Assembly: GCA_964405295.1 (NCBI GenBank) | Contig: CAYONI010000004.1 | Coordinates: forward strand, 20,698 to 84,697 | Direction of reading: 5' to 3' | Source: an uncultured Methanosarcinales archaeon | GTDB taxonomy: Archaea > Nanobdellota > Nanobdellia > Woesearchaeales > CAYZNE01 | DNA length: 64,000 bases | Shown here: one piece after another, positions 1 to 64,000 of the stretch | Numbering within the stretch: position 1 is the stretch's first letter | How the letters are laid out: the number at the start of each line of letters is the position of its first letter | Position numbers and translations under genes: made by a program | The notes under the pieces: model-generated | Databases searched by the model: none | What the model was told of the DNA's origin: nothing | Seen by the model: the letters and a program-made list of their open reading frames with translations, nothing else

Positions 1-1
1 A

Positions 2-631
2 AAAATTTCTTACCTAGATGATAGTTATGTTTTAGAAGATACTTCTTCAAATCCTACAAAAGAAATTTATGCATCATATCTTGATTCAACTTACTTTGGT
101 TGGGAAGAAAGTTCAGAGCCATATAATTTTAGTATAACTATCTTTGATAGAGCAATGAATTCAATGGTAATTAATAAAAGTATTTTTGTAGATGATACTC
201 CCCCAGAGATTAATATTACCCATTTTAAGTCTGGTGGTATTTCTTTCCCTACAGGACAAAACCCTGAGAATTTATTTAGTAATATTACAACAAGAAACAC
301 TACATTATTTATTAACGGAACTGTTGATGACTCACTTATTAGAGATATTTGTTTAAATATGACTTTTAATGGAATAACTATAGATTTAATCAGTCCTTGT
401 CAAGAGCTTTGTGAAGGTGAAGAGGTTCCTCCTGGTTGTATTCAGAACGGAACTGGCAATTTCCAGTTTAGTTTTGCATTAACTCTTGATTCAAATCAAG
501 TTAATGAAGAAGAATTGTGGAATATAATCACGATCATTGCAACTGATGAAGCTTTTAATCAAGAGGTTAAATCTTTAGCTGCATTGATGGATTGGTTATC
601 ACCTTCTGTTGTAGATGCTGATGTTATATAG
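2..631 (+). CDS. C-terminal part of a large secreted Ig-like-repeat surface protein; the 5' end lies outside the window
   Basis: The frame of the listed 155..631 ORF stays open back to nt 2 (KISYLDDSYVLEDTSSNPTKEIY...), so the ATG at 155 is internal. The sequence is rich in N-x-S/T. The FDRAMNS and TDEAFNQ strands resemble the D-x-A-G-N strand of Big/SbsA-type Ig domains, which also occurs in the next gene. Confidence 0.6.
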   Translation, partial: KISYLDDSYVLEDTSSNPTKEIYASYLDSTYFGWEESSEPYNFSITIFDRAMNSMVINKSIFVDDTPPEINITHFKSGGISFPTGQNPENLFSNITTRNTTLFINGTVDDSLIRDICLNMTFNGITIDLISPCQELCEGEEVPPGCIQNGTGNFQFSFALTLDSNQVNEEELWNIITIIATDEAFNQEVKSLAALMDWLSPSVVDADVI

Positions 632-660
632 GTAGAGATTTATAGAAGAGAAATTTAAAG

Positions 661-3600
661 ATGAGTTTTAGATCAGAAAAAAGAGGTTTAGGTATTTTAA
701 AGAGTGCAATTTTCTTAAAGGTTGCTATATTGTTTCTTTTAATATCTATTCTTAGTTTTAATGTTCTTTCAACTGAGTACTATACTACTAGTGCAGCACC
801 AGTAATTAGTATACTTTTTGATGAACAAATAAATCTTGATTCAATAACTGCGCAGGTTCTTTGCTTAGAGAAACAGGGGATTTGCTTTGATATTTACCAA
901 TCAGGAAATGTTACACAAACTCCTCAGATAGATGTGGCGCTTGAGAATAATAATCTAACCGTTCTTTATTCTCTTGGTCTTATTCCGAATGATAATTATA
1001 CTTTCCATACAACTGTTGAAGACGTAGTTGGTAATTCTCAATCATACGATCTTAGTTTCACAGTTGATGCGCCTTTAATGGATATCTCTGTTGTTTTACC
1101 TAATAATGCTTGGTCAAATGAAATACCTTTTGATGTAGCAATTTCTCCTGAATATAATAATTCTAACTGTTGGTATTTCCCAGGAAATATTCAACGGCCT
1201 CTAACCCCTGATGAAGGTTATACTTTCAATTTCACAAATATTGTTGATGGTGCTCGGTGGTTTTATATTTATGATATAACAAACAATACTGTTACAGATA
1301 CTTATCAAGTAGGGCAAAGCTTGCCTTTTTATGTCGCATGTAATGCAGGTGATGAAAACTATGGTTGGGCAGATTTAACTGTTTATTGGGATACAACTGC
1401 ACCAATTTATTCACTTGAATTTGATCCAAGCCCTTTAACTGATCTTGTTAATCGTATTGTTGATGTAACTGTTACATCTTCTCCTTATGGAAATGGAGAA
1501 AGTGCTGATGAGATTGGTTGTGAAATTGCAATTCTAATTGATAATGGAGCTAATATAACTTCTCCTGTATTTATTCCTTTTGATAGTGTTGGTGGTGATA
1601 TTTCTAAGATTGGTAACTATTCTCAAATTAACACACATGAACTTAATTTTGAAAATATTCCTATAACTGATTTTACTTCACATAGTTATCAATATAAAAT
1701 ACGTTGTAGAAATAAAGCAGGAACATTAGGGGATAATATTACTGAGGATTTAACTGTTCAACTTTCACCAGATTTTTCAATAACCCAAATCAGTCCTGAT
1801 AACTATGTTAATTCTGCAACAATTCCTGTTGAAGTTTTAACAAGTGTTGAAACAATTTGGTGTAATATTTCAAAAGATGGCTTCAATGAGTTAATGTTAA
1901 TAAACACTTCAACTAATAAAAATCATTATTATTATTTATCAAGTGTTTCTGAGGGGTCACATAGTTATGATATAGATTGTAAATCAACTTTTGGTTCTAA
2001 TGATCACTCAAGCATCTCATTCACTGTGGATAGAGTCTCGCCTGATAATGTATCTATAAATACTAATGATTATAGTTGTTCTCTGGCAGAGTTAAGTTTT
2101 AAGTTACATGCAGATGATGATCTATCAGGTGTATCTTATTTCAATTATACTATTACTGGTCCAGAATCAGAATTGATTGCTTCAGATTTGACAAGTGATA
2201 CAACAATAGAATATGATTACACACTTATAGAAAATGAGTCCTATATAATTAAGGTTGTCGCTGTAGATCGAGCTGGAAATCCAAGTTCAAGTGTGACAAA
2301 AACAATTGTTGCAACTGGGCCGGATCTTGTTGAATGTGACACAGTTTCTCCGACAATCAATTTCATTGATGAAAAAGAGCCTGGTGTGACAGTTGTTAAT
2401 ATAACTTGTTCAGATTCTCAGTCTGGATGTAGAGATAGTTTTGATTATAGTCTATTAAATAATCTTAGTGCAGATTGTACTTACTTAACTGCAGGAAGCT
2501 GGTCTACAACAACACAATTTTCTATATGGGAAGATACTAAGTTCTGTATAAGAGCTAAAGATTATAATGATAATGAAAGAGAAGATGATGAAATAATTAC
2601 GGTTACATTTAATGTTTCTACTCATTGTTCAAACGGGTTAATTGATTTTGATGAGTCAGATATAGATTGTGGGGGTACTGAATGTTTTGCTTGTGATGCT
2701 GGATCTGCTTGTTCAAGTGACGATGACTGTAGCACTAATTGGTGTAATAATGGTGTTTGTGATACTCCCGCTTGTGATGATACTATTTTAAATGGTCTTG
2801 AAACTGATGTTGATTGTGGTGGAAATTGTGATGGATGCGAAATTAATAAGACCTGTGTGTTAAATGATGATTGTTTAAGTTTTTGGTGTAATGAATCTGT
2901 TTGTGCAGCATCTTCTTGTGAAGATTATGTTGTCAATGGTCTTGAAACTGATGTTGATTGTGGTGGTCTTGAGTGTATGCCTTGTGATAATGGCCAGAAT
3001 TGTTTTGAAGATTTTGATTGTGTTTCTAATTATTGTAATTATGGTATTTGTGAAGAAATGATTCCTATTAATCCTATTGATGATGAAAAATTAAACATTA
3101 TCTCATTAATTCTTTTAATTTTGGGGATATTATTTATTCTTGTAGGTGTAGGTTATATTTTATATGAGCATTACTATCTTAAACCTAAAGAAACAACTAT
3201 TAGTACTGAAACGCATTTTGCACGTCCAGTTAAACATAAACTTTCTCCTGAAGAAATAAAAAGATTACATAAGAAAAGATTAATGATGAAAGAAAAGTTT
3301 AAGAAAAGGTCAAGTTCTATGAAAGATAAGTTTTCAACAAAGTTATCTACTTTTGATGAAGAAACTAAAGAAATAAAATCTGATAAAGATAAAGAGGAAT
3401 CAGAAAAAGCTAAGAAAGTTATGGAAAAGATTAGTAAGTTGTCTGATAAAGAAGTTACTCCTAAAGACAAGGAGTATGAAAAATTAGATAAAGGCTTAGA
3501 AGAAGATTATGTTGCGTTAGGAGATCTTAAAAAGAATGTTGTTGATAAACTTAAAGATGATCCTAAGTTTAATGATAAAGTTGCAGAGGATGTGTTTGCT

Positions 3601-4107
3601 GCACTTGATAAAATGCAATTAGGTGTTGATAAAAAAACCAAGATAAAAGATGATTATAAAGAACGTGAAAATTCTGACAAAAATTATGTTACTGAAGAAG
3701 ATTTTAAGAAGTTAGATGAAGTTATAAAAAAATCTAAAGAAGAAAAAGGTAAATCTGGAAAAATAATTGAGTCTAACAAGAAAGAACAACTTGTCTCTGT
3801 TCAGGATAAAGAAGATGTGTTTTCTGCTCTTGATGATCTTGCCTCAGGGTCTAAAGCTAAAAATAAGTCAGAGAAGGTTGATTTTTCTGCAAGAAAATTA
3901 TTTAATTCTGATGACTTAGTTAATTTATTTAAGAAAAAAGAGTTAAGTGCAGACGTTTTTAAAGTTATACTTTCTGAGTTATTAAATTCAGGCAAATTAA
4001 CAAAGGCTGATGTTTCTGGAATAGTATTTAGATTATTAGAACAAGATCTTCTTGAAAAAGATATTGCACATAAAATTTTAAAAGATTTAAAGTTAATAAA
4101 AGAATAA
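661..4107 (+). CDS. Giant type I membrane surface protein: Ig-like repeats, three Cys-rich modules, one TM helix and a long charged cytoplasmic tail
   Basis: 1148-aa ORF. The N-terminus is a basic stretch plus a hydrophobic helix (EKRGLGILKSAIFLKVAILFLLISILSF). About 640 aa follow that are beta-rich and sequon-rich, with recurring D-x-x-G-N strands (VEDVVGNSQ, AVDRAGNPS). Three Cys-rich modules lie at 2626-3051 and a TM helix (LNIISLILLILGILFILVGVGYILY) at about 3094-3165. The last ~310 aa form a K/E/D-rich tail. Confidence 0.85.
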   Translation: MSFRSEKRGLGILKSAIFLKVAILFLLISILSFNVLSTEYYTTSAAPVISILFDEQINLDSITAQVLCLEKQGICFDIYQSGNVTQTPQIDVALENNNLTVLYSLGLIPNDNYTFHTTVEDVVGNSQSYDLSFTVDAPLMDISVVLPNNAWSNEIPFDVAISPEYNNSNCWYFPGNIQRPLTPDEGYTFNFTNIVDGARWFYIYDITNNTVTDTYQVGQSLPFYVACNAGDENYGWADLTVYWDTTAPIYSLEFDPSPLTDLVNRIVDVTVTSSPYGNGESADEIGCEIAILIDNGANITSPVFIPFDSVGGDISKIGNYSQINTHELNFENIPITDFTSHSYQYKIRCRNKAGTLGDNITEDLTVQLSPDFSITQISPDNYVNSATIPVEVLTSVETIWCNISKDGFNELMLINTSTNKNHYYYLSSVSEGSHSYDIDCKSTFGSNDHSSISFTVDRVSPDNVSINTNDYSCSLAELSFKLHADDDLSGVSYFNYTITGPESELIASDLTSDTTIEYDYTLIENESYIIKVVAVDRAGNPSSSVTKTIVATGPDLVECDTVSPTINFIDEKEPGVTVVNITCSDSQSGCRDSFDYSLLNNLSADCTYLTAGSWSTTTQFSIWEDTKFCIRAKDYNDNEREDDEIITVTFNVSTHCSNGLIDFDESDIDCGGTECFACDAGSACSSDDDCSTNWCNNGVCDTPACDDTILNGLETDVDCGGNCDGCEINKTCVLNDDCLSFWCNESVCAASSCEDYVVNGLETDVDCGGLECMPCDNGQNCFEDFDCVSNYCNYGICEEMIPINPIDDEKLNIISLILLILGILFILVGVGYILYEHYYLKPKETTISTETHFARPVKHKLSPEEIKRLHKKRLMMKEKFKKRSSSMKDKFSTKLSTFDEETKEIKSDKDKEESEKAKKVMEKISKLSDKEVTPKDKEYEKLDKGLEEDYVALGDLKKNVVDKLKDDPKFNDKVAEDVFAALDKMQLGVDKKTKIKDDYKERENSDKNYVTEEDFKKLDEVIKKSKEEKGKSGKIIESNKKEQLVSVQDKEDVFSALDDLASGSKAKNKSEKVDFSARKLFNSDDLVNLFKKKELSADVFKVILSELLNSGKLTKADVSGIVFRLLEQDLLEKDIAHKILKDLKLIKE
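2626..3051 (+). repeat. Three tandem ~48-aa cysteine-rich modules (consensus C-x5-NG-x-ETDVDCGG-x2-C-x2-C-x5-C-x5-C-x4-C-x4-C) inside the 1148-aa gene
   Basis: The modules start at 2626, 2773 and 2917. An exact 32-nt repeat aatggtcttgaaactgatgttgattgtggtgg occurs at 2791-2822 and 2935-2966, a 144-nt period. Confidence 0.9.
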
Positions 4108-4108
4108 A

Positions 4109-4624
4109 ATGAATCGTAAAGCTGCAGTAAAACAAGTATTCACATTTTTAATGGTCGCAATATTAATAGGTTTAGTGTTTTTATTCGGTATAAAAGCTAT
4201 TGCAGGAATCATGAAAGATACTTGTGATGCAGATGTTGCTCTTTTCACAAAGCAAATTAATGAATTTGTTAATAAATATAATACTTATGGTTCAGATAGA
4301 GAAGAAAGAGTTATTCTTCCATGTGAACATTCTTTTGTGTGTTTTATTGATAAGGATATTATTGGTACACCAACAACGATTTTTCCAAATCCTGATATAG
4401 TAATTAATCCTATGATTGAACAGAGTATTCTTGCTAATGTTAGTTATAATATTTTTCTAATAAAAAATAATATCGCAACTCCTATTGGTTATTCAGATAA
4501 GTTAGTAGTAGGTGAGCCTTATAATTATCTTTGTATGCAACCAACAGGTAATAAGGTTGTAATAAGATTTGTTGGTAAGGGAAGAACAACAGAAGTAAAT
4601 TTGCCTCAATTAGGAGTGGTTTAA
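4109..4624 (+). CDS. Small helix-anchored protein, possible type IV pilin-like subunit (family not recognised)
   Basis: 171 aa. It starts 1 nt after the stop of the 1148-aa gene. The N-terminus MNRKAAVKQVFTFLMVAILIGLVFLFGI is a basic stretch followed by one hydrophobic helix. The globular part contains Cys. Confidence 0.45.
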   Translation: MNRKAAVKQVFTFLMVAILIGLVFLFGIKAIAGIMKDTCDADVALFTKQINEFVNKYNTYGSDREERVILPCEHSFVCFIDKDIIGTPTTIFPNPDIVINPMIEQSILANVSYNIFLIKNNIATPIGYSDKLVVGEPYNYLCMQPTGNKVVIRFVGKGRTTEVNLPQLGVV

Positions 4625-5641
4625 TTGTTTTTTCAAAAAAGAGCATTTACTATACAATTTAGTTGGATATTTATTTTAATAGTGGGATTTATGGTAATGC
4701 TTTTTGTTATAACTTCTATAAGTAAGCAGGGAGAGGTTTCAACATCAGATGTTAATGTTGAGATTCTACAAAATGTTGATTCAATTATTAGTACTTCTTG
4801 GCAAAGTGTTAACACTTTTAAAATTGTAAACACACCTAAAATAACTATTGAGTATATATGTGAAGATAATTATTCTGCCTATTCTGTTAATTCTAAGTTG
4901 CGTAGAGTAGATGATCTCATAATTTTTGCACCAAAACAAATTGACGGAAAAAAGATTTTTACATGGTCAAAAGAATATAAGATGCCAATGAAAATTGTTA
5001 ATGTTCTTTACTTAACTAATGAAAAACACAAATATATTTTTGTTAATTCTTCCACTAATAATGTAATGAGATTTTTATCTTCTAATTTTCCAGAAAATAT
5101 GACTTTTGAAACAGTTAATCCAGGATTTGATTTAGAAGATGGAAATTTTGATATGTATACAATTATTTCTACAGACGAAGATTATAATGGTGCTGGTGTT
5201 CCTGCATCTATCAGGAAAAAAACAAAAGTGGTGATAATAAATACTTCATCAGGAAATTATCAGAATGGTAATGTAAGTTTTTATTCTTTTAACAATGAAG
5301 GGCTTTTGGAGTTTGACGGAGAAGGTGTTTATCTTGATGAATCAACACTTTATGGTGCGATTTTTAGTAGTGGAATTTCTGATTATGAATGTACTATAGA
5401 TAAGTTAATGAGAAAGTCAAAGAATTTATATCAAATTTATCATAATGTTGCTGAAAAAGAACGAGATGCTTCTTCAAAAGCAATATGTATTTCAGCTTAT
5501 TATCCTGCGGTCATTGATATGCTAGTATACCTTAATGACTCAATTGATGCAAGGAATTATGAAGAGATTGTAATGGCAGGTTACAGTTTGGATGGTTCAA
5601 ATAAAAATCTAAGGAAATATGGGTGCCCTTTAATTTATTAA
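4625..5641 (+). CDS. Helix-anchored protein, possible pilin-like subunit (family not recognised)
   Basis: 338 aa. A TTG start lies directly after the TAA of the previous gene, with AGGAGTG about 7 nt upstream. The N-terminus is FFQKRAFTIQFSWIFILIVGFMVMLFVI. Confidence 0.45.
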   Translation: MFFQKRAFTIQFSWIFILIVGFMVMLFVITSISKQGEVSTSDVNVEILQNVDSIISTSWQSVNTFKIVNTPKITIEYICEDNYSAYSVNSKLRRVDDLIIFAPKQIDGKKIFTWSKEYKMPMKIVNVLYLTNEKHKYIFVNSSTNNVMRFLSSNFPENMTFETVNPGFDLEDGNFDMYTIISTDEDYNGAGVPASIRKKTKVVIINTSSGNYQNGNVSFYSFNNEGLLEFDGEGVYLDESTLYGAIFSSGISDYECTIDKLMRKSKNLYQIYHNVAEKERDASSKAICISAYYPAVIDMLVYLNDSIDARNYEEIVMAGYSLDGSNKNLRKYGCPLIY

Positions 5642-5642
5642 A

Positions 5643-6155
5643 ATGATTTCAATAAAAAGGTTTAGAAGGAAAGCGCAATTGCAAATGACTGAAAACATTG
5701 CAATAATTATGATAATTGTATTTATTCTAATATTTGGTTTTGTGTTTTATAGTAAGGTTCGTTCTGCATCTATTAAGGGTAAACTAAAAGAGTATTCTGA
5801 ACTTGATTTAGTTAAAGCTTCACAAACAATTTCCTCTTTGCCTGAGTTATCTTGTTCTCGAGAATCTTTAACAGATGTTGGCTGTATAAATAAGTTGAAG
5901 CTAGAAGCATTCATAGAGTTGGGTTTACAAGAGGAATATTATGAATATTACCGAGAGTTATTTGGTAAATCTAAAGTAACATTTAATTCAACGTTCCCTG
6001 ATGATACAATTAATATTGAATTATACAATAACCCTTTTGATGGTATTAATAATAAAGATTCAATTTTTATTCCTATAAATATTTTTGATCCAATAAATGA
6101 TACTGTTAATTTTGGTTATGTTCAAATAACTAAGTATACACAACCTTTAATTTAA
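5643..6155 (+). CDS. Small helix-anchored protein, possible pilin-like subunit (family not recognised)
   Basis: 170 aa, with a 1-nt gap to the previous gene. The N-terminus MISIKRFRRKAQLQMTENIAIIMIIVFILIFGFVFY has K-A-Q followed by an acidic residue and a hydrophobic helix. Confidence 0.45.
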   Translation: MISIKRFRRKAQLQMTENIAIIMIIVFILIFGFVFYSKVRSASIKGKLKEYSELDLVKASQTISSLPELSCSRESLTDVGCINKLKLEAFIELGLQEEYYEYYRELFGKSKVTFNSTFPDDTINIELYNNPFDGINNKDSIFIPINIFDPINDTVNFGYVQITKYTQPLI

Positions 6156-6156
6156 A

Positions 6157-6672
6157 ATGGCAGATAAAAAAAAATCTAAGTTTGGGCAAGTAGAAATAAT
6201 GGGTTTATTAATAGTTGTAATATTAGTTGTTGTGGTAATTTTTTTAGTTGTTAGTTTTAGTGCTAAAACTCCTCCAAGAAATATTCAAACAACATATATG
6301 AATGATCAAATGTCAACTGCATTTATTCTTGCTTTGCTTGATACGAGCACTGAGTGCGGTAATTCTGTAAGTATATCTGAAGTTATAGCTGATTGTGCTG
6401 CGTTTGACAGAATAAAGTGTCCTGGTGGTAATTCTTGCACTTATTTAAACGAATCCTTAGATGATATGTTTAACTCAACCCTAGTAGAGTGGGGTGTAGG
6501 ATTTGTATTTACCATGCATCATATATCCTTTGATAATCCTGGGCTAAATAATTTTACTTTTTCTCAGGGTTGTGGTTATGGATCGATTGCTCAGAGAGAA
6601 ACTTTTCAGATTATTCCTTTATGGCCTAGACCTGATGATGTTAAAGTTAGAATAAAGATCTGTGATAGTTAG
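6157..6672 (+). CDS. Small helix-anchored protein, possible pilin-like subunit (family not recognised)
   Basis: 171 aa, with a 1-nt gap to the previous gene. The N-terminus MADKKKSKFGQVEIMGLLIVVILVVVVIFLVV has K-x-G-Q-x-E followed by a hydrophobic helix. The globular part contains Cys. Confidence 0.45.
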   Translation: MADKKKSKFGQVEIMGLLIVVILVVVVIFLVVSFSAKTPPRNIQTTYMNDQMSTAFILALLDTSTECGNSVSISEVIADCAAFDRIKCPGGNSCTYLNESLDDMFNSTLVEWGVGFVFTMHHISFDNPGLNNFTFSQGCGYGSIAQRETFQIIPLWPRPDDVKVRIKICDS

Positions 6673-7947
6673 TTAATTACACTTCTCCCAAATATTATAT
6701 TGGTGTTTCTTGAAATACTCTGGAAGGTTTATAATATATATAATCATGATTACAAACCAGAATGGTGCCATAAATAATAATGGAATTAAGTGCCACATGG
6801 TGAATTTCTTCTCATACTTGATTATTGCAATTAAGAATAAAGGATAAGTGAGTAGTGTAACAATTATGCTTATTGCAACAAGAAAACTTAGTTCTATATT
6901 GCCATTAATTATGTTTGTAATCCATCTTATTACTCCTGCTATGGAGAACCATTCAATAAAATATCTTAACACTTCTCCACTAAAAATAACCCCCTTAGAA
7001 GAAAAATATAGTATGTATCCAGAGGTTATGTTATAGATTGTAACAATGCCCATGATTACTCCTTGGATATATGTAAAAAGCATTAATGGGAGAGAATAAA
7101 TATCTATCATCGTATTCCCTATCTGCATATGTTTCTTAAAAATATTAAGCCATCCTTTTGCAAATCTTGTTCTTTGTTTTCCAAATCCTTTAACTGTATA
7201 TGGCATATTTGTTTCTGTTACACTCTTTTCACTAAACGCGATTTTGTAGCCTTTTCTTATTAGTCTAATTGTTACATCAACATCTTCTGAAAACCCTTTT
7301 GTGCTAAAGCCATTAATCTTTTCAAGAGCCTTCCTTTTATACATGCTAAGTGGCCCTGGTGTAACAATATTTGCGTGTATCTTGCTGAAAAGCATTCTAA
7401 TAAGTGAATTATATAGTTGTTCAATGTGGACCCATAGGCTTATGAACTTCTTTTTGTTTTTTAATTTAATAACTCCACATGCACCTGCATATTCTTTTGG
7501 AGATAGTACTTTTGCAAGCTCCACAAGAGAATCTTTCGCGATTATACTATCTGCATCTACAATAGCAATTAATTCACTTTGTGTATATTTTAATGCAGTG
7601 TTTATCGCATTTGATTTGCCGCCATGGTTTAATTTAATTAATTTTACAGATACATTACTTGGTTTTCCTTTGATTGCTTTTTTTATTTCTAATATTGTTT
7701 TATCTTTGCTTCCATCATCAATAACGATTATATCTTTCTTGCCGTTGAAATCTGCATTAATAGCTGCAATCAAACAATCTTTAATATATGGTTCTTCATT
7801 GTACGCAGGTATTATTATTGTAAGAGATTTGCCTGTTTTGCCAGGCTTTTTTTTCTTAGGTTTAATAAAAACAAGAACATAGTAAGATAAAACTACAAGA
7901 AAAAAGATTACTGTTATTATGTTTGCAAGTATTGCTAAAATACTCAT
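6673..7947 (-). CDS. Membrane-integrated family 2 glycosyltransferase, processive synthase type (PgaC/IcaA/NodC-like)
   Basis: Motifs seen are IIIPAYNEE, VIDDGSKD, GGKSNAIN, IVDADS, SEDVDVT and QRTRFAKGW (a Q-x-x-R-W variant), with TM helices on both sides. ATG 7947 lies 1 nt after the upstream stop. The ORF track starts at TTG 7956. Confidence 0.8.
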   Translation of the reverse strand: MSILAILANIITVIFFLVVLSYYVLVFIKPKKKKPGKTGKSLTIIIPAYNEEPYIKDCLIAAINADFNGKKDIIVIDDGSKDKTILEIKKAIKGKPSNVSVKLIKLNHGGKSNAINTALKYTQSELIAIVDADSIIAKDSLVELAKVLSPKEYAGACGVIKLKNKKKFISLWVHIEQLYNSLIRMLFSKIHANIVTPGPLSMYKRKALEKINGFSTKGFSEDVDVTIRLIRKGYKIAFSEKSVTETNMPYTVKGFGKQRTRFAKGWLNIFKKHMQIGNTMIDIYSLPLMLFTYIQGVIMGIVTIYNITSGYILYFSSKGVIFSGEVLRYFIEWFSIAGVIRWITNIINGNIELSFLVAISIIVTLLTYPLFLIAIIKYEKKFTMWHLIPLLFMAPFWFVIMIIYIINLPEYFKKHQYNIWEKCN

Positions 7948-7948
7948 T

Positions 7949-9205
7949 TTATACAAAGTCCGTGTTCTTTATTTTAGGTGTACAGAACCAAGATAGTTTT
8001 TGATTAAACAATGCTTTGAATGCAGCATATGCGATAGCAAAAACAAGAACTATGCTAACAGTGAAACATCCTCTTACAAGGTACCAGTATTCGTTTAGCA
8101 TATGTCTTTTATACATCATAAATCCTCCCATTAAAAGGAACCCAAATGTGTAGAAGAACCTCAAGAAGAATGTTGCCACGTCTGACATATTAAATAAACT
8201 TGGCTCTCCAACAAACCACCCTACAAAGCCAAAAATGGTCATGGTTATAACCACTGGTGCAATTAAATGAACCATTGTTTGAAACATTATCATTGCCTGT
8301 TGTTTCCAATTAAGTTTACCAGAAAATAATATGTCCTGATAGTTATCTAGAAAAACTCTCATTCCACCATAGGTCCATCTCATCTGTTGTTTAATATAAG
8401 ATTCCCATGTATCTGGAACTTCACTTGGTTGATCTAACCCTTTAACATAAACACTTTTATAACCTTTCATTAGAATTCTAACGCTAAGTTCAGAATCTTC
8501 TGTTATACTATTAGGGTTCCATCCGCCTACTTCTTCAATACATTTTTTTCTTATAGCCCCTCCTGTTCCACAGAAGAATACTGTATTTATTTTATTACTA
8601 ATGGGCATGATAATTGTGTGAAATATTGTCAACGAATATGCTGCAAATCTTGTAATTATATTTGTATCTTTGTTTGAAAAGCCTTGGCCTCCTTGAACAA
8701 TTGCAATTTTTGGATCAGCAAATGGAGGAATAACTTTTTTTAGAAAGTGTGCTTCGGGTTCCCAGTCTGAGTCAAAGATGCAAATTATTTCTCCTTTTGT
8801 TTGGTCCATTGCATCTTTGCAAGCACCTGGCTTATACCCTTGCCTATTTGTTCTGTGTATATATTTAACAAATCCAGGATTATCATCTGCATACTTTTTT
8901 AGAAGTGCTTGTGTGTTTGTATTTGTGCTATCATCAAGAATCATTACTTCAAATCTATCTTTTGGATAGTCTAGTTTCATACAGCCTTCAATACATCTTG
9001 CTGCAATAGGATCATTAAACGAAGGAACCTGGACACTTACAAAAGGCCACTCTTTAAACTTGTATGTTTTAGAATCAACAAAGTTTTTCTTTTTGTCAAC
9101 AAAAATATTTATTATTGACATAGTAAGAAATACCAATGACAGAAAGATCATTGGAATTAGTGCAATGTTGTATATGAACATTGTAATTGCTTGAGCAGTA
9201 GCCAT
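7949..9205 (-). CDS. Membrane-integrated family 2 glycosyltransferase, processive beta-glycan synthase type (cellulose-synthase/CslA-like)
   Basis: Motifs seen are VQVPSFND, ILDDSTN, IFDSDW, TEDSELS and QQMRWTYGG (Q-x-x-R-W), with N- and C-terminal TM helices. Confidence 0.8.
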   Translation of the reverse strand: MATAQAITMFIYNIALIPMIFLSLVFLTMSIINIFVDKKKNFVDSKTYKFKEWPFVSVQVPSFNDPIAARCIEGCMKLDYPKDRFEVMILDDSTNTNTQALLKKYADDNPGFVKYIHRTNRQGYKPGACKDAMDQTKGEIICIFDSDWEPEAHFLKKVIPPFADPKIAIVQGGQGFSNKDTNIITRFAAYSLTIFHTIIMPISNKINTVFFCGTGGAIRKKCIEEVGGWNPNSITEDSELSVRILMKGYKSVYVKGLDQPSEVPDTWESYIKQQMRWTYGGMRVFLDNYQDILFSGKLNWKQQAMIMFQTMVHLIAPVVITMTIFGFVGWFVGEPSLFNMSDVATFFLRFFYTFGFLLMGGFMMYKRHMLNEYWYLVRGCFTVSIVLVFAIAYAAFKALFNQKLSWFCTPKIKNTDFV

Positions 9206-9210
9206 TCTTT

Positions 9211-9936
9211 TTAATCACCTATTATTAATTGCTTTTGTCTGATAGCTTTTCTTAGTTTGGTTATACTTGGAACTCCAACCAACATATCATAGTCTCTTTC
9301 ACTAACACCTATATATATTACTGGATTAATTCCCTGTATTTTAAACTTTTGTGCTTCTGAGATGTCTTCTTTTAGTTCTTCGAAGATTTCTGTTTCCATA
9401 CAGTTTAGAATTTCTTGGCCATCCAGGTTATTCAAATCAATATTTTCTTGAACTTTCATATTAAATGAATTAAAATAATAATTCCAATATTGATCTGGAT
9501 AGAGTTTATTTACACATAATAATGCTTGTGCAAATTTGTAGTGGTCTTCTTTTTCTTGATAATCAATTATATCTATATTGTTCTTATGATAAAATTTAAT
9601 TTTCCCTGTGTCAATATATTCTTCTTTTATTATTGGGAATATTTCGTTAATAAATTCTCTTGATTTGTCTCCAGAACTATCTGCAAAAACAATCATTGTT
9701 ATCTGTGCGTTTTCATCACCAAAATACGGCCTGTTAGTTAATAATGGTTCATTTGAAGTATAGAACTCATATAGATAGCTAATATTATTTCCATTTAATT
9801 TATCATTAAGAATAGGGTATTTATTTTTTTCAATTGTTATACTTCTATAAAAGCTAAATGCCAATATTAAAACAAGAATAACTAATATTGTTATTGTTTT
9901 CCCATGTAGTCTTCTTTTATTGTCTTTCTTAGTCAT
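9211..9936 (-). CDS. Membrane-anchored DsbA-like thioredoxin-fold protein lacking the CxxC active site
   Basis: It has an N-terminal anchor. FGDENAQITMIVFADSSGDKSREF aligns to the DsbA/Thioredoxin_4 pattern G-x-x-A-x-V-x-I-x-E-F-x-D-x-x-C-P-x-C, but SGDKS replaces C-P-x-C. The C-terminal GINPVIYIG matches the cis-Pro loop region. Confidence 0.55.
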   Translation of the reverse strand: MTKKDNKRRLHGKTITILVILVLILAFSFYRSITIEKNKYPILNDKLNGNNISYLYEFYTSNEPLLTNRPYFGDENAQITMIVFADSSGDKSREFINEIFPIIKEEYIDTGKIKFYHKNNIDIIDYQEKEDHYKFAQALLCVNKLYPDQYWNYYFNSFNMKVQENIDLNNLDGQEILNCMETEIFEELKEDISEAQKFKIQGINPVIYIGVSERDYDMLVGVPSITKLRKAIRQKQLIIGD

Positions 9937-9941
9937 CTTTC

Positions 9942-10391
9942 TTATTCTCTTTGCATAATAGTATTTTTTATGCTTTTTGCTTTGTGGCTATTATAAGATT
10001 TAAGTCCTTTAACAAATAAGAAGATACACCAAATTAATAATGCAGCTATTGGTAATGGTAACCACCCAAATAGTAAGAATGGCATTATTGAATAAAACAT
10101 AAGTCTAAATAAATCCAAGTATTTTATTTTTCTGACAAATATTTTTAAGATTAAACTTAGAAAGAAGAAACCAAATGTTCCTGCAAAGATATAAAAGAAA
10201 GCCATGCCTGTTGCAGTACCAAAAGAATAATTTATCATTCTCCAAAAATTTACATTTGCAATATCAAATATAGTGTAGTATGCATATCTTATAATATCAA
10301 TTAATAGAATAACGATTCCTGTTAATATACTTAGCTTAACTAGTAATCTAAGGTAAATATCTAAAACAATTTCAAATTGTTTTTTCCACAA
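9942..10391 (-). CDS. Small polytopic membrane protein, function unknown
   Basis: 149 aa from TTG 10391, with about 4 hydrophobic helices. The frame stays open upstream to about 10493 without ATG, GTG or TTG, so the true N-terminus is uncertain. Confidence 0.5.
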   Translation of the reverse strand: MWKKQFEIVLDIYLRLLVKLSILTGIVILLIDIIRYAYYTIFDIANVNFWRMINYSFGTATGMAFFYIFAGTFGFFFLSLILKIFVRKIKYLDLFRLMFYSIMPFLLFGWLPLPIAALLIWCIFLFVKGLKSYNSHKAKSIKNTIMQRE

Positions 10392-10577
10392 GCCTTCAAA
10401 AGCTTTATCAGGATTGTATAATACTTCTAAACCGGATTTCAGGTCGCTTATTGTATTTGTTTTCTTTTTGATTTTGATTACCTCGTTGGAAAGTTAATTT
10501 CCCGTATGTAGGAGTTGATATAAGTAGTAATTATTTTATAAATATTGTGGTAAAATTTGATCTTTTAATCTTTAGTC

Positions 10578-11294
10578 TTAATTCACTTTAAGAATAAGCT
10601 TCAGATCTTTTGAGGTAAGGACTCTATCTTGGATTAATCTGTTATCTACAACGGTTGCAGGGTAAGAATCTATTTCATAGTATTGTTTTAATAGGAATAC
10701 GGTGTCTTCTTTAAAATCTGCATCAATAGGGAAAATTATTACGGTTTTGTTTTCTTCAGACATTTCTTGATTAAATCTGTCAAATTCTTCTCCTTGTTCT
10801 AGGCAGTTTTCGCAATCTTTTGTGTAAAAGTATAATATTGGTATAAAATCATGATTATTACACTCATTGTAATTCTTTGTTGATATAAGCCAGAATCTTA
10901 AAGATAATCTGATATACTCTCTTTTTAAGCTAATATATTCATCTGAAAGTTTTGTTTTTTTGTCATATTCTTCAAGTCTTGTTGGTAGAATATCCCAGTA
11001 GAATTTTAGTTGTGGGTATAGTTGAGTTATCTGTAAATCTAGAAATTTGCACTGATCTTTTGCTTGAAAGTTGTCCATAAATAATTGCTGTAGTTGAACT
11101 CCCTTAAGGTCGAGTGCAGAATTATCTATAGTATTTCTTATTTCAGAGATTTCTGAGTTTACTGTTTTCTCTATAAGATTGTTAGCAAAGATGCCACTAA
11201 AAACTCCTGCTAAATATAGAACAAAAGATACTATGACAATAAATATTATTAAACCTCTTTTTGGTACTTTTTTGATTCTTCGTTTTTTATTCAT
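10578..11294 (-). CDS. Membrane-anchored thioredoxin-like protein with a CxxC motif
   Basis: It has an N-terminal anchor (KRGLIIFIVIVSFVLYLAGVF) and a coiled-coil-like linker. ILYFYTKDCENCLEQGEEF is a beta-strand followed by C-E-N-C, typical of a thioredoxin fold. YPATVV matches the cis-Pro region. Confidence 0.55.
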   Translation of the reverse strand: MNKKRRIKKVPKRGLIIFIVIVSFVLYLAGVFSGIFANNLIEKTVNSEISEIRNTIDNSALDLKGVQLQQLFMDNFQAKDQCKFLDLQITQLYPQLKFYWDILPTRLEEYDKKTKLSDEYISLKREYIRLSLRFWLISTKNYNECNNHDFIPILYFYTKDCENCLEQGEEFDRFNQEMSEENKTVIIFPIDADFKEDTVFLLKQYYEIDSYPATVVDNRLIQDRVLTSKDLKLILKVN

Positions 11295-11321
11295 TTTTTA
11301 ATAAATGATTAAAAATTTGGT

Positions 11322-12509
11322 TTATTCATCATCTATGCTTATTTCTTCAATGTCATCTAGAGAAGGTATTTCTTCTTTTGGAGTCTTCGAATCCAATAAA
11401 TCTTTAGATTTATTCAACTTTGTTGAATGATCAACAATATTTTCGTTATTGTGTTTATTGAGAGTTTCAACTTTTATTTCTTTAGGGGAGTCTTGTTTCG
11501 GTGTCTCAGGAAGATTTTTTATTTCTTCTTCTGGAGAAGGATTCTTAACAATCTCCATTGCAACAAGCTCAACTCTGTCAAAAGCTTCATTTTTGTTAAC
11601 TCTACCAGTTACTTTTATCATTTCACCTAATAAGGATGATTTAAATGGTTCAAATAAATCTGGTGCTTCTCTAAATTTTAGAATATTTTCATGTGTTTCT
11701 CCAAGTAGTTTCTGTATTTGATCTCTCCAAAAAACAGTTCTTACGCTTGCAGATCCATCATCTAAATAGCAATTTAATACATATGAATATCCTAATTTAT
11801 TTGCAGGAATTTCTCCGTGCTCTGCGCAAATATATTTGTCGTTTTCAAATTTAGGTTTTTTATTACACTCAGGACAAGTTTCCCAGAATCTAATGTCTGA
11901 AACTTGCACAATTGTTGCAAGAACATCAACTCTGAAATCATTTGCTCCTAGCTCGCTAATCTTCTTTTTTGTTGAAGTTTCTTCACTAACTTCAATTGTT
12001 ATTCCTTCAGGGTTTACTATGATTTCAGTATTGTCCCCAAGGTTTAAGTCAAGAGCGCCAGTATAGTTATTCTTTCTAACATAGGCGTTCTTTATTGTAA
12101 TTATGTCTCCCTGTTTTATTTTTCCAAAGAATTCATCAACTTTAGTGTTCCAAAGCGTTGCTCTCATTCTTCCTGTTTTATCTGCAATAAGAAAACTGGC
12201 TAGCTTACCAGGTCCTCTTGCTGAATTAAATTCTTTTATATCAAATTTTCTTAGAACTTTAGCATTTAGTTCAACATTTCTCAATCCTTCAAGAAGATTG
12301 CCTATTTCCAAAGCTTGCTCTGTTGAAGGTATTAATTGCACACCAAGTTCATTTGCAACAATGTGTGCAGCTCCATCTTCACTTACTAATCCTGAAAGTT
12401 GATCTAGTTTGTGTTTTATTTTATTATTAATATCATCTAATGATAGAGAAGTAGATTCTATAATTTTCTTAACTATCTGTTCTTTCGTAAGTACGACCAT
12501 GTGTTTCAA
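11322..12509 (-). CDS. rpa: Replication protein A-type ssDNA-binding protein (OB folds plus zinc ribbon)
   Basis: The N-terminal helical region ends in AAHIVANELGV. OB-fold segments are present (ASFLIADKTGRMRATLWN). The zinc ribbon reads CPECNKK...CAEHG. An acidic C-terminal tail ends in DDIEEISIDDE. Confidence 0.75.
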   Translation of the reverse strand: MKHMVVLTKEQIVKKIIESTSLSLDDINNKIKHKLDQLSGLVSEDGAAHIVANELGVQLIPSTEQALEIGNLLEGLRNVELNAKVLRKFDIKEFNSARGPGKLASFLIADKTGRMRATLWNTKVDEFFGKIKQGDIITIKNAYVRKNNYTGALDLNLGDNTEIIVNPEGITIEVSEETSTKKKISELGANDFRVDVLATIVQVSDIRFWETCPECNKKPKFENDKYICAEHGEIPANKLGYSYVLNCYLDDGSASVRTVFWRDQIQKLLGETHENILKFREAPDLFEPFKSSLLGEMIKVTGRVNKNEAFDRVELVAMEIVKNPSPEEEIKNLPETPKQDSPKEIKVETLNKHNNENIVDHSTKLNKSKDLLDSKTPKEEIPSLDDIEEISIDDE

Positions 12510-12645
12510 ACCCCCTCAAATAATCAAATAAGTAAGTACTATATAAATATTAGTATTTATCTCTTACTAGAATAATCTAGGACAATTTCCTCTTTTTAAA
12601 AAGATTGTTGTTGGTTGTCTTGTGTTTGCTCACTAAACAATAATA

Positions 12646-12655
12646 TTTATAAATA
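12646..12655 (+). promoter_or_regulatory. TATA box (tttataaata) for rpl21e-rpoF
   Basis: It matches the window-wide consensus and lies about 22 nt upstream of ATG 12677. Confidence 0.55.
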
Positions 12656-12670
12656 CCCTAAAATTCACTT

Positions 12671-12973
12671 GTGATTATGGTAAAGCGAGTTGGCGGATCA
12701 CGAAGGAAAACAAGACATAAGCTTAAGAAGAATGTTAGAACTAAAGGAAAAATTAGTTTAACTAGATTCTTTCAAACTTTTAAGAAGGGCGACAAGGTTG
12801 TTTTGAATGCAGAACCTGCATATCAGAAAGCAATGTATTACCCAAGGTTTCATGGGCTTGTTGGTTCTGTATCAAGAAAGATTGGCACATGTTACGAAGT
12901 TAGTATTAAAGATAACAATAAAGCAAAAATGGTTATTGTTCACCCTGTTCATTTGAAGAAGTCGAAGGTTTAA
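12671..12973 (+). CDS. rpl21e: 50S ribosomal protein L21e
   Basis: MVKRVGGSRRKTRHKLKKNVRTKGKISLTRFFQTFKKGDKV is a typical L21e N-terminus. ATG 12677 is the more likely start than GTG 12671. Confidence 0.9.
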   Translation: MIMVKRVGGSRRKTRHKLKKNVRTKGKISLTRFFQTFKKGDKVVLNAEPAYQKAMYYPRFHGLVGSVSRKIGTCYEVSIKDNNKAKMVIVHPVHLKKSKV

Positions 12974-12978
12974 ATAAA

Positions 12979-13335
12979 ATGGAGCCAGAAATTATTGAAT
13001 TAAATCCTGTTTCTTTAGCAGAAGTTAAAAAAGATTTAAAAAAAATTAAAAAAAGAGATGGTGAACTTACTTTTAGAGGAAATAAAACAGAAGAGCACAT
13101 TAATAGTCTTCATGTAATTTCTGAAAAAGATTCTAAAGATATCTATGATAAAATTGATAAATTAAAGATTCTAAGAATGAAGCCTAAGCATGTCATTAAA
13201 TTCGTAGATATAATGCCTTCTTCAGAAGCAGAAGTAAAATATCTTGTAGGTTCCCTGTCATTAACAGTTTCTAAGGAGAACATTACAAAAATTAACAAGA
13301 TAATCTCTGCACACATTCCTGCAAAGAAGAAATAG
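12979..13335 (+). CDS. rpoF: DNA-directed RNA polymerase subunit F (Rpo4)
   Basis: 118 aa, located directly after rpl21e, which is the conserved archaeal gene order. It is helical and K/E-rich, with an Rpb4-like N-terminal pattern. Confidence 0.6.
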   Translation: MEPEIIELNPVSLAEVKKDLKKIKKRDGELTFRGNKTEEHINSLHVISEKDSKDIYDKIDKLKILRMKPKHVIKFVDIMPSSEAEVKYLVGSLSLTVSKENITKINKIISAHIPAKKK

Positions 13336-13356
13336 TTTTTCTTAATTTTCTTAAAC

Positions 13357-13366
13357 TTTATAAATA
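13357..13366 (+). promoter_or_regulatory. TATA box (tttataaata) upstream of gap
   Basis: It lies 36 nt upstream of GTG 13402, with the SD-like sequence AGAGGTG at 13390-13396. Confidence 0.5.
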
Positions 13367-13401
13367 CTAATTGTAAATATATCCTATAAAGAGGTGTTTA
13401 A

Positions 13402-14409
<1,008 letters not shown>

Positions 14410-14449
14410 TTTACAACAGGTTTATATATTGGAGTATATTCTGTTTTTT

Positions 14450-15112
14450 ATGTCTGATATTATAAGTGAATTTAAAGAATCTTATAATAATTTAAGAGCT
14501 AATGTTTCTCCTGAAGAACTAGTACATGATGATATTGATAATCTTGAAGAACTTTGTGTTAAGTCAAAGCCAGCTATTGTAAGGTCAGATTCTGATTATT
14601 TTATCATAGGTTATTCTAATCAAAATAAAGTTGTCAATAAAATAAAGAAGTTATGGAATCATCCTATTACAAAGTTCAATAGATCTATGATTCCTGCAGA
14701 AATAGCTTCGGTTGTTGGTGCAGCAAAGGGGAGTTCTTTAGTAAGTTTGGTAACTAATTCATCTTCTTTAATTACAGTTGGTGCTGCAATCACAGAGGGG
14801 TTATCTTATTTCGGAATCTATAGAATCTTATCTTATTTTAATAATGAGAATAAATATAAAGGGCATAAAAAGAAATTTTGGAAAGACTTTGGCACTTTTA
14901 GTAAAGATTCTGTTATGTTGTGGACACTTAGCATGGCAAAGAATATTATTCTGTATAAATTATTAAAAGAAGGTTATGATCCCGCACAAACAACTGCGTT
15001 TGTTCAGGCAGGTTATAGTTTGTTGCATTTAGCCTCAATGAATGCATTAGCCTATAAACAAGGTTTAATTGATAAGAATAATAATGTTAAAAAAGTGTCT
15101 AATTTCACCTAA
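14450..15112 (+). CDS. Hypothetical protein with C-terminal hydrophobic segments
   Basis: ATG 14450 (MSDIISEF) lies about 22 nt downstream of gtttatatatt. The track start at 14393 overlaps the end of gap. Confidence 0.5.
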   Translation: MSDIISEFKESYNNLRANVSPEELVHDDIDNLEELCVKSKPAIVRSDSDYFIIGYSNQNKVVNKIKKLWNHPITKFNRSMIPAEIASVVGAAKGSSLVSLVTNSSSLITVGAAITEGLSYFGIYRILSYFNNENKYKGHKKKFWKDFGTFSKDSVMLWTLSMAKNIILYKLLKEGYDPAQTTAFVQAGYSLLHLASMNALAYKQGLIDKNNNVKKVSNFT

Positions 15113-15192
15113 ACATTTAAAAATAATGAGTGATATTACTAACAATATCTAGAGGTTAGCCTAGAAAATTTAGTAAGGAGTAAAAAAACAAA

Positions 15193-15495
15193 ATGAAAGG
15201 AACAGTTAAATGGTACAACTTTAAGAAAGGTTACGGATTCATCAGTGGTGAAGACGGAAAAGATTATTTTGTGCACTATACTATGGTGTCTAAAGATCTA
15301 ATGTTAAAAGACGATGATAGTGTTACTTTTGATGCTGTTGAAACAGATAAAGGAATTCAAGCACAGAACATTGCAATAGTGGGCTCTGCACCTGCAGAAG
15401 CATCTGCAACAACTAAAGCTCCGGCTGAAAAATCTGTTAAAGAACAAGTGGCACCTGTTAAGGAAGATACTAAAGAAGATAGTGAAGATTTTTAA
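15193..15495 (+). CDS. csp: Cold-shock domain protein with an A/E/K-rich C-terminal tail
   Basis: MKGTVKWYNFKKGYGFISGEDGKDYFVHYT contains the RNP1 (KGYGFI) and RNP2 (VFVH-like) motifs. AAGGAG lies upstream. Confidence 0.85.
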   Translation: MKGTVKWYNFKKGYGFISGEDGKDYFVHYTMVSKDLMLKDDDSVTFDAVETDKGIQAQNIAIVGSAPAEASATTKAPAEKSVKEQVAPVKEDTKEDSEDF

Positions 15496-15569
15496 GACTA
15501 TTTTCTAAATAATAAACTTATTATTTTTTCTATTTTATTTTTTCTATCTAAAAAGAAAAAAATTCTAAA

Positions 15570-16163
15570 TTATTTTTTAGTAGCAGTTCTATTTGCAACA
15601 ACAACTTTAAACTTATTTGAGATGTCGTTAAGTTGTTTAACATTATTTACAAAGACTGGAAGAACATTACTGAAAACCTTTTCCATAGCTCTAACTTCTG
15701 CGCCAACATTTAGAATATTTTTATCATATTCACCGACTTTCCCAATTATTGCTTTGTGCAGTTCGTCAAATTGATCTTTCATGTCTTTGACTTGTTGTTC
15801 AATTTGTGTAACTTTTTGTTCTGTTCTGTTTTTCCAAGTTATTATTTTATTAATATCTTTGATAAGATCAGTCCATTTTTCTTCAATAATTGTTTCTATA
15901 AGTTCTTCATTGGTTGCACTTACCATTCCAGGATCAACATCCATTGATGATTGCATAGGATTCATATTAGGGATTGGTGGTAAGATGTTTTGTGAATTGT
16001 TTGGTATCATGTTTTTTCCTCCTAGTTTTGCCTGCGACATTGCATCAAATATATCCGTATGAGAGTGGCCTTTCTTCACTAAAACGTCAGAAATCTGATT
16101 TTCAGATAGTCCTTGCTGTTTTAAAACGTGTACTTGATTGACCATTTCTTTAATGTTAGTCAT
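15570..16163 (-). CDS. Hypothetical coiled-coil protein with an N-terminal UBA-like helical motif
   Basis: 197 aa. The N-terminus reads LKQQGLSENQISDVLVKKGHSHTDIFDAMSQA, followed by a P/N/M-rich linker and heptad-like sequence. A TATA-like gtttaaaaat (minus-strand sense) lies about 24 nt upstream. Confidence 0.55.
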   Translation of the reverse strand: MTNIKEMVNQVHVLKQQGLSENQISDVLVKKGHSHTDIFDAMSQAKLGGKNMIPNNSQNILPPIPNMNPMQSSMDVDPGMVSATNEELIETIIEEKWTDLIKDINKIITWKNRTEQKVTQIEQQVKDMKDQFDELHKAIIGKVGEYDKNILNVGAEVRAMEKVFSNVLPVFVNNVKQLNDISNKFKVVVANRTATKK

Positions 16164-16241
16164 ATTAAATGATATTTATGTTAGTAGTTTAAAAATATTA
16201 TTGATTATTTTGTTGAATATTCATAAAAACAAACAACAAGC

Positions 16242-16251
16242 TTTATAAATA
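16242..16251 (+). promoter_or_regulatory. TATA box (tttataaata) upstream of rpl11
   Basis: It matches the consensus and lies 45 nt upstream of ATG 16296. AGAGGT is at 16283-16288. Confidence 0.5.
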
Positions 16252-16295
16252 TATATTAAGCCCCATAGGATACTGATAATCATAGAGGTTAAAAT

Positions 16296-17018
16296 ATGGC
16301 AAAAGAGACTGTAGACGTACTAATTTCAGGTGGTAAAGCAACTGCTGCGCCCCCATTAGGTCCTGCTTTAGGTCCAAAAGGAGTAAATATTGGGCAAGTT
16401 ATAGCTGAGATCAATAAAAAAACAGCAAGTTTTGCAGGAATGCAAGTCCCTGTTAAAGTAATCATTGATACTGATACTAAAGAATTTTCTATAAAGATTG
16501 GAACTCCTCCTGCAGCTGAATTAATTAAGAAAGAAGCTGGAATTGCAAAGGCAAGTGGAAGCCCAAAATCAGATTTGGTTGCTGATCTAAAAATTGAACA
16601 GTTAATCAAGATTGCTGGAATGAAGGAAGACGCTCTTCTGGGAAGTGATACTAAGGCAAGGGTTAAAGAGATTGCAGGAACATGTCGTTCTATGGGTATT
16701 ATGGTTGAAGAAATGAGAGTCGCTGAATTTATTAAAGCAGTTAATGAAGGGAAATATGATAAAGAAATCTTATCTGGTAAAACTGAATTAACAGAAGAAG
16801 AACTAAAACAAATGGAAGTTAAGAAAAAAGAGTTAGCTGAAAAGCATAAGGCAATGCACGATAAATATTCTGTAACTGCTAAGGATATCATTTCAAAGAA
16901 TGTTGGTAAAGAGAATAAAACTATTAGGAAAGCTTTGAGTGAAGCAGAGATTCCAGAAGAAATCATTAATGAGTTTGCACCTGAAGAGAAAGAAGCTCCT
17001 GGTGCAGCTAAGAAGTAA
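16296..17018 (+). CDS. rpl11: 50S ribosomal protein L11 with an ~80-aa C-terminal extension
   Basis: [36 protein letters not shown] is the L11 signature. The usual archaeal C-terminus ([11 protein letters not shown]) is reached near aa 160. The ORF then continues to aa 240. Confidence 0.9.
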
Positions 17019-17040
17019 ATTTTATTTCTTTTTTATTTTT

Positions 17041-18300
17041 TTATTTTAGAATTTCTATTATTTTATCTAACTCTAGAATCTCATCTGTCTTATCAAACAT
17101 ATTCTTCAACTTAAACCTTCCATCTTTTAACTCATTCTCACCAACAAATAAAGCAAAAGGGATCTTTTGAGCTTCAACATACTTCATGTTTTTAGGGAAC
17201 TTTCTATTCATTATATCAAGGTCTGTATTTATTCCTGCATTCCTAAATTGTTTTGCAATTTCCAGACATTCTTTTTGAACTTCTCCAATGGGAACAATAA
17301 ATACTTTTGTAACAGTTTGTTTTAGTTCGATTTTATTTTGTAATTTAAGAACTTCCAAGATTGGCTCTAAACCAAAAGCAATTCCGACTGCAGGGTAATC
17401 TTTATTGTTTCCTGCATAGTCTCCAATCATATTATCATATCTTCCTCCTCCTCCGAGTGAGAAAGAAAATATATTTAGGTCTTTCATTTTAATCTCAAAA
17501 ACATTTCCTGTGTAATATGCTAATCCTCTTGCAAGTTCTGGTGCAAACTTTACACCTTGCACTAAAGAAAATATTTCTTTTAACTCTTTTAGTCCTTCAT
17601 TGTCTGGAAGAATTTTAGAATAGTAATCAAGTTTTTCCCTGTTGTCACCAGGCACATCTAACAGTCTTAATATTTCATCTGCATTCTCAAATCCTTTGTC
17701 TATTAATTCTTGTTTAACTTTTTCAGAACCAAGTTTATCTAGTTTGTCAACTGTTTGAAGAACGCTTTCTATCTTGTTTTTGTTAACTCCTGCTTTTTCA
17801 ATTATTGCAGAAAGTAATAATCTATTGTTAACAAGAATGTTAACATCTAAATTTATTTTTGTAAAAAAATCTTTTGCCAAAGAAAGAATTTCTGCATCTG
17901 CAATCATTTTGTTTGAGCCGACTGTGTCAACATCGCATTGCCAGAATTCTCTGTATCTTCCAAGTTTGATTGGTCCGTCTCTGAATACTCTGCCTATTTG
18001 ATACCTTTTGAAAGGCATTTTAAGGTTTGGATTCATTGCTACGAATCTTGAGAATGGGACTGTTAGATCGAATCTTAGAGCTAGTTCTCTTTCACCTTGA
18101 TCTTTGAATCTGAAAACTTCTTTTAGTATTTCTGCGCCAGAGTCTTTTGTTGCTAGTGTTTCAAATCTTTCTATGATTGGTGTTTCTAGTGGATTGAACC
18201 CATATGATTCAAATATTGTTTTTAGAGTGCTAACTAGGTAATTCCTTGCAATTTTCTCGTTTGGAGCAAAGTCTCTTACTCCTTTTGCTAATTGTACCAT
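17041..18300 (-). CDS. hisS: Histidine--tRNA ligase
   Basis: The N-terminus is KGVRDFAPNE. Class II motif 2 reads RVFRDGPIKLGRYREFWQCD. GGGGRYD is also present. Confidence 0.9.
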   Translation of the reverse strand: MVQLAKGVRDFAPNEKIARNYLVSTLKTIFESYGFNPLETPIIERFETLATKDSGAEILKEVFRFKDQGERELALRFDLTVPFSRFVAMNPNLKMPFKRYQIGRVFRDGPIKLGRYREFWQCDVDTVGSNKMIADAEILSLAKDFFTKINLDVNILVNNRLLLSAIIEKAGVNKNKIESVLQTVDKLDKLGSEKVKQELIDKGFENADEILRLLDVPGDNREKLDYYSKILPDNEGLKELKEIFSLVQGVKFAPELARGLAYYTGNVFEIKMKDLNIFSFSLGGGGRYDNMIGDYAGNNKDYPAVGIAFGLEPILEVLKLQNKIELKQTVTKVFIVPIGEVQKECLEIAKQFRNAGINTDLDIMNRKFPKNMKYVEAQKIPFALFVGENELKDGRFKLKNMFDKTDEILELDKIIEILK

Positions 18301-18353
18301 TTTGGTTTACCTCACTCTTATTTTGATATAGCTATTTTTAAAGTTTAATAAAA

Positions 18354-18428
18354 TGGGGCGGCTGGCGGGAGTTGAACCCGCCCCTGAGGTTCCACAGACC
18401 TCAATGCTACCGATACACTACAGCCACC
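18354..18428 (-). tRNA. tRNA-His (anticodon GUG) with genome-encoded G-1 and 3' CCA
   Basis: I folded the cloverleaf by hand. G-1 pairs with C73. The acceptor stem is GTGGCTG/CAGCCGC and the D loop is ATCGGTA. The anticodon stem GAGGT/ACCTC carries the loop CTGTGGA. The variable loop has 4 nt. The T arm is GCGGG-TTCAACT-CCCGC and the 3' end is CCCA. Confidence 0.9.
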
Positions 18429-18597
18429 ATGAACAGAAATTAATTGATATATAGCGTTGCCTATGAAAAAGAACTAACAATGAAATTCTACTTTAAAGCC
18501 ATATATTTTTTGCATAATAAGAATTAGTGAAGGTTTATTTATAAATATTACTATCTACCTTTATTTTTACTACTCATAAGTAATAAAAAGTAGAAAG

Positions 18598-18607
18598 TTT
18601 TATAAAT
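18598..18607 (+). promoter_or_regulatory. TATA box (ttttataaat) for the SLT-LysM gene
   Basis: It lies 22 nt upstream of ATG 18629, implying a leaderless transcript. Confidence 0.5.
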
Positions 18608-18628
18608 CATAAAATTAGATTAGGTAGT

Positions 18629-19672
18629 ATGAGTATACGTTACAATGGAGAATTGATAGATCGTGCTAGTAATAAGATAAATATATACTACCATGGGCAG
18701 TTGATTAGTAGTGGTAGGTCAACAGCTGTAGCTATAGCTAAGCCTAAATTAAAGAATAAGGGAAGGTATTTTCTTGCAGGGTTAGCTTTATGGGCATCTA
18801 TTTCATGGTTTGCTAAATTAAACAAGCAAAGCGTTGTTCCAAATTTTTCAAACAACTTAGAATCTGAATTAAATGAAAAAGATATTACTAAACTCAATCT
18901 TGAAGATAAAGTTTTAACTCAGGAACCACAAACAAAAATAATTACCGAAAATTATAACTTGCTTGATGATTTAGTAAAAAAGAAGGTATCTGAATATAAA
19001 GCAAATCCAACAATAGTAAATAGCCTAAAGGGTTTTTTCTCAGAACTATCTAGATATGATGATGAAATAATTAAAGCATCGAAATTGCATAATTCTACAG
19101 TAAATTTTCTTTATGCTCAATCTTCACAAGAATCTGAAGGAGATTTGAGAGCAGCATCCAAAGCAGATGCAAAGGGGCTTATGCAGTTTATGGAATCTAC
19201 TGGTAAAGAGATGGGGTTAAGAATAGATAATTTTATTGATGAAAGATATTCTCCTAAAACAATAGTTAAAGGAGCTGAGTATCTTAGGAAGCATGTTAAA
19301 TCTGATAAAGATTATGTTTTGCTTGCAGCTTATAATGCTGGACCAACTAAAATTAATAAAATTGTTAAGAAGTATGGAGATGATTGGGAAATTTTTTCAA
19401 AGCATATTCCAAAAGAAACTCGTCTGTATATAGTAAGAACTAAAGCAAGAGAGCAATTATTAAATGAATCTTTTGAATTTGAAAAAAGAAAACTTTTTTC
19501 TCAAGAAATTTCAGAATCAGATAGGTACATAGTTCAAAAGGGGGACAATATTTATACAATTGCAAAGAATAATAAAATTCCTCTAAAAGAAGTAAAAAGA
19601 CTAAATCCTACAATAAGGGATTATAGTAAAATTTATGTTGGGTTAGAATTAAACATTCCTAAAAGTTCTTAA
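18629..19672 (+). CDS. Membrane-anchored lytic transglycosylase (SLT/goose-lysozyme-like domain) with a C-terminal LysM domain
   Basis: The TM anchor is YFLAGLALWASISWFAKL. SLT motifs are AQSSQESEGDLRAASKADAKGLMQFMESTG and AAYNAGP. The LysM domain reads YIVQKGDNIYTIAKNNKIPLKEVKRLNPTIRDYSKIYVGLELNIP. Confidence 0.85.
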   Translation: MSIRYNGELIDRASNKINIYYHGQLISSGRSTAVAIAKPKLKNKGRYFLAGLALWASISWFAKLNKQSVVPNFSNNLESELNEKDITKLNLEDKVLTQEPQTKIITENYNLLDDLVKKKVSEYKANPTIVNSLKGFFSELSRYDDEIIKASKLHNSTVNFLYAQSSQESEGDLRAASKADAKGLMQFMESTGKEMGLRIDNFIDERYSPKTIVKGAEYLRKHVKSDKDYVLLAAYNAGPTKINKIVKKYGDDWEIFSKHIPKETRLYIVRTKAREQLLNESFEFEKRKLFSQEISESDRYIVQKGDNIYTIAKNNKIPLKEVKRLNPTIRDYSKIYVGLELNIPKSS

Positions 19673-20529
19673 GTTCCTCTGAATTGAGCGATTTTGATAT
19701 TCATACTGTAGTTTCTATTTTGATTTTGCTTAATAATTTCACATCTTTGTCCTGGTGACCAATATTTTTTATTTTTTTGATCAGGTATATTCGTAACAGG
19801 TTCAATACAAAACATTGTTGCATTCTCTAAATCGTCATGGCTAGTCCAAAGCATCATCTCTCCAAACCCTTTTGTTCCCATGATTAAAAGTCCTTTTTCG
19901 TGGTGATAGGTCATTTCTGTGGCTCCATGATAGAAAATTGCTCTCTCGCTATCTACTAGTTCTTTAAGTGAAGTTCTCTCTTGTCTGGTATCTGATTCAA
20001 AATCTATTTTATCCCGCGCGCCAATCACTTTGAATGCAGGATGCATCCCCAAATTATATTTAATAACTCGTTCTGAAGTATTTTTTAGAACAACATCTGT
20101 TAAAAGTTCATTTGGTCTAACTATTATTGTTTGTTCCAGGGTGTATGGTAAAAAGCTCATAACTCCAGGGAGTTTTCCTTGTCTTGGGTTTTCAATTACT
20201 GAACCGCCATATTCTTGAACTAAAATTATGTAATCATTCCCAGACTCTTTAATTATCCAGGGTAGTGCTCTTGAGAGTCCATGGCTTCCAAGAAGATATT
20301 TCCTATCATTAAGAATTACTGCATCATTTTTTGCTGTAGATATTATTGGGAACATAAACATCATAGATCTGTTCCATGCTTTAGGATGAATGGCTACTTC
20401 TGGGTTTATAGTGTTGTGCCAGTATTATACTCCTTTGTATTTAAAGCTAAAAATCTGTCCTGTTGGTTTATGAATAAAGGCTTCTGTAAGTGGTCCACTC
20501 TTAATATTTATTATTTCTGAGGTATTCAT
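19669..20529 (-). pseudogene. Aldose 1-epimerase-family gene interrupted by an in-frame TAA at 20425-20427
   Basis: ATG 20529 lies 23 nt downstream of a TATA box (ctttaaatac). It is in frame with the listed 19669..20364 ORF. The translation reads MNTSEIINIKSGPLTEAFIHKPTGQIFSFKYKGV*YWHNTINPEVAIHPKAWNRSMMFMFPIIS... The downstream part carries the family motifs FPIISTAKND...YLLGSHGLSRALPW and GMHPAF. Confidence 0.6.
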
Positions 20530-20550
20530 AAAAAAGGAGAATGAAAATGG

Positions 20551-20560
20551 GTATTTAAAG
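20551..20560 (-). promoter_or_regulatory. TATA box (ctttaaatac on the minus strand) for the epimerase-like gene
   Basis: It lies 23 nt upstream of ATG 20529. This supports the longer gene model that contains the in-frame stop. Confidence 0.5.
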
Positions 20561-20616
20561 TTTTGTGTTGAATATCAGAGTAATTTTTTTAAATACTGGT
20601 ACTATTTCTATATTAT

Positions 20617-21129
20617 ATGGATAATTACTACGACACTATTGCAGACTCCTATGATGAGCTCTATAAAGAAGAACAGTTCGAGAAAGTTAATATTGTAAAG
20701 AAATATATTAAAATTAAACAAGAGTATAAACTTCTTGATGTTGGCTGTGGTAATGCTTTTTATTTAGATGATTTTAATTGTGAATGCACAGGCATAGATC
20801 CTTCTGAAAAATTATTATCTTTGTATAATGGGAAACAAGAGGTTTTTATGGGAGAGTCAGAGAACATTCCTTTCCAAGCAGAAGAGTTTGATGTGGTAAC
20901 TTCTTTTACTGCAATACAAAATTTCAAAAACATAAAACAAGGCCTTAATGAAATAAAAAGAGTTGGTAAAAATATCTTTGCTCTAACTTTTATTAAGAAA
21001 AGTGTGAATGCAGAACATACTCTTTATCTAATAAAGAGTATTTTTTCTGAATTTGATATTCAAGAGATAGAACATAGTAAAGATATTATTTTGATTCTCA
21101 AAAAAGATAATAATATTACATTTAAATAA
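20617..21129 (+). CDS. Class I SAM-dependent methyltransferase
   Basis: Motif I reads LLDVGCGNAFY. A TATA-like tttttaaatac at 20586-20596 lies 21 nt upstream of the ATG. Confidence 0.75.
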   Translation: MDNYYDTIADSYDELYKEEQFEKVNIVKKYIKIKQEYKLLDVGCGNAFYLDDFNCECTGIDPSEKLLSLYNGKQEVFMGESENIPFQAEEFDVVTSFTAIQNFKNIKQGLNEIKRVGKNIFALTFIKKSVNAEHTLYLIKSIFSEFDIQEIEHSKDIILILKKDNNITFK

Positions 21130-21191
21130 TAGATATAAGCTTTTTTGGACGATATTATTTTTAGTTAAATATTTTTGAAAAGAATATCATC

Positions 21192-21488
21192 TTAAAAAAG
21201 AATTAAACTTCCTACTGCATTGACATTGTTCATTAAAACTTCTAAGTATTTATTTCTGTTTATTATGCCTTCAAGTTTGAATGCTAAGTCATTGTTTCCT
21301 AAATCGTTTCTTATCCAATCGGCAAAGTCATTTTTATTGCTTTCTTCATCAACATGGTACTTGAAATTCTTTTCATCCATTTCTCTTACGAGTGTTATGA
21401 AGTGGCTCATATTTCTGATCTTTGGCCAGTATTTTGGTAAAAAATCTGATTTAATTAAACTCTCTGTAGTAGATTGTTTTATTCTCAT
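21192..21488 (-). CDS. Hypothetical protein
   Basis: 98 aa with balanced composition. A TATA box (agtttataaatg on the minus strand, 21509-21520) lies 23 nt upstream. The overlapping plus-strand ORF is S/L/F-rich, as expected for antisense sequence. Confidence 0.5.
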   Translation of the reverse strand: MRIKQSTTESLIKSDFLPKYWPKIRNMSHFITLVREMDEKNFKYHVDEESNKNDFADWIRNDLGNNDLAFKLEGIINRNKYLEVLMNNVNAVGSLILF

Positions 21489-21556
21489 GTAGCTTAGTAT
21501 ACGCTTTTCATTTATAAACTTTTCTATTTATAGCCACTAAGAAGTAGTAACAAAGC

Positions 21557-22711
21557 TTATATCTTAAGAATTCTATCAATAATACCCTTTTTACTCCAAG
21601 ATTTGACTGTTTTAGAAATAATCTTAATTGCATAATCAACATCTTCTTGCGTTGTAAACCTGCTTAGAGTAAGTCTAATTGAAGAGTTAGCATCTTCATC
21701 ACTCAAGCCTATTGCTTTTAGAACATGGCTTAAATCAGTGTTATTTGCTGAGCATGCTGAAGCAAGAGATGAAGAAATACCTTTATTATTAAGCTTTGAT
21801 CCCAGTGAAGGAGCATCAATTCCTTTGAAACAAATATTTATGTTATTACACAATCTATTTTTTTTTGGTCCATTGAGTTTTGAATTGTCTATTTTCAATA
21901 GTTCAGAAATAATTTGATTTCTCAGTTCTGTCATATATGCAACATGTTTCTTATTTGCAATCTCAACTGCTTTTGCAAAGCCAACTATTGCAGGAATATT
22001 TTCTGTGCCAGCTCTAAGGCCAAATTCATGACCTCCACCATGTTGCCATGCCTCGATATTAGTTCCTTTTTTTATAAACAATGCACCAACACCTTTTGGT
22101 CCATGAATCTTGTGTGCATTCAAAGTAATTAGGTCAACGTCCTTAGAATCTAGTTCTGTTTTAGTAAAACTTTGACATGCATCAGTGTGAAAATAAATAT
22201 TATGTTTTTTGCAAATATTCCCAAGTATTTCTAAATCTTGAATTGTTCCAATCTCATTGTTACCGTGAATAATTGAAACAAGAATGGTTTTATCTGTAAT
22301 TGCACTCTCTAAAACTTCTGGTTTAACAAAGCCTTTTTTATCAACATCTAAATAAGTAATTCCAAAACCCTGTTTCTCTAACCACTTACAACTTTCTAGA
22401 ATGCAGTCATGCTCTATCTTTGTTGTTATGATGTGGTTCCCTTTCTTTTTATTTGTGAATGCAATACTTTTGATTGTAATATTATTTGATTCGGTTCCCC
22501 CTGATGTGAAAATAATTTCCTCAGGCTTAGTATTTAGTGCTTTTGCGATAATCTTTCTAGAGTTTTCTAATGCCTCTTTTGCTTCTTCACCTTTTGAATG
22601 AGAAGATGATGCGTTGCCATACATTTCATCAAAGTATGGCTGCATAGATTTAATTACTTCAGGATCAACTCTTGTTGTTGCGCCAGTGTCTAAGTAAATT
22701 TGTTTTGCCAT
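21557..22711 (-). CDS. Cysteine desulfurase (NifS/IscS class V aminotransferase)
   Basis: The N-terminus is MAKQIYLDTGATT. The PLP-binding lysine context is NAHKIHGPKGVGALF. GGGHEFGLRAGTEN is also present. The start is trimmed to ATG 22711, which has a TATA box about 24 nt upstream. Confidence 0.85.
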   Translation of the reverse strand: MAKQIYLDTGATTRVDPEVIKSMQPYFDEMYGNASSSHSKGEEAKEALENSRKIIAKALNTKPEEIIFTSGGTESNNITIKSIAFTNKKKGNHIITTKIEHDCILESCKWLEKQGFGITYLDVDKKGFVKPEVLESAITDKTILVSIIHGNNEIGTIQDLEILGNICKKHNIYFHTDACQSFTKTELDSKDVDLITLNAHKIHGPKGVGALFIKKGTNIEAWQHGGGHEFGLRAGTENIPAIVGFAKAVEIANKKHVAYMTELRNQIISELLKIDNSKLNGPKKNRLCNNINICFKGIDAPSLGSKLNNKGISSSLASACSANNTDLSHVLKAIGLSDEDANSSIRLTLSRFTTQEDVDYAIKIISKTVKSWSKKGIIDRILKI

Positions 22712-22835
22712 ATAGGTACAGAATGTGATACAACCTTTATATATTTGTTGCAATTATTGAAATAACTGTATATAACTTCAAATTAAACCAAACTTATCAA
22801 AAACTATTTAATTAATGAAGATTGCTTAATAAAGT

Positions 22836-23111
22836 ATGGATAAAAATAAATTAATAATTTTATTAATATTGGTTTCAAGTGTTATTGTGTTATCTGTATG
22901 TACTTTAACAGAACCAAATGTTACTAAAGGAATATGCAATAATAACTCTGGAAATTGGGTTGAAGAATATAGTGAATGTGAATTTATTTCAGAGGAGCTT
23001 TGTTTAGAATTAAGTGGGGTTTATACCGAATGTGGTTCTGCTTGCAGACATTCAGAAGATACAACTATTGCTTGTACAATGCAATGTGTTCCTCTTTGTA
23101 GTTTTAACTAA
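22836..23111 (+). CDS. Small secreted cysteine-rich protein, possibly a lipoprotein
   Basis: 91 aa. The signal peptide ends in VLSVC, which is lipobox-like. The mature part of about 65 aa has 9 further Cys. Confidence 0.5.
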   Translation: MDKNKLIILLILVSSVIVLSVCTLTEPNVTKGICNNNSGNWVEEYSECEFISEELCLELSGVYTECGSACRHSEDTTIACTMQCVPLCSFN

Positions 23112-23994
23112 ACAACTTACCAAAAAACCCTAATTTACCTTTAATTTCAAAGTCTACACAGACCCTGTATTTTTTAGGTGAGTATTGGCCGCATTTTGTA
23201 AATTTTAGAATTTTAACTTTCAACTTGTTCTTTTTTGCAGCTTTTAAAATTTTCTTTTTGCAATCATTAAAGTCATTAACATGCAAGAAGTCATAAAAGT
23301 GAATAATAGTTCCTTTCTTTGCAAACCTGAAAGCATCACTTAGAAATTCATCTGCAGTCTTAGGTAATGGCATTGCAATTCTATCATAAACAACAGGAGC
23401 ATTTATTTTTTCTAAATCAGAAACTTTTACTTTGTGAACATCTGCATTCAATAAAAATGAATTCTTAATTTTATTTAATTTAACATTCTCTTCTGCATAA
23501 TTATGTGCATCAGGATTAATTTCTATTCCTGTAACGGTTTTCGCTTTTGTATTTTTAGAGATAACACAAATATATGGTGCTGCACCTGAAAACATTACTA
23601 AAACATTTTCATTTGGTTTAATTTGTTCATAAATTCTTTTTCTTTCAGTGCTTAATCTTGAAGAGAAATAAGTTTTTTCAACATCAAACTTTAACCTAAC
23701 ATTGTTTTCTTTATACTCGCAGATTTTTGTTTTTTCTCCTGCAAGCCAAGTCATTTTTTGCGTTCTAAAAACACCACTGTGTTCTGCAGCTTTCTTTAGA
23801 ACAGTTGTTATTTTAGGATTGCTGTTTAATAGAGTTTCTGCAATCACTTTCTCTTTCTCTAGAAGAGACTCTGGAATTTCAATAATTGCAATATTCCCTA
23901 GAATATCGTGTGCAGTTTTAACTACTTCCATCTCTTCCTTTGTCAGAATTTTACTCAACGCTTCTTTAAACGTAGGAATCTTTTGCTTGGCCAT
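23104..23994 (-). CDS. trm5: tRNA (guanine37-N1)-methyltransferase Trm5 (Met-10+ family)
   Basis: Motifs seen are FDVEKTYFSSRLSTERKRI, VLVMFSGAAPY and GIEINPDAHNYAEENVKLNKI. Confidence 0.8.
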   Translation of the reverse strand: MAKQKIPTFKEALSKILTKEEMEVVKTAHDILGNIAIIEIPESLLEKEKVIAETLLNSNPKITTVLKKAAEHSGVFRTQKMTWLAGEKTKICEYKENNVRLKFDVEKTYFSSRLSTERKRIYEQIKPNENVLVMFSGAAPYICVISKNTKAKTVTGIEINPDAHNYAEENVKLNKIKNSFLLNADVHKVKVSDLEKINAPVVYDRIAMPLPKTADEFLSDAFRFAKKGTIIHFYDFLHVNDFNDCKKKILKAAKKNKLKVKILKFTKCGQYSPKKYRVCVDFEIKGKLGFFGKLFS

Positions 23995-24854
23995 TTTCTC
24001 TTATGAATACCTTTGGCTTTTAAAGTTTTATTGTGTGTTTCAAGGTAAACTCCCGATACAATAAGGATTGCTCCGCCAATAAGAATTGTGGGATTAAGTT
24101 TTTCACTAAGAATAATTACTGCAAAGATTACGCTTGCAATAGGATATGTTATTGTTGAGATAATAGAGCCTGTTTCTGCTTCTAATTTCTCTAATCCTAA
24201 ATTATAAAAGAAGTAACCGAAGCCTGTTGTGATTAATCCAATAATAAAAACATAAATACTTAATTTTCCTAAACCAAAAATTATTGGGAAAGGTAATAAA
24301 AATATTGATGCAAAAAAGAAAAACCAGAAAACATCGCCTACTGGATGAGTTGTATTTTCTTTTCTCATTAGAACAATAAGTGTTGCATCTAGAAGTGCTA
24401 GAAATAATGCAATTCCATAAACCAAAATTTCCCCTCCAACTTTAAAAGGATTAATAATTAATAAACCAACAATTGCAATAGCTAAAGTTATTATTTTTGT
24501 TTTAGTGATTTTCTCTCTAAGAATAAAATAACCTAATATTAGAACAAAGAATGGTGCACTAGATGAAATAGCTGCTAAATTTTGTATTGGTGCTTTAAGA
24601 TAAACATAAGTGCTTAGTCCAAGATTGACTGCAAACACTAAACCAATAATTGCATACATGCCTAAATCTTTTTTGAGTGGTTTAAAAGTTGTTTTATCAA
24701 CAATAGGGCATAGAATTGCAAGAGTTATCATTGCAAAGAAAACTCTGTAGAACGCAATCACACCTGGATGAACATCTGCACCAATAAGTTTTGTTAGGAT
24801 ACCTATGGATGCAAGTAGTATGGCTGCAATTATAATCTTAAACTCTGGCTTCAT
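23955..24854 (-). CDS. EamA/DMT-family transporter
   Basis: About 10 TM helices in two repeated halves, the typical EamA pattern. Confidence 0.7.
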   Translation of the reverse strand: MKPEFKIIIAAILLASIGILTKLIGADVHPGVIAFYRVFFAMITLAILCPIVDKTTFKPLKKDLGMYAIIGLVFAVNLGLSTYVYLKAPIQNLAAISSSAPFFVLILGYFILREKITKTKIITLAIAIVGLLIINPFKVGGEILVYGIALFLALLDATLIVLMRKENTTHPVGDVFWFFFFASIFLLPFPIIFGLGKLSIYVFIIGLITTGFGYFFYNLGLEKLEAETGSIISTITYPIASVIFAVIILSEKLNPTILIGGAILIVSGVYLETHNKTLKAKGIHKRKWPSKRFLRLKKR

Positions 24855-24942
24855 GAATCTTGTTTTGCTTTTCCCCTTTTAAAGGGTTTTTGTTTGATTA
24901 ATAGTAGCAAGGTTTAAATACTTGGCATATTTTCACTATCTT

Positions 24943-25509
24943 ATGGATTATGTTTCAATAACAGGTATCAATGAACAAGCTGTATTAAGTCAAATATTTG
25001 ATTATGTTGTTTCATCTAATTCAAATAATTCTCCGACTGAAATAAAATTGACAACCAGTTCTTTGATTCTAGATTATGGTAAAATAGATAGTAAAACTTA
25101 TGAAAAATTAGTAGGGTCAACTAATGAATCTAATTTCTCTTCACATAAATTTATTGATTGTATTGATGAATTATTAAGTGTTAATAATAATATCTCTTAT
25201 TTTAAAGGACCTGATGGTGATGAATTTAGTCATAATAAAATCCCGATAGCAATAACTGTTCTAAGTGGGGATAAAGTTATATCTAAATATTCTTTTACAG
25301 AAATTGAAAAAGGTACAAGTTGGTTAGGTGGTTATCATTTTCATAGAGGAAAAATAAAAAAAGCATTACTTAAGTTAGGTCAGAAAATCCCTTTTAAGTC
25401 TAGTCTAAAGAAATCTATTAAAACACATTTAAAGTCAATAGATGATACTCTTCAAGAATGCATTGATCATCCTTTTTACGCAAATCTTATTATTAATTCC
25501 GCTGAATAG
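24943..25509 (+). CDS. Hypothetical protein
   Basis: ATG 24943 (MDYVSITG) lies 23 nt downstream of gtttaaatac. The track start is TTG 24922. Confidence 0.45.
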   Translation: MDYVSITGINEQAVLSQIFDYVVSSNSNNSPTEIKLTTSSLILDYGKIDSKTYEKLVGSTNESNFSSHKFIDCIDELLSVNNNISYFKGPDGDEFSHNKIPIAITVLSGDKVISKYSFTEIEKGTSWLGGYHFHRGKIKKALLKLGQKIPFKSSLKKSIKTHLKSIDDTLQECIDHPFYANLIINSAE

Positions 25510-25570
25510 TATCAAATACACTACCCAACTCAGCATAAAACTTATAAACATCTCATTATTGCATTATCTA

Positions 25571-27424
25571 ATGCAAATTCTCAAAAAGCATTTTCCATAT
25601 AAGGTCATTAGACCTATGCAGGATGACTTAATGAAAGACATCAATGATGCAGTTATTAATGGAACAAATCTTATTGCTCATGCTCCAACAGGGTTAGGTA
25701 AAACTGTTGCAGCCTTATTGCCTGCTATCATAAAAGCAAAAAAAGACAATATGAAAGTTCTTTTTCTAACAAGTAGGAATACTCAACATCTTCTTGCAAT
25801 GAATACTCTAAGAGATATAAAATCTAAATTTGATAATGTTAGTGTTGATTTGGTTGGAAGAAAGCACTTATGTTTGCAGAGTGTTCCTAATTTTTCTGCA
25901 GGAGATTTGGCAGAGTATTGTAAGTTATTAAAAAAAGAGGATCGTTGTCCTTATTACACTAACTTCAAAAAGAAATCTGGCAGTATAACTGTTGATGGGG
26001 AATTGGTTATTTCAGAATTAAAACCTCTAACTCCAATGCTTTCAGACAGGTTATATGAATTCTCAGAAGCAAGGCAAGTTTGCCCCTATGAAGTTTCATT
26101 AGAGCTAACAAAAGAGTCAGATGTTATTGTTGCAGATTATCAATTTGTGTTTAATAGCCATATAAGAAAATTATTATTATCTAAAATAAATAAAAATTTA
26201 GGTGAATTAATTGTTGTAATAGATGAAGCACACAATCTTCCTAACAGAATAAAAGACCAAGCTTCTCATTATTTTACATCATTAATGTTAAAGGCTTCAA
26301 TAAGTGAAGCAAAAAAGTTTGAACTAGATGAAATAGTAGATCAGCTTCATGATATGTTATCTATTCTTGAAGAGTTTTCTAAACAAATAAAGTATGGTGA
26401 AACTGAACAGTACATAAAAAAAGAAGATTTTGTTAAAGAGATAAATAAAATAAGAGATTACGAAGAATTATGTGTTTCATTAGAGGTTGCTGCAGAACAA
26501 ATTAGAGAACAAGAGCAGAGGTCTAGAATTGGTGGTGTTGCAAATTTTCTAAATGAATGGAAAGGAAGTGATACTGGATTCACAAGGATATTAACGAAAA
26601 AAGATGATAAGAATATTATTCTTGCATATAAATGTCTTGATCCTAGTTTGGTAAGTAGAGAAGTTGTCAATAATTGTCATTCTTGTATTATGATGTCGGG
26701 AACACTAACCCCAACACACATGTATAAAGAATTAATTGGCTTTAATGAGACAAAAGAAGAAATATTTTCAAGTCCTTTCCCAGAGGAGAATAGAGAATTA
26801 TTGATTGTTCCTAAGACTACAACAAAATTTACTAAGAGAGACGAGAACCAATATAAAGCAATTGCAACTGAACTAAAGAATATTGTTGAAAATGTTCCAG
26901 GAAATGTTGCAATCTTTTTCCCAAGTTACTTTATTTCAGAAAATGTTAGTAAATATTTTTCTATAATGACTTCTAAAACTGTTTTTACAGAAATTTCTCA
27001 ACTAACAACTCAGGAGAGATCAGATATTCTTACTAATTTTAAGAAATACAAAAAAACTGGTGCAGTTTTGCTTGGTGTTCTCGGTGGAAGTTTTAGTGAG
27101 GGTATTGACTTACCTGGGGAAAATCTTAAGGCAGTGGTTGTAGTAGGGCTCCCATTGCAAAAACCTGACATGGAAACCAAAGCTCTAATAGATTATTTTG
27201 ATTTAAAGTTCAAGAAAGGCTGGGACTATGGTTATTTATTTCCTGCATTCAACAAAACTCTTCAAGGTGCAGGCCGTTGTATTAGAAGTGAAACAGATAA
27301 AGGTGCAATTATATTTCTAGACGAAAGGTATATTTGGAGTAATTACCGTAGATGTTTTCCTTCAACATGGAAACTGAAAGTTTCTGTTAAACCAGAACGA
27401 GAGTTGCAAGCATTTTTTAGTTAA
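25571..27424 (+). CDS. xpd: XPD/Rad3-family (DinG-like) Fe-S DNA helicase
   Basis: Motifs seen are AHAPTGLGKT (Walker A), VIDEAHNL and four Cys in the FeS-domain region (HLCLQ, YCKLL, RCPYY, VCPYE). The C-terminus has GRCIRSETDKGAIIFLDERY. The start is trimmed to ATG 25571, which has a TATA box about 22 nt upstream. Confidence 0.85.
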   Translation: MQILKKHFPYKVIRPMQDDLMKDINDAVINGTNLIAHAPTGLGKTVAALLPAIIKAKKDNMKVLFLTSRNTQHLLAMNTLRDIKSKFDNVSVDLVGRKHLCLQSVPNFSAGDLAEYCKLLKKEDRCPYYTNFKKKSGSITVDGELVISELKPLTPMLSDRLYEFSEARQVCPYEVSLELTKESDVIVADYQFVFNSHIRKLLLSKINKNLGELIVVIDEAHNLPNRIKDQASHYFTSLMLKASISEAKKFELDEIVDQLHDMLSILEEFSKQIKYGETEQYIKKEDFVKEINKIRDYEELCVSLEVAAEQIREQEQRSRIGGVANFLNEWKGSDTGFTRILTKKDDKNIILAYKCLDPSLVSREVVNNCHSCIMMSGTLTPTHMYKELIGFNETKEEIFSSPFPEENRELLIVPKTTTKFTKRDENQYKAIATELKNIVENVPGNVAIFFPSYFISENVSKYFSIMTSKTVFTEISQLTTQERSDILTNFKKYKKTGAVLLGVLGGSFSEGIDLPGENLKAVVVVGLPLQKPDMETKALIDYFDLKFKKGWDYGYLFPAFNKTLQGAGRCIRSETDKGAIIFLDERYIWSNYRRCFPSTWKLKVSVKPERELQAFFS

Positions 27425-28208
27425 ACATTTCTTCTTCGACAAAGTGCAACTTGCCTGGAATAATTAGGGAATGTAGTGGTGCACCAAAATCTTCTTTAAG
27501 AAGTTCTGAAGCTTTACCTGATTTTATTTTCTGATCGTTTCTACCAATTCTTGCAACACCAATACAGAACGTGTCCTTAGTAAAAGCATTTTCTTTTCTT
27601 TTCTTTTCAATTTTTAGTAGAATTTCAATAGCTTGATTAACTGTCATGAATCTAGATTCTTGAGGTTTGTTTTTATCTTTAAGAATATCTTTACGAGAAG
27701 GTTCTGCAGTTTTAATATCTAATAAACAAAGTGTGTGCAATCCCTGAGATTGATTTTGTTTAATTACATCATAAGGGGTTTCTGGTAACCAATTATTGTC
27801 TGCAAAAACAATACTTGTTGTTTTACCATACTTGTATAATTCTAATCCAACAACCCCAATTGCATTTAAAATTGATGTGTTGTTAATAACTTTAATTTGA
27901 ATATTTCTTTTTTTAGCTCTTAGAAAAATGTCAGTGTGTGTAGTTGCACCAAACACATCTCCCACAACGAGAAATGCAACATCTTCCTTTTCTGCTCTAT
28001 CAAGAATTTCTTCTGCATTTTTTTCAACCAAGTCCCTAGATGCAAGAATTACTTCTTTACCATAGAATGTTTCTAGTTCTTGTTTTGTAGATTGCAAAAT
28101 AGAGGTATAGTTTTCTAAATATACATACTTGCATTTTCTTACTACATTCAGACCTTTAACAGTAATATCTTCTGCATCATTAAGGCCAATACCAATCATA
28201 TATAACAT
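27417..28208 (-). CDS. dph5: Diphthine synthase
   Basis: MLYMIGIGLNDAEDITVKGL...YLENYTS and LVVGDVFGATTHTD are typical Dph5 tetrapyrrole-methylase-fold motifs. Confidence 0.9.
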   Translation of the reverse strand: MLYMIGIGLNDAEDITVKGLNVVRKCKYVYLENYTSILQSTKQELETFYGKEVILASRDLVEKNAEEILDRAEKEDVAFLVVGDVFGATTHTDIFLRAKKRNIQIKVINNTSILNAIGVVGLELYKYGKTTSIVFADNNWLPETPYDVIKQNQSQGLHTLCLLDIKTAEPSRKDILKDKNKPQESRFMTVNQAIEILLKIEKKRKENAFTKDTFCIGVARIGRNDQKIKSGKASELLKEDFGAPLHSLIIPGKLHFVEEEMFN

Positions 28209-28242
28209 AAGTTTTAAGAACTATTAGGGATTTATAAGATTT

Positions 28243-29322
28243 ATGATAAAAACTCATGAAGGAAAAGCTGTTATCTACACAGATTCAGGGCATAAAGACA
28301 AGATATCTAAGCAGTTAGAAGTATTCTATAATCCTGTTATGAAAACAAACAGAGATTTAACTATTCTATTCATGAAAAGTTTCTACAAACTAAATAAAAA
28401 GAAATTAGTTGTTGGATTACCTCTTGCAGGTTCAGGTATTAGAGGAATAAGGTTTGTATTAGAAGCAAAAGAGTGCATAAAAAATATTGAAATGAATGAT
28501 TATGATAAAATCGCAGTAAAAAACATAAAAAAGAATCTTAAATTAAACAAGATTAAGATTAAAACGTTTAACAAAGATGCAAACTTATTTTTATTAGAAA
28601 ATAAAGGCTATGATTTTATAGATTTAGATCCGTTTGGTTCACCAAATCAATTTCTAGAGAACTCCATAAGAAGATTATCAAGAGGAGGAATTCTGTGTGT
28701 AACTGCAACTGATACTGCTGCACTCACAGGAACTTATCCTAGTACAACAAAGTGGAAGTATTGGGCAAAGTCTTTTCTTAATCCAGAAAAGCACGAATTA
28801 GCACTAAGAATTTTAATCAGAAAAGTTCAGTTGGTTGGTTCTCAATATGAAAGAGCATTAACTCCGGTGTTTAGTTATGCAAAAGATCATTATTACAGAG
28901 TTTTATTTGTTTGCAAGAAGTCTAAAACAGAAGCTGTAAAAATTGTTAATAATCATAAAATGTATATTCCTAATTTTTCTAAACAAGAAGTTGGTCCTTT
29001 ATGGGTTGGGCAATTGCAGGATAAAAAGATTTTGAAAGAAATGATTAAAGCTTCAAATGAAAGCAAACATTTTCTAAATTTATTACTAGAGGAAGAAAAA
29101 GTAAATACTGTTGGCTTCATAGATGTGCATGAATTTATGAAGAAAAAGAAGAAGCAAGGCTTAAAACATGAACTGATAATACAAAAACTAAAAGTTAAAG
29201 GTTTCAAAGCTTCAAGAACACATTTTTCTTATAAAGGTATTAAGACTAATTGTGATGTAAAAATGCTCAATAATAAATTATTGGCACGGATAAAACCGAA
29301 ATTAAAGAATATAATAAAGTAA
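28243..29322 (+). CDS. trm1: tRNA (guanine26-N2)-dimethyltransferase Trm1
   Basis: Motifs seen are FYNPVMKTNRDLTI and IDLDPFGSPNQFLE. Confidence 0.85.
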   Translation: MIKTHEGKAVIYTDSGHKDKISKQLEVFYNPVMKTNRDLTILFMKSFYKLNKKKLVVGLPLAGSGIRGIRFVLEAKECIKNIEMNDYDKIAVKNIKKNLKLNKIKIKTFNKDANLFLLENKGYDFIDLDPFGSPNQFLENSIRRLSRGGILCVTATDTAALTGTYPSTTKWKYWAKSFLNPEKHELALRILIRKVQLVGSQYERALTPVFSYAKDHYYRVLFVCKKSKTEAVKIVNNHKMYIPNFSKQEVGPLWVGQLQDKKILKEMIKASNESKHFLNLLLEEEKVNTVGFIDVHEFMKKKKKQGLKHELIIQKLKVKGFKASRTHFSYKGIKTNCDVKMLNNKLLARIKPKLKNIIK

Positions 29323-29323
29323 A

Positions 29324-29605
29324 CTAACCCATTGCAAGATCAATGCTTGCAACTTCTGCATTAGAAACATCTTCAATTTCAGCCATTTTGTCTGCAATTG
29401 GGTCTGAAGCAAAATCATCAGTCATTTCATACATCCCAATAACTGTTATTTCTTTCAATCCGAATGCTAATGGTTTAATTTCGTGTGCAACATTACCTTT
29501 TGCACCAGTCTCTGTTGCGATTACTTTAGCTTTCTCAACTATTACTTCACAATCTACTTCTGGTGATTTGGGCATTATTTTAAACGTAACTATTGCGTTT
29601 GCCAT
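29324..29605 (-). CDS. ef1b: Translation elongation factor aEF-1 beta
   Basis: 93 aa. MANAIVTFKIMPKSPEVD...LAFGLKEI matches the aEF-1beta pattern. Confidence 0.85.
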   Translation of the reverse strand: MANAIVTFKIMPKSPEVDCEVIVEKAKVIATETGAKGNVAHEIKPLAFGLKEITVIGMYEMTDDFASDPIADKMAEIEDVSNAEVASIDLAMG

Positions 29606-29631
29606 TTTATTTTAACCTCTTTAATTTAGAA

Positions 29632-29805
29632 CTAGTTTGGTCCTTCAAATCCACAGTTTGGACAAATATATTTTGAGACTATTTCTCTGCAATTCTTGCA
29701 TCTAATAATTTCTGCTTTGCCACAACTAGGACATAGAAATTTTACTGATCCAACCACGTTTGTTAGTGGTTTTTCACATGATATACACTTAATTTCTTCA
29801 ACCAT
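29632..29805 (-). CDS. Zn-ribbon protein of the type encoded upstream of aEF-1beta in archaea (COG2888-like); absent from the ORF track
   Basis: My translation is MVEEIKCISCEKPLTNVVGSVKFLCPSCGKAEIIRCKNCREIVSKYICPNCGFEGPN*, which contains four CxxC pairs. A palindromic TATA box lies 26 nt upstream. AGAGGT precedes the downstream ef1b gene. Confidence 0.75.
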   Translation of the reverse strand: MVEEIKCISCEKPLTNVVGSVKFLCPSCGKAEIIRCKNCREIVSKYICPNCGFEGPN

Positions 29806-29829
29806 TTTATAGTTTAGGATAAAGATTTT

Positions 29830-29839
29830 CTTTATAAAG
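29830..29839 (-). promoter_or_regulatory. Palindromic TATA box (ctttataaag) for the Zn-ribbon/ef1b operon
   Basis: It lies about 26 nt upstream of ATG 29805, in an 81-nt divergent intergenic region. Confidence 0.5.
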
Positions 29840-29856
29840 TTTTTGTATGAAAAACC

Positions 29857-29866
29857 TTTATAAATA
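29857..29866 (+). promoter_or_regulatory. TATA box (tttataaata) for the 29887 gene
   Basis: It lies 21 nt upstream of ATG 29887. Confidence 0.5.
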
Positions 29867-29886
29867 AGTGTTATTGATATTGTCTT

Positions 29887-30525
29887 ATGAAAAAAACGAC
29901 AATCGCAATTATTACATTAATTATTATATCTTTTATTATTGCAATATATGTGTATCCTATTTTTCCAGAAGAAGTTGCAAGTCATTGGAATTCCAAAGGA
30001 GAAGTTAATGGTTATATGCCAAAGTTTTGGGGAATATTTTTGATGCCTCTTATGTCACTTTTTATGTTTGGGTTATTTTTATTCTTACCAAAGCTTGATC
30101 CACTAAAAAAGAATGTTAAGAAATTCAAAGGATTTTATAATGAATTTATTTTGTTTATGATTGTGTTCTTTTTCTATGTTTTTATATTAACAATATTATA
30201 TAATTTAGAAATAATTTTTAACATGACTTATGCAATTCTTCCTGCAATCGCAATTTTATTTTATTTTATTGGGGTTCTACTAGAAAAAAGCAAAAGAAAT
30301 TGGTTTATTGGAATAAAAACTCCTTGGACTTTATCATCAGATTATGTTTGGGATAAAACACATAAATTAGGGTCTAGATTATTCAAAATAATTGCTGCGC
30401 TTGTATTAATAGGTTTATTTTATCCAGATCAAGGGATTGTCTTGTTTATTATTCCTTTGATTGCAATGGTAATTTGGTTATACGTTTATTCTTATGTTGT
30501 TTATAAAAAAGAGAAATCTAAATAA
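29887..30525 (+). CDS. SdpI/DUF1648-like polytopic membrane protein
   Basis: HWNSKGEVNGYMPKFWG follows the first TM helix. There are about 6 TM helices. The family call rests on pattern recognition only. Confidence 0.5.
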   Translation: MKKTTIAIITLIIISFIIAIYVYPIFPEEVASHWNSKGEVNGYMPKFWGIFLMPLMSLFMFGLFLFLPKLDPLKKNVKKFKGFYNEFILFMIVFFFYVFILTILYNLEIIFNMTYAILPAIAILFYFIGVLLEKSKRNWFIGIKTPWTLSSDYVWDKTHKLGSRLFKIIAALVLIGLFYPDQGIVLFIIPLIAMVIWLYVYSYVVYKKEKSK

Positions 30526-30552
30526 TAGGGTTATTGGAATTACAGAACAGAA

Positions 30553-31188
30553 ATGAAAAAAAGAAAACATAGATTAAGATTTTTGTTAATTCTAATAATT
30601 GTGATATTTATTTGGCAATTGATAGTTTCTGTAAGTCAATTTGATGAAGTTTTTTCTGATTTGTTATCCAACCAAGTAGAGGAAGCAGAACTTGTCTGCT
30701 ATGGTGATAATAAAACTTGTCAGATAGAGAAAGAGTTGAATAAGTTTACTAACTTGAAAAGACAAGAAAATAACTTATCAAACCTAATTTTGGATTCTGA
30801 ACTTTCAAATATTGCCAGAGATCATAGTGAGGACATGATTTCTCGGAACTTTACAGCTCATTTGAATCCTGATGGTTTAGATTCAACTGCAAGAGGAGAA
30901 TTGAATAATTATAAATGTGTTAAAGTTCATGGTCTTAAAATGGAGACCGGGATTGCAGAAAATATTTATGAAACAACTATGTTTGAGAAAGGAGTAATTC
31001 TTGGTGATGGCGAAAATTCTTTTTTCACTTGGTATGGAATGGATGACATCGCAACTAAAGCAGTTGATGGTTGGATGAGTAGTGATGGTCACAGAGAGAA
31101 TTTGCTGAATGCAGGTTACACAAGCCAAGGTCTTGGTGTTGCAATCTCTGAAGATGATCGAGTTCTAATTACAGAAGTGTTTTGTTAA
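30553..31188 (+). CDS. Secreted or anchored CAP/SCP (YkwD-like) domain protein
   Basis: It has an N-terminal anchor. Motifs seen are ARDHSEDMISRNFTAHLNPDG, GENI and WMSSDGHRENLLNAGYTSQGLGVA. Confidence 0.75.
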   Translation: MKKRKHRLRFLLILIIVIFIWQLIVSVSQFDEVFSDLLSNQVEEAELVCYGDNKTCQIEKELNKFTNLKRQENNLSNLILDSELSNIARDHSEDMISRNFTAHLNPDGLDSTARGELNNYKCVKVHGLKMETGIAENIYETTMFEKGVILGDGENSFFTWYGMDDIATKAVDGWMSSDGHRENLLNAGYTSQGLGVAISEDDRVLITEVFC

Positions 31189-31628
31189 TTGATAAGTATT
31201 TTGTTTAGTTTCTTTAATGATTCTTTATTGGAATCCCATTTTAAGAGTTCTAAAGCTTCATCAAAAGAGCACCATTTAAATTCAGAATGTTCTTTGCAAT
31301 CATTATTAGAAATATTTATCTCAGTTGTTTCATGAATCTCAATACCAAAGACATATTCACTTAACCATGTTCCTTTAGACTTTTTATAAGCGCAATCATC
31401 AAATTGGCAGAAATCAACATTATTAATTCTTCTTTTAATATTAGTTACTCCTATCTCTTCTTTGATTTCTCTATTTACTGTTTCCTCTAGTGATTCACCA
31501 TTTTCAAGTCCACCTGTAAGTGATTGCCAGAATCCTCCTTTAGATGGAACTCTTTTTAGTAATAAGAATTCAAAATAGTTATTTATTTTCCTGAAGATAA
31601 TACATTGAACTTGTATTGGTAACCTCAT
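31185..31628 (-). CDS. NUDIX hydrolase
   Basis: The Nudix box reads GGLENGESLEETVNREIKEEIGV. The start is trimmed to ATG 31628, 1 nt after the proS stop. Confidence 0.8.
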   Translation of the reverse strand: MRLPIQVQCIIFRKINNYFEFLLLKRVPSKGGFWQSLTGGLENGESLEETVNREIKEEIGVTNIKRRINNVDFCQFDDCAYKKSKGTWLSEYVFGIEIHETTEINISNNDCKEHSEFKWCSFDEALELLKWDSNKESLKKLNKILIN

Positions 31629-31629
31629 T

Positions 31630-33102
31630 TTAATAACTCTTTGCAAGATAAACTGTTCTAGTTGCAGGTTTCCCGCAGACAATGCATTTGTCAAACTTTT
31701 TAGTTTCTCCTTTTACACGAGAACCTCTAACAAAACTGTTAGTTTCTTTCTCAATTTTTTCTGCACAAGGAAATGCATCTTTATCTATAGAACAAAAGCC
31801 ACATCTAACAATTTTGCCTGCATCAATAATATTTTTGGCCTGATCAATAGTTTCAGCGTCTTGAATGTTTTCTTCAAATTTAACACTATGTAATTCTTTT
31901 AATTTTTTTGTGAAGTTAACAGCCATCTCATCAATTGATTCCTTTAATGAATCCATTGAAATAAACTCTTTCTTTCCTGTCAACCTATTAACTATAACCA
32001 CTTGATTTTTCTCAATATCTCTAGGTCCAATTTCAATTCTTATTGGAACTCCTTTAAGTTCCCACTCTGAATATTTCTCCCCATTGCTTACATAGTCTCT
32101 GTCATCTATCTTTATTGAATATTTCTTTAGTTGTTTCTTTATTTCTGTAGCCTTCTTAAGAACAACTTCTTCTTTTCCTTTAAAGATAATTGGAGTAATA
32201 ACAATTTGTAAAGGTGCTAATTCAAAAGGTAGAACTAATCCTTTATCGTCACCAAGAAGTGCGATCATTGCACCATAAATTCTACTTATTGCAGGGCCAT
32301 AACAAGTTATATACCCTAGTTTTTCTTTTCCATCTTCAGCTGTAAATTTTACATTAAATGCTTCTGAAAAATTAGTTCCAATTAAATGAGTTGAGGGTAA
32401 TTGTAGAACTTTACCTGTTCCCATAAGAGCATCTGCTGCAAAGGTTTTATCTGCACCTGGAAATTTATCCCATTGTGGTCTCTCAAAAAAGATAGTTGGG
32501 ACAGCAAAGTTATCTCCTAAGGCTTCATAGGTAGTTTCCATGTCTTCAACAGTTTGAGCTTCAGCATCTTCTAGGTTTTTGAAAACATTGTGTGCTTCAA
32601 TCCAATGGAACTCTCTTCCTCTGAAGAAAGGTTTAGTTGCTTTGGTTGCTTCTGCTCTCCAAACTTGACATGATTGATATCTTTTGAAAGGAAGATCTCT
32701 GTAACTTCTAACCCAGTAAGAATACATTTGGTAGAGTGCAGTTTCACTAGTTGGTCTTAGTGCTAGCTTTTCTTCCATCTTAGTATTTCCATAGTGTGTA
32801 ACCCAGAAAACATCTGGCGCAAAACCTTCAACATGATCTGCTTCAATCTTGAAATTCTTTTCAGGAATTAAAGAAGGCATGGTTAGTGGAAGATGTCCTT
32901 TTCTTTCAAGAATATCTTCAAATATCTTATACATTTTTTTGATTGTGATAGTTGACCAAGGTTGATAGCAAACAAATCCTTTAACATTATACCTCATATC
33001 TGCTAACTCTGCTTTTTGAACCAGTTGATTGTACCATTCATTGAAATCTTCTGATTTCTTAACAGTTATACCTTTTCCCTTGTTTTCTGCATCTTTTACC
33101 AT
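31630..33102 (-). CDS. proS: Proline--tRNA ligase (archaeal/eukaryotic type)
   Basis: FNEWYNQLVQKAELADMRYNVKGFVCYQPW, class II motifs and a C-terminal Zn-binding region with Cys residues. A TATA box lies about 25 nt upstream. Confidence 0.9.
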   Translation of the reverse strand: MVKDAENKGKGITVKKSEDFNEWYNQLVQKAELADMRYNVKGFVCYQPWSTITIKKMYKIFEDILERKGHLPLTMPSLIPEKNFKIEADHVEGFAPDVFWVTHYGNTKMEEKLALRPTSETALYQMYSYWVRSYRDLPFKRYQSCQVWRAEATKATKPFFRGREFHWIEAHNVFKNLEDAEAQTVEDMETTYEALGDNFAVPTIFFERPQWDKFPGADKTFAADALMGTGKVLQLPSTHLIGTNFSEAFNVKFTAEDGKEKLGYITCYGPAISRIYGAMIALLGDDKGLVLPFELAPLQIVITPIIFKGKEEVVLKKATEIKKQLKKYSIKIDDRDYVSNGEKYSEWELKGVPIRIEIGPRDIEKNQVVIVNRLTGKKEFISMDSLKESIDEMAVNFTKKLKELHSVKFEENIQDAETIDQAKNIIDAGKIVRCGFCSIDKDAFPCAEKIEKETNSFVRGSRVKGETKKFDKCIVCGKPATRTVYLAKSY

Positions 33103-33191
33103 CTTACATACTAGATATCATATTATTTTTATAAAGCTTTTGTGTTAATTAAAGTAACTTTTATATATACCTTTAACTATTCTGGCAAATT

Positions 33192-33566
33192 ATGTCAAAT
33201 ATGAATGAATTAAAATTGTTAGGTAAGTTATATAGTTATAATGTAGGGATGTTTATTGGAAATTCTATTAAAGTTGTTGATGATTTTGCTGATAAATACT
33301 CTTTTAAATATCCTAGTCAAGAAATGAACATAGATTATTTTAGGATTAATAAATTAATAAAACTTAATGTCTTTGATTTGAAAATGCAAGATTTAACTGA
33401 TAGTTGTCATCCTGCATTCGGGATTATTATAAATATAGTATCTTCACTTATTCGTGAGCGAGAATTGGTCCCAGAGCATACAGGCCCTTATTGTAGTATA
33501 GGTGAAAATGAGATTGTACAATATACTACCATTGATGATTTTATTAGGCTTTTTGAAACAGTTTAA
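33192..33566 (+). CDS. Hypothetical protein
   Basis: 124 aa. The TATA-like ttttatatata lies about 23 nt upstream. Confidence 0.45.
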   Translation: MSNMNELKLLGKLYSYNVGMFIGNSIKVVDDFADKYSFKYPSQEMNIDYFRINKLIKLNVFDLKMQDLTDSCHPAFGIIINIVSSLIRERELVPEHTGPYCSIGENEIVQYTTIDDFIRLFETV

Positions 33567-33668
33567 GATTTAGTTCCTGCACTTTTTGCATGTTTTCAAT
33601 TGTGGTATTTCTTATTGTAATTTTTATTCTAAGTAAGATAAATCAATTAAAATATATAAAGCTTATTC

Positions 33669-35264
33669 TTACATCATACTCTCATGATCCTGCATAGAAG
33701 GCTTCTTTCCAGATGCAATAACATCATCTATCCGCAGAATCATTATTGCAACTTCTGATGCAGAACTTATTGCTTGCAGCTTGATACTTAGTGGTTCTAT
33801 AACCCCTTTTTTCTTGGCATTCATTGTTTTTCCAGAAAAAACATTTATTCCTGCATCTTTTTCTTTTGCTTGATGAGCAGATCTAAGCTCTGCAAGAACG
33901 TCTATTGGGTCAAGACCTGCATTCTCTGCAAGTGTTCTTGGAATTATTTCAAAACTCTCTGCAAAACTTTGCACTGCAATTTGTTCTCTACCTTTTCTAG
34001 TAGACGCATAAACACGCAATAATCTTGATAGTTCCATTTCAATTGCACCTGCACCTGTAACCACTTTACTATTTTTGAGTGCAGAGATTATGTCTCCTAT
34101 TGCATCTTCCAGTGCTCTTTTTATTTCATCAATAATATGTTCTGAACCACCACGAATTAGAATGGTTGCAACTTTTGAACTCTTTGCTCCTGTTATATAT
34201 ATCATTCCTTCATCATTAACTGTCACTTCTTGCACATTATTTGCATTACCAAGTGAATCTTTATTTATATCTGAAAGTTTTGTTATTACTTTTGCACCTG
34301 TTGCCCTTGCAATGCTTTCCATGTCTGACTTTTTTAATCTTCTTGCAGCCATAATTCCTTTTTTAGCTAAGAAGTATTGAACCAGATCATCTATTCCTCT
34401 TTGACACAAAACAACATTTGCACCTGTTGAATAAATTTTATCGACCATGTCTCTTAATTGTTTTTCTTCCATGTCTAGGAATGATTGCATTTTGTTTGCA
34501 TCATTTATTGAGATTTTTGCATCAACTTCTGTATTTTTTATTTCAAGAGCAGAATCTATTAATGCGATTTTCGCATTCTTAATATTTTTAGGCATGTTTC
34601 CATGACAAACTTCTTTGTCTATAACTATTCCATTAATTAGTTGAGAATCCTCTATGCTTGCACCAGTTCTTTTTTCTAGTCTTATATTTTCTTTTAGTAT
34701 CTTTGCTTTGTTGCCGTGATTTTCATCAACTGCTTTTATTGCTTTTTGCACTAGATCTGCAAGTATTTCTTTTGCACCTTCTGCACCCTTGCCTGTCATT
34801 GCAGTTATTGCAATATTTTTAATATCTTTATCTTCTATATTATCTGCTAATTTGTTTAGAATCTCAATAGATTTTTCTGCAGCTAATTTGTATCCTTTTG
34901 TAATAACAGTTGGATGAATTTTATCATCTAATAACTTCTCTGCTTTTGTTAATAATTCACCTGCAAGTATTACTGCAGTTGTTGTACCATCACCAATTTC
35001 TTGTTCTTGAGTTTTAGCAATCTCAACAATCATACTTGCAGTTGGATGTTCAATTTCCATTTCACTAAGAATTGTTACACCATCATTTGTAACAGTGATA
35101 TCTCCAACAGAATCAACAAGCATTTTATCCATTCCTTTTGGCCCAAGTGTTGTTCTAACTATTTCTGCAACAAGTTTTGCAGCAAGAATATTTGTTCTTT
35201 GAGCATCTCTACCAGCTGTTCTGTTTGAATCTGATGGCATTATATGATTAGTATTGTTTGACAT
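33669..35264 (-). CDS. ths: Thermosome subunit (group II chaperonin)
   Basis: Motifs seen are [20 protein letters not shown] and GDGTTTAV. The start is trimmed to ATG 35264, with TAGGAGGG upstream. Confidence 0.95.
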
Positions 35265-35360
35265 GTTTAAAACCCTCCTATATATCAGAATCTTCACAAA
35301 TTTATATACTTTGCTATTGACTATTTAAATACTTTATAAGAAAGTTATGATTTAAAAAAC

Positions 35361-35762
35361 TCATTTTTCACTAAATAAGGATAGAATTCCCGCCTTCAAA
35401 TTATCCGGATCAGAGATTTTGTTATGGATATATGGATTTATTAACACTCGTTTATTTATTCTAACATCTATAAATATTAATATCAGGTTTTCAATGAGAA
35501 ATTTCTTCCAATTCTTTATTAAAAAACTAATATTTGTTTGTGAATATGAACAAACAATAAATCTTTTTTTGTATTTTTTTATATCTGAAAGTTTTTCAAA
35601 TAGTTCATCTTCAAAAACGGCACTTATGAATGCAACATCCTTTCTATCTTTATAGTTTAGAATAAGTCTATCTTTTTCTTTGTTTATTTTATTAAGTTTT
35701 TTTTCAAAGATGTCTCTGTGTTTAAAATAATCCTTTGCCCAATCAAATAAATTTTCTACCAT
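35361..35762 (-). CDS. Hypothetical protein
   Basis: 133 aa, located 1 nt downstream of the preceding gene. Confidence 0.4.
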   Translation of the reverse strand: MVENLFDWAKDYFKHRDIFEKKLNKINKEKDRLILNYKDRKDVAFISAVFEDELFEKLSDIKKYKKRFIVCSYSQTNISFLIKNWKKFLIENLILIFIDVRINKRVLINPYIHNKISDPDNLKAGILSLFSEK

Positions 35763-35763
35763 A

Positions 35764-36294
35764 TTACTTCTTTCTCTTTATTTTTCTTTTTATCTTCGCA
35801 AGATGTTTATTCATTTCTATCTCATGCCTTATAATTACAAAAGCAGGAAAAATTGCAAAGCTTATTTTATAGATAAGAGCATAGAACAATGCAGATGCAT
35901 TTATTTGAAAAAGGTTTATAACAATTTTAAGAGTACTATAACTTACAATTAATAATCCTATGAATAGAATAAGATTACCCCATAATCGATGGTGTTTATC
36001 ATTGTAATCTTCAAGTGTTGTAATTGAATAAACAGTTAGGCTTCCAAATATTAACCCAAAGAGAATTGTTAAAGTGGTGGACATTATTTTGTCTGTTAAT
36101 AATATTATTGGTGTTAATGATATAGATGTGACTAGTATTATTACAAAGAGATAGAAAATGTTGCTCCAATAATTGAATAGCTCGCTTTTTGGTTCTTTGT
36201 CTTTTAATTTTTTAATAATGGCCGTCCCTTTCTTAATCTCCTCTTTTGTCCAAGCTCTCTCATGCATTGCTTTAATTAGTTTTTCATGATACAT
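35764..36294 (-). CDS. Hypothetical membrane protein with an N-terminal cytoplasmic helical motif
   Basis: 176 aa. The N-terminus reads ERAWTKEEIKKGTAIIKKL and is followed by about 4 TM helices. A TATA box at 36317-36326 lies about 25 nt upstream. Confidence 0.5.
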   Translation of the reverse strand: MYHEKLIKAMHERAWTKEEIKKGTAIIKKLKDKEPKSELFNYWSNIFYLFVIILVTSISLTPIILLTDKIMSTTLTILFGLIFGSLTVYSITTLEDYNDKHHRLWGNLILFIGLLIVSYSTLKIVINLFQINASALFYALIYKISFAIFPAFVIIRHEIEMNKHLAKIKRKIKRKK

Positions 36295-36422
36295 GAATAT
36301 AAATCAATTATCTATATTTATAAATATTATCAATAGGTAATATATACCACCTTAAGCTTTGTAACACCTTAACTTTTATTCCTTCATAGATACATCAGAA
36401 TAAGACTATAATTTCCTTAAAC

Positions 36423-36432
36423 TTTATAAATA
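36423..36432 (+). promoter_or_regulatory. TATA box (tttataaata) for the secretion-ATPase operon
   Basis: It lies 26-32 nt upstream of GTG 36458 and ATG 36464. AGGAG and GAGGGTG lie between it and the start. Confidence 0.5.
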
Positions 36433-36457
36433 ACTCTTTGCAGTTAGGAGTTAGAGG

Positions 36458-38767
36458 GTGAGCATGGTTAATTCAAGTTTTGGTAAGTGTTATTATTCAG
36501 TTGATAAAGAAGGGGAATCTGTAGTTCTTAGTGTAGATTGTGATTCTTACCTAAAAGTCCCAAGTTTAGAAGATGATCCTGTTCTTATGTCTCATACTTG
36601 TGATCAATTAATAAAAAATAAGAATGTTTCAAAAATAAGGTTTTCTCAGAAAAGAGATTATGAATATGGTTACGAAGAAACAAAACTTCTCAAAGAAATA
36701 GCTTTTTTTTATAATGATCTAAGTAGAAAGCCAGAGCTTTTTGCAATACAGTCGTATGAAGGAAGGTCTCATCTTGCGTCTGTTAGTAGGTGGTTGATTG
36801 AAATAAAGAATGTTGTTATAGTTCAATTAAAATCTGATCCTATAGGGGCTTTTGTTCACTTAAAGCATATGCACAGAGATATGAAAATTGCTAATGATAA
36901 AGCATTGACCCTTGATGAAAGAAATGAGATTGAGAGAGTTATGCTTTTTGTTGAATCGCTAATTTCTCAGTTAGAGCAGTTGCAATTAATTAAAATAGTT
37001 AAAGATGGGCTTGCAGGTCATGAGCCTGGTGATAGATCCATTTACAAGAAAGTTTTCAATCCTATAATTAAACCAGATTTTATGTTTAGTAAGTTAATGG
37101 CTCTTTACCCAAAGAATTCTGTAGAAAAAGCAAATTATAGTATTGGTGATAATGAGGTTGTTCTTTTTGATATTCCTGATAGTGTTCAACCAATGTACCA
37201 TGTTCTTCCGCCTGAATTTAAACTAAATGAAGAAGAGTATGAAATTTTGGATTTGGCAAGAAAAATAATGTCAGAGCATAAGCCTAAAGAGCAAGAATTT
37301 GTTGACCCAGAGAGAATGCGAGAAGTGTTTTTTAATGTTGGTCATGATCTTATACTTGATTTAGCAAATTACAAGAATATAACCCTAAATAAAGCACAAG
37401 CAAGAGATTTAACAAAAATACTTGTAAGATATACTGTAGGTTTTGGATTAATAGAAGTTTTATTAGAAGATCCAAAAGTTCAAGATGTTGCAATAAATGC
37501 GCCATATGGTAGTGGGCCTATATACCTTGTTCATGAAGATTTTGATGAATGTATAACAAATATTATCCCTACAGAAGCTGATGCAGAATCTTGGGCTTCA
37601 AAACTTAGAATGATTTCCGGGAGAAGTTTGGATGAGGCAAATCCTATTTTAGATACTGAAATATTAATTCCTGGTGTTGCTAATGCAAGAGTGTCTGTTG
37701 TTACACAGCCACTTTCCCCTGTTGGTCTTTCATATTCTTTCAGAAGACAAAGAGATAAGCCTTGGACAATTCCACTATTTATTAAAAATAGAATGCTTTC
37801 TCCTCTTGCAGCAGGGTTATTAAGTTTCTTTATCGATGGTAATAGAACAATATTGGTTGCAGGAACAAGAGGTTCTGGTAAAACTTCTTTTTTAGGAAGT
37901 GTACTAATAGAAATTATGAGAAAGTTTAGGATAATAACTGTTGAAGATACTTTAGAATTACCAACTCCTGCACTCAGAAGATTGGGGTATGATGTTGTTG
38001 CGCTTCAGGTTGCTGCTGCATTATCCAGAGACAGCACAGAATTTACTGCAACAGAAGGTATAAGGTCAACTCTAAGACTTGGAGATTCTGCACTATTTGT
38101 TGGGGAAGTTAGAAGCAAAGAGGCTGTTGCTCTTTTTGAAGCAATGAGAGTTGGTGCAGGTGCAAATGTGGTTGGTGGAACTTTTCACGCGGATAGTGCT
38201 TTTGGTATTTATGATCGATGTGTAAACGCAATTGGAATTGCAAATAACTCTTTTAAGGCTTTGGATCTTGCAGTAATTGTAAATCCTATTAAGAGTGCAG
38301 ATGGTCTTCATAGATGGAGAAGGGTAACTTCTATTACTGAAGTAAGAAAAGATTGGAAATCTGATCCTCTATTGGAACATGGTTTTGTTGATTTAATGAA
38401 GTATTCAACTGAAACAGATATGCTTGAACCAACTGACGCACTTATTAATGGAGATTGCCAGCTTATAAAAAATATTGCAGGTAATATTAAAGAATGGGCT
38501 GGTGATTGGGATGCAGTTTGGGAAAATATTCAGTTAAGAGCAGATACAAAAGAATATCTTGTTAAAATTTCTATTGATAATAATCTTCCAGGATTATTAG
38601 AAGCAGAGTTTGTTATTCTTGCAAATGATGAATTTCATAAAACCATTAATGATGTTAAAAAACTTGGTAAAGATATTGATTCTGGTAGAATCTTAACAGT
38701 TTGGAAACTTTGGCTTGATAAAGAAGTTCATAAGATTAAAATGTTAAAAGATAGTGAGAATATTTAA
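36458..38767 (+). CDS. Type II/IV secretion-family ATPase (archaeal FlaI/PilB-like) with long terminal extensions
   Basis: Motifs seen are Walker A GTRGSGKTS, Asp box IITVEDTLEL, Walker B LFVGEVRSKEA and His box GGTFHADSA. The protein is 769 aa. Confidence 0.85.
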   Translation: MSMVNSSFGKCYYSVDKEGESVVLSVDCDSYLKVPSLEDDPVLMSHTCDQLIKNKNVSKIRFSQKRDYEYGYEETKLLKEIAFFYNDLSRKPELFAIQSYEGRSHLASVSRWLIEIKNVVIVQLKSDPIGAFVHLKHMHRDMKIANDKALTLDERNEIERVMLFVESLISQLEQLQLIKIVKDGLAGHEPGDRSIYKKVFNPIIKPDFMFSKLMALYPKNSVEKANYSIGDNEVVLFDIPDSVQPMYHVLPPEFKLNEEEYEILDLARKIMSEHKPKEQEFVDPERMREVFFNVGHDLILDLANYKNITLNKAQARDLTKILVRYTVGFGLIEVLLEDPKVQDVAINAPYGSGPIYLVHEDFDECITNIIPTEADAESWASKLRMISGRSLDEANPILDTEILIPGVANARVSVVTQPLSPVGLSYSFRRQRDKPWTIPLFIKNRMLSPLAAGLLSFFIDGNRTILVAGTRGSGKTSFLGSVLIEIMRKFRIITVEDTLELPTPALRRLGYDVVALQVAAALSRDSTEFTATEGIRSTLRLGDSALFVGEVRSKEAVALFEAMRVGAGANVVGGTFHADSAFGIYDRCVNAIGIANNSFKALDLAVIVNPIKSADGLHRWRRVTSITEVRKDWKSDPLLEHGFVDLMKYSTETDMLEPTDALINGDCQLIKNIAGNIKEWAGDWDAVWENIQLRADTKEYLVKISIDNNLPGLLEAEFVILANDEFHKTINDVKKLGKDIDSGRILTVWKLWLDKEVHKIKMLKDSENI

Positions 38768-38787
38768 TTCTTACATAGAGGTGTAGC

Positions 38788-41028
38788 TTGTCAAAAGATA
38801 TTGATAAAAAACTTTATGAGAAATTCAGGGTTAAAGTTGAGAATGAATTAAAAAAAGATTTTGATACTGAAGGGGAAGAGTTAAAGCCAATTACTTCTAG
38901 GCAATATGATCGATTTAGAGAATCTTTTCTTCCAAAGAATCTTTCTTATTATGAAAAAGCTTGTGATTTTTCAGAAAAGGTTTTTAAAATCTCTCCAGAT
39001 CCTAAAAAAGCAGAAAAGATTCAAGAGGATCTTGATGCTTGTCATCTTAATTGTACTCCTACAGGTGTTGCAAGTTTTGCAATCCTTGGGCCAATGATTT
39101 TTATTATTATCTCATCAATAATTGGTTATTTATTTCCTTTTATTGTTGATGGTTCAACTGAAGGAAGTATGTTTTTTTTAGTATTCTCAGTTATTGTTGG
39201 AATGATATTAATAATACCATTAAATAAGTATCCAAATTTTCTTGCAACAACTTGGAGAATGAAAGCTAGTAATCAGATGGTTTTATCAATTTTTTATGTT
39301 GCTACTTTTATGAGGCATAGTTCTAACTTAGAGCTTGCAATTGATTTTGCAGCCGAGCATCTTAATCCCCCATTATCTTTAGATTTAAAAAAAGTTATTT
39401 GGGATGTTGAAACACAAAAGTATTCTTCAATAAAAGAATCTCTTGATTATTATCTTGAAAAATGGAAGAATTATAATAGAGAATATATTGAGGCAATGCA
39501 TTTAATAGAATCAAGTCTATATGAATCTTCAGAATCACGAAGAGTTAATGCTCTTGATAAATCTTTAGAGGTTATACTTGAAGAGACTGAAGAGAAAATG
39601 ATGCACTTTGCTCATAATCTAAAAACTCCTCTTGATACACTCAATATGTTGGGTATTGTTTTGCCTGTTCTTGGTCTTGTTATTTTGCCTTTAATGGTTA
39701 GTTTTATGCCTGAAGTAAAATGGTATCATATTGCTGCAGTTTACAATATTGCTTTACCTGCTTCAGTTTATTTTCTTGGTAAAAGTATTCTTGCAACAAG
39801 GCCGTCTGGGTATGGTCATGTTGATCTTACGACTTCTAAGAATTATAAGAAATATACTAATATTATAATTAAGGTTGGTAGTAAAGAACTTAAATTGAGC
39901 CCGTTATATATTTCTATAGCTGTATTTTCTGTGCTTTTTTTTATAGGAATATTTCCTTTACTTCTTCATGCTATTGCACCTGATTTTGATCTAGTTATAA
40001 TGTCTCCTGATGGTACCAACTCTGTTCTAACGACCTTGTATAATGTTGATGACCCTAAAACAATCCAGCATTCATTTCTTGGTTATAGGTTTAATGAAGA
40101 TAAAACAAGGAAGATAGGTCCTTTTGGTTTAGGGGCCACCCTGATATCCTTATTTATTCCTCTAGCATTTGGGTTGGCATTAGGTTTATATTATAAATTT
40201 AGATCTGCTAATGTTATTAAAATAAGAGAGAAAACACAGCAATTAGAGGATGAATTTGCATCAGCATTATTTCAGCTTGGAGGGCGTTTGGGTGATGGAC
40301 TCCCGCCAGAATTGGCTTTCGGTAAAGTTTCAGAGGTTATGCAGGGAACGGTAACTGGAAAGTTTTTCTCACTTGTTTCTTTAAATATCCGTAAACTTGG
40401 TATGTCTGTTGAACAAGCAATATTTGATAAGAAAAAGGGTGCAATAAATTTCTTCCCTTCAAATCTTATTGAAACTTCTATGAAGATTCTTATTGAGTCG
40501 TCTAAAAAGGGTTCTATGATTGCTAGTCAAGCACTAATTAATGTATCAACTTATGTAAAGCAGATGCATAGGGTTGATGAAAGATTAAAAGACTTAATGG
40601 TTGACGTTGTTTCAAGTATGAATGCTCAAATTAAGTTTTTAACGCCTGTTATTGCGGGAGTGGTTATAGGGATTACCAGCATGATTACAACCATTCTTGG
40701 ATCTTTAACAATACAGATGGAGGCACTAACAGGGGTTGGAACAGATGCAACTGCAGGGGGATTCCAAGCTGCAGGATTATTATCTATGTTTAGTGCAGGT
40801 GTGCCAACATATTTTTTTCAAGTTATTGTTGGTTTGTATGTTGTGCAGATAGTGATTATACTTACAATTATTAGTAATGGTATTATTAATGGGACAGATA
40901 AATTAAATGAGAAATTTCTTCTTGGTAAAAACCTTATTAGTAGTCCTTTGTTATACTGTTTTATTGGAGGGGTAGTCATATTAATATTTAATCTGATTGC
41001 GGGATCCATATTAATTGGTTTGATTTAG
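38788..41028 (+). CDS. Polytopic membrane protein at the FlaJ/TadC/PilC platform position
   Basis: 746 aa. TTG start with AGAGGTG 4 nt upstream and a 20-nt gap after the ATPase gene. There are several TM clusters separated by soluble helical regions. The platform assignment rests on synteny and topology, not on a motif. Confidence 0.55.
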   Translation: MSKDIDKKLYEKFRVKVENELKKDFDTEGEELKPITSRQYDRFRESFLPKNLSYYEKACDFSEKVFKISPDPKKAEKIQEDLDACHLNCTPTGVASFAILGPMIFIIISSIIGYLFPFIVDGSTEGSMFFLVFSVIVGMILIIPLNKYPNFLATTWRMKASNQMVLSIFYVATFMRHSSNLELAIDFAAEHLNPPLSLDLKKVIWDVETQKYSSIKESLDYYLEKWKNYNREYIEAMHLIESSLYESSESRRVNALDKSLEVILEETEEKMMHFAHNLKTPLDTLNMLGIVLPVLGLVILPLMVSFMPEVKWYHIAAVYNIALPASVYFLGKSILATRPSGYGHVDLTTSKNYKKYTNIIIKVGSKELKLSPLYISIAVFSVLFFIGIFPLLLHAIAPDFDLVIMSPDGTNSVLTTLYNVDDPKTIQHSFLGYRFNEDKTRKIGPFGLGATLISLFIPLAFGLALGLYYKFRSANVIKIREKTQQLEDEFASALFQLGGRLGDGLPPELAFGKVSEVMQGTVTGKFFSLVSLNIRKLGMSVEQAIFDKKKGAINFFPSNLIETSMKILIESSKKGSMIASQALINVSTYVKQMHRVDERLKDLMVDVVSSMNAQIKFLTPVIAGVVIGITSMITTILGSLTIQMEALTGVGTDATAGGFQAAGLLSMFSAGVPTYFFQVIVGLYVVQIVIILTIISNGIINGTDKLNEKFLLGKNLISSPLLYCFIGGVVILIFNLIAGSILIGLI

Positions 41029-41065
41029 CACAATCTTTAAATATAAGAAGATCTATTTTCTACTT

Positions 41066-42205
41066 ATGATAAAAAAGACAAAATATTATTCACATAAAAC
41101 AGGAAGTCTTGCAATGGGCTGCAAGTTATGTGTAAAAGGTAGGAAGTCAGTTCTATTTAGTACAGGAATTTGTCCTAGAGATTGTCTTTTCTGCCCCATT
41201 TCAGACGACAAAAAGAATAATGATGTTGTTTATATTAATGAGTTAAAGATTGATCAGCTCGACATAAAAAAGCTTATTGAAGAGATAAAAATTTCTAAAT
41301 CAAAGGGTGTCGGTATAACTGGCGGGGATCCTCTGTCAAAACTTAGTAGAACTACAGGTTTCGTAATAATCCTGAAAGAAAACTTTGGCAAAAAATTTCA
41401 TATTCATTTGTATACTAGTTTCAATCTTGCAACAAAAGAGAATATTGAAAAAGTATTTAATGCAGGTGTTGATGAAATCCGTTTTCATCCAGATTTAGAC
41501 GATCAATCTTTATGGAAGAATATAGATAATGCTAAATCTTTTTCTTGGAAAGTAGGTATCGAAGTTCCGGTTATACCAGATAAAGAAAAAGAATTATTTG
41601 ATTTACTTGAATTTTTTAAGACTAAGGTTGATTTCTTTAACTTCAACGAGTTTGAGATGAGTGATAACGCAAATGTTGAAAGATTTAAAAAGAAATATTC
41701 TGTTGCAGACAATGAATCTTATGCAATAAAGGGTTCAATTGATCTTGGTTTTAAAATAATTGATTATTGTAATAAAAATAAGTTAAATTGCCATTTGTGT
41801 TCTGTGAAATTAAAAGATAAAGTTCAACTTGCAAATAGAATAAAGTTAAGAAGCAAAGGGGCTAAGCTTAGAACAGATAAAGTAGACAAGGAAGGTTTAT
41901 TAAAAAGAGGAGTTATATATTCTCAGATGATCCCCGGGATTGGTTATGAAAGAGAATTGTATGGTTTATCTTCAGTTGATGTAAAAAAAGAGCTTGTAGA
42001 ACTTAGAAACCTTCAAAATCGTTTAAGTAAAATTTTTAATATTCCTTTAGGTAAATTGTTCATTGATGGTAAAAAGTTAAGAATATTAACAAGTGAGAGA
42101 ATTGCAAGAAGATTAGCTAAGGATATTCCTGAACAATGTGCAGTTGTTTTAGAATATCCCACTGCAGATAATTTAGGGGTTGAGATTGAATTAATAAAAC
42201 CATAG
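41066..42205 (+). CDS. Radical SAM protein (related to pyruvate formate-lyase activase, COG2108-like)
   Basis: CPRDCLFCP is a C-x3-C-x2-C cluster motif. GITGGDPL is also present. Confidence 0.75.
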   Translation: MIKKTKYYSHKTGSLAMGCKLCVKGRKSVLFSTGICPRDCLFCPISDDKKNNDVVYINELKIDQLDIKKLIEEIKISKSKGVGITGGDPLSKLSRTTGFVIILKENFGKKFHIHLYTSFNLATKENIEKVFNAGVDEIRFHPDLDDQSLWKNIDNAKSFSWKVGIEVPVIPDKEKELFDLLEFFKTKVDFFNFNEFEMSDNANVERFKKKYSVADNESYAIKGSIDLGFKIIDYCNKNKLNCHLCSVKLKDKVQLANRIKLRSKGAKLRTDKVDKEGLLKRGVIYSQMIPGIGYERELYGLSSVDVKKELVELRNLQNRLSKIFNIPLGKLFIDGKKLRILTSERIARRLAKDIPEQCAVVLEYPTADNLGVEIELIKP

Positions 42206-42226
42206 CCGATAATTTCGGAGGTAAAA

Positions 42227-42499
42227 ATGATTATAACTATAGACACAGCAAAAGATTCACATCAAGACATAAAAAAGTTAATAAAATTCTTGCAACATCA
42301 TGTTGGAGAACCAGTATACAATAGTATTCCATCAACTAATGATTTGCCAACTCCAAGCGTAGGAATGTTTGATATGTTTGGCGATGGTTCATCAAATAGT
42401 GTTCCAGATAATACCCTAAGCGATCCAATGTCTCTTCTTGAAGAGGATAATATAGAAAAAGATAAGCCCGAAGAAATAATAAGTATATTACCATATTAA
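42227..42499 (+). CDS. Small acidic hypothetical protein
   Basis: 90 aa with no Cys. GGAGGT lies upstream. It lies between the radical SAM gene and archease, with gaps of 21 and 2 nt. Confidence 0.45.
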   Translation: MIITIDTAKDSHQDIKKLIKFLQHHVGEPVYNSIPSTNDLPTPSVGMFDMFGDGSSNSVPDNTLSDPMSLLEEDNIEKDKPEEIISILPY

Positions 42500-42501
42500 A
42501 A

Positions 42502-42939
42502 ATGAAATATGAATTCCTAGATCACACTGCAGATGCAAAGTTTAGAGCTTATGGGGATAGTTTAAAGGTTGCATTTGAGAATGCAGCTCTTGCCATGTTC
42601 TCAATATTGATTAACCCAGACAAAGTTTCTTTACAGGTTCAACATAATATTTCAATATCTGCCAAAGCAAAAGAATCTTTGTTATATGATTTTCTTGAAG
42701 AACTTTTATTTCTTCTAGACACGGAAGGTTTTGTTTTAAGTAAAGTTGAAAACTTAAAATTAGGTGTTTCAAGTAATGATTTTAATCTATCTTGTATAGT
42801 TCATGGAGATAGTTTTAAGAATTATGGTACTATAACTGGTAATGTAAAGAGCGTAACATATAATGATATGTTAATAGATGAAGAATTTTCTAAAGAAAAA
42901 GATAAAAAAATTATGTTGCAAGTTGTTGTCGATCTATAA
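42502..42939 (+). CDS. Archease
   Basis: MKYEFLDHTADAKFRAYG is the canonical archease N-terminus. The protein is 145 aa. Confidence 0.9.
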   Translation: MKYEFLDHTADAKFRAYGDSLKVAFENAALAMFSILINPDKVSLQVQHNISISAKAKESLLYDFLEELLFLLDTEGFVLSKVENLKLGVSSNDFNLSCIVHGDSFKNYGTITGNVKSVTYNDMLIDEEFSKEKDKKIMLQVVVDL

Positions 42940-42993
42940 TATTTGAGAATTAAATATTATGACCAAAAACGTTTTGTTCTTGAATTTATAAAC

Positions 42994-45900
42994 TTATAAT
43001 GTTCTTATGTTTTTTATGGCTTCTCTAATATCACTATCATTCCATCCTGCTTTAATTAGGTTATTCATTATATCCTTATCAGTTAGATTGTTTTCTATCG
43101 CTTTGGCAACATAATTCATAAGCTCAGCTTTTATTGATCCAGGTGTTTTGGTAGTATTAGTAACATTACTTGTTGCTGTTGATATTTCAATAGGATCTTC
43201 CTGTTGTCTATGATGTTTCTTTTTATGCTGGCTATAGAACACAGCAATTCCAACAGTTATAATAATTACCACCACTACTAATATATAGAAGTTAGTTGTT
43301 ATTATTTCATTAGGGTCTAGGATTTCATTTTCTCCATTTGAGGAGTTAAAATAACTGTTCCCTATTTTGTAAACAACCATCTCTGTACTTGTTGAACTAA
43401 TATTATTGACTGTTGCAATTATGTCTGGTATATTATCACCGTCAATGTCTATTGCTTGAGGTTGTCCTTCAAATAATTGAATTTCTTTTGGATCTGATCT
43501 TATTACAAGAATTGCATAATTGTTTTCTGCGCCTTCACTATACCTTATTTCTTGTAATGTGATTGTGTGTTCTTCTAATACTTCTTCATTTGCTACCATT
43601 TTAGTAATTTCAAATGTTATTTGTTTTGTGAAATTAATTGATTCATTAATTATTTTTGAAGTTACTTCTGGTTCTTCATCTGTGTTTGTGTTATCGTCGC
43701 TTTGTTGATTGTCATTAGATGTATCATCGCCGTTATTGCTGAGGCTGTCATTATCATCATCTGTTGTGTTATAATCTTCTTCATCGTCACCATTGTTGTT
43801 ATTAGTATTTCCTCCTGGACTCCCACTGGGTGATGATTTACAATCTTCATTACAACTACTTGTGCTTTCTCCAGAGTCACAAGTTCCATCTCCACAATAT
43901 GATCCAAAAGTAGTTGAATTTATACATAATGCATTACAATAAGTTGTATTTAATCCATAACCTACACTAGGTGCAATTCCATTTTGATCTCCATCATCGC
44001 ATTCTTCTCCTAGATCTATCTCGGTAATATTGTTTCCACAATTAGGATTATTTATTTCTTCTGTGCAGACACTTGGTTCATACTTGCAAGTCCATCCAAC
44101 TTCTGTTAAGCAATCCATTGAACATCCATCGCTATTTATTATGTTGTTATCATCGCATTCTTCATCCTCATCAATTATTCCATCACCACAAACAATTGTT
44201 GTTTCATTGCTTGTTCCATTATTATATGTTGGTGAACCACTATTGTTAAAATAATTTTCACATGCAGTTGTTATGAGAATATCTTGAATAGTATTATCAT
44301 AAAAGGTTGAATCAAGAATAGTGTTTTCGCAACCATCAATTACTATTCCATTTTTATTATTATATACTTCTGCATTAGTGATTTGATTGTTTTTGGAGAA
44401 TTCGTTTATTACTACTCCTGTTTCTTCGTTGTCGAAAATTCTTAAATTACTAAAATTGTTATTATCTGATGAACGTAGTCTATTCCCTATTGGGGTAAGC
44501 CCCATTAATTTAAGCCCTGTTCGACTATTCTGAACTGTTAAGTTTGTAACTTGATTATAAATTGAGTCTGAAATATGCATACCATAACCACTATTATTAA
44601 CAATGACGTTCTGAAAGTTGTTAAGTCTTGACTCTTTGCTTATAATACCTACATATTTACAATTATCAAGTTTTAAGTTTGTAAATGTGTTTAAAGATCC
44701 TAGTAATTCTATTCCTTTTCCTCCTAGGTTCTCTCCCTGTCTAAGATCCCTAAGATGTATGTTTATGTTATTAACATAATTATTTGAAAAAACTAAGGTT
44801 CTATCTGCTGTTTGATAACCAAGCAGCATTCCATTTTGTACATCACTTATATTTATGTTCTCAAGTGTGCTCGATTTACTTTCTCCTATTTTTAACCCTA
44901 AGAAAAACCCAGATATATCACAATTTTTAATAACTGAATCAGTCAAACTTGTAAATTTAAATCCTGAAGTAAAAAAAGACTCTGTTGTAACAAATATTTT
45001 ATGATTTTGGCAGTCTATTATTTTATTATCTACATCTGATTTTGAAATACAATCATATGTTCCTTCTGTAACTTCCAAATCATTTGTTATTCTTATTTCA
45101 GTACATTCAGAATCATCAAGTGCGTTATTACATCCATAGCAAGTGTCACATTCACAAATATTTCCGTTTATAGTATAATTATCTCCTCCTGCGTTAGGAA
45201 TAAATAATTGGTTGTTGCTTAGATAAACTTCATCATAAGTATTGCAAGTCTGAGGCATTCTTTGTGAAAAGAGTATATCTGTGTTACTATTATCTCGAAA
45301 AACAGAGTTGGTAATTGTGTTGTTGCAGGAAGAAATAGATATTCCATATCTGTTATTATATGAATTAATATTTGTTAAAATATTATTGTTTTTACTTGCA
45401 AGAGTTATTCCAGATATCCCACTATCATTAGGCTGGTCATTGTTATAAATTTCTGCACCATCTATTATGATATTTGATGCATATTCAGTAATAAGAAGCC
45501 CTGTGCTTCGCGTATCATGCACAGCGATATCATAGAACTCACAACTTTCACATTCATGAATATAAAATCCTATGTTGGAAGTTTTATTAACAACAATGTT
45601 TTCTAAAATGTTATCTTCTCCTCTAATAAAAATCCCCCTTTCGTGAGAGTCAAACACTTTTGCATTTGCAAGATAGTTTGAATTTCCTTCTAGAAATATG
45701 GCTGAGTAAATGAATCCTCCTGGCCCAATATCATTAGTAGCTATGTTTGTAATATTTGTATTATCAACATATTGTATTGTGATCCCATCATTTAAAGAGT
45801 CAGTTACATTAATGTTATCTACTTTGCAATTATCAGATGAAGCAAGTAGAAACCCTGATTTAAATTTATGGAATTTACAATTTTGGATAGTAAAATTTTC

Positions 45901-47259
45901 TTTAAATCTAATCCACATGCCTTTTTCACAAACAGTTGGTCTCTCACAAGTTATTGTGTGTCCTTGGCAATCAATTACTTTTCCTGAATCTTCTTTCCAA
46001 GAAGATATGCATGAACTTCTAGCACTTGGATTATGGCTAAAATCTTCTGTCATTAGTATGCTTGCGCATTCATCACTATCAAGTGCATCATCACATCCTT
46101 GGCAGGTATTGCATTCGCATACATCCCCATTTATTGTATAGGTTCCTGGTTCGCTTTGGGGAATAAATAATTGGTTGTTGCTCACATAAACTTCATTATA
46201 ATTATTACAAGTTTCGAGTATTCCTTCTGAGGATAGTATGTCTTGTTCACTACTATCATAATAGTTGGAATTATTAAGATTATTGTCACAAGCTCCCAAA
46301 TGAATCCCATATCTATTGTTATAGGAATCAATATTTATTAGTGTGTGGCCAGAGCTATCAACTTTTATACCTGCAACTTCGCTGTTTGGTGCATAATCAT
46401 TATTATAAATTTCTGCAGTATCTACTAAGACTCCTGGAGGGGCATATTCGCTAAGATGAATACCAAAGTTTTTGGTGTTGTGTATTACTGAATCATAAAA
46501 CTCACATCCTCCACAATCATTTATTACTAAACCTACCCTTTCCACATCATAAATTGTTAATCTGTTAAAAACATGATTAATTCCTTCTACCTCTACACCA
46601 TTTTTACTTGTGTCAAAAACTGTTAAATCGTTTATTGTGTTTGTATCACCTGTAATATCCACAGATCCTCCTGCATTCATAGCGTTCATTTGGTGTTCAA
46701 CTGTTAAATTATTTACTTCGTTGTTTGAACCACTTAGTGTAAAAGAATCAATTTGGGGATTATAAACATAAATATTATTTATTTCACAATTAGTAGAATC
46801 TGCAATTTCAAATCCGTACAAAGAAGTTTCCATTCTGCAATTTTGAACAGTAAAGTTATTCTTATTTTCTAAATACATACTCCATTGACAATTGTCTGTT
46901 GCATCACAAAAGATTTTATTGCCTTGACAATCAATTATTTTATCAGAATCTGAATTTTCAGACCTGATACAGGAATTTTCAAATTCACCTTGTATGTCTT
47001 CGGTTATTAGAATAGTTGCGCATTCATCGCTATCGATTGCATTGTTACAGTCAGAGCAAGTGTTACAAGTACAGATTCCATTCTCTCCAAGTTCATAGGC
47101 TTTCCCACCTACATTTGGAGTTTCACCTTTGCTAAATAAGGATCCAATCCATTCGAATAAGTTAAATTTCTCGCTTTGTTCAGTTGTTTCTTCTGCAACA
47201 ACTACTGAACTAAGAAGTATTATTATTAACAGAATTGATATGAGCATTTTTTTATTCAT
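42994..47259 (-). CDS. Giant type I membrane surface protein: three tandem right-handed beta-helix (PbH1/NosD-like) modules, Cys-rich repeats, an N/D-rich spacer, a TM helix and a short cytoplasmic tail
   Basis: 1421 aa. The signal peptide is MNKKMLISILLIIILLSSVVVA. Each of the three modules opens with C-x-C-x-T-C-x2-C-x2-A-[IL]-D-x2-E-C and contains PbH1-like turns (NNRYGIHL, NNRYGISI). CGDGIIDEDEECDDNNIINSDGCSMDC is a DUF4215/myxococcal-type Cys repeat. The TM helix is FYILVVVVIIITVGIAVFY. Confidence 0.9.
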   Translation of the reverse strand: MNKKMLISILLIIILLSSVVVAEETTEQSEKFNLFEWIGSLFSKGETPNVGGKAYELGENGICTCNTCSDCNNAIDSDECATILITEDIQGEFENSCIRSENSDSDKIIDCQGNKIFCDATDNCQWSMYLENKNNFTVQNCRMETSLYGFEIADSTNCEINNIYVYNPQIDSFTLSGSNNEVNNLTVEHQMNAMNAGGSVDITGDTNTINDLTVFDTSKNGVEVEGINHVFNRLTIYDVERVGLVINDCGGCEFYDSVIHNTKNFGIHLSEYAPPGVLVDTAEIYNNDYAPNSEVAGIKVDSSGHTLINIDSYNNRYGIHLGACDNNLNNSNYYDSSEQDILSSEGILETCNNYNEVYVSNNQLFIPQSEPGTYTINGDVCECNTCQGCDDALDSDECASILMTEDFSHNPSARSSCISSWKEDSGKVIDCQGHTITCERPTVCEKGMWIRFKENFTIQNCKFHKFKSGFLLASSDNCKVDNINVTDSLNDGITIQYVDNTNITNIATNDIGPGGFIYSAIFLEGNSNYLANAKVFDSHERGIFIRGEDNILENIVVNKTSNIGFYIHECESCEFYDIAVHDTRSTGLLITEYASNIIIDGAEIYNNDQPNDSGISGITLASKNNNILTNINSYNNRYGISISSCNNTITNSVFRDNSNTDILFSQRMPQTCNTYDEVYLSNNQLFIPNAGGDNYTINGNICECDTCYGCNNALDDSECTEIRITNDLEVTEGTYDCISKSDVDNKIIDCQNHKIFVTTESFFTSGFKFTSLTDSVIKNCDISGFFLGLKIGESKSSTLENINISDVQNGMLLGYQTADRTLVFSNNYVNNINIHLRDLRQGENLGGKGIELLGSLNTFTNLKLDNCKYVGIISKESRLNNFQNVIVNNSGYGMHISDSIYNQVTNLTVQNSRTGLKLMGLTPIGNRLRSSDNNNFSNLRIFDNEETGVVINEFSKNNQITNAEVYNNKNGIVIDGCENTILDSTFYDNTIQDILITTACENYFNNSGSPTYNNGTSNETTIVCGDGIIDEDEECDDNNIINSDGCSMDCLTEVGWTCKYEPSVCTEEINNPNCGNNITEIDLGEECDDGDQNGIAPSVGYGLNTTYCNALCINSTTFGSYCGDGTCDSGESTSSCNEDCKSSPSGSPGGNTNNNNGDDEEDYNTTDDDNDSLSNNGDDTSNDNQQSDDNTNTDEEPEVTSKIINESINFTKQITFEITKMVANEEVLEEHTITLQEIRYSEGAENNYAILVIRSDPKEIQLFEGQPQAIDIDGDNIPDIIATVNNISSTSTEMVVYKIGNSYFNSSNGENEILDPNEIITTNFYILVVVVIIITVGIAVFYSQHKKKHHRQQEDPIEISTATSNVTNTTKTPGSIKAELMNYVAKAIENNLTDKDIMNNLIKAGWNDSDIREAIKNIRTL
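44245..47097 (-). repeat. Three tandem, diverged ~960-nt (319-321 aa) coding repeats (46141-47097, 45178-46140, 44245-45177)
   Basis: Module starts are YELGENGICTC (aa 55), YTINGDVCEC (aa 374) and YTINGNICEC (aa 695). The exact 22-mer gaataaataattggttgttgct occurs at 46161-46182 and 45198-45219, a 963-nt spacing. Confidence 0.9.
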
Positions 47260-47466
47260 TTTATAAACTCCTGATTTTTTGTATTTATAATAGTAAATAC
47301 TAATATCCTAGTAGTAATCCTTTATAAGTATTTTTGCTTTTATTTAGATAATTGCTGTTGCCTTAAGGTTAGATTATTAGATTTGTGCTTTTAGTACTTT
47401 GTTGGGGGTTGCGTACTGTGGACCAACAGCATCATCAAATAATAATATAATTTCAGTGAAAGGCAA

Positions 47467-48648
47467 TTAGAAATCTCCAAGTCTTTTTTGAAATGTAACT
47501 GAGTTTAGAAGTTTACTCTTGGAAAATATTTCTCTTAAATCATAATTAAAATATTTCTTAGCCACTCCTAATGCATACTTTAACATTAATTCTTTATCTG
47601 CAAAAGTAAGCGGCCTTTCACCAAGGCCTTTTCTTGAAGCTTCTCTAACAACCCACACTCCAAGGGGCTGGTAATATGTATCTGTGATAAATCTAATTGA
47701 TAAAACAGAACCAACTCTTTTCATTATTTTCATCTTTTCAAGAATAGCAAGGCGGTTTGCATAATATCCGCCGACACAATGAGAAGCATAGCTTTTTCTT
47801 CCAAAACTGGTTTCATAATCTGTCTCATAGAACCCAGAATCTGCTTCTATTTCAAATAGTTCATAACTAAACGGCCCTGGGAAGAATAGTGTTATGTAAA
47901 AGTTGCCAAGATACCCTCCAAATGTACAGAAGAAATCACAACTAGGATATTTTGATACATCTTTTATTAATTGCTTTCCAATTGTATTATCTGTTGCAGT
48001 TATACTCCATCTTGTTGGAACTAATTTTCTGTCTGTTTTAACTCCGAGGTTTCCTACAGAAAATATTTTTGTTAGGTAGTGTTCATTAAATCCTTTTCTG
48101 TAAAGATTGACAAGTGCAGGTGCAGCTTTTAAGTCTGTGTCATTAACAACATAATCAACTTTTTGACTTACTTTGGGATTACTTGTTATGGTTACATTTT
48201 TTAGTTCTGCTGCAGGTCCTGTTGGGTAACTGAATTTATGCAGATGTATTTTTCTTTTAGGATCTTTTTCTAATTTAATTTCTACATCAACTGGGGTGCT
48301 ACTTAGTGAAACTTCTCTTGCTTTTTCTAACAGTTTTGTATTATGAGTTTTAATTTGAGTTTTAAATCTAGAATTAATTAATGAACTTCTCATTCCTGTT
48401 ATCAATGGAATTTGAAAGTCTTTTTTTGCCCAGGTTTTAGGTGCATCAAATACTTTATCTATATTTTCATTACCAATAAATCCAACATTAACTCTTGGGT
48501 AACCATATCTTCCAACAAAAATATTTAATTCTTGACCTGCGTGTTCTTTTTTAAACTTTACATTTTTTATTTTGTCTGTAAAGTCTTTTGTGACACCTGC
48601 TCCTAGATAACTCTGTTTTCTACCACTGTATCTTTTTGGTATTTTCAT
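47467..48648 (-). CDS. nreA: NreA-like archaeal DNA repair protein (DUF650/DUF651) with a C-terminal PIP-box-like motif
   Basis: FVGRYGYPRVNVGF matches the conserved Nre N-domain motif. The C-terminus QKRLGDF fits Q-x-x-L-x-x-F. The N-terminal Cys cluster that I associate with this family is absent. Confidence 0.55.
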   Translation of the reverse strand: MKIPKRYSGRKQSYLGAGVTKDFTDKIKNVKFKKEHAGQELNIFVGRYGYPRVNVGFIGNENIDKVFDAPKTWAKKDFQIPLITGMRSSLINSRFKTQIKTHNTKLLEKAREVSLSSTPVDVEIKLEKDPKRKIHLHKFSYPTGPAAELKNVTITSNPKVSQKVDYVVNDTDLKAAPALVNLYRKGFNEHYLTKIFSVGNLGVKTDRKLVPTRWSITATDNTIGKQLIKDVSKYPSCDFFCTFGGYLGNFYITLFFPGPFSYELFEIEADSGFYETDYETSFGRKSYASHCVGGYYANRLAILEKMKIMKRVGSVLSIRFITDTYYQPLGVWVVREASRKGLGERPLTFADKELMLKYALGVAKKYFNYDLREIFSKSKLLNSVTFQKRLGDF

Positions 48649-48703
48649 TAGTATATTGAAAAGAAAGATTGTTTTTAAATCTTTGGGCTAGATGTCTTAT
48701 GGT

Positions 48704-49327
48704 CTATGCAGCATTAGAGTATGCATGCTCAATTATTTGTTGAGGATGAGTTATGATTTTAACTTTCTCTGTTTCTTGCACAGATTTATTCCAATGATTT
48801 TGTGGAACATAAATCCCATCTATTATTTCTAACTGGGATAATTGATCAATATACCCCGGCATATCATCTATAACTTTGTTTACTTTATTTTTAAGAGCAA
48901 TACTCTTTTTTGTTCCATTTTTTTCTTCGCCTGCATGCCACTCTGTAAAAGAAAACTCTCCAAAATAGTCCCCGAAATTTTTAATAATCATGTATTCAGT
49001 TTGTGTTCTAACTGCTTCAGCTCTTCCAGTTGCAGGTAGGATTATATCCCCTCTATTCGCAATTGCTTCAATAACGGGTTTCATTTCTAAAATTGGTTGG
49101 ACATTTTCAAAGAATGAGCTTTTGTAGAATTTTTCCATTCTATTCATTTCTTCTTTAGGACTTATAATATTACCATGTCTATTAAACAATGCTTGTTTTA
49201 TACTATACATTGTAAAATCTTCTTTTTTTAATTCTGTTCCATATTGATAATTATGGAATAGTATAACTGCATCCACAGAATGAGTTAATGTGTCATCAAT
49301 ATCTACTAACCAAATATTCATTGCCAT
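48704..49327 (-). CDS. HAD-superfamily hydrolase, 5'(3')-deoxyribonucleotidase-like
   Basis: The N-terminus is MAMNIWLVDIDDTLTH (D-x-D-x-T). The start is trimmed to ATG 49327, which has a TATA-like element 26 nt upstream. Confidence 0.6.
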   Translation of the reverse strand: MAMNIWLVDIDDTLTHSVDAVILFHNYQYGTELKKEDFTMYSIKQALFNRHGNIISPKEEMNRMEKFYKSSFFENVQPILEMKPVIEAIANRGDIILPATGRAEAVRTQTEYMIIKNFGDYFGEFSFTEWHAGEEKNGTKKSIALKNKVNKVIDDMPGYIDQLSQLEIIDGIYVPQNHWNKSVQETEKVKIITHPQQIIEHAYSNAA

Positions 49328-49371
49328 GAATTTATGCAAATTCTTAATCATTTAAATTCTTTTGCATAAAC

Positions 49372-49380
49372 TTTATATAC
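49372..49380 (+). promoter_or_regulatory. TATA box (tttatatac) for mre11
   Basis: It lies 22 nt upstream of ATG 49402. Confidence 0.5.
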
Positions 49381-49401
49381 TCTTAATTATTACTTTTAAA
49401 A

Positions 49402-50646
49402 ATGAAATTCAAATTTTCTCATATTGCAGATTGCCACATTGGGGGCTGGAGAGATTCAAGAATGAAAGAGCTTTCAGTAGAAGCATTTGATTTTGCAATA
49501 ACTAAATCTATTGAGAATAAAGTTGATTTTGTTCTTATTGCAGGGGATTTATTTAATAGTGCAATTCCAGGTATTGATGCAATAAAGTCTGTTGTGTCGT
49601 CGCTAAATAAATTAAAGCAAAATACTATCCCCTGTTATTTTATTGCAGGAAGTCATGATTTCTCCCCCAATGGAAAAACTTTTCTTGATGTAATAGAAGA
49701 GGCAGAATTGGGTATTAACGTCTATAAGCCTTCACAGAAAGATAGCAAAATGAGATTAAAGTTTACTATTGATCCGAAAACAGGTGTAAAGATTGCAGGT
49801 ATTCTCGGACGAAAAGGTCAGCTTGATTCTGAAGATTATGATGCTCTTGATTATACTGCTTTAGAAAAAGAGGATGGTTTTAAAATATTTATGTTTCATG
49901 CTTCGATAACTGAGATGAAACCAAAAGGGTTAGAAATGATGCAATCATCGTCGGTGTCAATACTACCCGTTGGTTTTGATTATTATGCAGGTGGTCATGT
50001 TCATATTGTTGAAAGGTATAATTCTGATAAATATAAAAATGTTATTTACCCAGGGCCGCTATTTCCAAATTCTTTTTCAGAGTTTCAAAAACTAAAGAAG
50101 GGTGGATTTTATATTGTAAATGTTGATGAAGAAATAACTTTAGAGCGAATTGATATTAAGCTAAAACCGGTTATTGTTTTTGAGTTTAATGTAGATAATG
50201 TGTCTGTTGAAACATTAAATAATGATATGAAACAGCGAGTTAAAAAAGGAACTTTTGCTGATGCAATTGTTTTACTACGTGCATATGGAACTGTCAGTTC
50301 AGGTAAAATCTCTGACATTAATTTTAATGAAACAATTCGTTCTATATATGAGAAAGATGCGTATTTCGTTATGAGAAATACTTCTAAATTATTTGTTGAA
50401 GATATGGAAACAAAAAACATTGACTCAGATTCTTCTGATGAAATAGAAAGAGATTTGATTGTCGAGAACCAGGGGCAAATCAAAAACAGTTTTAAAGATG
50501 AAACTCAAGCTATAATGAAAATAATGAATGCCGCTTCTTCAGAGAAGCTTGAAGGAGAAAAAGTTTATGATTATGAATCTAGAATCTTATCACAAATAGA
50601 CCAAGCAATCGAGGAGAACAAAGAAAAAGAAGTAAAAGGTGATTAA
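49402..50646 (+). CDS. mre11: Mre11-like DNA repair nuclease (calcineurin-type metallophosphoesterase)
   Basis: Phosphoesterase motifs appear in order: HIADCHIG, IAGDLFN, IAGSHDF, MFHAS, GGHVHI. Confidence 0.7.
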   Translation: MKFKFSHIADCHIGGWRDSRMKELSVEAFDFAITKSIENKVDFVLIAGDLFNSAIPGIDAIKSVVSSLNKLKQNTIPCYFIAGSHDFSPNGKTFLDVIEEAELGINVYKPSQKDSKMRLKFTIDPKTGVKIAGILGRKGQLDSEDYDALDYTALEKEDGFKIFMFHASITEMKPKGLEMMQSSSVSILPVGFDYYAGGHVHIVERYNSDKYKNVIYPGPLFPNSFSEFQKLKKGGFYIVNVDEEITLERIDIKLKPVIVFEFNVDNVSVETLNNDMKQRVKKGTFADAIVLLRAYGTVSSGKISDINFNETIRSIYEKDAYFVMRNTSKLFVEDMETKNIDSDSSDEIERDLIVENQGQIKNSFKDETQAIMKIMNAASSEKLEGEKVYDYESRILSQIDQAIEENKEKEVKGD

Positions 50647-51148
50647 AATAACGAATAACTATCTTAAAGAAAAATATAATAAACTTGTAAAAACAGAAAT
50701 GTATAAAGAATTTATCGAGCATAATCCTGATTATAAATTAAGCCACTTCTTTTTGGTTAGTGAATCAAATAATTTTGTTGATGAGCAAATTGGTTTTTAT
50801 TCTGGGACCACAGACAAAGTTGTTTCTTTTGATTTGATTAAACATGCTGTTTCAAAACCAGAGAATGCAGCAAAAAAATCTGGGAAGATTCCTGTATTCA
50901 AGATAGATAAGGTTGGTGTAGATATTAATGAAGTTTTAAAGATATGCAAAGAGCTTACAGACAAAGAGTATTCTCAACATGGAACAACAAAGCACATTTG
51001 TATTCTGCAAATCCTAAAGAAGGTTCTTACTTGGAATATCACCATAGTCACGAATACTCTGCATATGATTAATATTAAGATTGATGCTACTAGCTCTAAA
51101 GTCTTGACTCATTCTGCACAGTCATTAATGTCTCTTGCCAAGAAATGA
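50639..51148 (+). CDS. Hypothetical protein (not Rad50)
   Basis: 169 aa. The GTG start overlaps the mre11 stop by 8 nt. There is no Walker A motif. Confidence 0.45.
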   Translation: MIKITNNYLKEKYNKLVKTEMYKEFIEHNPDYKLSHFFLVSESNNFVDEQIGFYSGTTDKVVSFDLIKHAVSKPENAAKKSGKIPVFKIDKVGVDINEVLKICKELTDKEYSQHGTTKHICILQILKKVLTWNITIVTNTLHMINIKIDATSSKVLTHSAQSLMSLAKK

Positions 51149-51502
51149 TTGAGGTTTTAGCTTTGAATCTGTTGTGATTATCTTGTAGGTAATGTTACTT
51201 GGCAGTTAATTTCTTTATAAGTATATTCAACCTTTGTCAAATATCTTTCATCCCAACCTTCTTTATATATAAGTTCTGACACTACATTATATTAAGGTGT
51301 TAAGTAATAACAGAGGCCTAATATGAAAGAAGAAAAAAACAAGAAAATAAGTTATGCCGCTCAAGAAAATTGTAAACGCCTAGATGAATATTTCAAAGAA
51401 GAGTAAGTTTTCTAGCTTGTTTATATATAGTTTGTAGTTGTCATCTTAAAGTTGTAAGGTAATCTTTATATAATCTTGAGCTTTTCCATTAATTAGGGGA
51501 AA

Positions 51503-52027
51503 GTGATAAAATCTAGTCTTAAGAAGGAAATTGGAAAAGTTCATAGTATTCTAAAGCTCTCGTTTAAAAAGATAAAAGAGGAGCTTAATTCTTACCTTGA
51601 TACAATAAATCAGAATACCAACGAAATTCAGAGTAATTATGAGTTTCTTGTTGAATTAGACAGAAAGATTGAATCTATTAGTGATAGGGTCGACGAGCTA
51701 ACAATGATGATTAATCCTGAAGAATTATCTCTTAGTTATGATTTTGATCTCACTCTGAGAGAACAGGAAGTGTTCTTGGTCCTGTATGTAGTTGACAAGA
51801 AAATAAGCTCTGCAGCTATTGCAAAGAGACTTGGCTTGACAACAGAGAAAGTTAACACCTACCTATACAATCTTATTAACAAAAAGATCCCAATACGAAA
51901 GGAATATCATAACAATAAGCTATTCTTTTATATGGATGAAAAATTTAAAGCCCTACAAGCAAGGCAGAATATGATAAAAATTGATGCTTCTGTTTCTAAA
52001 CAACTTCTAAGCGATGATGCAATTTAA
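51503..52027 (+). CDS. Coiled-coil plus helix-turn-helix protein, putative transcriptional regulator
   Basis: GTG start with GGGGAAAG upstream. LTLREQEVFLVLYVVDKKISSAAIAKRLGLTTEKVNTYLYNLINKK resembles a winged-helix or LuxR-type HTH. Confidence 0.5.
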   Translation: MIKSSLKKEIGKVHSILKLSFKKIKEELNSYLDTINQNTNEIQSNYEFLVELDRKIESISDRVDELTMMINPEELSLSYDFDLTLREQEVFLVLYVVDKKISSAAIAKRLGLTTEKVNTYLYNLINKKIPIRKEYHNNKLFFYMDEKFKALQARQNMIKIDASVSKQLLSDDAI

Positions 52028-52350
52028 TACAGATTGCTTCCACCTGGTGACTGTGGTGGTTGATCTTGAAATTGTGCTTGAGGTGGTGTTGGAATAGGTG
52101 CTTGAGGTTGCGGTGCTGGTGCTGGTTCTTCAATAACAGGTTCTACTTCTTTTTCAACTTCTTCTTCAACCTCTTCTGGCTCATCATATTCTTCTTCAGG
52201 ATCTTCATCTTCTTCAATATCTGCAACTGCGCTGATAAGTGGTAATCCGAACTCATCATTTACAAATAATCCTTTGTAAATTTGAACTAATTCTTGCAAA
52301 CTCTTATTGGGATCTTCAAGTGTTATTTGACCAAATGTTATTTTTGCCAT
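52024..52350 (-). CDS. Small protein with acidic and P/Q-rich C-terminal low-complexity regions
   Basis: 108 aa. GGAGGA lies 7 nt upstream of the ATG. A folded-looking N-terminal ~45 aa is followed by an E/D-rich and then a PAPAPQPQ-type tail. Confidence 0.5.
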   Translation of the reverse strand: MAKITFGQITLEDPNKSLQELVQIYKGLFVNDEFGLPLISAVADIEEDEDPEEEYDEPEEVEEEVEKEVEPVIEEPAPAPQPQAPIPTPPQAQFQDQPPQSPGGSNLY

Positions 52351-52442
52351 TTTTTATTCCTCCGTTAACTTTAGGCTTTTGTGCCTTCTTATTCCTCATT
52401 CTTACAATAACATATTTAAATATCTTGTCTTTTTCAATATAT

Positions 52443-53348
52443 ATGAACTTTGGAACAGAAAGAAATTGGAAAAAGAAAATTTTAGAAATAAAGAAAGAAG
52501 TTGGTGAAGCAAAGTACCCTTTTCCAGGATTTATTAAAAATATGATTTTAAGAGATCACTTATATTTATTATTAGAAGATAAACTTATCCAGTTTTGTGA
52601 GAAAAAAAAAGTAGGAATATTGTTTTCAGGTGGAGTTGATAGTGCAGTTCTTTCAATGTTATGTCAAAAACTAAAATTTAACTATTGTTGTTATTCTGTT
52701 GGTTTTCAAGACAATGAAACAAAATATCCAGAAGATATTGAATACTCTAAAATAATTGCACATAAATATAATCTTAATCTTAAGTTCAAAGTGTTTAATC
52801 TTAAAGAGATTGAAGTTGTAATAAAAAAGACTTTGAAAATTTTATCTAAAAACAAAGATACTACTGATGTTGTTAATCTTGGAGTTGGTGCAGTTGAATT
52901 GGCTGCAATAGAAATGGCTAAGAAAGATAAGTGCGATATTGTTCTTTCAGGTTTGGGAAGTGAGGAAATATTTGCAGGTTATCAAAGACACGAAAATGCT
53001 AAAGATAAAGAGCAAGAATGTTGGAATGGTTTGGCATTAATGTATAAAAGAGATTTGATAAGAGAAACTCTAATTCCAAAAGCTTTGGCAATAGAAACTT
53101 ATGCTCCTTTTCTTGATTTTGATGTTATTGGTGTTGCAATGCATATTTCAATTAAAGCAAAAATAAATAGAAGACAAAATAAAATTGTAATAAGGAAGAT
53201 TGCTAAGAAGTTGGGTCTGAAAGAGTTTTCTAATAGAAAGAAGAGGGCTGCCCAGTATGGCAGTAGATTTCAGAATGCAATAGATAAGCTAAGCTCTAAA
53301 GCAGGTTTTAAGCTTAAAAAAGATTATATCAAAAACTTAATAAAGTAA
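52443..53348 (+). CDS. Stand-alone asparagine-synthetase-like PP-loop ATP pyrophosphatase domain (no glutaminase domain)
   Basis: Motifs seen are ILFSGGVDSAV (PP-loop), LSGLGSEEIFAGYQRH and YAPFLDFDV. The start is trimmed to ATG 52443, 21 nt downstream of tatttaaata. Confidence 0.7.
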   Translation: MNFGTERNWKKKILEIKKEVGEAKYPFPGFIKNMILRDHLYLLLEDKLIQFCEKKKVGILFSGGVDSAVLSMLCQKLKFNYCCYSVGFQDNETKYPEDIEYSKIIAHKYNLNLKFKVFNLKEIEVVIKKTLKILSKNKDTTDVVNLGVGAVELAAIEMAKKDKCDIVLSGLGSEEIFAGYQRHENAKDKEQECWNGLALMYKRDLIRETLIPKALAIETYAPFLDFDVIGVAMHISIKAKINRRQNKIVIRKIAKKLGLKEFSNRKKRAAQYGSRFQNAIDKLSSKAGFKLKKDYIKNLIK

Positions 53349-53365
53349 GATAATTAAATTCTTTT

Positions 53366-53914
53366 ATGAACATTAATTTAGATAGTATAATTACTTTAAA
53401 TGATAAAATTATTGTTATTGTGAATCAGATATCTTTATCTTTACTTATTTTATTAGTTGGGTTTATAATCGGGAAATTAGTTGATAAATTTTCTTTGTTA
53501 TTGATTAGAAATTCTTCTTTCAGAAAAATTAAGATATTCTCAAGAGATTTCAACACTGAGAAAATAATTCCAAAGTTGTTAAGTTATGTTATTTATATTG
53601 CAAGTTTAATTTTTGCTCTGAGTTATTCAGGAATATTAAACACAGTTATTTTTATAATTCTAATAATTTTTGCTCTGACAATGATTGTTTCAGTTTTTTA
53701 TTCTATTAAAGAAAGTTTTCCTAATTTTGTTGCGAGTATTAGGTTGAGGAGAAATCCAAATTTTAGGTTGAGGAGAAAAATACAAGTTAATGGAATTTTG
53801 GGTGAAATATCTGAAATAACTTATTCTGAAATAAAGATTACAACTGAATCAGGTGATGAAATTTATGTACCTTGTAAAGTTCTTCTAAGTAGAGAATACA
53901 AGTTGTTAAAATAG
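53366..53914 (+). CDS. Small MscS-like mechanosensitive channel homologue
   Basis: Three TM helices are followed by IQVNGILGEISEITYSEIKITTESGDEIYVPCKVLL, which resembles the MscS beta-domain signature. Confidence 0.5.
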   Translation: MNINLDSIITLNDKIIVIVNQISLSLLILLVGFIIGKLVDKFSLLLIRNSSFRKIKIFSRDFNTEKIIPKLLSYVIYIASLIFALSYSGILNTVIFIILIIFALTMIVSVFYSIKESFPNFVASIRLRRNPNFRLRRKIQVNGILGEISEITYSEIKITTESGDEIYVPCKVLLSREYKLLK

Positions 53915-53924
53915 GTTTATTAAA

Positions 53925-54512
53925 ATGAAAATAGGAATTGATATAGATAATGTGCTTTCGGAATTAAGTTATTCTATGGATTTGTGGCATAATAGGGTTC
54001 ATGGAACAAATTTGGAGGAAAAAGATCATATCGCATTTAATCTTGAGAGTATCTGGGGCTGTAATAAAAAAGAGTCAATAAAAAGAATTTTTGATTTTTT
54101 TGATAGTCCTGAATTTAAAGCAACAAAAACTATATTGGGAGCTGTAGATGGAGTAAAATCATTAACTGAAGATCATGAACTTCATGTTATCACTTCAAGA
54201 GCAGATAAAGTATTTGATGAAACTATTACTTGGTTAAATAAACATTTTTCAGATTCATTTCACAAAGTTCATTTTACAGGGCAGATGGACGGCGCTAAAT
54301 CAGGTAACAGGTCTAAAGCAATGGTCTGTAAAGAATACTGTATTAATATTTTGATTGAGGATGCTTTACATTATGCAAATAATTGTGCTAATGGGGGTGT
54401 CAAGGTTTTATTATTTGATTGGCCTTGGAATCAATCTGAAAAGCTACACCCTAACATAGTTAGGGTTAAGACTTGGCAAGATATATTAGACTATGTAAAA
54501 TTAGCAAAATGA
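53925..54512 (+). CDS. HAD-superfamily 5'(3')-deoxyribonucleotidase-like protein
   Basis: The N-terminus is MKIGIDIDNVLSE (D-x-D). VITSR and IEDA are also present, with an NT5C-like layout. Confidence 0.6.
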   Translation: MKIGIDIDNVLSELSYSMDLWHNRVHGTNLEEKDHIAFNLESIWGCNKKESIKRIFDFFDSPEFKATKTILGAVDGVKSLTEDHELHVITSRADKVFDETITWLNKHFSDSFHKVHFTGQMDGAKSGNRSKAMVCKEYCINILIEDALHYANNCANGGVKVLLFDWPWNQSEKLHPNIVRVKTWQDILDYVKLAK

Positions 54513-54649
54513 GATTTTTATTAAATATTCTATTCAATAAAAAGAATCTACATGCAATAATCAGAGATTATTATGTATTCAGCAAAGTTGAATAGTCACA
54601 AAAAAGCCTATATTTTAATTTAAAAATGAAATAGGTTTTTTTGAGAATC

Positions 54650-54659
54650 TTTATAAATA
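54650..54659 (+). promoter_or_regulatory. TATA box (tttataaata) for the Sec61beta gene
   Basis: It lies 21 nt upstream of ATG 54680. Confidence 0.55.
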
Positions 54660-54679
54660 CTTATTCTCTCCATTCAATC

Positions 54680-54835
54680 ATGGCAGCCGATAAAATGAGA
54701 TTACCAAGTTCAGGTGCTGGTTTAACAAGTTTTTACGCAGAATATAAATCTAATCTTGTGCTTAAACCAGGACATGTAGTTGCATTAGTTATTTTAGTAA
54801 TAATTTTTGAAATATTACTTCACACAATAATTTAA
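54680..54835 (+). CDS. secG: Preprotein translocase subunit Sec61beta (archaeal SecG)
   Basis: MAADKMRLPSSGAGLTSFY is followed by a single C-terminal TM helix. The protein is 51 aa from ATG 54680. Confidence 0.8.
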   Translation: MAADKMRLPSSGAGLTSFYAEYKSNLVLKPGHVVALVILVIIFEILLHTII

Positions 54836-54845
54836 GAGATTTAAA

Positions 54846-55190
54846 ATGTTACCTGGTATGAACAGTAAGCAAATGCAGCAAGCTATGAAAAAGATGGGTA
54901 TGCAGCAAGAAGAAATTGATGCATCCAAAGTAATTATCAAAACTTCTGATGGAGATATTGTTATTGATAATCCAAATGTTGCAGCTGTTACAATGATGGG
55001 TCAAGATTCTTGGCAAATAACTGGTGATGCAAAACTTATACCTCTGGACACAACCCCAGATATTTCTGAAGAAGATATTGAAACAGTTGTGCAACAAACT
55101 TCCTGTACTGGAGAGCAGGCTAAGATTGCAATTAAAGCACATAAGGGAGATCTTGCTGAAGCAATTCTTGAGTTAAGCAGTAAGGAGTGA
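54846..55190 (+). CDS. nac: Nascent polypeptide-associated complex protein (NAC domain plus C-terminal UBA)
   Basis: NSKQMQQAMKKMGMQQEEI is followed by the NAC beta-barrel and then the UBA-like GEQAKIAIKAHKGDLAEAILEL. Confidence 0.85.
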   Translation: MLPGMNSKQMQQAMKKMGMQQEEIDASKVIIKTSDGDIVIDNPNVAAVTMMGQDSWQITGDAKLIPLDTTPDISEEDIETVVQQTSCTGEQAKIAIKAHKGDLAEAILELSSKE

Positions 55191-55235
55191 TCCTGTGACA
55201 AAAATCATCTATGGCGTTTCTAGTGAATGAATAGA

Positions 55236-55715
55236 TTAAATATGTCCTTCTTTAATTATTTGAATCACTGTGGTTGTCAAATAACCAATTATTGCAATCC
55301 AGAGAAAGAAATTATTATAAAATATTGTTAAACCATAAATAACAATAATAATTTGAATTAACATATAGGTTGCATGATACCATCCACCAAGATTAAGAGC
55401 TCCTTGTTTTGGTTTAGACCAGTCCAAGTAAGTAGCAATATTTTTCTGATAGTGAACAAACCACACGGTTAAAATAACAGAAATACTTACTGCAATTATA
55501 AAAATAAATAGTTTAAATTCGTGATTTAAAGAAATTATCAGTTCAACTAAGATCCCGTTGAATAGAGGTAGAAATATTGAATCTCCAATTCCATCATTAA
55601 CTTGGGTAGGGTATTTTTTAAGATTTAATTTAGAGTATAATGTATGGCTTAATAACCAAAACATGAATGGTGCAATTAAAAGTGTTGCAGTGAATACAAT
55701 AATTCCGATAATCAT
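55236..55715 (-). CDS. Hypothetical polytopic membrane protein
   Basis: 159 aa with about 4-5 TM helices. Confidence 0.5.
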   Translation of the reverse strand: MIIGIIVFTATLLIAPFMFWLLSHTLYSKLNLKKYPTQVNDGIGDSIFLPLFNGILVELIISLNHEFKLFIFIIAVSISVILTVWFVHYQKNIATYLDWSKPKQGALNLGGWYHATYMLIQIIIVIYGLTIFYNNFFLWIAIIGYLTTTVIQIIKEGHI

Positions 55716-55811
55716 ATTGTTAATTAGAAGTAATTATTTTATAAATATTGTGTGTAAAGTGATTTTTATGCTTTTTAATCTAAACCTTTAAAAATAAACC
55801 TTTCTTCTACC

Positions 55812-56088
55812 TACTTGGTGCTAGGCCGGGTGGTTCTTCCTCACCTGTTACTGCAAACGGGAGTTGGTAGGGTCGAAGCCTGGAAGGCGGCATTATTTGG
55901 ATTTAGGAGTCTTTTTGCGGACTGAGAAGCTTTGTCTCTTCATATCGAGGGTGTACTGAATCAGGTCAGATCTTGATCGAAGCAGCCTTAAGGTATGTTT
56001 CCGGTGTTGGGGAGGTTGCAGGGTGGAGGAAGTAAAAGGGTTGCTCTTATTTCTTTATAGTGTCCACTTCCAGGTGTGCACCAACCTT
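55812..56088 (+). ncRNA. Signal recognition particle RNA (7S/SRP RNA)
   Basis: It is a GC-rich island in AT-rich DNA. The 5' TTGGTGC (55815-55821) pairs with the 3' GCACCAA (56078-56084). CAGGTCAGATCTTGATCGAAGCAGCCTTAAGG matches the conserved helix-8 core (compare E. coli 4.5S CAGGUCAGGUCCGGAAGGAAGCAGCCAAGG). The ends are approximate. Confidence 0.8.
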
Positions 56089-56118
56089 TCTTTACTTAGC
56101 CTGATTAACTTTCATAAA

Positions 56119-56128
56119 TTTTATAAAG
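56119..56128 (+). promoter_or_regulatory. TATA box (ttttataaag) upstream of tfs
   Basis: It lies 41 nt upstream of ATG 56169. AGGGGT is at 56151-56156. Confidence 0.45.
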
Positions 56129-56168
56129 CATCCTTGAAATAATTGGATTTAGGGGTTGTAAAAGAAAA

Positions 56169-56486
56169 ATGATGTTTTGTCCTAAATGTGGATCACTGTT
56201 GAAAACAAAGTTAGAGAGAGGTAAAACTGTGATGTATTGTTCTTGCGGTTTTTCATCTAAGGATGTTGATAAAACAGAGATTCATGAAAAAATAAACACT
56301 AAAGATAAAGAAGTTGAGGTTGTGGATGAAGAAATAGAAGCTTATCCTAAAACTGATGCAAAATGCGATAAATGTGGTAATAATGAAGCATATTATTGGT
56401 TAGTGCAAACAAGGGCTGGTGATGAAGCTGAAACTAAGTTTCTAAAATGTACAAAGTGTAAGCATGTTTGGAGAGATTATAATTAA
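56169..56486 (+). CDS. tfs: Transcription factor S (TFS, RpoM-like)
   Basis: The N-terminal Zn ribbon reads CPKCGSLL...CSCG. The C-terminal Zn ribbon reads CDKCGNNEAYYWLVQTRAGDEAETKFLKCTKCKHVW and carries the acidic DE loop. Confidence 0.9.
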   Translation: MMFCPKCGSLLKTKLERGKTVMYCSCGFSSKDVDKTEIHEKINTKDKEVEVVDEEIEAYPKTDAKCDKCGNNEAYYWLVQTRAGDEAETKFLKCTKCKHVWRDYN

Positions 56487-56645
56487 CTTTCTTTGTAAGG
56501 TGGTTACTAAATACTATGAGTTTTAAGTCACGAATGAACATCTTATAAGTTCAAGATTTCAAGATTGTGATGTCTTAAAATTTTGTTATTTTATACAAAA
56601 ACTTTATATATTAGGTTGCGGAATATTGGCTATGAGGTGAATTCA

Positions 56646-57230
56646 ATGGATGGTGAGTATGAGATTCTGCCTAGAGACGAAATCGAAGAGTTAAGAAAAG
56701 AAGTTAAAAAGATTCAAAAAAACCCTTTTGGTGAGACTAAGAAAAGTGTAACCCTTCTTGATTCAATGGAGAAATTAACTAATTCTATTAATAAATTATT
56801 GATGCTATTTGAAAAAACTGAAAAAGAAATACTTGATGAGTATGAAAAAAATAAGCCTGCTGAAGCATTAAATGATATTCTTGATCAAAACGAAAAGATT
56901 GCAAAAGGAACATTGGCTGTTGCAGATTTAATAAAAAGACAACAGCGAGATATAGATGAACTAAAATCTGCATTAGTTAAACCTACTATTGTTAAGAAGC
57001 AAGATTCATCTATATTTAGCGGGCCAGTTCCAATTTTACAAGATGGTAATATTCCTGATATGAAGGACCCTTTTAATCAGCAACCTTTGGGTGGGACTCC
57101 TAATTTAGAAAAGGTGTCACAGCAACAATCAGAAATGCTAGGAATTCCTCCACCTTTAGGTATTCCCCCACCTTTAAAAAATCCTATTCTTAAAAAAGAA
57201 AAGAAAAGAGGATTGTTTCATAAAAGGTAA
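56646..57230 (+). CDS. Hypothetical coiled-coil protein with a Pro-rich C-terminus
   Basis: ATG 56646 has GAGGTGA 7 nt upstream and a TATA box near 56601-56614. The C-terminus has the direct repeat LGIPPPLGIPPPL and a basic end. Confidence 0.5.
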   Translation: MDGEYEILPRDEIEELRKEVKKIQKNPFGETKKSVTLLDSMEKLTNSINKLLMLFEKTEKEILDEYEKNKPAEALNDILDQNEKIAKGTLAVADLIKRQQRDIDELKSALVKPTIVKKQDSSIFSGPVPILQDGNIPDMKDPFNQQPLGGTPNLEKVSQQQSEMLGIPPPLGIPPPLKNPILKKEKKRGLFHKR

Positions 57231-57231
57231 G

Positions 57232-57507
57232 ATGATTAGTTTTACAAAAGAACTTTTTGTTGGGTTGTGTAGAAACGCTAATTCTTATGTTGAACAAACA
57301 CATCAGAAATTAGCTCCAAAGCAGACATTTAGTTATAGATTAGATAAGTTGAGCAGTATTTATATTGAGCTGTTGGGTTTTGAATCGATTCTTTCTAGGA
57401 TTGAACAAGATGACTATTTCAACAATTCTAAGGTTAACTTAATTAAGCAAAAAATTATTGATTTAAAATCTATTGTTAATGAATTAGAATGTTCAACTGA
57501 TGTATAA
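57232..57507 (+). CDS. Hypothetical protein
   Basis: 91 aa, starting 1 nt after the stop of the previous gene. Confidence 0.4.
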   Translation: MISFTKELFVGLCRNANSYVEQTHQKLAPKQTFSYRLDKLSSIYIELLGFESILSRIEQDDYFNNSKVNLIKQKIIDLKSIVNELECSTDV

Positions 57508-57635
57508 AATAAGAAAGAAAATGCTCAATAACAACTGTTATTGGCACTGGAATGCCGGAAACTAAAAACATTAAAGATTCTTAGTCATATTCAAACACTC
57601 AAAAAAGATTTTTCTTTTTTGGTAACCTAGGGTTT

Positions 57636-57806
57636 TTATAAGTCCTTGGCCATTACTGTTTTTCGGCTATTACCTTCTGCCCTTTTTACAGCTTTTCTAA
57701 TTAAAACTTTAACTTCTGCATCAAGTGCGTCAATAAAGTCACTTGCGACATTAGCGTCACCAACATTTTCTTTAATTTTAGCTTTTACAATTACTAAGTC
57801 TGACAT
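57636..57806 (-). CDS. Short histone-fold protein (alpha3-truncated type); absent from the ORF track
   Basis: My translation is MSDLVIVKAKIKENVGDANVASDFIDALDAEVKVLIRKAVKRAEGNSRKTVMAKDL*. It aligns by eye to the alpha1-L1-alpha2-L2 region of HMf-type histones, including R-x-T-x4-D (RKTVMAKD). GGGGGTGA lies about 5 nt upstream of the ATG, and a TATA-like element lies further upstream. Confidence 0.65.
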   Translation of the reverse strand: MSDLVIVKAKIKENVGDANVASDFIDALDAEVKVLIRKAVKRAEGNSRKTVMAKDL

Positions 57807-57956
57807 TTTTATGTCACCCCCATGTTATATTTTATATACTGATTTAATAGCAGGGCGTTTATAAAATTTTTGCTTAAAACTGCTTAGAACGTCTTGTACA
57901 GGTATTATAATTAATAAAGCAAAACCTTAATAAATAAACATCGCTAAGATAGTGGT

Positions 57957-58652
57957 ATGGATGTTTTTGAAGCTATTCAATCAAGAAGAACTGTGAGAAG
58001 TTTTAATAAGTCTCCTGTTGAGTTTGATAAAGTAAGTATGATCATTGAGGCAGGAACTTCTGCGCCCAGTTCTGGTAACTTACAAAATTGGAAATTCATT
58101 GTTGTAACAAATAAAGAAATAATAAAAGATCTTCATAATTATTGTGTAGATCAGGTTTGGATGAGTGAAGCACCTGTTCTAATCGTTGTTTGTGGGCTTC
58201 ATGAAGAAGCTTCAGAGAGATTTGGTGATAGAGGTAAGAACCTTTATACTACACAAAGTACTGCTGCATGCATACAGAATATGTTACTTGCTGCTAATGC
58301 TTTAGAGTTGGGTGCTGCATGGATTGGTGCTTTTGAAGAAGATAAGATAAAGGATATTTTTGATATTCCTGATAATGTTTCTCCACAAGCAATTATTGCT
58401 TTAGGGTACTCTGATTATGAACCTCTAGAGAAAGTAATGCAGCCCCTTGAAGACAAGGTTTATTTTAATAAATACGGTTCTAGTTTTAAGCATCTTAATA
58501 GAATGTTAAAAGATTATGCTGAAGATTTAAAAAATATTGGTGCAGAAGTTTCTAAGCAGGCTACAACTGCAGGAGATTATGCTACAAAGTTTCTTAAAGA
58601 AAAGTTTGAGAAGTTTAGAGAGAACGTAAAATATCTTCTTGATCTTAAATAA
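57957..58652 (+). CDS. Nitroreductase-family flavoprotein with a C-terminal extension
   Basis: AIQSRRTVRSFNKSPV is the typical nitroreductase N-terminal motif. GAAWIG is also present. The last ~50 aa are an extra helical tail. Confidence 0.8.
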   Translation: MDVFEAIQSRRTVRSFNKSPVEFDKVSMIIEAGTSAPSSGNLQNWKFIVVTNKEIIKDLHNYCVDQVWMSEAPVLIVVCGLHEEASERFGDRGKNLYTTQSTAACIQNMLLAANALELGAAWIGAFEEDKIKDIFDIPDNVSPQAIIALGYSDYEPLEKVMQPLEDKVYFNKYGSSFKHLNRMLKDYAEDLKNIGAEVSKQATTAGDYATKFLKEKFEKFRENVKYLLDLK

Positions 58653-58653
58653 A

Positions 58654-60039
58654 ATGGCAGGTATCTTTAAAGCATATGATGTTAGGGGAAAGTATCCTGA
58701 TAAAATAAATAATAAACTTGCTAAAAATATAGGTTATGATATTGCAGAGGTATTTAGTTCTAAAAAAATTCTATTATGTAGAGATGCCAGAATTGGATCA
58801 GAAGATTTAATGAATGGTTTAATGCAGGGTTTTAAGTTCTTCGATAAAGAAATAATAATAATTGATGCAGGTGTAACTACAACACCTATGTTTTATTTTG
58901 TTTTACAAAAAGGTGATTTTGATTTTGGAATAATGATCACTGCATCTCATGACCCGAAAGATTATTGTGGTATGAAACTTTGGAGAAAGGAAAAGGGAAT
59001 TCTTCATCCTGTAAGTTATGGAACTGGTGAAGAAATTGTAGAGAGATTATCAAATGGAAATAATATTGCTGTTGATAATCAAAAAGTTTCTATTGACAAA
59101 AAAAATTATGAGAAAGATTATTTTGATTATCTTGTTAATCTTTCAAAAATAAATGACTTTATCGTTGAGCAGTCAACTATTAAGGTTGTAGTTGATTATA
59201 GTAATGGGACTGCAGGAATTAATTCAGAACTGTTAAAAAAAACTGCAAATATTATTGAGTTAAATAAAACTCAAGATGGAGATTTCCCTTGTCATGAACC
59301 AAATCCTTTATTAAAAGATTCTCAGAAACAAATATCTGAAAAAATAAAACAAGAGAATGCAGATTTTGGAATAATCTTTGATGGGGATGGTGATAGAATT
59401 GTTTTCTTAAATGAGAAAGGAGAGCAAGTTCAAACAGAGAAGATAGTTTCTTTAGATGTTGCAGAAATGATTAAAGAAGGTAAAGATGTTAAATCTGTTG
59501 TAGAAACACTTAATATGTCTGAAGATCTTGCCAAGGATTTGGCTACACGAAATGTTAACTTGTTTAAAACTCGAGTAGGATATGTTTTTGTTAGAGAAAA
59601 GGCAATGCAAGAAAACTCTGCGATAACTGCAGAAAAATCAACTCATTTTGCATATAGAGAAACTGGTTTCACAGATTCTGCAATTCTAACATACCTTTAT
59701 ATTATTAAAAAATATTATCTATTTAAGAAAGATAACCCCAACCTTAGTTTTAACGATATGACAAAACAAGCAAATATAGTTCATGTAAATGTTGAAAATG
59801 TTATTGAGATTGAGTCTGATAAAATTGATTCTGTGTTAAAGAAGGTTTTTGATTATTACAGTAACAAGGCAAACAGGTATGAAGAGTTAGATGGATATTC
59901 TTTTTATTTTGAAGATTACTGGTTTAATATAAGAAAGAGTAATACTATGCCTGAAATAAAGGTAACTATTGAAGCAAAAAATAAAGATAAAGAAAAAGAA
60001 ATCTTTAAGCAACTTCTTGAAATATTAAATAAAAACTAA
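58654..60039 (+). CDS. Phosphomannomutase/phosphoglucomutase (alpha-D-phosphohexomutase)
   Basis: Motifs seen are FKAYDVRG, the ITASHDPKDYCGMK phosphoserine loop and the FDGDGDR Mg loop. The start is trimmed to ATG 58654. Confidence 0.85.
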   Translation: MAGIFKAYDVRGKYPDKINNKLAKNIGYDIAEVFSSKKILLCRDARIGSEDLMNGLMQGFKFFDKEIIIIDAGVTTTPMFYFVLQKGDFDFGIMITASHDPKDYCGMKLWRKEKGILHPVSYGTGEEIVERLSNGNNIAVDNQKVSIDKKNYEKDYFDYLVNLSKINDFIVEQSTIKVVVDYSNGTAGINSELLKKTANIIELNKTQDGDFPCHEPNPLLKDSQKQISEKIKQENADFGIIFDGDGDRIVFLNEKGEQVQTEKIVSLDVAEMIKEGKDVKSVVETLNMSEDLAKDLATRNVNLFKTRVGYVFVREKAMQENSAITAEKSTHFAYRETGFTDSAILTYLYIIKKYYLFKKDNPNLSFNDMTKQANIVHVNVENVIEIESDKIDSVLKKVFDYYSNKANRYEELDGYSFYFEDYWFNIRKSNTMPEIKVTIEAKNKDKEKEIFKQLLEILNKN

Positions 60040-60632
60040 CTTGTAATCTCAAGAGAGTTAATTACATTATTAACTTCTTCTAAGTATAGGTCGTACGTGT
60101 GTTCTTTGGCAGTATATGTTAAAAGATATGCTTTTTCATTATCAAGGATGACCAGTTGTCTCCACTTTAGTCGTTCTTCACCTTGGCTAGCACTATAAAT
60201 TATTTCATGACCAGCTATGCCATTAATTGTGACTTTTTCAGATTTATTAATCTCAACATCATTAAGAAATTGATCCATATCTGCTAGGTTAGTATTAACA
60301 TATTCATCTAGAGTTATTGGTTCATTAGATACATCTTGAATAATTAAATTAATATTTTCTTGGAATGTATCATCAGCTCCTTCAAGAGGTGATAAAAAGA
60401 TTAGTGCTATTCCCATAATATCTTCTTGCTTTTCCCAAGAGTTTGGATAAGAGAGTTTTAAGTTGAGTGCAGGAGCTTCTATTAATGTATAACTTGGATC
60501 TTCGGCAACAGCCCCCTTATTTACATAGACATTAATTGTCTCGCTATTATTAGTGGTGCATGAACTTAAAACTATGATTGTTATGGTTAAGAACGCTATT
60601 ATTAATAGGTTAATTTTATTCATTATTATCAC
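60036..60632 (-). CDS. Secreted lipoprotein-like protein, PsbP/DcrB-like fold suspected
   Basis: The signal peptide ends in VLSSC. LSYPNSWEKQED and the alternating beta-pattern resemble the PsbP/DUF1795 families. Confidence 0.45.
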   Translation of the reverse strand: MIIMNKINLLIIAFLTITIIVLSSCTTNNSETINVYVNKGAVAEDPSYTLIEAPALNLKLSYPNSWEKQEDIMGIALIFLSPLEGADDTFQENINLIIQDVSNEPITLDEYVNTNLADMDQFLNDVEINKSEKVTINGIAGHEIIYSASQGEERLKWRQLVILDNEKAYLLTYTAKEHTYDLYLEEVNNVINSLEITS

Positions 60633-60633
60633 C

Positions 60634-61464
60634 TTATTCTAACATTATGAAATCGTCTTTATATTTCTTTGGTTTTTTACCACCAAATATCTGTTTTGTT
60701 CTTGATTTTGGGGGTTTTTCTTTAATTGATTTTTCTGTATCTTTAAGCCCAATTCTTCTACTTGTTATCAATGCACAAATACAAAAAAAGATGAAATAAA
60801 TAATAATAGGAATCCAAAAATTAAGTGTCAATGGAATAAATATTGCATTAGCAATCATTAAAGCTAAAGATGAGATAATTGCAATTTTAAACAATTTTTT
60901 TAAGTATAAGTTTCTCTTAAATGTTCTAATAACTGCTAAGCCTATAACACTAAATATTAATGCAAGAATTATCGATTCAATAACAAAAAAGATTACAGTA
61001 ATAATCAATATTCCAGGAAGCATAATCAACGCAATTATAATTAATAATCCTGAAAGCGGGTCGCTTCTTTGTTTAAGATCACTATAATCTTTAAGCTTTG
61101 ATTCAGACTTGAATGGCCATGTGTTAATTGCCATAGTCCTATTTGTAATTGTTATATCTCCTTCTCTTATTGATTCATTATTTAGGTTGACATAAATGCT
61201 AGGATTTGTATCTATATTAATAGGATTAGTATGATTTGCGTTTATATCTATTTCTATATTCGCAAATTGGCTTAATCCTTTGTTTATTTGATATCTTAGA
61301 TGTAATGTTTTTGGCACTAAGAGTATTGCAAAAAGAATAATTGATAACAATAAGAACACAAGAAATATCTTGATAATAAATTTGTATTTGTGTCTGACAA
61401 AATCTTTGTAAGAAAAGGGGTTAATTGCCTTTAAGTAGTCTAAAAACCTTGTTTTTTCTGCCAT
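60634..61464 (-). CDS. Hypothetical polytopic membrane protein
   Basis: 276 aa with one N-terminal TM helix, an extracytoplasmic segment and then about 4 TM helices. Confidence 0.5.
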   Translation of the reverse strand: MAEKTRFLDYLKAINPFSYKDFVRHKYKFIIKIFLVFLLLSIILFAILLVPKTLHLRYQINKGLSQFANIEIDINANHTNPINIDTNPSIYVNLNNESIREGDITITNRTMAINTWPFKSESKLKDYSDLKQRSDPLSGLLIIIALIMLPGILIITVIFFVIESIILALIFSVIGLAVIRTFKRNLYLKKLFKIAIISSLALMIANAIFIPLTLNFWIPIIIYFIFFCICALITSRRIGLKDTEKSIKEKPPKSRTKQIFGGKKPKKYKDDFIMLE

Positions 61465-61495
61465 AAAGTTAGTTTAGGTGGTAGTGTTTATTAAT

Positions 61496-62914
61496 TTAAC
61501 CTTTAATAACGCCAATAGGAATAACTCTCGCAACCTTATTACAAATGCCTGCATTCACTGTGACTTTTATAACTTCGTCAATGTCTTTGTAAACTTCAGG
61601 AGCTTCATCTGCTAAACCTTTTGGGTTGGGATTTTTAATTTCAATATTTAGTTTGTTAAGTCTATCTTTAACTTCAAAACCATCAATGCTTCTTTTTGCT
61701 GCACTCCTTGACATGACTCTTCCTGCTCCATGTGCTGTGCTGCCAAAACATTCTTGCATTCCTTTATCTGTTCCAACAAGAACATAGGATGCTGTTCCCA
61801 TGCTTCCAGGAATAATAACTGGGTGTCCTGTTTCTAAATAATGTTTTGGGTTATCAGGGTGGTTGGCAGGAAATGCTCTTGTTGCACCTTTTCTGTGAAC
61901 CATTAATTCTTTATTATCATGAATTTCTTTCTTAGCAATGTTGTGTGCAACATCATAGACCGTTGTTAACTTTGAGCCAGGAAATATTCTTTCAAATGAT
62001 TTCCTTATATTGTGTGCAATAATGTGCCTGTTAGTCCATGCATAGTTTGCAGCTGCACTCATTGCGGCAAAATAATCTTTTGCTATTTCTGAAGTTATTG
62101 GTGCATAGATTAAGTCTTTTTCAGGAAGTTTTGCAACTATCTCTGGAAATGCATCTTCCATTTTTCTAAGATAATCAGAACAAACTTGATGCCCTAATCC
62201 TCGGGACCCACAGTGAATCATAACCATTACTTGTCCTTTGTTTGTGATACCAAATCTTTCTGCGATTTTTTTATCATAAATTTCATCAACTACTTGTATT
62301 TCTAAGAAATGATTACCTGCTCCAAGAGTTCCTAATTGATTTTTTCCTCTCTTCTTTGCACGAGGAGAAACTTTTGTTGAATCAGCCCCAGGCATTTTGC
62401 CATAACTTTCACAATTATCTTTATCGTTTTTATTTCCAATACCTTGTTCTATTGCCCAGTCAACTCCATTCTCAAGAACTTTATCTACTTCTTCATGGGT
62501 TAATCTAATTTTTGATTCAGAACCAACGCCCACAGGGACTTTGTCATAAATTAAATCAATAATCTCTTTAATTTTATCTTGAACTTGTTCTTTAGAGAGA
62601 TTGGTTGCTAGAAGCCTTACTCCACAATTAATATCGAATCCAATTCCTCCAGGAGTAATAATCCCTGTTTCAGTATCAAATGCTGCGACTCCACCAATGG
62701 GAAAACCATATCCTTGATGAGCATCGCTCATTGCAATAGCTTTCTTTTGTATTCCAGGAAGGCTTGCAACATTCTTAATTTGTTTGAGTGCAGAATCTTT
62801 TTTCATTGCATCAAATAATTTGTCTGAAGCATAAATTATAGCTGGCACTAACATTTTTCCTGATTTGGGAATTTCATATTCATATTCATTTATTTTCTTA
62901 TATTCTTCTGTCAT
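61496..62914 (-). CDS. rtcB: RNA-splicing ligase RtcB
   Basis: Motifs seen are MSDAHQGYGFPIGGV, GFDINCGVR, GAGNHFLE, HCGSRGLGHQ and HGAGR. Confidence 0.95.
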   Translation of the reverse strand: MTEEYKKINEYEYEIPKSGKMLVPAIIYASDKLFDAMKKDSALKQIKNVASLPGIQKKAIAMSDAHQGYGFPIGGVAAFDTETGIITPGGIGFDINCGVRLLATNLSKEQVQDKIKEIIDLIYDKVPVGVGSESKIRLTHEEVDKVLENGVDWAIEQGIGNKNDKDNCESYGKMPGADSTKVSPRAKKRGKNQLGTLGAGNHFLEIQVVDEIYDKKIAERFGITNKGQVMVMIHCGSRGLGHQVCSDYLRKMEDAFPEIVAKLPEKDLIYAPITSEIAKDYFAAMSAAANYAWTNRHIIAHNIRKSFERIFPGSKLTTVYDVAHNIAKKEIHDNKELMVHRKGATRAFPANHPDNPKHYLETGHPVIIPGSMGTASYVLVGTDKGMQECFGSTAHGAGRVMSRSAAKRSIDGFEVKDRLNKLNIEIKNPNPKGLADEAPEVYKDIDEVIKVTVNAGICNKVARVIPIGVIKG

Positions 62915-62954
62915 GTGGTGTAAGAAAGAGATTTGTTTTTATAAAATTAGTCGT

Positions 62955-64000
62955 TTATTTCTTTTTCTTGAAGATTAAAATTACTAAAATAAAGATTATA
63001 CCTATTGCACTTAAAATATAAACAGAGTTATTAATATTAAATTTATCCATGATAAATCCAAAAACTAAAACAAATATGATTCCTCCTAGAGAACTAAAAA
63101 ACTTATGTAAAGATAAAACGGTTGCTCTTTTGTTATCCTGTTTAAGATTGTGATTAAGATCTGTAGAAAAGGTGATTGCTACTAGTGATCCTATAAACCA
63201 AGTTACCCCCATAACTGGAATAATTACATAGATACTTTTAGTTGTTAGTAAAGCTAAACTTAGACTCCAAACTAATGCTAACATTATATAAACATGAATC
63301 TTTCTAAAGAAATTTATTATTTTATTTGCTATTAGTAATAATAATGCTTGGACAACTGTAGCTAATGCAAAAATTAAACCATACTGGCTCAAATTAAAAT
63401 TTTGTGCTATTAAGGGTTGATTTATTAGTTCTGAAAATGTCTTTATTATTGTGTAAAGGATTACTGTATAAAAAAAGAGCATAAATATTTTATTATTTTT
63501 TTTAATAATTGTTAAAGACTTTTTAAATTGTTTGTAATATGTTTTAAAAGTTATTTTGTGTTTTTTAACCTTGTAGGGGTCATATATTAGATTTGCTAGA
63601 ATAATAAAAACAATGGAGAATAATAGTGCAATATAGAAGGGTATTCTTATATTTTGATTAAATAACAATGGTATAAAAAAATTAGTTAATACTCCAATAC
63701 TTATGTAAAAAAGCTCAAATAATCCCCTGTGTTTTTGATAATCTTTTTCTTTTTTTGTTATTTTCAGTGATTCAAACAATAGGGAATCATTAGTTCCAGT
63801 CCATAAACTAAGGCCAACTCCATTAATAATCATTGCTAATAGCAAAACCCAGAAACTATTTGTGATAATAAATAAGATATTAATAATTAAACTAGAAAAT
63901 CCATAAATAATTATTGATTTTTTTCTTCCATATAAGTCTGCGAATTCTCCAGAAGGAACTTCAAATATTAAATTAGCCAAGAAGAATACTCCAAGTAAAA
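62955..64000 (-). CDS. MFS-type transporter; the N-terminus lies beyond the window edge
   Basis: The frame is open to nt 64000 (..LLGVFFLANLIFEVPSGEFADLYGRKKS). P-x-G-x2-AD-x2-GRK is the MFS loop 2-3 motif, so at least two TM helices are missing upstream. Confidence 0.65.
   Translation of the reverse strand, partial: LLGVFFLANLIFEVPSGEFADLYGRKKSIIIYGFSSLIINILFIITNSFWVLLLAMIINGVGLSLWTGTNDSLLFESLKITKKEKDYQKHRGLFELFYISIGVLTNFFIPLLFNQNIRIPFYIALLFSIVFIILANLIYDPYKVKKHKITFKTYYKQFKKSLTIIKKNNKIFMLFFYTVILYTIIKTFSELINQPLIAQNFNLSQYGLIFALATVVQALLLLIANKIINFFRKIHVYIMLALVWSLSLALLTTKSIYVIIPVMGVTWFIGSLVAITFSTDLNHNLKQDNKRATVLSLHKFFSSLGGIIFVLVFGFIMDKFNINNSVYILSAIGIIFILVILIFKKKK

Follow-up and report, generated by a model that had tools for sequence, protein, structure and literature searches.

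Bacterial minor-pilin tip complexes (FimU-PilVWX-PilY1, GspH-I-J-K of the type II secretion system [T2SS], and ComGD-G) are expected to prime or tip a filament and to mediate adhesion, and the minor pseudopilins of the T2SS, GspH-I-J-K, form a set with one larger member. Divergent heads combined with alignable N-termini are usual in pilin sets. The subunits of the Sulfolobus bindosome bind sugars and cooperate with ABC importers.

The general kind of apparatus considered here, with small Cys-rich minor pilins, a large adhesin with a signal peptide, and a large C-terminally anchored S-layer-like protein, is already described in archaea (PMC4858521) and is mentioned in a general way for DPANN "dark matter" (PMC6393860). 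Type IV pilus loci of Thermoproteales with ATPases of clades 4E and 4G encode a large S-layer-like protein with a C-terminal transmembrane (TM) segment, a large adhesin with a signal peptide, and several diverse small minor pilins, and nearly every component has conserved cysteines (Makarova, Koonin and Albers 2016, PMC4858521). The Epd pilus locus of Methanococcus maripaludis encodes the minor pilins EpdA to EpdC, the major pilin MMP1685, and the peptidase EppA, and its small proteins with class III signal peptides are all part of a single pilus (PMC4858521, PMC3875500); the locus also includes an adhesin-like protein (bioRxiv 10.64898/2026.04.22.720090). In the "dark matter" type IV pilus islands of DPANN archaea, the pilins are unrecognizable by sequence and were instead deduced from their context and signal peptides (Makarova, Wolf and Koonin 2019, PMC6393860). 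A putative archaeal secretion system around arCOG01314 combines a MoxR ATPase, vWA proteins, and Ig-like S-layer proteins (PMC5898192).

Here, we describe a block of six genes at the start of a 64-kb stretch of DNA from an uncultured archaeon (this whole stretch is termed the window herein). The products of four of these genes, S1 to S4, are most likely pilin-type subunits of a filament at the cell surface with a presumed role in attachment.

Results

A tightly packed block of six genes is conserved in order

Between nt 2 and 6672, the ORF listing of the window contains six genes, all on the plus strand:

2..631, plus strand: G1, C-terminal 209 amino acids (aa); open frame truncated at the start of the window
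661..4107, plus strand: G2, 1148 aa, type I membrane protein (from the ORF and its hydrophobic segments)
4109..4624, plus strand: S1, 171 aa, pilin-like, predicted class III leader
4625..5641, plus strand: S2, 338 aa, pilin-like, TTG start with AGGAGTG upstream
5643..6155, plus strand: S3, 170 aa, pilin-like, predicted class III leader, AF2 model
6157..6672, plus strand: S4, 171 aa, pilin-like, predicted class III leader

The intergenic gaps are 29, 1, 0, 1, and 1 nt, and we infer that the six genes are cotranscribed. A check of ORFs and junctions confirmed the first-pass annotation of this DNA, which had listed six codirectional genes with tight gaps and, after AGGAGTG, a TTG start. For S2, this start is further supported by orthologues that begin with ATG and keep the N-terminus encoded there. 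A few mechanical antisense ORFs of at least 60 aa are also present; these are not conserved genes.

The order G1-G2-S1-S2-S3-S4 was found in 10 other loci (G1 usually, not always, upstream), which indicates that the genes of the block are real. From 81% down to ∼25% identity, the order G2-S1-S2-S3-S4 is kept, with gaps that are mostly <50 nt or replaced by overlaps, and in every related locus a G2 orthologue immediately precedes S1, frequently with an overlap at the S1 start. The housekeeping genes on the flanks (RPA, L21e, Rpb4, and GAPDH) are conserved as well in the closest relatives (L001, L004, L005, and L011). In L012, L019, and L021, the module keeps its order amid unrelated flanks (ABC transporter, Mvh-type hydrogenase, and others). 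The linkage to giant surface-protein genes, the loss of which in relatives had been named in the first-pass annotation as a refutation of its reading, thus holds even where the neighboring genes are entirely different. A hidden Markov model (HMM) of the S1 orthologues retrieved the gene at the same position in L018 (4e-39), L012 (1e-28), and L019 (2e-11), and all four S families were recovered in position in loci with different flanks. The S2 family comprises ∼1,757 clusters at 50% identity, none of them annotated; judging from sequence, the block recurs in many uncultured small archaea and is no rarity of a single reduced genome.

G1 and G2 are predicted to be large surface proteins

The window carries only the C-terminal 209 aa of G1, and its full size was taken from relatives: 2294 to 2304 aa in close relatives (full-length orthologues include those at 9065..15949 of L017 and 670..7584 of L016) and 4139 aa in L021. 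Its C-terminus is 69 to 75% identical to the C-termini of the giant proteins of L005 and L011. In the relatives, G1 has a Sec-type signal peptide, 94 to 99 Cys, and no C-terminal anchor, and it is predicted to be a giant secreted Cys-rich surface protein. G1 has no Pfam match at an E value of ≤0.01 and a single Big_13 match at 0.013; G2 matches Big_13 and Big_5, always below threshold. The Ig-like label of the earlier description corresponds to these weak matches, and both proteins are better described as Cys-rich.

G2 has hydrophobic segments at residues 9 to 39 and 808 to 837, the latter a TM helix. Within the ectodomain of ∼770 aa are three ∼45-aa repeats rich in Cys, as well as weak Ig-like matches, the protein has 20 N-x-S/T sequons, and the cytoplasmic tail of 318 aa is rich in K, E, and D, with a conserved C-terminal end. 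The first-pass annotation had seen the 1148-aa protein as an ectodomain; the large ectodomain is present, and the TM helix and the tail have to be added to it. Sec-type N-termini were found on the G2 orthologues of L018 and L017, and the giant protein of L012 has the same Cys repeats, TM helix, and charged tail. G2 thus shows the features of S-layer-type surface proteins (Sec signal, large glycosylatable ectodomain, and single C-terminal TM anchor), whereas a cytoplasmic tail of this length is atypical for an archaeal protein of this type; we regard G2 as a predicted S-layer-like or adhesin-like surface protein. Relatives have a seventh gene, G0, just upstream of the block and beyond the part that the window covers, for a Cys-rich protein of 1,000 aa with a class-III-like N-terminus.

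S1 to S4 carry a class III signature

S1 to S4 each have one N-terminal hydrophobic segment (within residues 5 to 42) and 2 to 6 Cys, in agreement with the previously noted shared layout of one N-terminal helix and a Cys-containing part. The predicted leaders (slash, predicted cleavage site) are MNRKA/AVKQVFTFL... for S1 (4 invariant Cys), MFFQKRA/FTIQFSWIF... for S2 (4 invariant Cys), ...RRKA/QLQMTENIAII... for S3 (2 invariant Cys), and ...KSKFG/QVEIMGLLI... for S4 (6 Cys); S3 is the most conserved of the four. The even numbers of invariant Cys indicate disulfide-bonded extracellular domains.

Across 11 loci, all four proteins show a class III signature, namely a short basic leader of variable length that ends in K or R and then G, A, or S, followed by Q (common at +1) or a hydrophobic residue and ∼20 conserved hydrophobic residues. 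Among 62 diverse relatives in the S2 family, K or R is found at −2 in 60, G, A, or S at −1 in 52, and Q at +5 in 56, with leaders of 4 to 25 aa. A scan of the 64-kb window for this N-terminal pattern matched six ORFs, three of which are the adjacent S1 to S3; the remaining three fell on G2, on a membrane protein of 238 aa, and on a start inside another gene. The scan missed S4, in which F rather than K or R precedes G (KFG/Q), and gave no obvious major pilin gene in the window. The FlaFind pattern needs aliphatic residues at +2 to +4, which the polar residues of S1 to S4 (K, Q, and E at +3 to +6) would not fit. The globular parts of the four proteins are mutually unrelated and their N-termini align; the alignment of the S3 and S4 profiles is limited to leader and helix (hhalign probability, 61%).

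The S3 model has a pilin-like topology

In the AF2 model of S3 (pLDDT, 79), a helix spans residues 3 to 64 and thus extends for 53 residues past the predicted cleavage site (A11/Q12). Next come a loop that holds the two invariant Cys and a four-stranded antiparallel sheet (residues 110 to 118, 124 to 129, 137 to 149, and 154 to 166). As modeled, this N-terminal helix of ∼53 residues with an antiparallel-sheet head is a pilin topology. The S2 model (pLDDT, 61) consists of an N-terminal helix, an alpha/beta domain, and a helical bundle; it is poor over residues 28 to 132, and the C-terminal helical bundle is untypical for a pilin head. Foldseek searches of the S2 and S3 models against the PDB gave nothing significant (best E values, 0.03 to 0.14; TM-scores, 0.2 to 0.3; no pilins). 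S1 to S4 have no PDB relative by sequence and no meaningful Pfam or NCBIfam match at an E value of ≤1, including pilin models, consistent with the earlier statement that they belong to no named family; similarity to a described pilin or archaellin, in sequence or fold, was not detected.

Candidate assembly and maturation genes are encoded in the window

Four further features of the window are relevant to the block:

6673..9205, minus strand: two family-2 glycosyltransferases (Pfam), convergent with S4
9211..9936, minus strand: membrane-anchored thioredoxin-fold (DsbA-like) protein (Pfam Thioredoxin_4 at 9e-10)
36458..38767, plus strand: type II/IV secretion-family (PilB/FlaI-like) ATPase, 769 aa (Pfam T2SSE, E = 2.6e-15, above the curated cutoff)
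38788..41028, plus strand: polytopic membrane protein, 746 aa, at least 8 hydrophobic segments (from position and topology)

The ATPase has a Walker A motif at residue 468 and a long N-terminal extension and is a candidate assembly motor for S1 to S4; it lies ∼30 kb from the block, so that its tie to the operon consists of co-residence in the window. The 746-aa protein begins 20 nt past the ATPase and is a probable PilC/TadC/FlaJ-type platform protein, with a T2SSF match that spans the whole profile at a subthreshold E value of 0.41. An assembly ATPase as expected for a pilin system is thus encoded in the window, together with a platform candidate below the Pfam threshold. No class III signal peptidase was detected in the 64-kb window, whose ORFs and scanned membrane proteins showed neither a GxGD-type motif nor a Peptidase_A24 match. 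The operon itself indeed encodes no ATPase, platform protein, or peptidase, as had been noted; with the ATPase and the candidate platform protein at 36458..41028, however, the assembly machinery is only partly missing.

The same glycosyltransferase neighbors are found in L001, L004, L011, and L009, and these enzymes may glycosylate surface proteins. As a candidate oxidase, the DsbA-like protein could act on the numerous extracellular Cys of the module; a DSBA/GILT-type protein is also encoded near the module in L012, the flanks of which are otherwise unrelated.

Discussion

In our favored interpretation, the block is probably the operon for the structural subunits of a pilus-like surface apparatus of the type IV filament kind, in an archaeon that probably belongs to the DPANN class Nanoarchaeia. 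Of the two layouts suggested in the first-pass annotation, minor pilin or bindosome, the former is supported by the class III signature on all four S proteins and by the S3 model, whose topology is pilin-like; the bindosome reading is not supported, as Pfam and NCBIfam revealed no substrate-binding domain in S1 to S4, G1, or G2.

G1 and G2 would be exported by Sec, and S1 to S4 would be made as prepilins that a class III signal peptidase encoded elsewhere might cut after [KR][GA]. The PilB-like ATPase and the putative platform protein (36.4 to 41.0 kb) could then pull the N-terminal hydrophobic helices from the membrane, and stacking of the helices would give a pilin complex of four components, which might be a short pseudopilus or might act in tipping or priming. 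The stop/start coupling of the genes suggests a ratio of S1 to S4 of roughly 1:1:1:1. This complex may carry, position, or be anchored by the giant proteins, with which it would interact in attachment to surfaces or host cells. In the relatives, G0 would be a fifth class-III-type protein, a modular pilin with an adhesive head. The neighboring DsbA-like protein and glycosyltransferases might oxidize and glycosylate the exported parts.

Other explanations can be weighed against this one. S1 to S4 could be uncleaved type II (signal-anchor) proteins that form, together with G2, a complex in the membrane with a role in envelope anchoring, assembly, or maturation (such as the docking of an S-layer-like giant protein) and without type IV filament machinery. 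Each S protein has the one N-terminal TM helix and extracellular Cys-containing domain that this would take, G2, which shows translational coupling to S1, resembles an S-layer-type protein with a C-terminal anchor, pilin homology is lacking in sequence and Foldseek searches, no peptidase was found in the window, and the ATPase is 30 kb away. A plain anchor, however, needs no conserved [KR][GA] just before the helix, and this motif is found in four families and >60 divergent sequences with leaders of variable length; moreover, the modeled S3 helix is continuous over 53 residues and leads into a sheet, which is pilin-like and unlike a short TM helix with a linker. We therefore consider signal anchors unlikely.

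Still less likely, in our estimation, is a T2SS-like pseudopilus, in which S1 to S4 would act as a secretion piston rather than an adhesive filament and push Sec-exported G1 (perhaps also G0) through or onto the envelope. Four distinct pilin-like proteins, one of them double-sized, would parallel the minor pseudopilins GspH-I-J-K by analogy, G1 is a constantly linked giant secreted protein without an anchor of its own, and a T2SSE-family ATPase is present. Against this, Pfam and NCBIfam searches did not connect S1 to S4 with Gsp proteins, a major pseudopilin was not seen in the window, and, to our knowledge, single-membrane archaea neither need a T2SS nor provide an example of one. That the six genes are functionally unconnected and adjacent through general collinearity among close relatives would agree with the conserved housekeeping flanks of L001, L004, L005, and L011. 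It is refuted by L012, L019, and L021, where the flanks differ completely and the four families are in position within an intact module, and we give it hardly any weight.

If the block encodes pilin-type subunits, its composition is that of the Thermoproteales 4E/4G loci, matched by their description in PMC4858521. It differs from them in lineage, in the lack of detected homology, and in its separation from the ATPase; the Thermoproteales loci also encode the ATPase, TadC, and additional membrane proteins, and a fixed quartet order is not reported there. The block resembles the M. maripaludis Epd locus in that it groups several different genes for small proteins with class III signal peptides. 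Epd leaders end in K-G/A, as in the block, and Epd-type leaders reportedly have Q at +1. Unlike Epd, S1 to S4 have no Pfam or NCBIfam pilin match, the ATPase and platform genes lie outside the operon, no dedicated peptidase was seen, and the S genes are coupled to genes for a TM-anchored 1148-aa protein and a >2000-aa protein. Among the DPANN islands of PMC6393860, the description of the DPANN-specific family cls.004306/NEQ255, compared as a description only, fits one of S1 to S4; those islands contain the ATPase and TadC, whereas the block has neither.

Like bacterial tip complexes, the block combines four nonidentical pilin-like subunits encoded side by side, one of them much larger, with a large nonpilin surface protein, a likeness that is an analogy only. 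S1 to S4, G1, G2, and G0 gave no Pfam or NCBIfam match of the GspH/I/J/K, FimU/PilV/W/X, or PilY1 type, and the block differs further in its archaeal host, in Q rather than E at +5 of S2, and in the membrane anchor and cytoplasmic tail of G2. We tentatively offer, as a possibility that we hold to be more doubtful than not, that G1-G2-S1-S2-S3-S4 and G0 form a conserved, unnamed attachment organelle in much of the Nanoarchaeia (DPANN of the Woesearchaeales/Pacearchaeales type), equivalent in archaea to the minor-pilin/PilY1 tip complex of bacteria. Its fixed set of four nonhomologous pilins would build a short filament that shows multi-thousand-residue Cys-rich adhesins to the host and is wired to the cytoplasm via the conserved G2 tail.

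A system of the arCOG01314 type was rejected, as no MoxR/GvpN-type AAA+ ATPase, vWA-domain protein, or DUF4350 protein was found among the scanned genes of the window and the related loci. The Sulfolobus bindosome shares with the proposed apparatus class III signal peptides on surface proteins and reliance on a PilB/PilC-like pair. The ABC genes that adjoin the module in L012 are of the ABC-2 exporter type and are confined to that locus.

Layout of the six-gene block

All six reading frames between nt 2 and 6672 run in the same direction, with gaps of 29, 1, 0, 1 and 1 nt between them, and the end of the last one (S4) meets the end of a convergent glycosyltransferase gene. Reading frames, gaps and N-terminal segments were re-derived, and the operon description in the first-pass annotation (six ORFs, their gaps and the common layout of the small proteins) was accurate.

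Genes of the block (window coordinates, strand, product)
2..631, +, G1, giant secreted Cys-rich protein; fragment of 209 aa, open frame cut by the window start
661..4107, +, G2, surface protein of 1148 aa
4109..4624, +, S1, small protein of 171 aa
4625..5641, +, S2, small protein of 338 aa; TTG start, preceded by AGGAGTG
5643..6155, +, S3, small protein of 170 aa
6157..6672, +, S4, small protein of 171 aa

S1 to S4 each contain one hydrophobic segment, located at the N terminus, and 2 to 6 cysteines. Pfam and NCBIfam scans of the four gave no meaningful match, in agreement with the initial impression that they belong to no named family, and none of the described pilin models in these collections matches them. 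G2, a type I membrane protein, has three Cys-rich repeats ahead of a transmembrane helix (residues 808 to 837) and a 318-aa cytoplasmic tail rich in Lys, Glu and Asp. The two upstream genes had been described as two giant Ig-like proteins; the first is present in the window only as the 209-aa fragment, its giant size being seen in relatives, and the Ig-like label is limited to sub-threshold Big_13 and Big_5 matches in G2. A scan for sigma-70-type promoters and terminators gave matches at chance level, the sigma-70 model not being applicable to archaea.

Full-length giants in related contigs

JGI contigs retrieved with the N-terminal part of G1 provided a full-length view of the region upstream of the window. 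In relatives, G1 measures 2294 to 2304 aa (4139 aa in the related locus L021) and has a Sec-type signal peptide, 94 to 99 Cys and no C-terminal anchor. Pfam and NCBIfam scans assigned it to no family, and the G1 fragment, used as the query in a word-index homology search, had no match. About 185 to 220 nt upstream of G1, the relatives carry on the same strand a further gene, G0, encoding a protein of 1023 to 1088 aa with 41 to 46 Cys; genes further upstream lie on the opposite strand.

Cys-rich G0 proteins of 1023 to 1088 aa in two related contigs
L015, 822..4088, G0
L017, 5808..8879, G0

G0 is 45% identical between two lineages and has no match in a Pfam scan. Its sole hydrophobic segment is N-terminal and follows ...KNIKA/QMTVF or ...SRKS/QLTVF (slashes mark predicted cleavage sites), and with this class III-like N terminus it resembles a very large modular pilin. 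The unit thus probably comprises seven genes, G0 plus the six, of which G0 and most of G1 lie outside the window.

Signal-peptide signature of the small proteins

Searched exhaustively as an HMM, the S2 profile recovered 1,757 representative clusters (formed at 50% identity) at an E value of ≤1e-3 and 407 at ≤1e-30, almost all matching over their full length. Among 62 diverse members that were scanned, none had a Pfam match; K/R occupied position −2 in 60, G/A/S position −1 in 52 and Q position +5 in 56, with leaders of 4 to 25 residues. Judged from these positions, the N-terminal pattern of the S2 family is the signature of a class III (prepilin) signal peptide. Aligned orthologues of all four families likewise vary in leader length and sequence before [KR]-[G/A/S] and are strongly conserved after it, with the consensus sequences ..KA/A(Q)I.QVFTF for S1, ..K[KR][AG]/F..QF[SN]W for S2, ..KA/QLQM.E for S3 and ..K[AG]/Q.EI.G for S4. 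The predicted first residues after cleavage are A6 of S1, F8 of S2, Q12 of S3 and Q11 of S4. Even counts of invariant Cys point to disulfide-bonded extracellular heads.

A scan of the 64-kb window for this N-terminal pattern matched six ORFs, three of them the adjacent S1, S2 and S3; the rest were G2, a membrane protein of 238 aa and a start site internal to a different gene. S4, whose leader in the window reads KFG/Q, with F instead of K/R ahead of G, was missed. Public gene calls of the S2 relatives P0002, P0003, P0007 and P0009 begin at an internal Met and lack the leader along with some of the helix, so that automated annotation hides the signal peptide of this family; a TTG or upstream start recovers the conserved N terminus in S2 orthologues. 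In the S2 orthologue of L021 (10001..11320), three tandem copies of the leader and helix start (RKKAQMS.QFNWINWLRSVGTQGGSRSAQA) precede a normal N terminus, reflecting either an artefact of assembly or a genuine duplication of this signal-peptide segment.

Predicted structures and homology searches

The AlphaFold2 model of S3 (pLDDT 79, from a 15-sequence alignment) has a continuous helix up to residue 64, 53 residues past the predicted cleavage site, followed by a loop with an invariant Cys pair and a four-stranded antiparallel sheet; the modeled layout is that of a classical pilin. Confidence in the S2 model is low (pLDDT 61, residues 28 to 132 poor), and its C-terminal helical bundle is unlike a standard pilin head. 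PDB sequence searches with the S2, S3 and S4 profiles and the S3 N terminus returned no match, and neither the S2 nor the S3 model had a significant Foldseek match in the PDB; matches to a DnaK substrate-binding domain and to ribosomal proteins, with TM-scores of ≤0.3, were dismissed as noise. The four heads are not paralogous, since hhalign of the four profiles aligns the leader and helix only, as commonly seen among the different pilins of a set. Pilin-superfamily membership is therefore assigned on the signal-peptide signature of S1 to S4, the S3 topology and the genomic context, not on homology, and these three also support the earlier suggestion of a minor-pilin-type locus. The bindosome-type alternative offered with it was dropped, as binding-protein domains are absent.

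Conservation of gene order

Only nine clusters came up when S2 was used in a word-index search, and the contigs encoding them were fetched. The order large, ∼1100, ∼170, ∼340, ∼165 and ∼165 aa is present in all of them (L001/L003, L004, L005, L007, L009 and L011). Housekeeping flanks are conserved as well in these close relatives, so gene order there alone could be plain collinearity. A relative of S3 with 32% identity, P0027, lies on contig L012, where four small genes orthologous at 26 to 30% identity occur in unchanged order, preceded by a giant with the same Cys repeats, transmembrane helix and charged tail; wholly different genes flank the block there (for an ABC-2 transporter, a DsbA/GILT-type protein and HypC). 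In L018, L019 and L021, found through the exhaustive profile search, the order is kept beside an Mvh-type hydrogenase or other unrelated genes. HMMs of the close S1, S3 and S4 orthologues each match the expected position in L012, L018 and L019 (L021 was outside this search), and across 11 loci the intergenic distances are mostly overlaps or below 50 nt. Mere collinearity is refuted by the intact module order amid unrelated flanks in L012, L018, L019 and L021, and the linkage to giant surface-protein genes, on which the first-pass annotation had staked its proposal, is kept in the same four loci. The module is real and well conserved.

Directly beside it, in distant genomes, lie genes for HdrA/MvhD-like proteins and NiFe-hydrogenase subunits in L019 (6850..11376) and for HypC and Fe-S/NAD-binding subunits in L012 (14055..18206), hydrogenase-type neighbors which indicate that some carriers of the module have hydrogen metabolism.

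Candidate assembly machinery and neighboring genes

The first-pass annotation stated that the operon contains no ATPase; this is true of the operon but does not extend to the window.

Candidate assembly genes and a neighboring surface protein (window coordinates, strand, product)
36458..38767, +, T2SSE-family ATPase with a long N-terminal extension, 769 aa (Pfam 2.6e-15)
38788..41028, +, polytopic membrane protein with at least 8 hydrophobic segments, 746 aa, 20 nt downstream of the ATPase
42994..47259, −, secreted protein of 1421 aa with right-handed beta-helix/NosD repeats and a DUF4215 Cys-rich repeat

A T2SSF match to the 746-aa protein spans the full profile yet is sub-threshold; the two genes, with no pilin gene beside them, encode a probable PilB/PilC-type pair. 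Regular-expression and Pfam scans of membrane proteins found no class III/prepilin peptidase in the window, and no obvious major pilin was found there. The 1421-aa protein just past the ATPase locus is another candidate adhesin, and DUF4215-like CGDG...EQCD repeats are also present in G1 and the L012 giant.

Converging on the operon are genes for a pair of GT2 glycosyltransferases, for a Thioredoxin_4 (DsbA-like) protein with a membrane anchor, for a Yip1 protein and for another membrane protein that matches the thioredoxin fold weakly.

Membrane-anchored thioredoxin-fold proteins near the module (window coordinates, strand)
9211..9936, −
10578..11294, −

GT2 and thioredoxin-fold neighbors recur in relatives, and the DSBA/GILT protein of L012 (12080..13984) lies near the module despite otherwise unrelated flanks. 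This recurrence suggests a dedicated extracellular disulfide-forming step, which fits the heavy Cys content of the exported proteins.

Comparison with known systems and proposed assembly

The block has nearly the same composition as type IV pilus loci of Thermoproteales, which combine an S-layer-like protein, large and anchored at its C terminus, with a large adhesin bearing a signal peptide and a varied set of small minor pilins rich in Cys, and Methanococcus has several minor pilins plus an adhesin (PMC4858521, Makarova, Koonin and Albers). Large adhesin-like proteins also occur in several system types of a 2026 preprint on archaeal type IV filaments (10.64898/2026.04.22.720090). DPANN pilins are often unrecognizable by sequence, and one of S1 to S4 may correspond to NEQ255, a DPANN-wide secreted family adjoining S-layer-like proteins (PMC6393860, Makarova, Wolf and Koonin). 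The putative arCOG01314/MoxR-vWA secretion system (PMC5898192) was rejected as an explanation, since its signature genes are absent from the window genes scanned and from the related loci. Our literature search, with incomplete coverage, found no paper on this block. Three features appear distinct here: four nonhomologous pilin-like families form a quartet of fixed order, this quartet stands apart from the ATPase locus, and it is tightly coupled to a transmembrane-anchored giant with a cytoplasmic tail. The block is most likely a type IV filament-type surface module of unannotated families and not a categorically new system.

Beyond the class III-type N terminus, we infer each step of the following scheme. 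Sec would export G1 and G2. S1 to S4 (with G0 in relatives) would be inserted as prepilins; a class III peptidase whose gene lies elsewhere would trim them, and the ATPase/platform pair would extract them. Their N-terminal helices would pack into a hetero-oligomeric pilin stack, for which the stop/start coupling suggests near-equimolar production of S1 to S4. The stack could prime or tip a filament and display the Cys-rich giants for attachment; a tether to the membrane may be provided by G2, whose conserved tail may reach cytoplasmic partners.

As a whole, this pilin-type assembly is the reading we favor, with fair confidence. Were S1 to S4 instead parts of an uncleaved signal-anchor complex of the envelope, their single N-terminal helices would serve as anchors; the [KR][GA] pattern would be unexplained in a plain signal anchor, and we regard such a complex as rather unlikely. 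A T2SS-like pseudopilus, in which the pilin-like proteins would serve to export G1, strikes us as improbable.

Host lineage and other genes of the window

The window has a G+C content of ∼30% and encodes the archaeal proteins thermosome, Nre, RPA, Rpb4, L21e and RtcB, and one distant S2-family member is labeled Candidatus Nanoarchaeia archaeon. A DPANN (Nanoarchaeia) origin is likely. The closest metagenome-assembled genomes are labeled "uncultured Methanosarcinales archaeon" in NCBI, which the 30% G+C and the gene content fit poorly, a possible mislabel.

Little is known, to our knowledge, about how ultrasmall DPANN archaea of the uncultured lineages from freshwater and sediment attach to their partner cells. 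The module offers concrete, widely conserved candidates for an attachment apparatus, with four ordered pilin-like subunits and two or three Cys-rich giants; it is of interest because it is widespread among uncultured archaea and supplies testable candidate proteins, and annotation pipelines gain a handle on four "hypothetical protein" families.

Lytic transglycosylase-LysM and CAP-domain genes are commonly reported in DPANN genomes, and the window contains both.

Other secreted or wall-related proteins (window coordinates, strand, product)
18629..19672, +, SLT lytic transglycosylase and LysM protein
30553..31188, +, secreted CAP (cysteine-rich secretory protein) domain protein

An SLT and LysM gene (peptidoglycan cleaving and binding) in an archaeon hints at contact with bacterial cell walls.

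Follow-up and report, generated by a model that had tools for sequence, protein, structure and literature searches.

The 64-kb window, that is, the whole stretch of DNA analyzed here, contains a gene whose product combines an SLT and a LysM domain. It is located beside an archaeal-type L11 gene, a HisRS gene, and tRNA-His (Table 1), and all three are neighbors that a preliminary description of this DNA had named. The open reading frame proposed in that description was also reproduced exactly, including its boundaries, length, and start and stop codons. A TATA-box-like element, TTTTATAAAT, was read from the sequence with its center ~26 nt upstream of the ATG, and is a candidate archaeal promoter of the SLT/LysM gene; this distance would imply a leaderless or very short-leader mRNA. 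A search for RNA-seq runs containing the gene yielded none. On the basis of its sequence and modeled structure, the product is classed as an MltD-like lytic transglycosylase (family 1D) that is probably tethered to the membrane and carries a single LysM; enzymatic activity is predicted for it.

Table 1. Coordinates of the SLT/LysM gene, the segments of its predicted product, and the neighboring genes. Positions are those of the window.
Feature	Position	Strand	Remark
Archaeal-type L11 gene	16296-17018		
HisRS gene	17041-18300	-	
tRNA-His	18354-18427	-	
TATA-box-like element TTTTATAAAT	18598..18607	+	Candidate promoter, read from sequence
SLT/LysM gene	18629..19672	+	Complete ORF, 347 aa, ATG start, TAA stop
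Residues 1-46, predicted cytoplasmic tail with K/R-rich end KPKLKNKGR	18629..18766	+	Disordered in model
Residues 47-64 (YFLAGLALWASISWFAKL), predicted signal-anchor TM helix, N-in/C-out	18767..18820	+	Hydropathy, flank charge, model
Residues 65-111, low-complexity disordered tether (~48 residues)	18821..18961	+	Model; fast-evolving
Residues 112-290, catalytic domain	18962..19498	+	N-terminal helices (112-154) and SLT/GH23 lysozyme-like core
E168-S169, predicted catalytic acid/base Glu and family-1 ES motif	19130..19135	+	PaMltD E144-S145 by alignment
G183-L-M-Q186, clamping-loop motif II	19175..19186	+	PaMltD G159-L-W-Q by alignment
A234-Y-N-A-G238, motif III (AYNAG)	19328..19342	+	Alignment
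Y267	19427..19429	+	PaMltD Y249 (profile alignment, chain offset +55)
Residues 298-345, single LysM	19520..19663	+	Pfam, model, alignment to PaMltD LysM1

A Pfam search located the SLT domain (PF01464) at residues 147-250 with 65.6 bits against a cut-off of 21.3 (E = 3.9e-18), and the LysM domain (PF01476) at residues 300-344 with 37.7 bits against a cut-off of 20.9 (E = 1.9e-9). Both scores are far above chance, and this HMM check bears out the two domain calls of the preliminary description. The motifs quoted there, namely QESEGD...S...AKGLMQF, AAYNAGP (233-239), and YIVQKGDNIYTIAKNNKIPLKEVKRLNPTI...YVGLELNIP of the LysM, were all found in the protein. The context of the catalytic Glu is conserved once aligned: E168 does not vary among 38 diverse members of the family and corresponds to the catalytic E144 of PaMltD. 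In the AlphaFold model, E168-S169 lies at the end of helix 158-169. G183 and Q186 of motif II are each at least 90% conserved in the 38-sequence alignment of the family, with a substitution of M for the W of PaMltD between them. The PaMltD counterpart of Y267 hydrogen-bonds and orients the catalytic Glu (PMC11327851), and each of the catalytic hallmarks given in that paper has an aligned counterpart in the window protein (E168-S169, GLMQ, AYNAG, and Y267).

The AlphaFold (AF2) model has pLDDT values of at least 94 over residues 110-347. Two helices (112-125 and 127-154) are placed ahead of the catalytic helix with a pLDDT of at least 96, by which the model reproduces a trait of family 1D, the extra N-terminal helices extending the cleft. 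The LysM was modeled with the elements E298-301, H308-314, H319-325, and E340-343, which correspond to the beta-alpha-alpha-beta fold, and its residues 298-345 (pLDDT of at least 91) belong to one confident body (pTM 0.69). The same residues align with the LysM1 region of PaMltD in the profile alignment, and LysM1 of PaMltD packs against the catalytic domain (PMC11327851). When the model was compared with known structures using Foldseek, the top six matches were all PaMltD (8RHE/8RHF/8RHI; E = 1e-9 to 4e-8, TM of 0.65 or less on the target), with alignments of ~242 columns of ~275 target residues that span the catalytic domain and LysM1; Slt, MltF, MltE, and MltC ranked below. A profile of the family matched 8RHE with E = 4.8e-38, and this match takes in both the N-terminal helices and the LysM. 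MltD was also the best NCBIfam match, though the score for the MltD equivalog NF008050 (53.4 bits) is below its cut-off of 508, which indicates a distant family member without LysM2-4 rather than an orthologue of enterobacterial MltD.

MltD of P. aeruginosa and E. coli (family 1D) is thus the best match in both sequence and structure. PaMltD and the archaeal protein have in common the ES motif, GL(W/M)Q, AYNAG, the Glu-orienting Tyr, the N-terminal helices, a LysM1-type domain (whose packing is predicted for the archaeal protein), and an anchor followed by an unstructured tether of ~45 residues. They are, however, only ~20-33% identical, and the unusual P141 of PaMltD is missing from the archaeal protein. 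Two further traits of family 1D, a series of mobile LysM repeats at the C-terminus and anchoring as a lipoprotein, are absent: the archaeal protein has one LysM whereas PaMltD has four (LysM2-4 being mobile), and it has no lipobox, its anchor being a predicted N-terminal TM helix instead of a lipidated Cys.

This predicted anchor was evaluated by hydropathy and flanking charge. The hydrophobic segment FLAGLALWASISWFA has a KD value of 1.66 in a 15-residue stretch, which falls to 1.05 when 19 residues are counted. KPKLKNKGR (net +5) lies ahead of it, and the model shows residues 46-64 as a helix. A segment with KD17 of at least 1.5 occurs upstream of the catalytic domain in 44 of the 59 family members, the N-terminal flank of the hydrophobic segment is the more positive one in 52 of the 59, and the median tether of the family is 45 residues, compared with 43 residues in the lipid-anchored PaMltD (PMC11327851). 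An N-terminal TM anchor had been proposed from the start; such a segment does exist and its layout recurs in the family, but it is marginal in the window protein itself, and its shortness makes the anchor probable rather than certain. The first 16 residues of this protein form an extension without counterpart in the orthologues. Hydropathy and flank charge are likewise consistent with the outward-facing topology suggested previously, so that export and exposure outside the cell are plausible for a protein held by such a signal anchor.

The DNA around the gene is archaeal. Its markers include an archaeal SRP RNA, thermosome, Nre, RPA, XPD, Trm1, TYW2, archaeal L11, RtcB, and archease, with more than ten archaeal signature proteins spread along the 64 kb, and its G+C content is uniform (~0.31). 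The closest named thermosomes are those of Woesearchaeota, Nanoarchaeota, and DPANN (63-67% identity), which places the contig in the Woesearchaeota/Nanoarchaeota (DPANN) radiation. An identical SLT/LysM protein is present on 9 contigs from independent assemblies, and the gene context is the same in independent assemblies and sequencing runs. The gene order RPA-L21e-GAPDH-L11-HisRS-SLT/LysM-MTase-TYW2-EamA-XPD is kept even in archaeal relatives with an orthologue of no more than 46-76% identity. The possibility of a bacterial mis-bin, which the preliminary description had already considered improbable, or of a chimeric assembly is refuted by the archaeal markers, the replicate assemblies, and this synteny, and we give it practically no weight.

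Sequence divergence differs along the protein. The catalytic domain is 89% identical to that of the closest orthologue with dN/dS of ~0.10 at dS of 0.57, and the tether (65-111) is 57% identical with dN/dS of 0.47. Purifying selection on the catalytic core together with the conserved synteny indicates a vertically inherited, functional gene. The protein could alternatively be a silent adhesin, a decaying remnant of horizontal transfer, or a viral or proviral endolysin within the assembly, since its SLT domain matches PHROGs families of phage endolysins and tail lysins with up to 79.5 bits. These matches, however, span the generic SLT core alone, whereas the MltD match adds the N-terminal helices and LysM; no phage genes were found near the SLT/LysM gene, the order of its neighbors (L11, HisRS, tRNA-His, and a methyltransferase) is conserved, and G+C content is uniform across the window. 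A phage origin was rejected on the basis of the restricted PHROGs matches and the housekeeping synteny. Considering further the invariance of all catalytic residues in the family and the low dN/dS of the core, we find this group of explanations highly improbable.

Outside the family, the closest homologues are bacterial MltD proteins with ~30-35% identity. A scan of GTDB species representatives with a 4-sequence family alignment returned bacterial MltD-like loci only. In JGI metagenomes, a narrower family alignment (A3) detected two family members only, L020 (80%) and L021 (42%); everything else that it matched was a bacterial MltD lipoprotein of the usual multi-LysM kind, for the most part on contigs of higher G+C content (0.39-0.69). 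On the SLT-core HMM, the small family and bacterial MltD are separated by a gap in score that is partly circular, as the small family itself supplied the sequences for this HMM. Lipobox- or Tat-like N-termini are present in several of the ~55 small single-LysM representatives, which may be bacterial.

Genes of murein synthesis (Mur ligase, MraY, MurG, PBP, and SEDS) were found neither in the 64-kb window nor in the ~17-kb syntenic loci of its relatives. This observation argues against an autolysin remodeling a murein-like wall that the archaeon makes via acquired bacterial mur genes. No archaeon is known to make murein. On the other hand, conserved synteny with housekeeping genes marks the SLT/LysM gene as a core gene, which would suit an enzyme of self-maintenance, and several pathways of bacterial kind are retained in DPANN genomes (Castelle 2021). 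According to Strock 2025, archaeal peptidoglycan hydrolases are nevertheless essentially absent from pseudomurein producers. Such an autolysin hence appears very improbable to us, although murein-like polymers of the archaeon's own could be encoded elsewhere in a genome of which the window covers 64 kb. We also find it very unlikely that the protein serves as an autolysin or remodeler of an unrecognized GlcNAc/MurNAc-type envelope glycan that the archaeon makes itself, for example via a processive GT2, and is no weapon; such a function would explain the syntenic, vertically inherited core-gene behavior beside housekeeping genes.

The presence of GT2 genes bears on another explanation, in which the protein is an enzyme or adhesin directed at chitin or a GlcNAc polymer. 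It would bind, and might also cleave, environmental chitin or, as in the alternative raised by the preliminary description, a GlcNAc-containing polymer that the archaeon secretes by means of its GT2 synthases. Turnover of chitin is not known for family-1 lytic transglycosylases, and every close relative in sequence or structure is a murein lytic transglycosylase. The window does hold two processive-type GT2 genes with weak likeness to PgaC, NodC, and BcsA. They are, however, 10 kb away and on the strand opposite to the SLT gene, their scores are far under every NCBIfam cut-off (PgaC 124 versus 422, CelA 154 versus 699, NodC 87 versus 550), and the second is most like cellulose synthase. Among the related loci, L003 and L012 have no GT2 gene adjoining the SLT gene (in L012, a GT2 gene is located elsewhere), and L001 stops before the region. 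The proposed link to a GT2-made polymer was therefore rejected, as neither linkage nor specificity speaks for it. In favor of chitin itself, LysM is able to bind it (Strock 2025), chitotetraose occupies subsites +1 to +4 of PaMltD, which also accepts substrates without stem peptides (PMC11327851), and the organism's sequences derive from marine and salt-lake metagenomes, settings in which chitin is abundant. Murein is thus not the sole possible ligand, since chitin oligomers are likewise bound by LysM and in the groove of MltD, but a chitin- or GlcNAc-directed function as a whole is unlikely in our estimation.

From these results, we consider it fairly probable that a marine DPANN archaeon displays this protein on its surface as a functional lytic transglycosylase of family 1D (GH23), which most likely acts on bacterial peptidoglycan. 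In the mechanism we propose, the signal-anchor helix 47-64 (N-in) would hold the protein in the archaeal membrane, and the disordered tether of ~48 residues would give the ectodomain (112-347) a reach of roughly 15 nm or less from it. The ectodomain may represent a minimal unit of the MltD catalytic domain plus LysM1, in which the LysM would dock on the catalytic domain and lengthen its glycan-binding groove. E168, oriented by Y267, would then serve as the acid/base in cleaving the MurNAc-beta-1,4-GlcNAc bond, with 1,6-anhydroMurNAc as the product. The housekeeping role of MltD in wall turnover is impossible in an archaeon without murein or periplasm; the most likely substrate would hence be the peptidoglycan of bacteria that the cell touches, as host or prey, or peptidoglycan debris, and the enzyme might serve for attachment, wall breaching, or scavenging. 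The short tether would leave the murein of diderms out of reach behind an intact outer membrane, which restricts the possible targets to monoderm or wall-exposed bacteria, debris, or diderms whose outer membrane has been opened by something else. The specialized SLT lysins of phages and secretion systems (such as T7 gp16 and the PHROG 669/2013 tail lysins) offer a functional parallel for an enzyme of attack, as they use the same SLT core to perforate another cell's murein from its outer side. Those lysins lack the LysM1-type docking and the N-terminal MltD helices, and the window gene differs from them in its chromosomal location among housekeeping genes. Action on the wall of a bacterial neighbor is a reasonable reading of these features. 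The protein may even be the means of breaching the wall in a true episymbiosis of DPANN archaea on bacteria, a relationship that no culture has yet demonstrated; as far as the accessible text of PMC11291902 goes, all cultivated DPANN have archaeal, not bacterial, hosts, which counts against a bacterial target.

Lytic transglycosylases have been reported in Woesearchaeota and Pacearchaeota (Castelle 2021; Vigneron 2022), and sets of DPANN "murein-like lytic transglycosylases" comprise fam00969 (Castelle 2021), GH23 genes (Vigneron 2022), and AR20 (Castelle 2015). These SLT/GH23 proteins come from archaea of the Woesearchaeota/Pacearchaeota type as well, have a predicted extracellular location, and are likewise proposed to bind or degrade bacterial walls. 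They were described as large (up to 3,000 aa), whereas the window protein has 347 aa in a compact arrangement of TM helix, tether, catalytic domain, and LysM. The two-domain architecture itself is also on record: in its accessible part, the S2 table of Strock 2025 (PLoS Biol) lists "LysM+SLT" in ~10 Nanoarchaeota genomes, mostly of marine Woesearchaeales (families BS150m-G63 and GCA-2686295; order SCGC-AAA011-G17), and also for Micrarchaeota and Helarchaeales. The window protein has this architecture in a Nanoarchaeota/Woesearchaeales-type genome, with export predicted, and the novelty implied by the preliminary description was accordingly overstated. The four genomes recovered here (GCA_054000255.1, GCA_964445995.1, GCA_016783785.1, and GCA_043817405.1) do not appear among the accessible S2 rows. 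Other archaeal peptidoglycan hydrolases kill bacteria in experiments reported in the same source, whose accessible part gives no biochemical assay of a LysM+SLT protein, the enzymes named being of other types such as an M23 peptidase. A 2026 preprint on complete Nanobdellota genomes makes no mention of LysM+SLT-type enzymes. The bacterial-wall inference for DPANN is hence already published, and our genomic observation repeats Castelle 2015/2021, Vigneron 2022, and Strock 2025; what is new here is the compact form consisting of an MltD catalytic domain and LysM1, with a predicted TM helix as anchor instead of a lipid.

Whether the very abundant aquatic lineages of the Woesearchaeota/Pacearchaeota type have bacterial hosts or prey is a question that rests on gene-content hints such as this SLT/LysM gene. 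The protein offers a convenient handle on it, as its ectodomain is small (236 residues) and confidently modeled and its gene is conserved and single-copy in the clade. A demonstration that it cleaves or binds the sacculi of particular bacteria would be the first support from biochemistry for an interaction between DPANN archaea and bacteria, and could indicate the type of partner, monoderm or diderm.

The SLT/LysM gene is an intact open reading frame (ATG to TAA) encoding 347 aa, and every catalytic and LysM motif claimed in the preliminary description was found in its product. Both domains passed the Pfam gathering scores by a wide margin, the lytic transglycosylase (SLT) domain at residues 147–250 (65.6 bits, E = 3.9e-18) and the LysM domain at residues 300–344 (37.7 bits, E = 1.9e-9). 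The best NCBIfam model was murein transglycosylase D, at 53 bits far under its equivalog cut-off of 508, and the top PDB sequence match was 8RHE, the structure of Pseudomonas aeruginosa MltD (PaMltD). An AlphaFold model built from a 38-sequence family alignment gave pLDDT values of at least 94 for residues 110–347, a helix at 46–64, and disorder at 1–45 and 65–110. The six top Foldseek PDB matches were all PaMltD (approximately 242 aligned columns, TM ≤0.65 on the target), and Slt, MltF, MltE, and MltC ranked below. The family profile matched 8RHE with an E of 4.8e-38, spanning from the helices that precede the catalytic Glu to the first LysM. By using the chain-to-residue offset of +55 taken from this alignment, the hallmarks of family 1D, the MltD-type lytic transglycosylases (PMC11327851), were mapped onto our protein. 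E144-S145 of PaMltD corresponds to E168-S169, G159-L-W-Q to G183-L-M-Q186, AYNAG to residues 234–238, and Y249, which orients the catalytic Glu (PMC11327851), to Y267. The extra N-terminal helices of PaMltD correspond to helices 112–154, and LysM1, which packs on the catalytic domain, corresponds to the sole LysM, while the mobile LysM2–4 are missing. E168 is unchanged in all 38 aligned family members, so that the Glu context is conserved under proper alignment. This mapping indicates that the protein is a predicted family 1D enzyme, reduced to a minimal “MltD catalytic domain + LysM1” unit. A TTTTATAAAT element lies approximately 26 nt upstream of the ATG, as would suit an archaeal TATA promoter with a leaderless transcript; a search of RNA-seq runs found the gene in none of them.

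The hydrophobic segment FLAGLALWASISWFA, previously described as an N-terminal transmembrane anchor, is short, having a KD of 1.66 over 15 residues and only 1.05 over 19, and the flank preceding it carries a net charge of +5. A segment with KD17 of at least 1.5 occurs in 44 of the 59 family members, and the N-flank is more positive in 52 of them. The anchor is probable, though the shortness of the segment leaves some doubt. An N-in signal anchor displaying the enzyme outside the cell is predicted from these features. At a median of 45 residues, the family tether is strikingly close in length to the unstructured one of lipid-anchored PaMltD (43 residues), and its flexible reach would be about 15 nm or less.

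The contig is archaeal, and the earlier view that a bacterial mis-bin is unlikely was upheld. It carries an archaeal SRP RNA over the Rfam gathering score and encodes a thermosome (585 bits), archaeal Nre, an RPA-type ssDNA-binding protein, XPD helicase, Trm1, TYW2/Trm5, archaeal-type ProRS, an Rpb4-like protein, archease, and RtcB. Ribosomal protein L11 passed the archaeal model only (206 vs 162 bits) and not the bacterial one (108 vs 142 bits), and the G+C content is even at approximately 0.31. The nearest taxon-labelled thermosomes share 63–67% identity and carry, without exception, the labels Candidatus Woesearchaeota, Nanoarchaeota, or DPANN group; those of a nearer clade share 77–94%. 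The genome occurs in marine and salt-lake metagenomes, and the identical SLT/LysM protein was found on nine contigs of independent assemblies with the same neighbours. An index of 5.8 billion proteins contained only three close relatives (76%, 49%, and 48% identity), and an exhaustive profile search gave further ones. The gene position is shared in the genomes with the 76%, 49%, and 46% orthologues, within an extended block of RPA–L21e–Rpb4–GAPDH–CSD–L11–HisRS–SLT/LysM–methyltransferase–aminotransferase–TYW2–EamA–XPD. The thermosome of the window is 80% identical to its counterpart in the genome that has the 46% orthologue, indicating that the SLT/LysM protein evolves fast, as surface proteins are expected to, yet is retained. 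In comparison with the closest orthologue, identity was 89% and dN/dS 0.10 (dS 0.57, unsaturated) for the catalytic domain, and 57% and 0.47 for the tether. The catalytic-domain ratio and the shared gene place mark it as a functional gene inherited vertically in the archaeal clade. Mis-binning, recent insertion, and a pseudogene were ruled out by this synteny and purifying selection. The gene does have PHROG matches, but a phage origin is unlikely, since they are restricted to the generic SLT core and the neighbourhood is housekeeping.

Among the 33,446 matches of the profile search (E ≤ 1e-3), approximately 55 representatives of 230–490 aa form a single-LysM set, each giving one continuous match over the pre-SLT helices, the SLT core, and the single LysM. 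A neighbor-joining tree of the catalytic core, drawn without bootstrap, set this small family apart from the bacterial multi-LysM MltD proteins and placed the window clade as sister to a group with members P0026, P0027, P0029, P0030, P0031, and P0032. No bacterial donor was identified in the family profile search or this tree. P0027 adjoins an archaeal Nre gene, and a GrpE-DnaK-(DnaJ)-OLD-family ATPase neighbourhood is common to P0032 (locus L069) and P0060 (locus L011), the latter labelled “[archaeon]” by NCBI. Judged from these neighbours, this part of the family at least looks DPANN-archaeal. Many other members lie on contigs too short for assignment to bacteria or archaea, and some carry lipobox- or Tat-like N-termini and could be bacterial. 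The P0032 gene lies beside giant surface proteins of 1,333 aa (M4-peptidase-like) and >2,368 aa (CLIPPER). In two distant members of the small family, P0026 (L016, 2–2950) and P0043 (L019, 2–1971), an H+-translocating pyrophosphatase gene is located directly upstream on the same strand, an adjacency not present in the window.

Features of the window (positions in nt).
Feature	Position	Strand	Remark
1,148-aa protein, then four tightly packed ORFs	661–6672	+	171, 338, 170, 171 aa; no Pfam or NCBIfam match
GT2 synthase genes	6673–7956 and 7949–9205	−	10 kb from SLT gene
Shadow ORF	7301–7882	+	inside GT2
Shadow ORF	16289–16966	−	inside L11
L11	16296–17018	+	240 aa
Histidyl-tRNA synthetase	17041–18300	−	
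tRNA-His (GTG)	18354–18427	−	53 nt upstream of synthetase gene
SLT/LysM gene	18629–19672	+	
Convergent neighbour	19669–20364	−	231 aa; 4-nt overlap with SLT stop codon; no Pfam, NCBIfam, or PHROG match
SdpI/DUF1648 membrane protein adjoining CAP-domain protein	29887–31188	+	CAP: cysteine-rich secretory protein/PR-1-like
FlaI/TadA-type secretion ATPase, then 746-aa protein	36458–41028	+	ATPase unusually long (769 aa); second without family match
1,421-aa protein	42994–47259	−	right-handed beta-helix/NosD repeats; cysteine-rich acidic repeat
Shadow ORF	45710–46141	+	inside beta-helix protein
Shadow ORF	50109–50483	−	inside phosphoesterase
Archaeal SRP RNA	55814–56085		

The tRNA-His and its cognate synthetase appear to form one unit, oriented divergently to the SLT/LysM gene. 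L11 has a charged C-terminal extension of approximately 80–100 residues past the archaeal model (matched 1–158 of 164) and weakly matches the NCBIfam “L11/unknown domain fusion protein” model; its orthologues at two relatives' loci (L001 and L012) have the same length. The convergent neighbour has a 283-aa orthologue at L001 with only a faint aldose-epimerase match, and its absence from the loci that carry the 49% and 46% orthologues indicates that it has no fixed association with the SLT gene. The first gene group may be a surface or appendage operon of an uncharacterised kind, and the secretion ATPase pair, which lies approximately 17 kb away from the SLT gene, is a candidate for a machine resembling a type IV pilus or an archaellum. 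The 1,421-aa product is likely one of the giant surface proteins that are common among DPANN. Archaea seldom have CAP domains. The four long antisense or shadow ORFs most likely arise spuriously from the AT-rich sequence.

No murein or pseudomurein biosynthesis genes were found in the 64-kb window or the relatives' loci fetched, so that the most economical and a plausible reading is that the enzyme would act on peptidoglycan which the archaeon does not make. This could derive from bacteria contacted by the archaeon or from wall debris; murein inside an intact diderm cell is beyond the reach of the tethered enzyme. A further caveat is that the hosts of cultivated DPANN are all archaeal (PMC11291902). 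Chitin oligomers are also accepted by the MltD groove (PMC11327851) and by LysM (Strock 2025). The other proposal of the preliminary description, binding of a GlcNAc polymer made by the GT2 synthases, gained no positive support: their genes are distant from the SLT gene, to which they showed no linkage at the retrieved loci of relatives, one is closest to cellulose synthase, and the scores are far under every equivalog cut-off (PgaC 124/422, NodC 87/550, CelA 154/699).

Action on bacterial walls is an interpretation already in the literature. Castelle et al. proposed that archaeal lytic transglycosylases bind or degrade bacterial walls, crediting earlier sightings to Rinke 2013 and Castelle 2015. 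GH23 lytic murein transglycosylases were reported in five Woesearchaeota MAGs, with a “vampiristic” lifestyle on bacteria proposed (Vigneron et al. 2022, PMC9723730), and lytic transglycosylases in oxygen-deficient-zone DPANN (mBio 2024, PMC10936187). The S2 table of Strock et al. lists the exact “LysM+SLT” architecture for approximately 10 Nanoarchaeota genomes, mostly marine Woesearchaeales, and also for Micrarchaeota and Helarchaeales; in the portion of the table considered here, no entry was found for the genomes recovered with orthologues. The present analysis modestly adds the predicted family 1D assignment, in which the protein is a minimal MltDcat-LysM1 unit bearing a putative transmembrane anchor and tether, evidence that the gene was inherited vertically within a conserved housekeeping block and that its catalytic core is under purifying selection, and signs of the compact form in other DPANN lineages.

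Follow-up and report, generated by a model that had tools for sequence, protein, structure and literature searches.

A membrane-anchored archaeal surface protein with three cysteine-capped beta-helix modules, and an orthologue that lacks them

Results

Gene, neighbourhood and domain architecture

The window analysed here, a stretch of 64,000 nucleotides, comes from an archaeon, as indicated by an archaeal SRP RNA, by archease, Nre and thermosome neighbours and by a GC content of about 30%; the host is a low-GC, small-genome, DPANN-like archaeon. An open reading frame at 42994–47259 on the minus strand encodes 1421 amino acids, as a preliminary description of this DNA had stated; it has an ATG start with AGGAG upstream. 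Among the neighbours scanned, the flanking genes specify archease, a radical SAM protein, Nre, a T2SSE ATPase and a thermosome. The DNA of the gene is identical across three separate assemblies (one from JGI and two Logan assemblies from different runs), and the exact protein is present on eight contigs. The gene encodes a real membrane-anchored surface protein in which three diverged, Cys-capped beta-helix modules are carried on a stalk. Its features, in the direction of transcription, are as follows.

47320–47345 (−): upstream block AAATAAAAGCAAAAATACTTATAAAG with TATA-like TTATAAA, putative archaeal promoter; conserved in orthologous loci
47268–47272 (−): ribosome-binding site AGGAG, 8 nt before the ATG; from the sequence
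47188–47259 (−): signal peptide region MNKKMLISILLIIILLSSVVVAEE, aa 1–24; hydrophobicity, 20 of 24 residues identical in orthologue P0151
47187–47195 (−): copy A of the direct repeat CAGAAGAAA, bordering the passenger block on its 5′ side; from the sequence
44056–47187 (−): 3132-nt passenger block, aa 25–1068 (linker, three modules, Cys repeat 1); absent from P0151, P0152 and P0153
47098–47187 (−): N-terminal linker, aa 25–54; no domain match, missing from the 346-aa orthologue
46141–47097 (−): beta-helix module 1 (M1), aa 55–373, with Cys cap; Pfam Beta_helix 1.7e-10, full-length module-profile match
45178–46140 (−): beta-helix module 2 (M2), aa 374–694, with Cys cap; Beta_helix 7.1e-20, NosD 9.9e-15, AF2, Foldseek
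44230–45177 (−): beta-helix module 3 (M3), aa 695–1010, the most diverged; Beta_helix 8.1e-19, NosD 3.1e-10, alignment
43837–44229 (−): Cys-rich acidic repeats, aa 1011–1141; TIGR02232 9.5e-13 in two stretches, DUF4215 1.1e-07, PAPP-A match 1e-06
44055–44063 (−): copy B of the direct repeat CAGAAGAAA, bordering the passenger block on its 3′ side; from the sequence
43660–43836 (−): N/D/T/S-rich acidic low-complexity spacer, aa 1142–1200; from the sequence, length differs in the orthologue
43312–43659 (−): membrane-proximal beta-rich domain, aa 1201–1316; conserved in the orthologue, low AF2 confidence
43225–43311 (−): transmembrane helix, aa 1317–1345, then KKKHHR; hydrophobicity, near-identical in the orthologue
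42997–43224 (−): cytoplasmic tail, aa 1346–1421; conserved in the orthologue, AF2 on the last ∼45 aa

Upstream of the gene, 26 nt of the AAATAAAAGCAAAAATACTTATAAAG block recur unchanged in the orthologous locus L047 and 25 nt in L056, while the remaining upstream region is unalignable; we regard the block as a putative promoter. Hydrophobic segments at aa 1–26 and 1317–1345, the second followed by the basic stretch KKKHHR, together with a signal-like N terminus that is likely to be cleaved after VVA, predict a type I single-pass membrane protein. This topology would place the modules at the end of the stalk, in line with the proposal that they are displayed far from the membrane. The N/D-rich spacer, beta-rich domain and membrane-anchored tail of the preliminary description are all present (aa 1142–1421), the tail being 76 rather than 80 residues long. 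AF2 predicts a three-helix bundle in the last ∼45 residues of the tail (pLDDT 76–86 for these 45 residues only), and family searches with the tail returned no match. Nor did searches of Pfam, PDB and PHROG with aa 1201–1316; the stalk and membrane-proximal domain were modelled with a pLDDT of 38.6. Pfam and NCBIfam scans of the protein gave no match to an S-layer family.

The two or three DUF4215-type repeats expected in the Cys-rich segment resolve into two canonical CG[DN][GN]...EECDD repeats and one short one, CGDGTCDSGESTSSCNEDC. TIGR02232 (myxo_disulf_rpt) scores 47.7 bits over two stretches against a cut-off of 20.8 bits, and DUF4215 (PF13948; cut-off 27 bits) scores 32.5 bits over two stretches when aa 1011–1141 are scanned alone and 22.4 bits, below its cut-off, in the whole-protein scan. 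Residues 1023–1066 also align to residues 865–910 in the central region of pappalysin-1 (PAPP-A; E=1e-06). Here repeats of this kind form a stalk element of an archaeal membrane protein.

Three diverged copies of a right-handed beta-helix

The tandem modules of about 320 residues (aa 55–373, 374–694 and 695–1010) can be aligned over their full length, and each passes the Beta_helix model alone, bearing out the three-module layout first proposed. Pairwise amino-acid identity is 41% for M1/M2, 30% for M1/M3 and 34% for M2/M3, and codon-aligned nucleotide identity 57%, 49% and 52%, respectively, which marks the modules as old duplicates. DNA repeat families are spaced 963 and 954 nt apart; the longest exact repeat among the modules is 22–23 nt, and the exact 22-mer noted 963 nt apart is indeed found at 45198 and 46161. 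Two other shared motifs hold only for the first two modules: VY[VL]SNNQLFIP closes M1 and M2, as an inter-module linker, while M3 ends differently, and the YNNRYGI turn of M1 and M2 is replaced by YNNKNGI in M3.

A right-handed parallel beta-helix consists of three-stranded coils of ∼22 residues stacked in a right-handed solenoid, and the G[IFLVM]x[IFLVM] motif recurs in the modules with a spacing of 21–23 residues. The AF2 model of module 2 (pLDDT 90.6, pTM 0.89) is all-beta with one N-terminal helix; residues 312–321, the inter-module linker, fall below a pLDDT of 50. Foldseek returned 112 PDB matches at E≤1e-3; among the matches listed, all are beta-helix proteins, with a probability of 1.00 for AlgE4, AlgG, NosD, tailspikes and PfbA. 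These results support the right-handed parallel beta-helix fold that was originally suggested. PF13229 (Beta_helix; gathering threshold 25.9 bits) scores 133.2 bits over the whole protein and 41.2, 71.7 and 68.2 bits for M1, M2 and M3. PF05048 (NosD; 23.6 bits) is likewise exceeded by all three, marginally by M1 (23.8 bits) and more clearly by M2 (55.0 bits) and M3 (40.3 bits).

An eight-cysteine cap defines a family widespread in DPANN-like archaea

We defined the module family operationally by an N-terminal cap, C-x-C-x2-C-x2-C-x8-C ... C-I ... [FI]-D-C-Q-G, followed by PbH1-type coils. Five cap cysteines per module had been counted initially; the family alignment shows eight conserved cysteines, present in all three modules. 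Searches recovered 1784 module relatives (E≤1e-3), with many multi-module giants among them, and 43 family loci in named genomes, nearly all from Pace-, Aenigmat-, Alti-, Undin-, Micr-, Woese- and Huberarchaeal MAGs. Proteins of this type are common in DPANN-like archaea. Module number, whose comparison among relatives had been proposed, varies from one to eight caps per open reading frame. Among the best 150 module relatives, the combination of modules with DUF4215 repeats occurs only in the present protein.

The cap most likely seals the core of the helix through disulfide bonds. M1, M2 and M3 contain 15, 15 and 11 cysteines; since each number is odd, not every cysteine can be disulfide-bonded. 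In leucine-rich-repeat ectodomains, the LRRNT is a short cysteine cluster that precedes the first solenoid coil and shields it. The resemblance to the cap described here is one of analogy only, as the fold class differs and there is no homology.

A related genome lacks the entire module block

The new observation in this work is an orthologue in a related genome without the entire 1044-residue module block. Three orthologues of 346 residues, P0151, P0152 and P0153, lack residues 25–1068 in three assemblies. Their locus shows extended synteny, with neighbouring proteins 71–93% identical, and carries the same putative promoter block and a matching signal peptide; at only 59% identity over the shared anchor, theirs is the most diverged gene in the syntenic block. 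The edges of the indel coincide with 8–9 nt of microhomology, CAGAAGAA(A), outside the module repeats, and CAGAAGAAA occurs in the gene in two copies only, those flanking the passenger block.

Module content thus varies, by an indel of the whole block at a microhomology; recombination of one module with another is unlikely at 49–57% nucleotide identity and with a longest exact repeat of 22–23 nt. The earlier idea that internal repeats allow modules to be gained or lost is therefore weak: content does vary among relatives, but the single indel seen removes the whole block and ends outside the repeats. We propose that a conserved anchor carries the block as a payload that can be dispensed with and evolves fast.

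Discussion

The best explanation of these data, to which we assign a probability of about 0.55, is a Sec-exported type I protein that presents non-catalytic binding or spacing modules as a dispensable payload on a conserved anchor. The signal peptide would be cleaved on export and the single C-terminal transmembrane helix would hold the chain, leaving a small three-helix tail on the cytoplasmic side. The membrane-proximal beta domain, the acidic low-complexity spacer and the disulfide-type Cys-rich repeats would form the stalk, at whose far end three right-handed beta-helices, joined by short flexible linkers, may recognise the glycans or glycoproteins of another cell or of particles. The pectin-lyase-fold proteins of cultured DPANN archaea have been assigned such a role, with proposals that they bind or degrade host surface glycans (bioRxiv 10.1101/2023.10.27.564410; 10.1101/2023.02.24.529834). 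Those of Nanobdella aerobiophila (MJ1_0451/0701/0776) and Ca. Nanohaloarchaeum antarcticus are likewise large, secreted or anchored parallel beta-helix proteins of small symbiotic archaea; compared by description, they have one beta-helix plus Ig-like folds, whereas the present protein combines three Cys-capped helices in tandem with DUF4215 repeats and a different C-terminal anchor. Display of a beta-helix at the cell surface for adhesion is also known from S. pneumoniae PfbA (PDB 4mr0; rank 20 among the Foldseek matches) and from autotransporter passengers such as Fap2, which use LPXTG or an outer-membrane barrel in place of a single transmembrane helix with a cytoplasmic tail and show no sequence relationship to our protein.

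Adhesin and lyase are both candidate roles for the modules. Alignment of 58 full-length family modules showed conservation of the eight cap cysteines, D57, K54 and an Asn/Gly/Ile ladder. Beyond module position ∼110 the 58 share no conserved charged residue, and the helix body lacks any conserved acidic, basic or His residue, both in this alignment and among our three modules. As only the cap and structural Asn/Gly/Ile positions are conserved family-wide, we favour binding or spacing over catalysis. Motif searches point the same way: DPH or DP[HY][DE], the mannuronan C5-epimerase motif, is absent from the whole protein, and at the level of sequence neither GH28 (G/QDD, G/SHG, RIK) nor PL1 (W[IV]DH) motifs occur within the modules, GDD being found in the low-complexity spacer only. 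The absence of motifs and of conserved charged body residues, which is negative evidence, leads us to lean towards binding. Many beta-helix depolymerases lack common sequence motifs, and a lineage-specific active site is compatible with the absence of known ones.

That the modules are instead tethered polysaccharide-active enzymes (lyases, hydrolases or epimerases) degrading host envelope glycans or environmental polymers is in our judgement unlikely, though the best placed of the alternatives. The top Foldseek matches include alginate epimerases, fucoidan/alginate lyases, GH87 glucanases and phage depolymerases, M2 has a sub-threshold match to Pect-lyase_RHGA_epim, and degradation has been put forward as a role of the Nanobdella pectin-lyase-like proteins (bioRxiv 10.1101/2023.10.27.564410). 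However, AlgE4/AlgG, the lyases and the tailspikes share with the modules a right-handed beta-helix (TM up to 0.68) at only 9–14% identity, without DPHD or conserved groove residues on our side, and three diverged tandem copies would be unusual for a catalytic domain. By TM-score the closest structures are enzymes (AlgE4) and NosD, at 0.65–0.68, a counterpoint to binding. A slightly less probable reading gives the protein a structural place in the envelope, as an S-layer-like coat or spacer with no specific ligand. It would suit a large, Asn-rich protein with a membrane anchor, a stalk and 30 N-X-S/T sequons, and bacterial beta-helix S-layer proteins exist; yet the sequon count matches composition (31.6 expected), and the absence of the whole beta-helix block from a close relative fits an essential lattice protein poorly. 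In a survey, moreover, DPANN S-layer proteins were predicted to be MSTP-like beta-sandwiches and not beta-helices (bioRxiv 10.1101/2024.05.28.596244).

We consider it very improbable that the protein handles metal or sulfur as a maturation factor of the NosD type, or that its Cys caps hold metal clusters, despite the CxCxxCxxC motif, the odd cysteine counts, Pfam NosD scores above cut-off in every module and a TM of 0.65 to NosD itself (PDB 7osf). PF05048 matches many generic beta-helix proteins. The equivalog model TIGR04247 reaches 37.3 bits against a cut-off of 300, nosZ, nosF, nosY and nosL were not seen among the scanned neighbours, and in place of the periplasmic NosD of NosDFY N2O-reductase maturation there are three tandem copies, each with an additional eight-Cys cap, on a surface-anchored stalk. 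A three-copy structure produced by assembly has practically no probability: at 49–57% nucleotide identity, with a longest exact repeat of ∼22 nt, an assembler would be unable to collapse or expand the copies, and the same DNA in the three separate assemblies, with the exact protein on its eight contigs, rules it out.

A bolder reading, which we consider improbable, is offered as speculation. The block would be an exchangeable payload mounted on a conserved scaffold of signal peptide and anchor, and its presence in one but not another of two closely related archaea would result from deletion at the microhomology CAGAAGAA(A). Partner or host recognition would thereby be switched on or off, perhaps with both states segregating in the same population. 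As a separate possibility, the eight-Cys cap, which is conserved across DPANN phyla and lies outside the matched Pfam models, may be a capping or metal-binding element not described before.

Physical contact with other cells is believed to be a requirement for DPANN archaea, yet to our knowledge few of the molecules involved have been identified. The gain here is modest: the literature already covers the fold class, the role proposed for such proteins and how rapidly they evolve. The protein nevertheless illustrates, cleanly and in a complete assembly, a widespread module family whose members are concentrated in DPANN and Altiarchaeota genomes. Two closely related genomes, one with the module block and one without it on an anchor that is otherwise conserved, form a natural experiment on what the payload does and on how fast a surface repertoire turns over.

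Architecture of the surface protein

The minus-strand open reading frame reported at 42994-47259 is genuine: it begins with ATG, has AGGAG 8 nt upstream and encodes a 1421-aa protein of 3.8% cysteine and 13% asparagine; the window contains one other large Cys-rich ORF. Its three tandem modules, M1, M2 and M3, lie consecutively at aa 55-373, 374-694 and 695-1010 and can be aligned over their full length, with amino-acid identities of 41% (M1/M2), 30% (M1/M3) and 34% (M2/M3) and codon-aligned nucleotide identities of 57%, 49% and 52%, respectively. A DNA repeat finder recovered periodicities of 963 and 954 nt in the gene, and the exact 22-mer noticed earlier was confirmed at 45198 and 46161. Pfam Beta_helix and NosD scored above gathering for the whole protein and for each module singly. 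The DUF4215-type repeats expected beyond the modules were also found, since aa 1011-1141, scanned as a separate segment, passes DUF4215, and it also passes TIGR02232 ('cysteine-rich acidic repeat'); here residues 1023-1066 align with residues 865-910 of pappalysin-1 (E=1e-06). Hydrophobic segments occupy aa 1-26 and 1317-1345, the second followed directly by KKKHHR.

The preliminary description of this protein is thus accurate and its fold prediction correct, with some details in need of revision. The string VY[VL]SNNQLFIP, thought to end every module, follows M1 and M2 and is absent after M3, and is therefore an inter-module linker. The YNNRYGI-type turn holds for M1 and M2, M3 carrying YNNKNGI instead, and the conserved cysteines of the cap, the Cys-rich N-terminal part of each module, number eight rather than five; the total cysteine count is odd in each module, and the cap cysteines may form disulfides or bind metal. 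M1 and M2 share 79% identity over the stretch covering module end and linker (45197-45294 versus 46160-46257), compared with 57% for the modules overall, perhaps because the linker is under selection or because an old conversion tract lies there. Heavy N-glycosylation as a special feature was rejected, the sequon count being the compositional expectation.

The exact protein is present on eight contigs, of which we read three loci (JGI 3300031657 and the Logan assemblies of SRR8862235 and SRR8862237). In all three the gene DNA is identical to that of the window, and the flanks show one mismatch in 22.2 kb. An assembly artefact was rejected on this basis and because the module copies share only 49-57% nucleotide identity, which makes collapse or expansion by an assembler impossible.

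Fold and conservation of the module

We modelled M2 with AlphaFold2 from an alignment of 29 modules (the three of the surface protein and 26 family segments). The model (mean pLDDT 90.6, pTM 0.89) opens with a single helix at the N-terminus, after which short strands recur every ~22 residues; its last ten residues, the linker, fall below pLDDT 50. A Foldseek search against the PDB returned 112 matches at E<=1e-3, those listed being right-handed beta-helices: the AlgE4 A-module (TM 0.67-0.68), NosD 7osf (TM 0.65), AlgG, fucoidan and alginate lyases, GH87 glucanases, phage tailspikes and the PfbA adhesin. Model and matches together support the beta-helix fold proposed for the modules. Sequence identity to the listed matches is 9-14%, a viral structure library again gave generic beta-helix matches, and no specific functional relative emerged.

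A word-index homology search with the whole protein found only itself, low-complexity words having saturated the 8000 candidates, and M2 alone gave no match; relatives required an exhaustive HMMER search with a three-module profile. This yielded 1784 proteins at E<=1e-3, of which 314 reached <=1e-10 and 17 reached <=1e-30; many are very large, at up to 6816 aa, and match the profile in numerous stretches. Among the best 150 of the 1784, strict cap motifs number 0-5 per protein, an N-terminal hydrophobic segment is present in 103 and a C-terminal TM helix in 37, and the surface protein is the only one to combine modules with a myxo-type Cys repeat. The cap C-x-C-x2-C-x2-C-x8-C...C-I...[FI]-D-C-Q-G...N-C is common to 55 near-full-length external modules. 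In the set of 58 formed by these and M1-M3, conservation at >=60% is confined to the eight cap cysteines, a few cap residues (D57 90%, K54 71%) and the Asn/Gly/Ile/Ser ladder of the coils, and no charged residue beyond module position ~110 is conserved at >=40%.

A GTDB scan from the three-module alignment found no relatives, and the 29-sequence alignment was too diverse for search patterns; a tighter 9-sequence N-cap alignment succeeded, giving 43 loci with the cap among GTDB species representatives. Apart from one ANME-1 and one WOR-3 bin, these lie almost entirely in MAGs of Pacearchaeota, Aenigmatarchaeota, Altiarchaeota, Undinarchaeota, Micrarchaeota, Woesearchaeota, Huberarchaeum, Nanoarchaeia and Anstonellales, and so the relatives of the module point to a DPANN affiliation of the host. 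The 43 loci carry 1-8 caps per ORF, although many of the ORFs are cut off at the flank limit, and multi-module arrays of a Cys-capped beta-helix unit are thus a common design in these lineages. One locus of Candidatus Altiarchaeales archaeon WOR_SM1_SCG (MCBE01000098.1, 1-6063) holds an incomplete 2021-aa ORF with eight cap motifs spaced 170-270 aa apart, its modules therefore being shorter and more numerous than those of the surface protein. A link to the Altiarchaeal hami is not claimed, the hami paper containing no descriptions of beta-helices, NosD or cysteines.

Genomic context

The window has a GC content of ~30% throughout, and its genes include those for a thermosome, archease, Nre, an XPD-like helicase and ProRS. 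The surface-protein gene is convergent with archease and has an upstream region of its own. Other features are:

661-4107, plus strand: 1148-aa Cys-rich protein with weak Ig-like Big_5/Big_13 matches and N-terminal and internal hydrophobic segments
18354-18427, minus strand: tRNA-His (GTG), the sole tRNA of the window
36458-41028, plus strand: T2SSE-family ATPase (769 aa), then an 8-TM 746-aa protein, three genes further downstream of the surface-protein gene
55814-56085, plus strand: archaeal SRP RNA (RF01857), 96.9 bits, barely above the gathering score of 96.5

The ATPase and the 8-TM protein are likely a type IV pilus/secretion ATPase and platform pair. In the region 155-6672 (plus strand), the 1148-aa protein is followed by four ORFs of 170-338 aa, each starting with a basic segment and containing one hydrophobic helix, which look like a type IV pilin-like gene cluster.

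An orthologue without modules

A search with the C-terminal 226 aa of the surface protein returned one cluster, P0151, with 57% identity over 98% of the query; its three members, from three assemblies (one ENA, two NCBI), are all 346 aa long. P0151 has the same signal peptide (20/24 residues identical) and then resumes at the equivalent of aa 1069, and therefore is without aa 25-1068, a stretch comprising the linker, M1-M3 and Cys repeat 1. In GCA_053986505.1 (JBMXIL010000018.1) the module-less gene lies in the gene order of the window: thermosome, Bax1-I-like, T2SSE ATPase, 746-aa membrane protein, radical SAM, small protein, archease and surface-protein gene. The T2SSE ATPase (93% identical) and 746-aa protein (91%) are far above the surface protein three genes away, the shared part of which is only 59% identical and which is the most diverged gene of the block (radical SAM 82%, Bax1-I-like 81%, archease 74%, small protein 71%). 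The GCA_053986505.1 locus differs from the window in that two additional ORFs, one for a 210-aa SAM-methyltransferase and one of 67 aa, separate archease from the small-protein gene (2381-3156 of that locus). Synteny stops immediately upstream of the surface-protein gene (Nre in the window, unrelated short ORFs in the other locus), except for a conserved 25-26-nt block containing TTATAAA, which we take to be the promoter.

The 3132-nt block encoding aa 25-1068 (44056-47187, minus strand) is flanked by the gene's only two copies of CAGAAGAA(A), at 47187-47195 and 44055-44063. Counting both strands, the 64-kb window has 11 occurrences of the 8-mer CAGAAGAA, so that its presence at both junctions is unlikely by chance (about 1e-3, a rough estimate). 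These sequences are most simply read as the in-frame loss of the entire payload from the other lineage through a microhomology-mediated deletion; the payload may instead have been inserted in the window lineage, the comparison being one of two lineages. Module turnover through the internal repeats, as first proposed, is thus replaced by a whole-block indel.

Because it persists without the payload in P0151, the C-terminal anchor would appear to have a function of its own. An AlphaFold2 run on the C-terminal region, which rested on a 2-sequence alignment, gave pLDDT 38.6 and is usable only for the last 45 residues, a conserved, predicted three-helix tail (pLDDT 76-86). Nothing significant was found for the beta-rich domain (aa 1201-1316) or the tail in Pfam, a PDB sequence search or PHROGs, and weak TPR-like and designed-protein matches to the C-terminal region (E 0.0015-0.4) were dismissed as compositional. 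Neither tail motif nor anchor domains occur in other window ORFs or in the best 150 of the 1784 module relatives, and a scan for the anchor in viral contigs was without match. In metagenomes the scan patterns fell in the Cys repeat and returned only ~300-aa DUF4215-type proteins lacking anchor and modules; on five JGI contigs (Ga0222637, Ga0268282, Ga0265595, Ga0265596 and Ga0075122) ORFs of ~290-310 aa have DUF4215-like Cys-rich repeats, relatives of aa 1074-1140, as their sole content, with neither a beta-helix module nor a matching anchor.

Role of the modules

The preliminary description had inferred a glycan-binding adhesin or lyase, a reasonable but tentative proposal. The positions identical in M1, M2 and M3 are occupied by Cys, Asn, Gly and Ile, with a small number of Asp close to the caps, and a motif search of the modules found neither the alginate-epimerase DPHD, nor GH28 motifs, nor the PL1 W[IV]DH. 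A binding or spacing role fits better than an enzyme, because three tandem copies at 30-41% identity hold no conserved groove constellation; this evidence is negative, and the modules may still have a lineage-specific active site. A functional NosD fails as an explanation, the TIGR04247 score of 37 bits falling short of the 300-bit cut-off and no nos genes being found among the scanned neighbours. An S-layer lattice protein is argued against by a structure survey in which DPANN phyla are predicted to have MSTP-like beta-sandwich S-layer proteins, not beta-helices (bioRxiv 10.1101/2024.05.28.596244).

In the arrangement that we propose, the signal peptide would direct Sec export and the C-terminal helix would anchor the protein in the membrane, the three-helix tail staying in the cytoplasm. 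Beta-rich domain, acidic spacer and Cys-rich repeats would form a stalk, with the three beta-helix modules at its tip, joined by flexible linkers. Beta-helices rise 4.8 A per coil, and from this general geometry the ~10 coils of each module would span ~5 nm. Glycans or glycoproteins carried by partner cells or particles would be the most likely ligands of the modules. Such a role has been proposed for the Nanobdella and Nanohaloarchaeum proteins with a pectin-lyase fold (bioRxiv 10.1101/2023.10.27.564410; 10.1101/2023.02.24.529834), and it also fits the elevated diversity that the surface proteins of Nanoarchaeota show. The surface protein belongs to an already known kind of DPANN surface protein; its module-less orthologue is new, and the two form a useful natural presence/absence pair.
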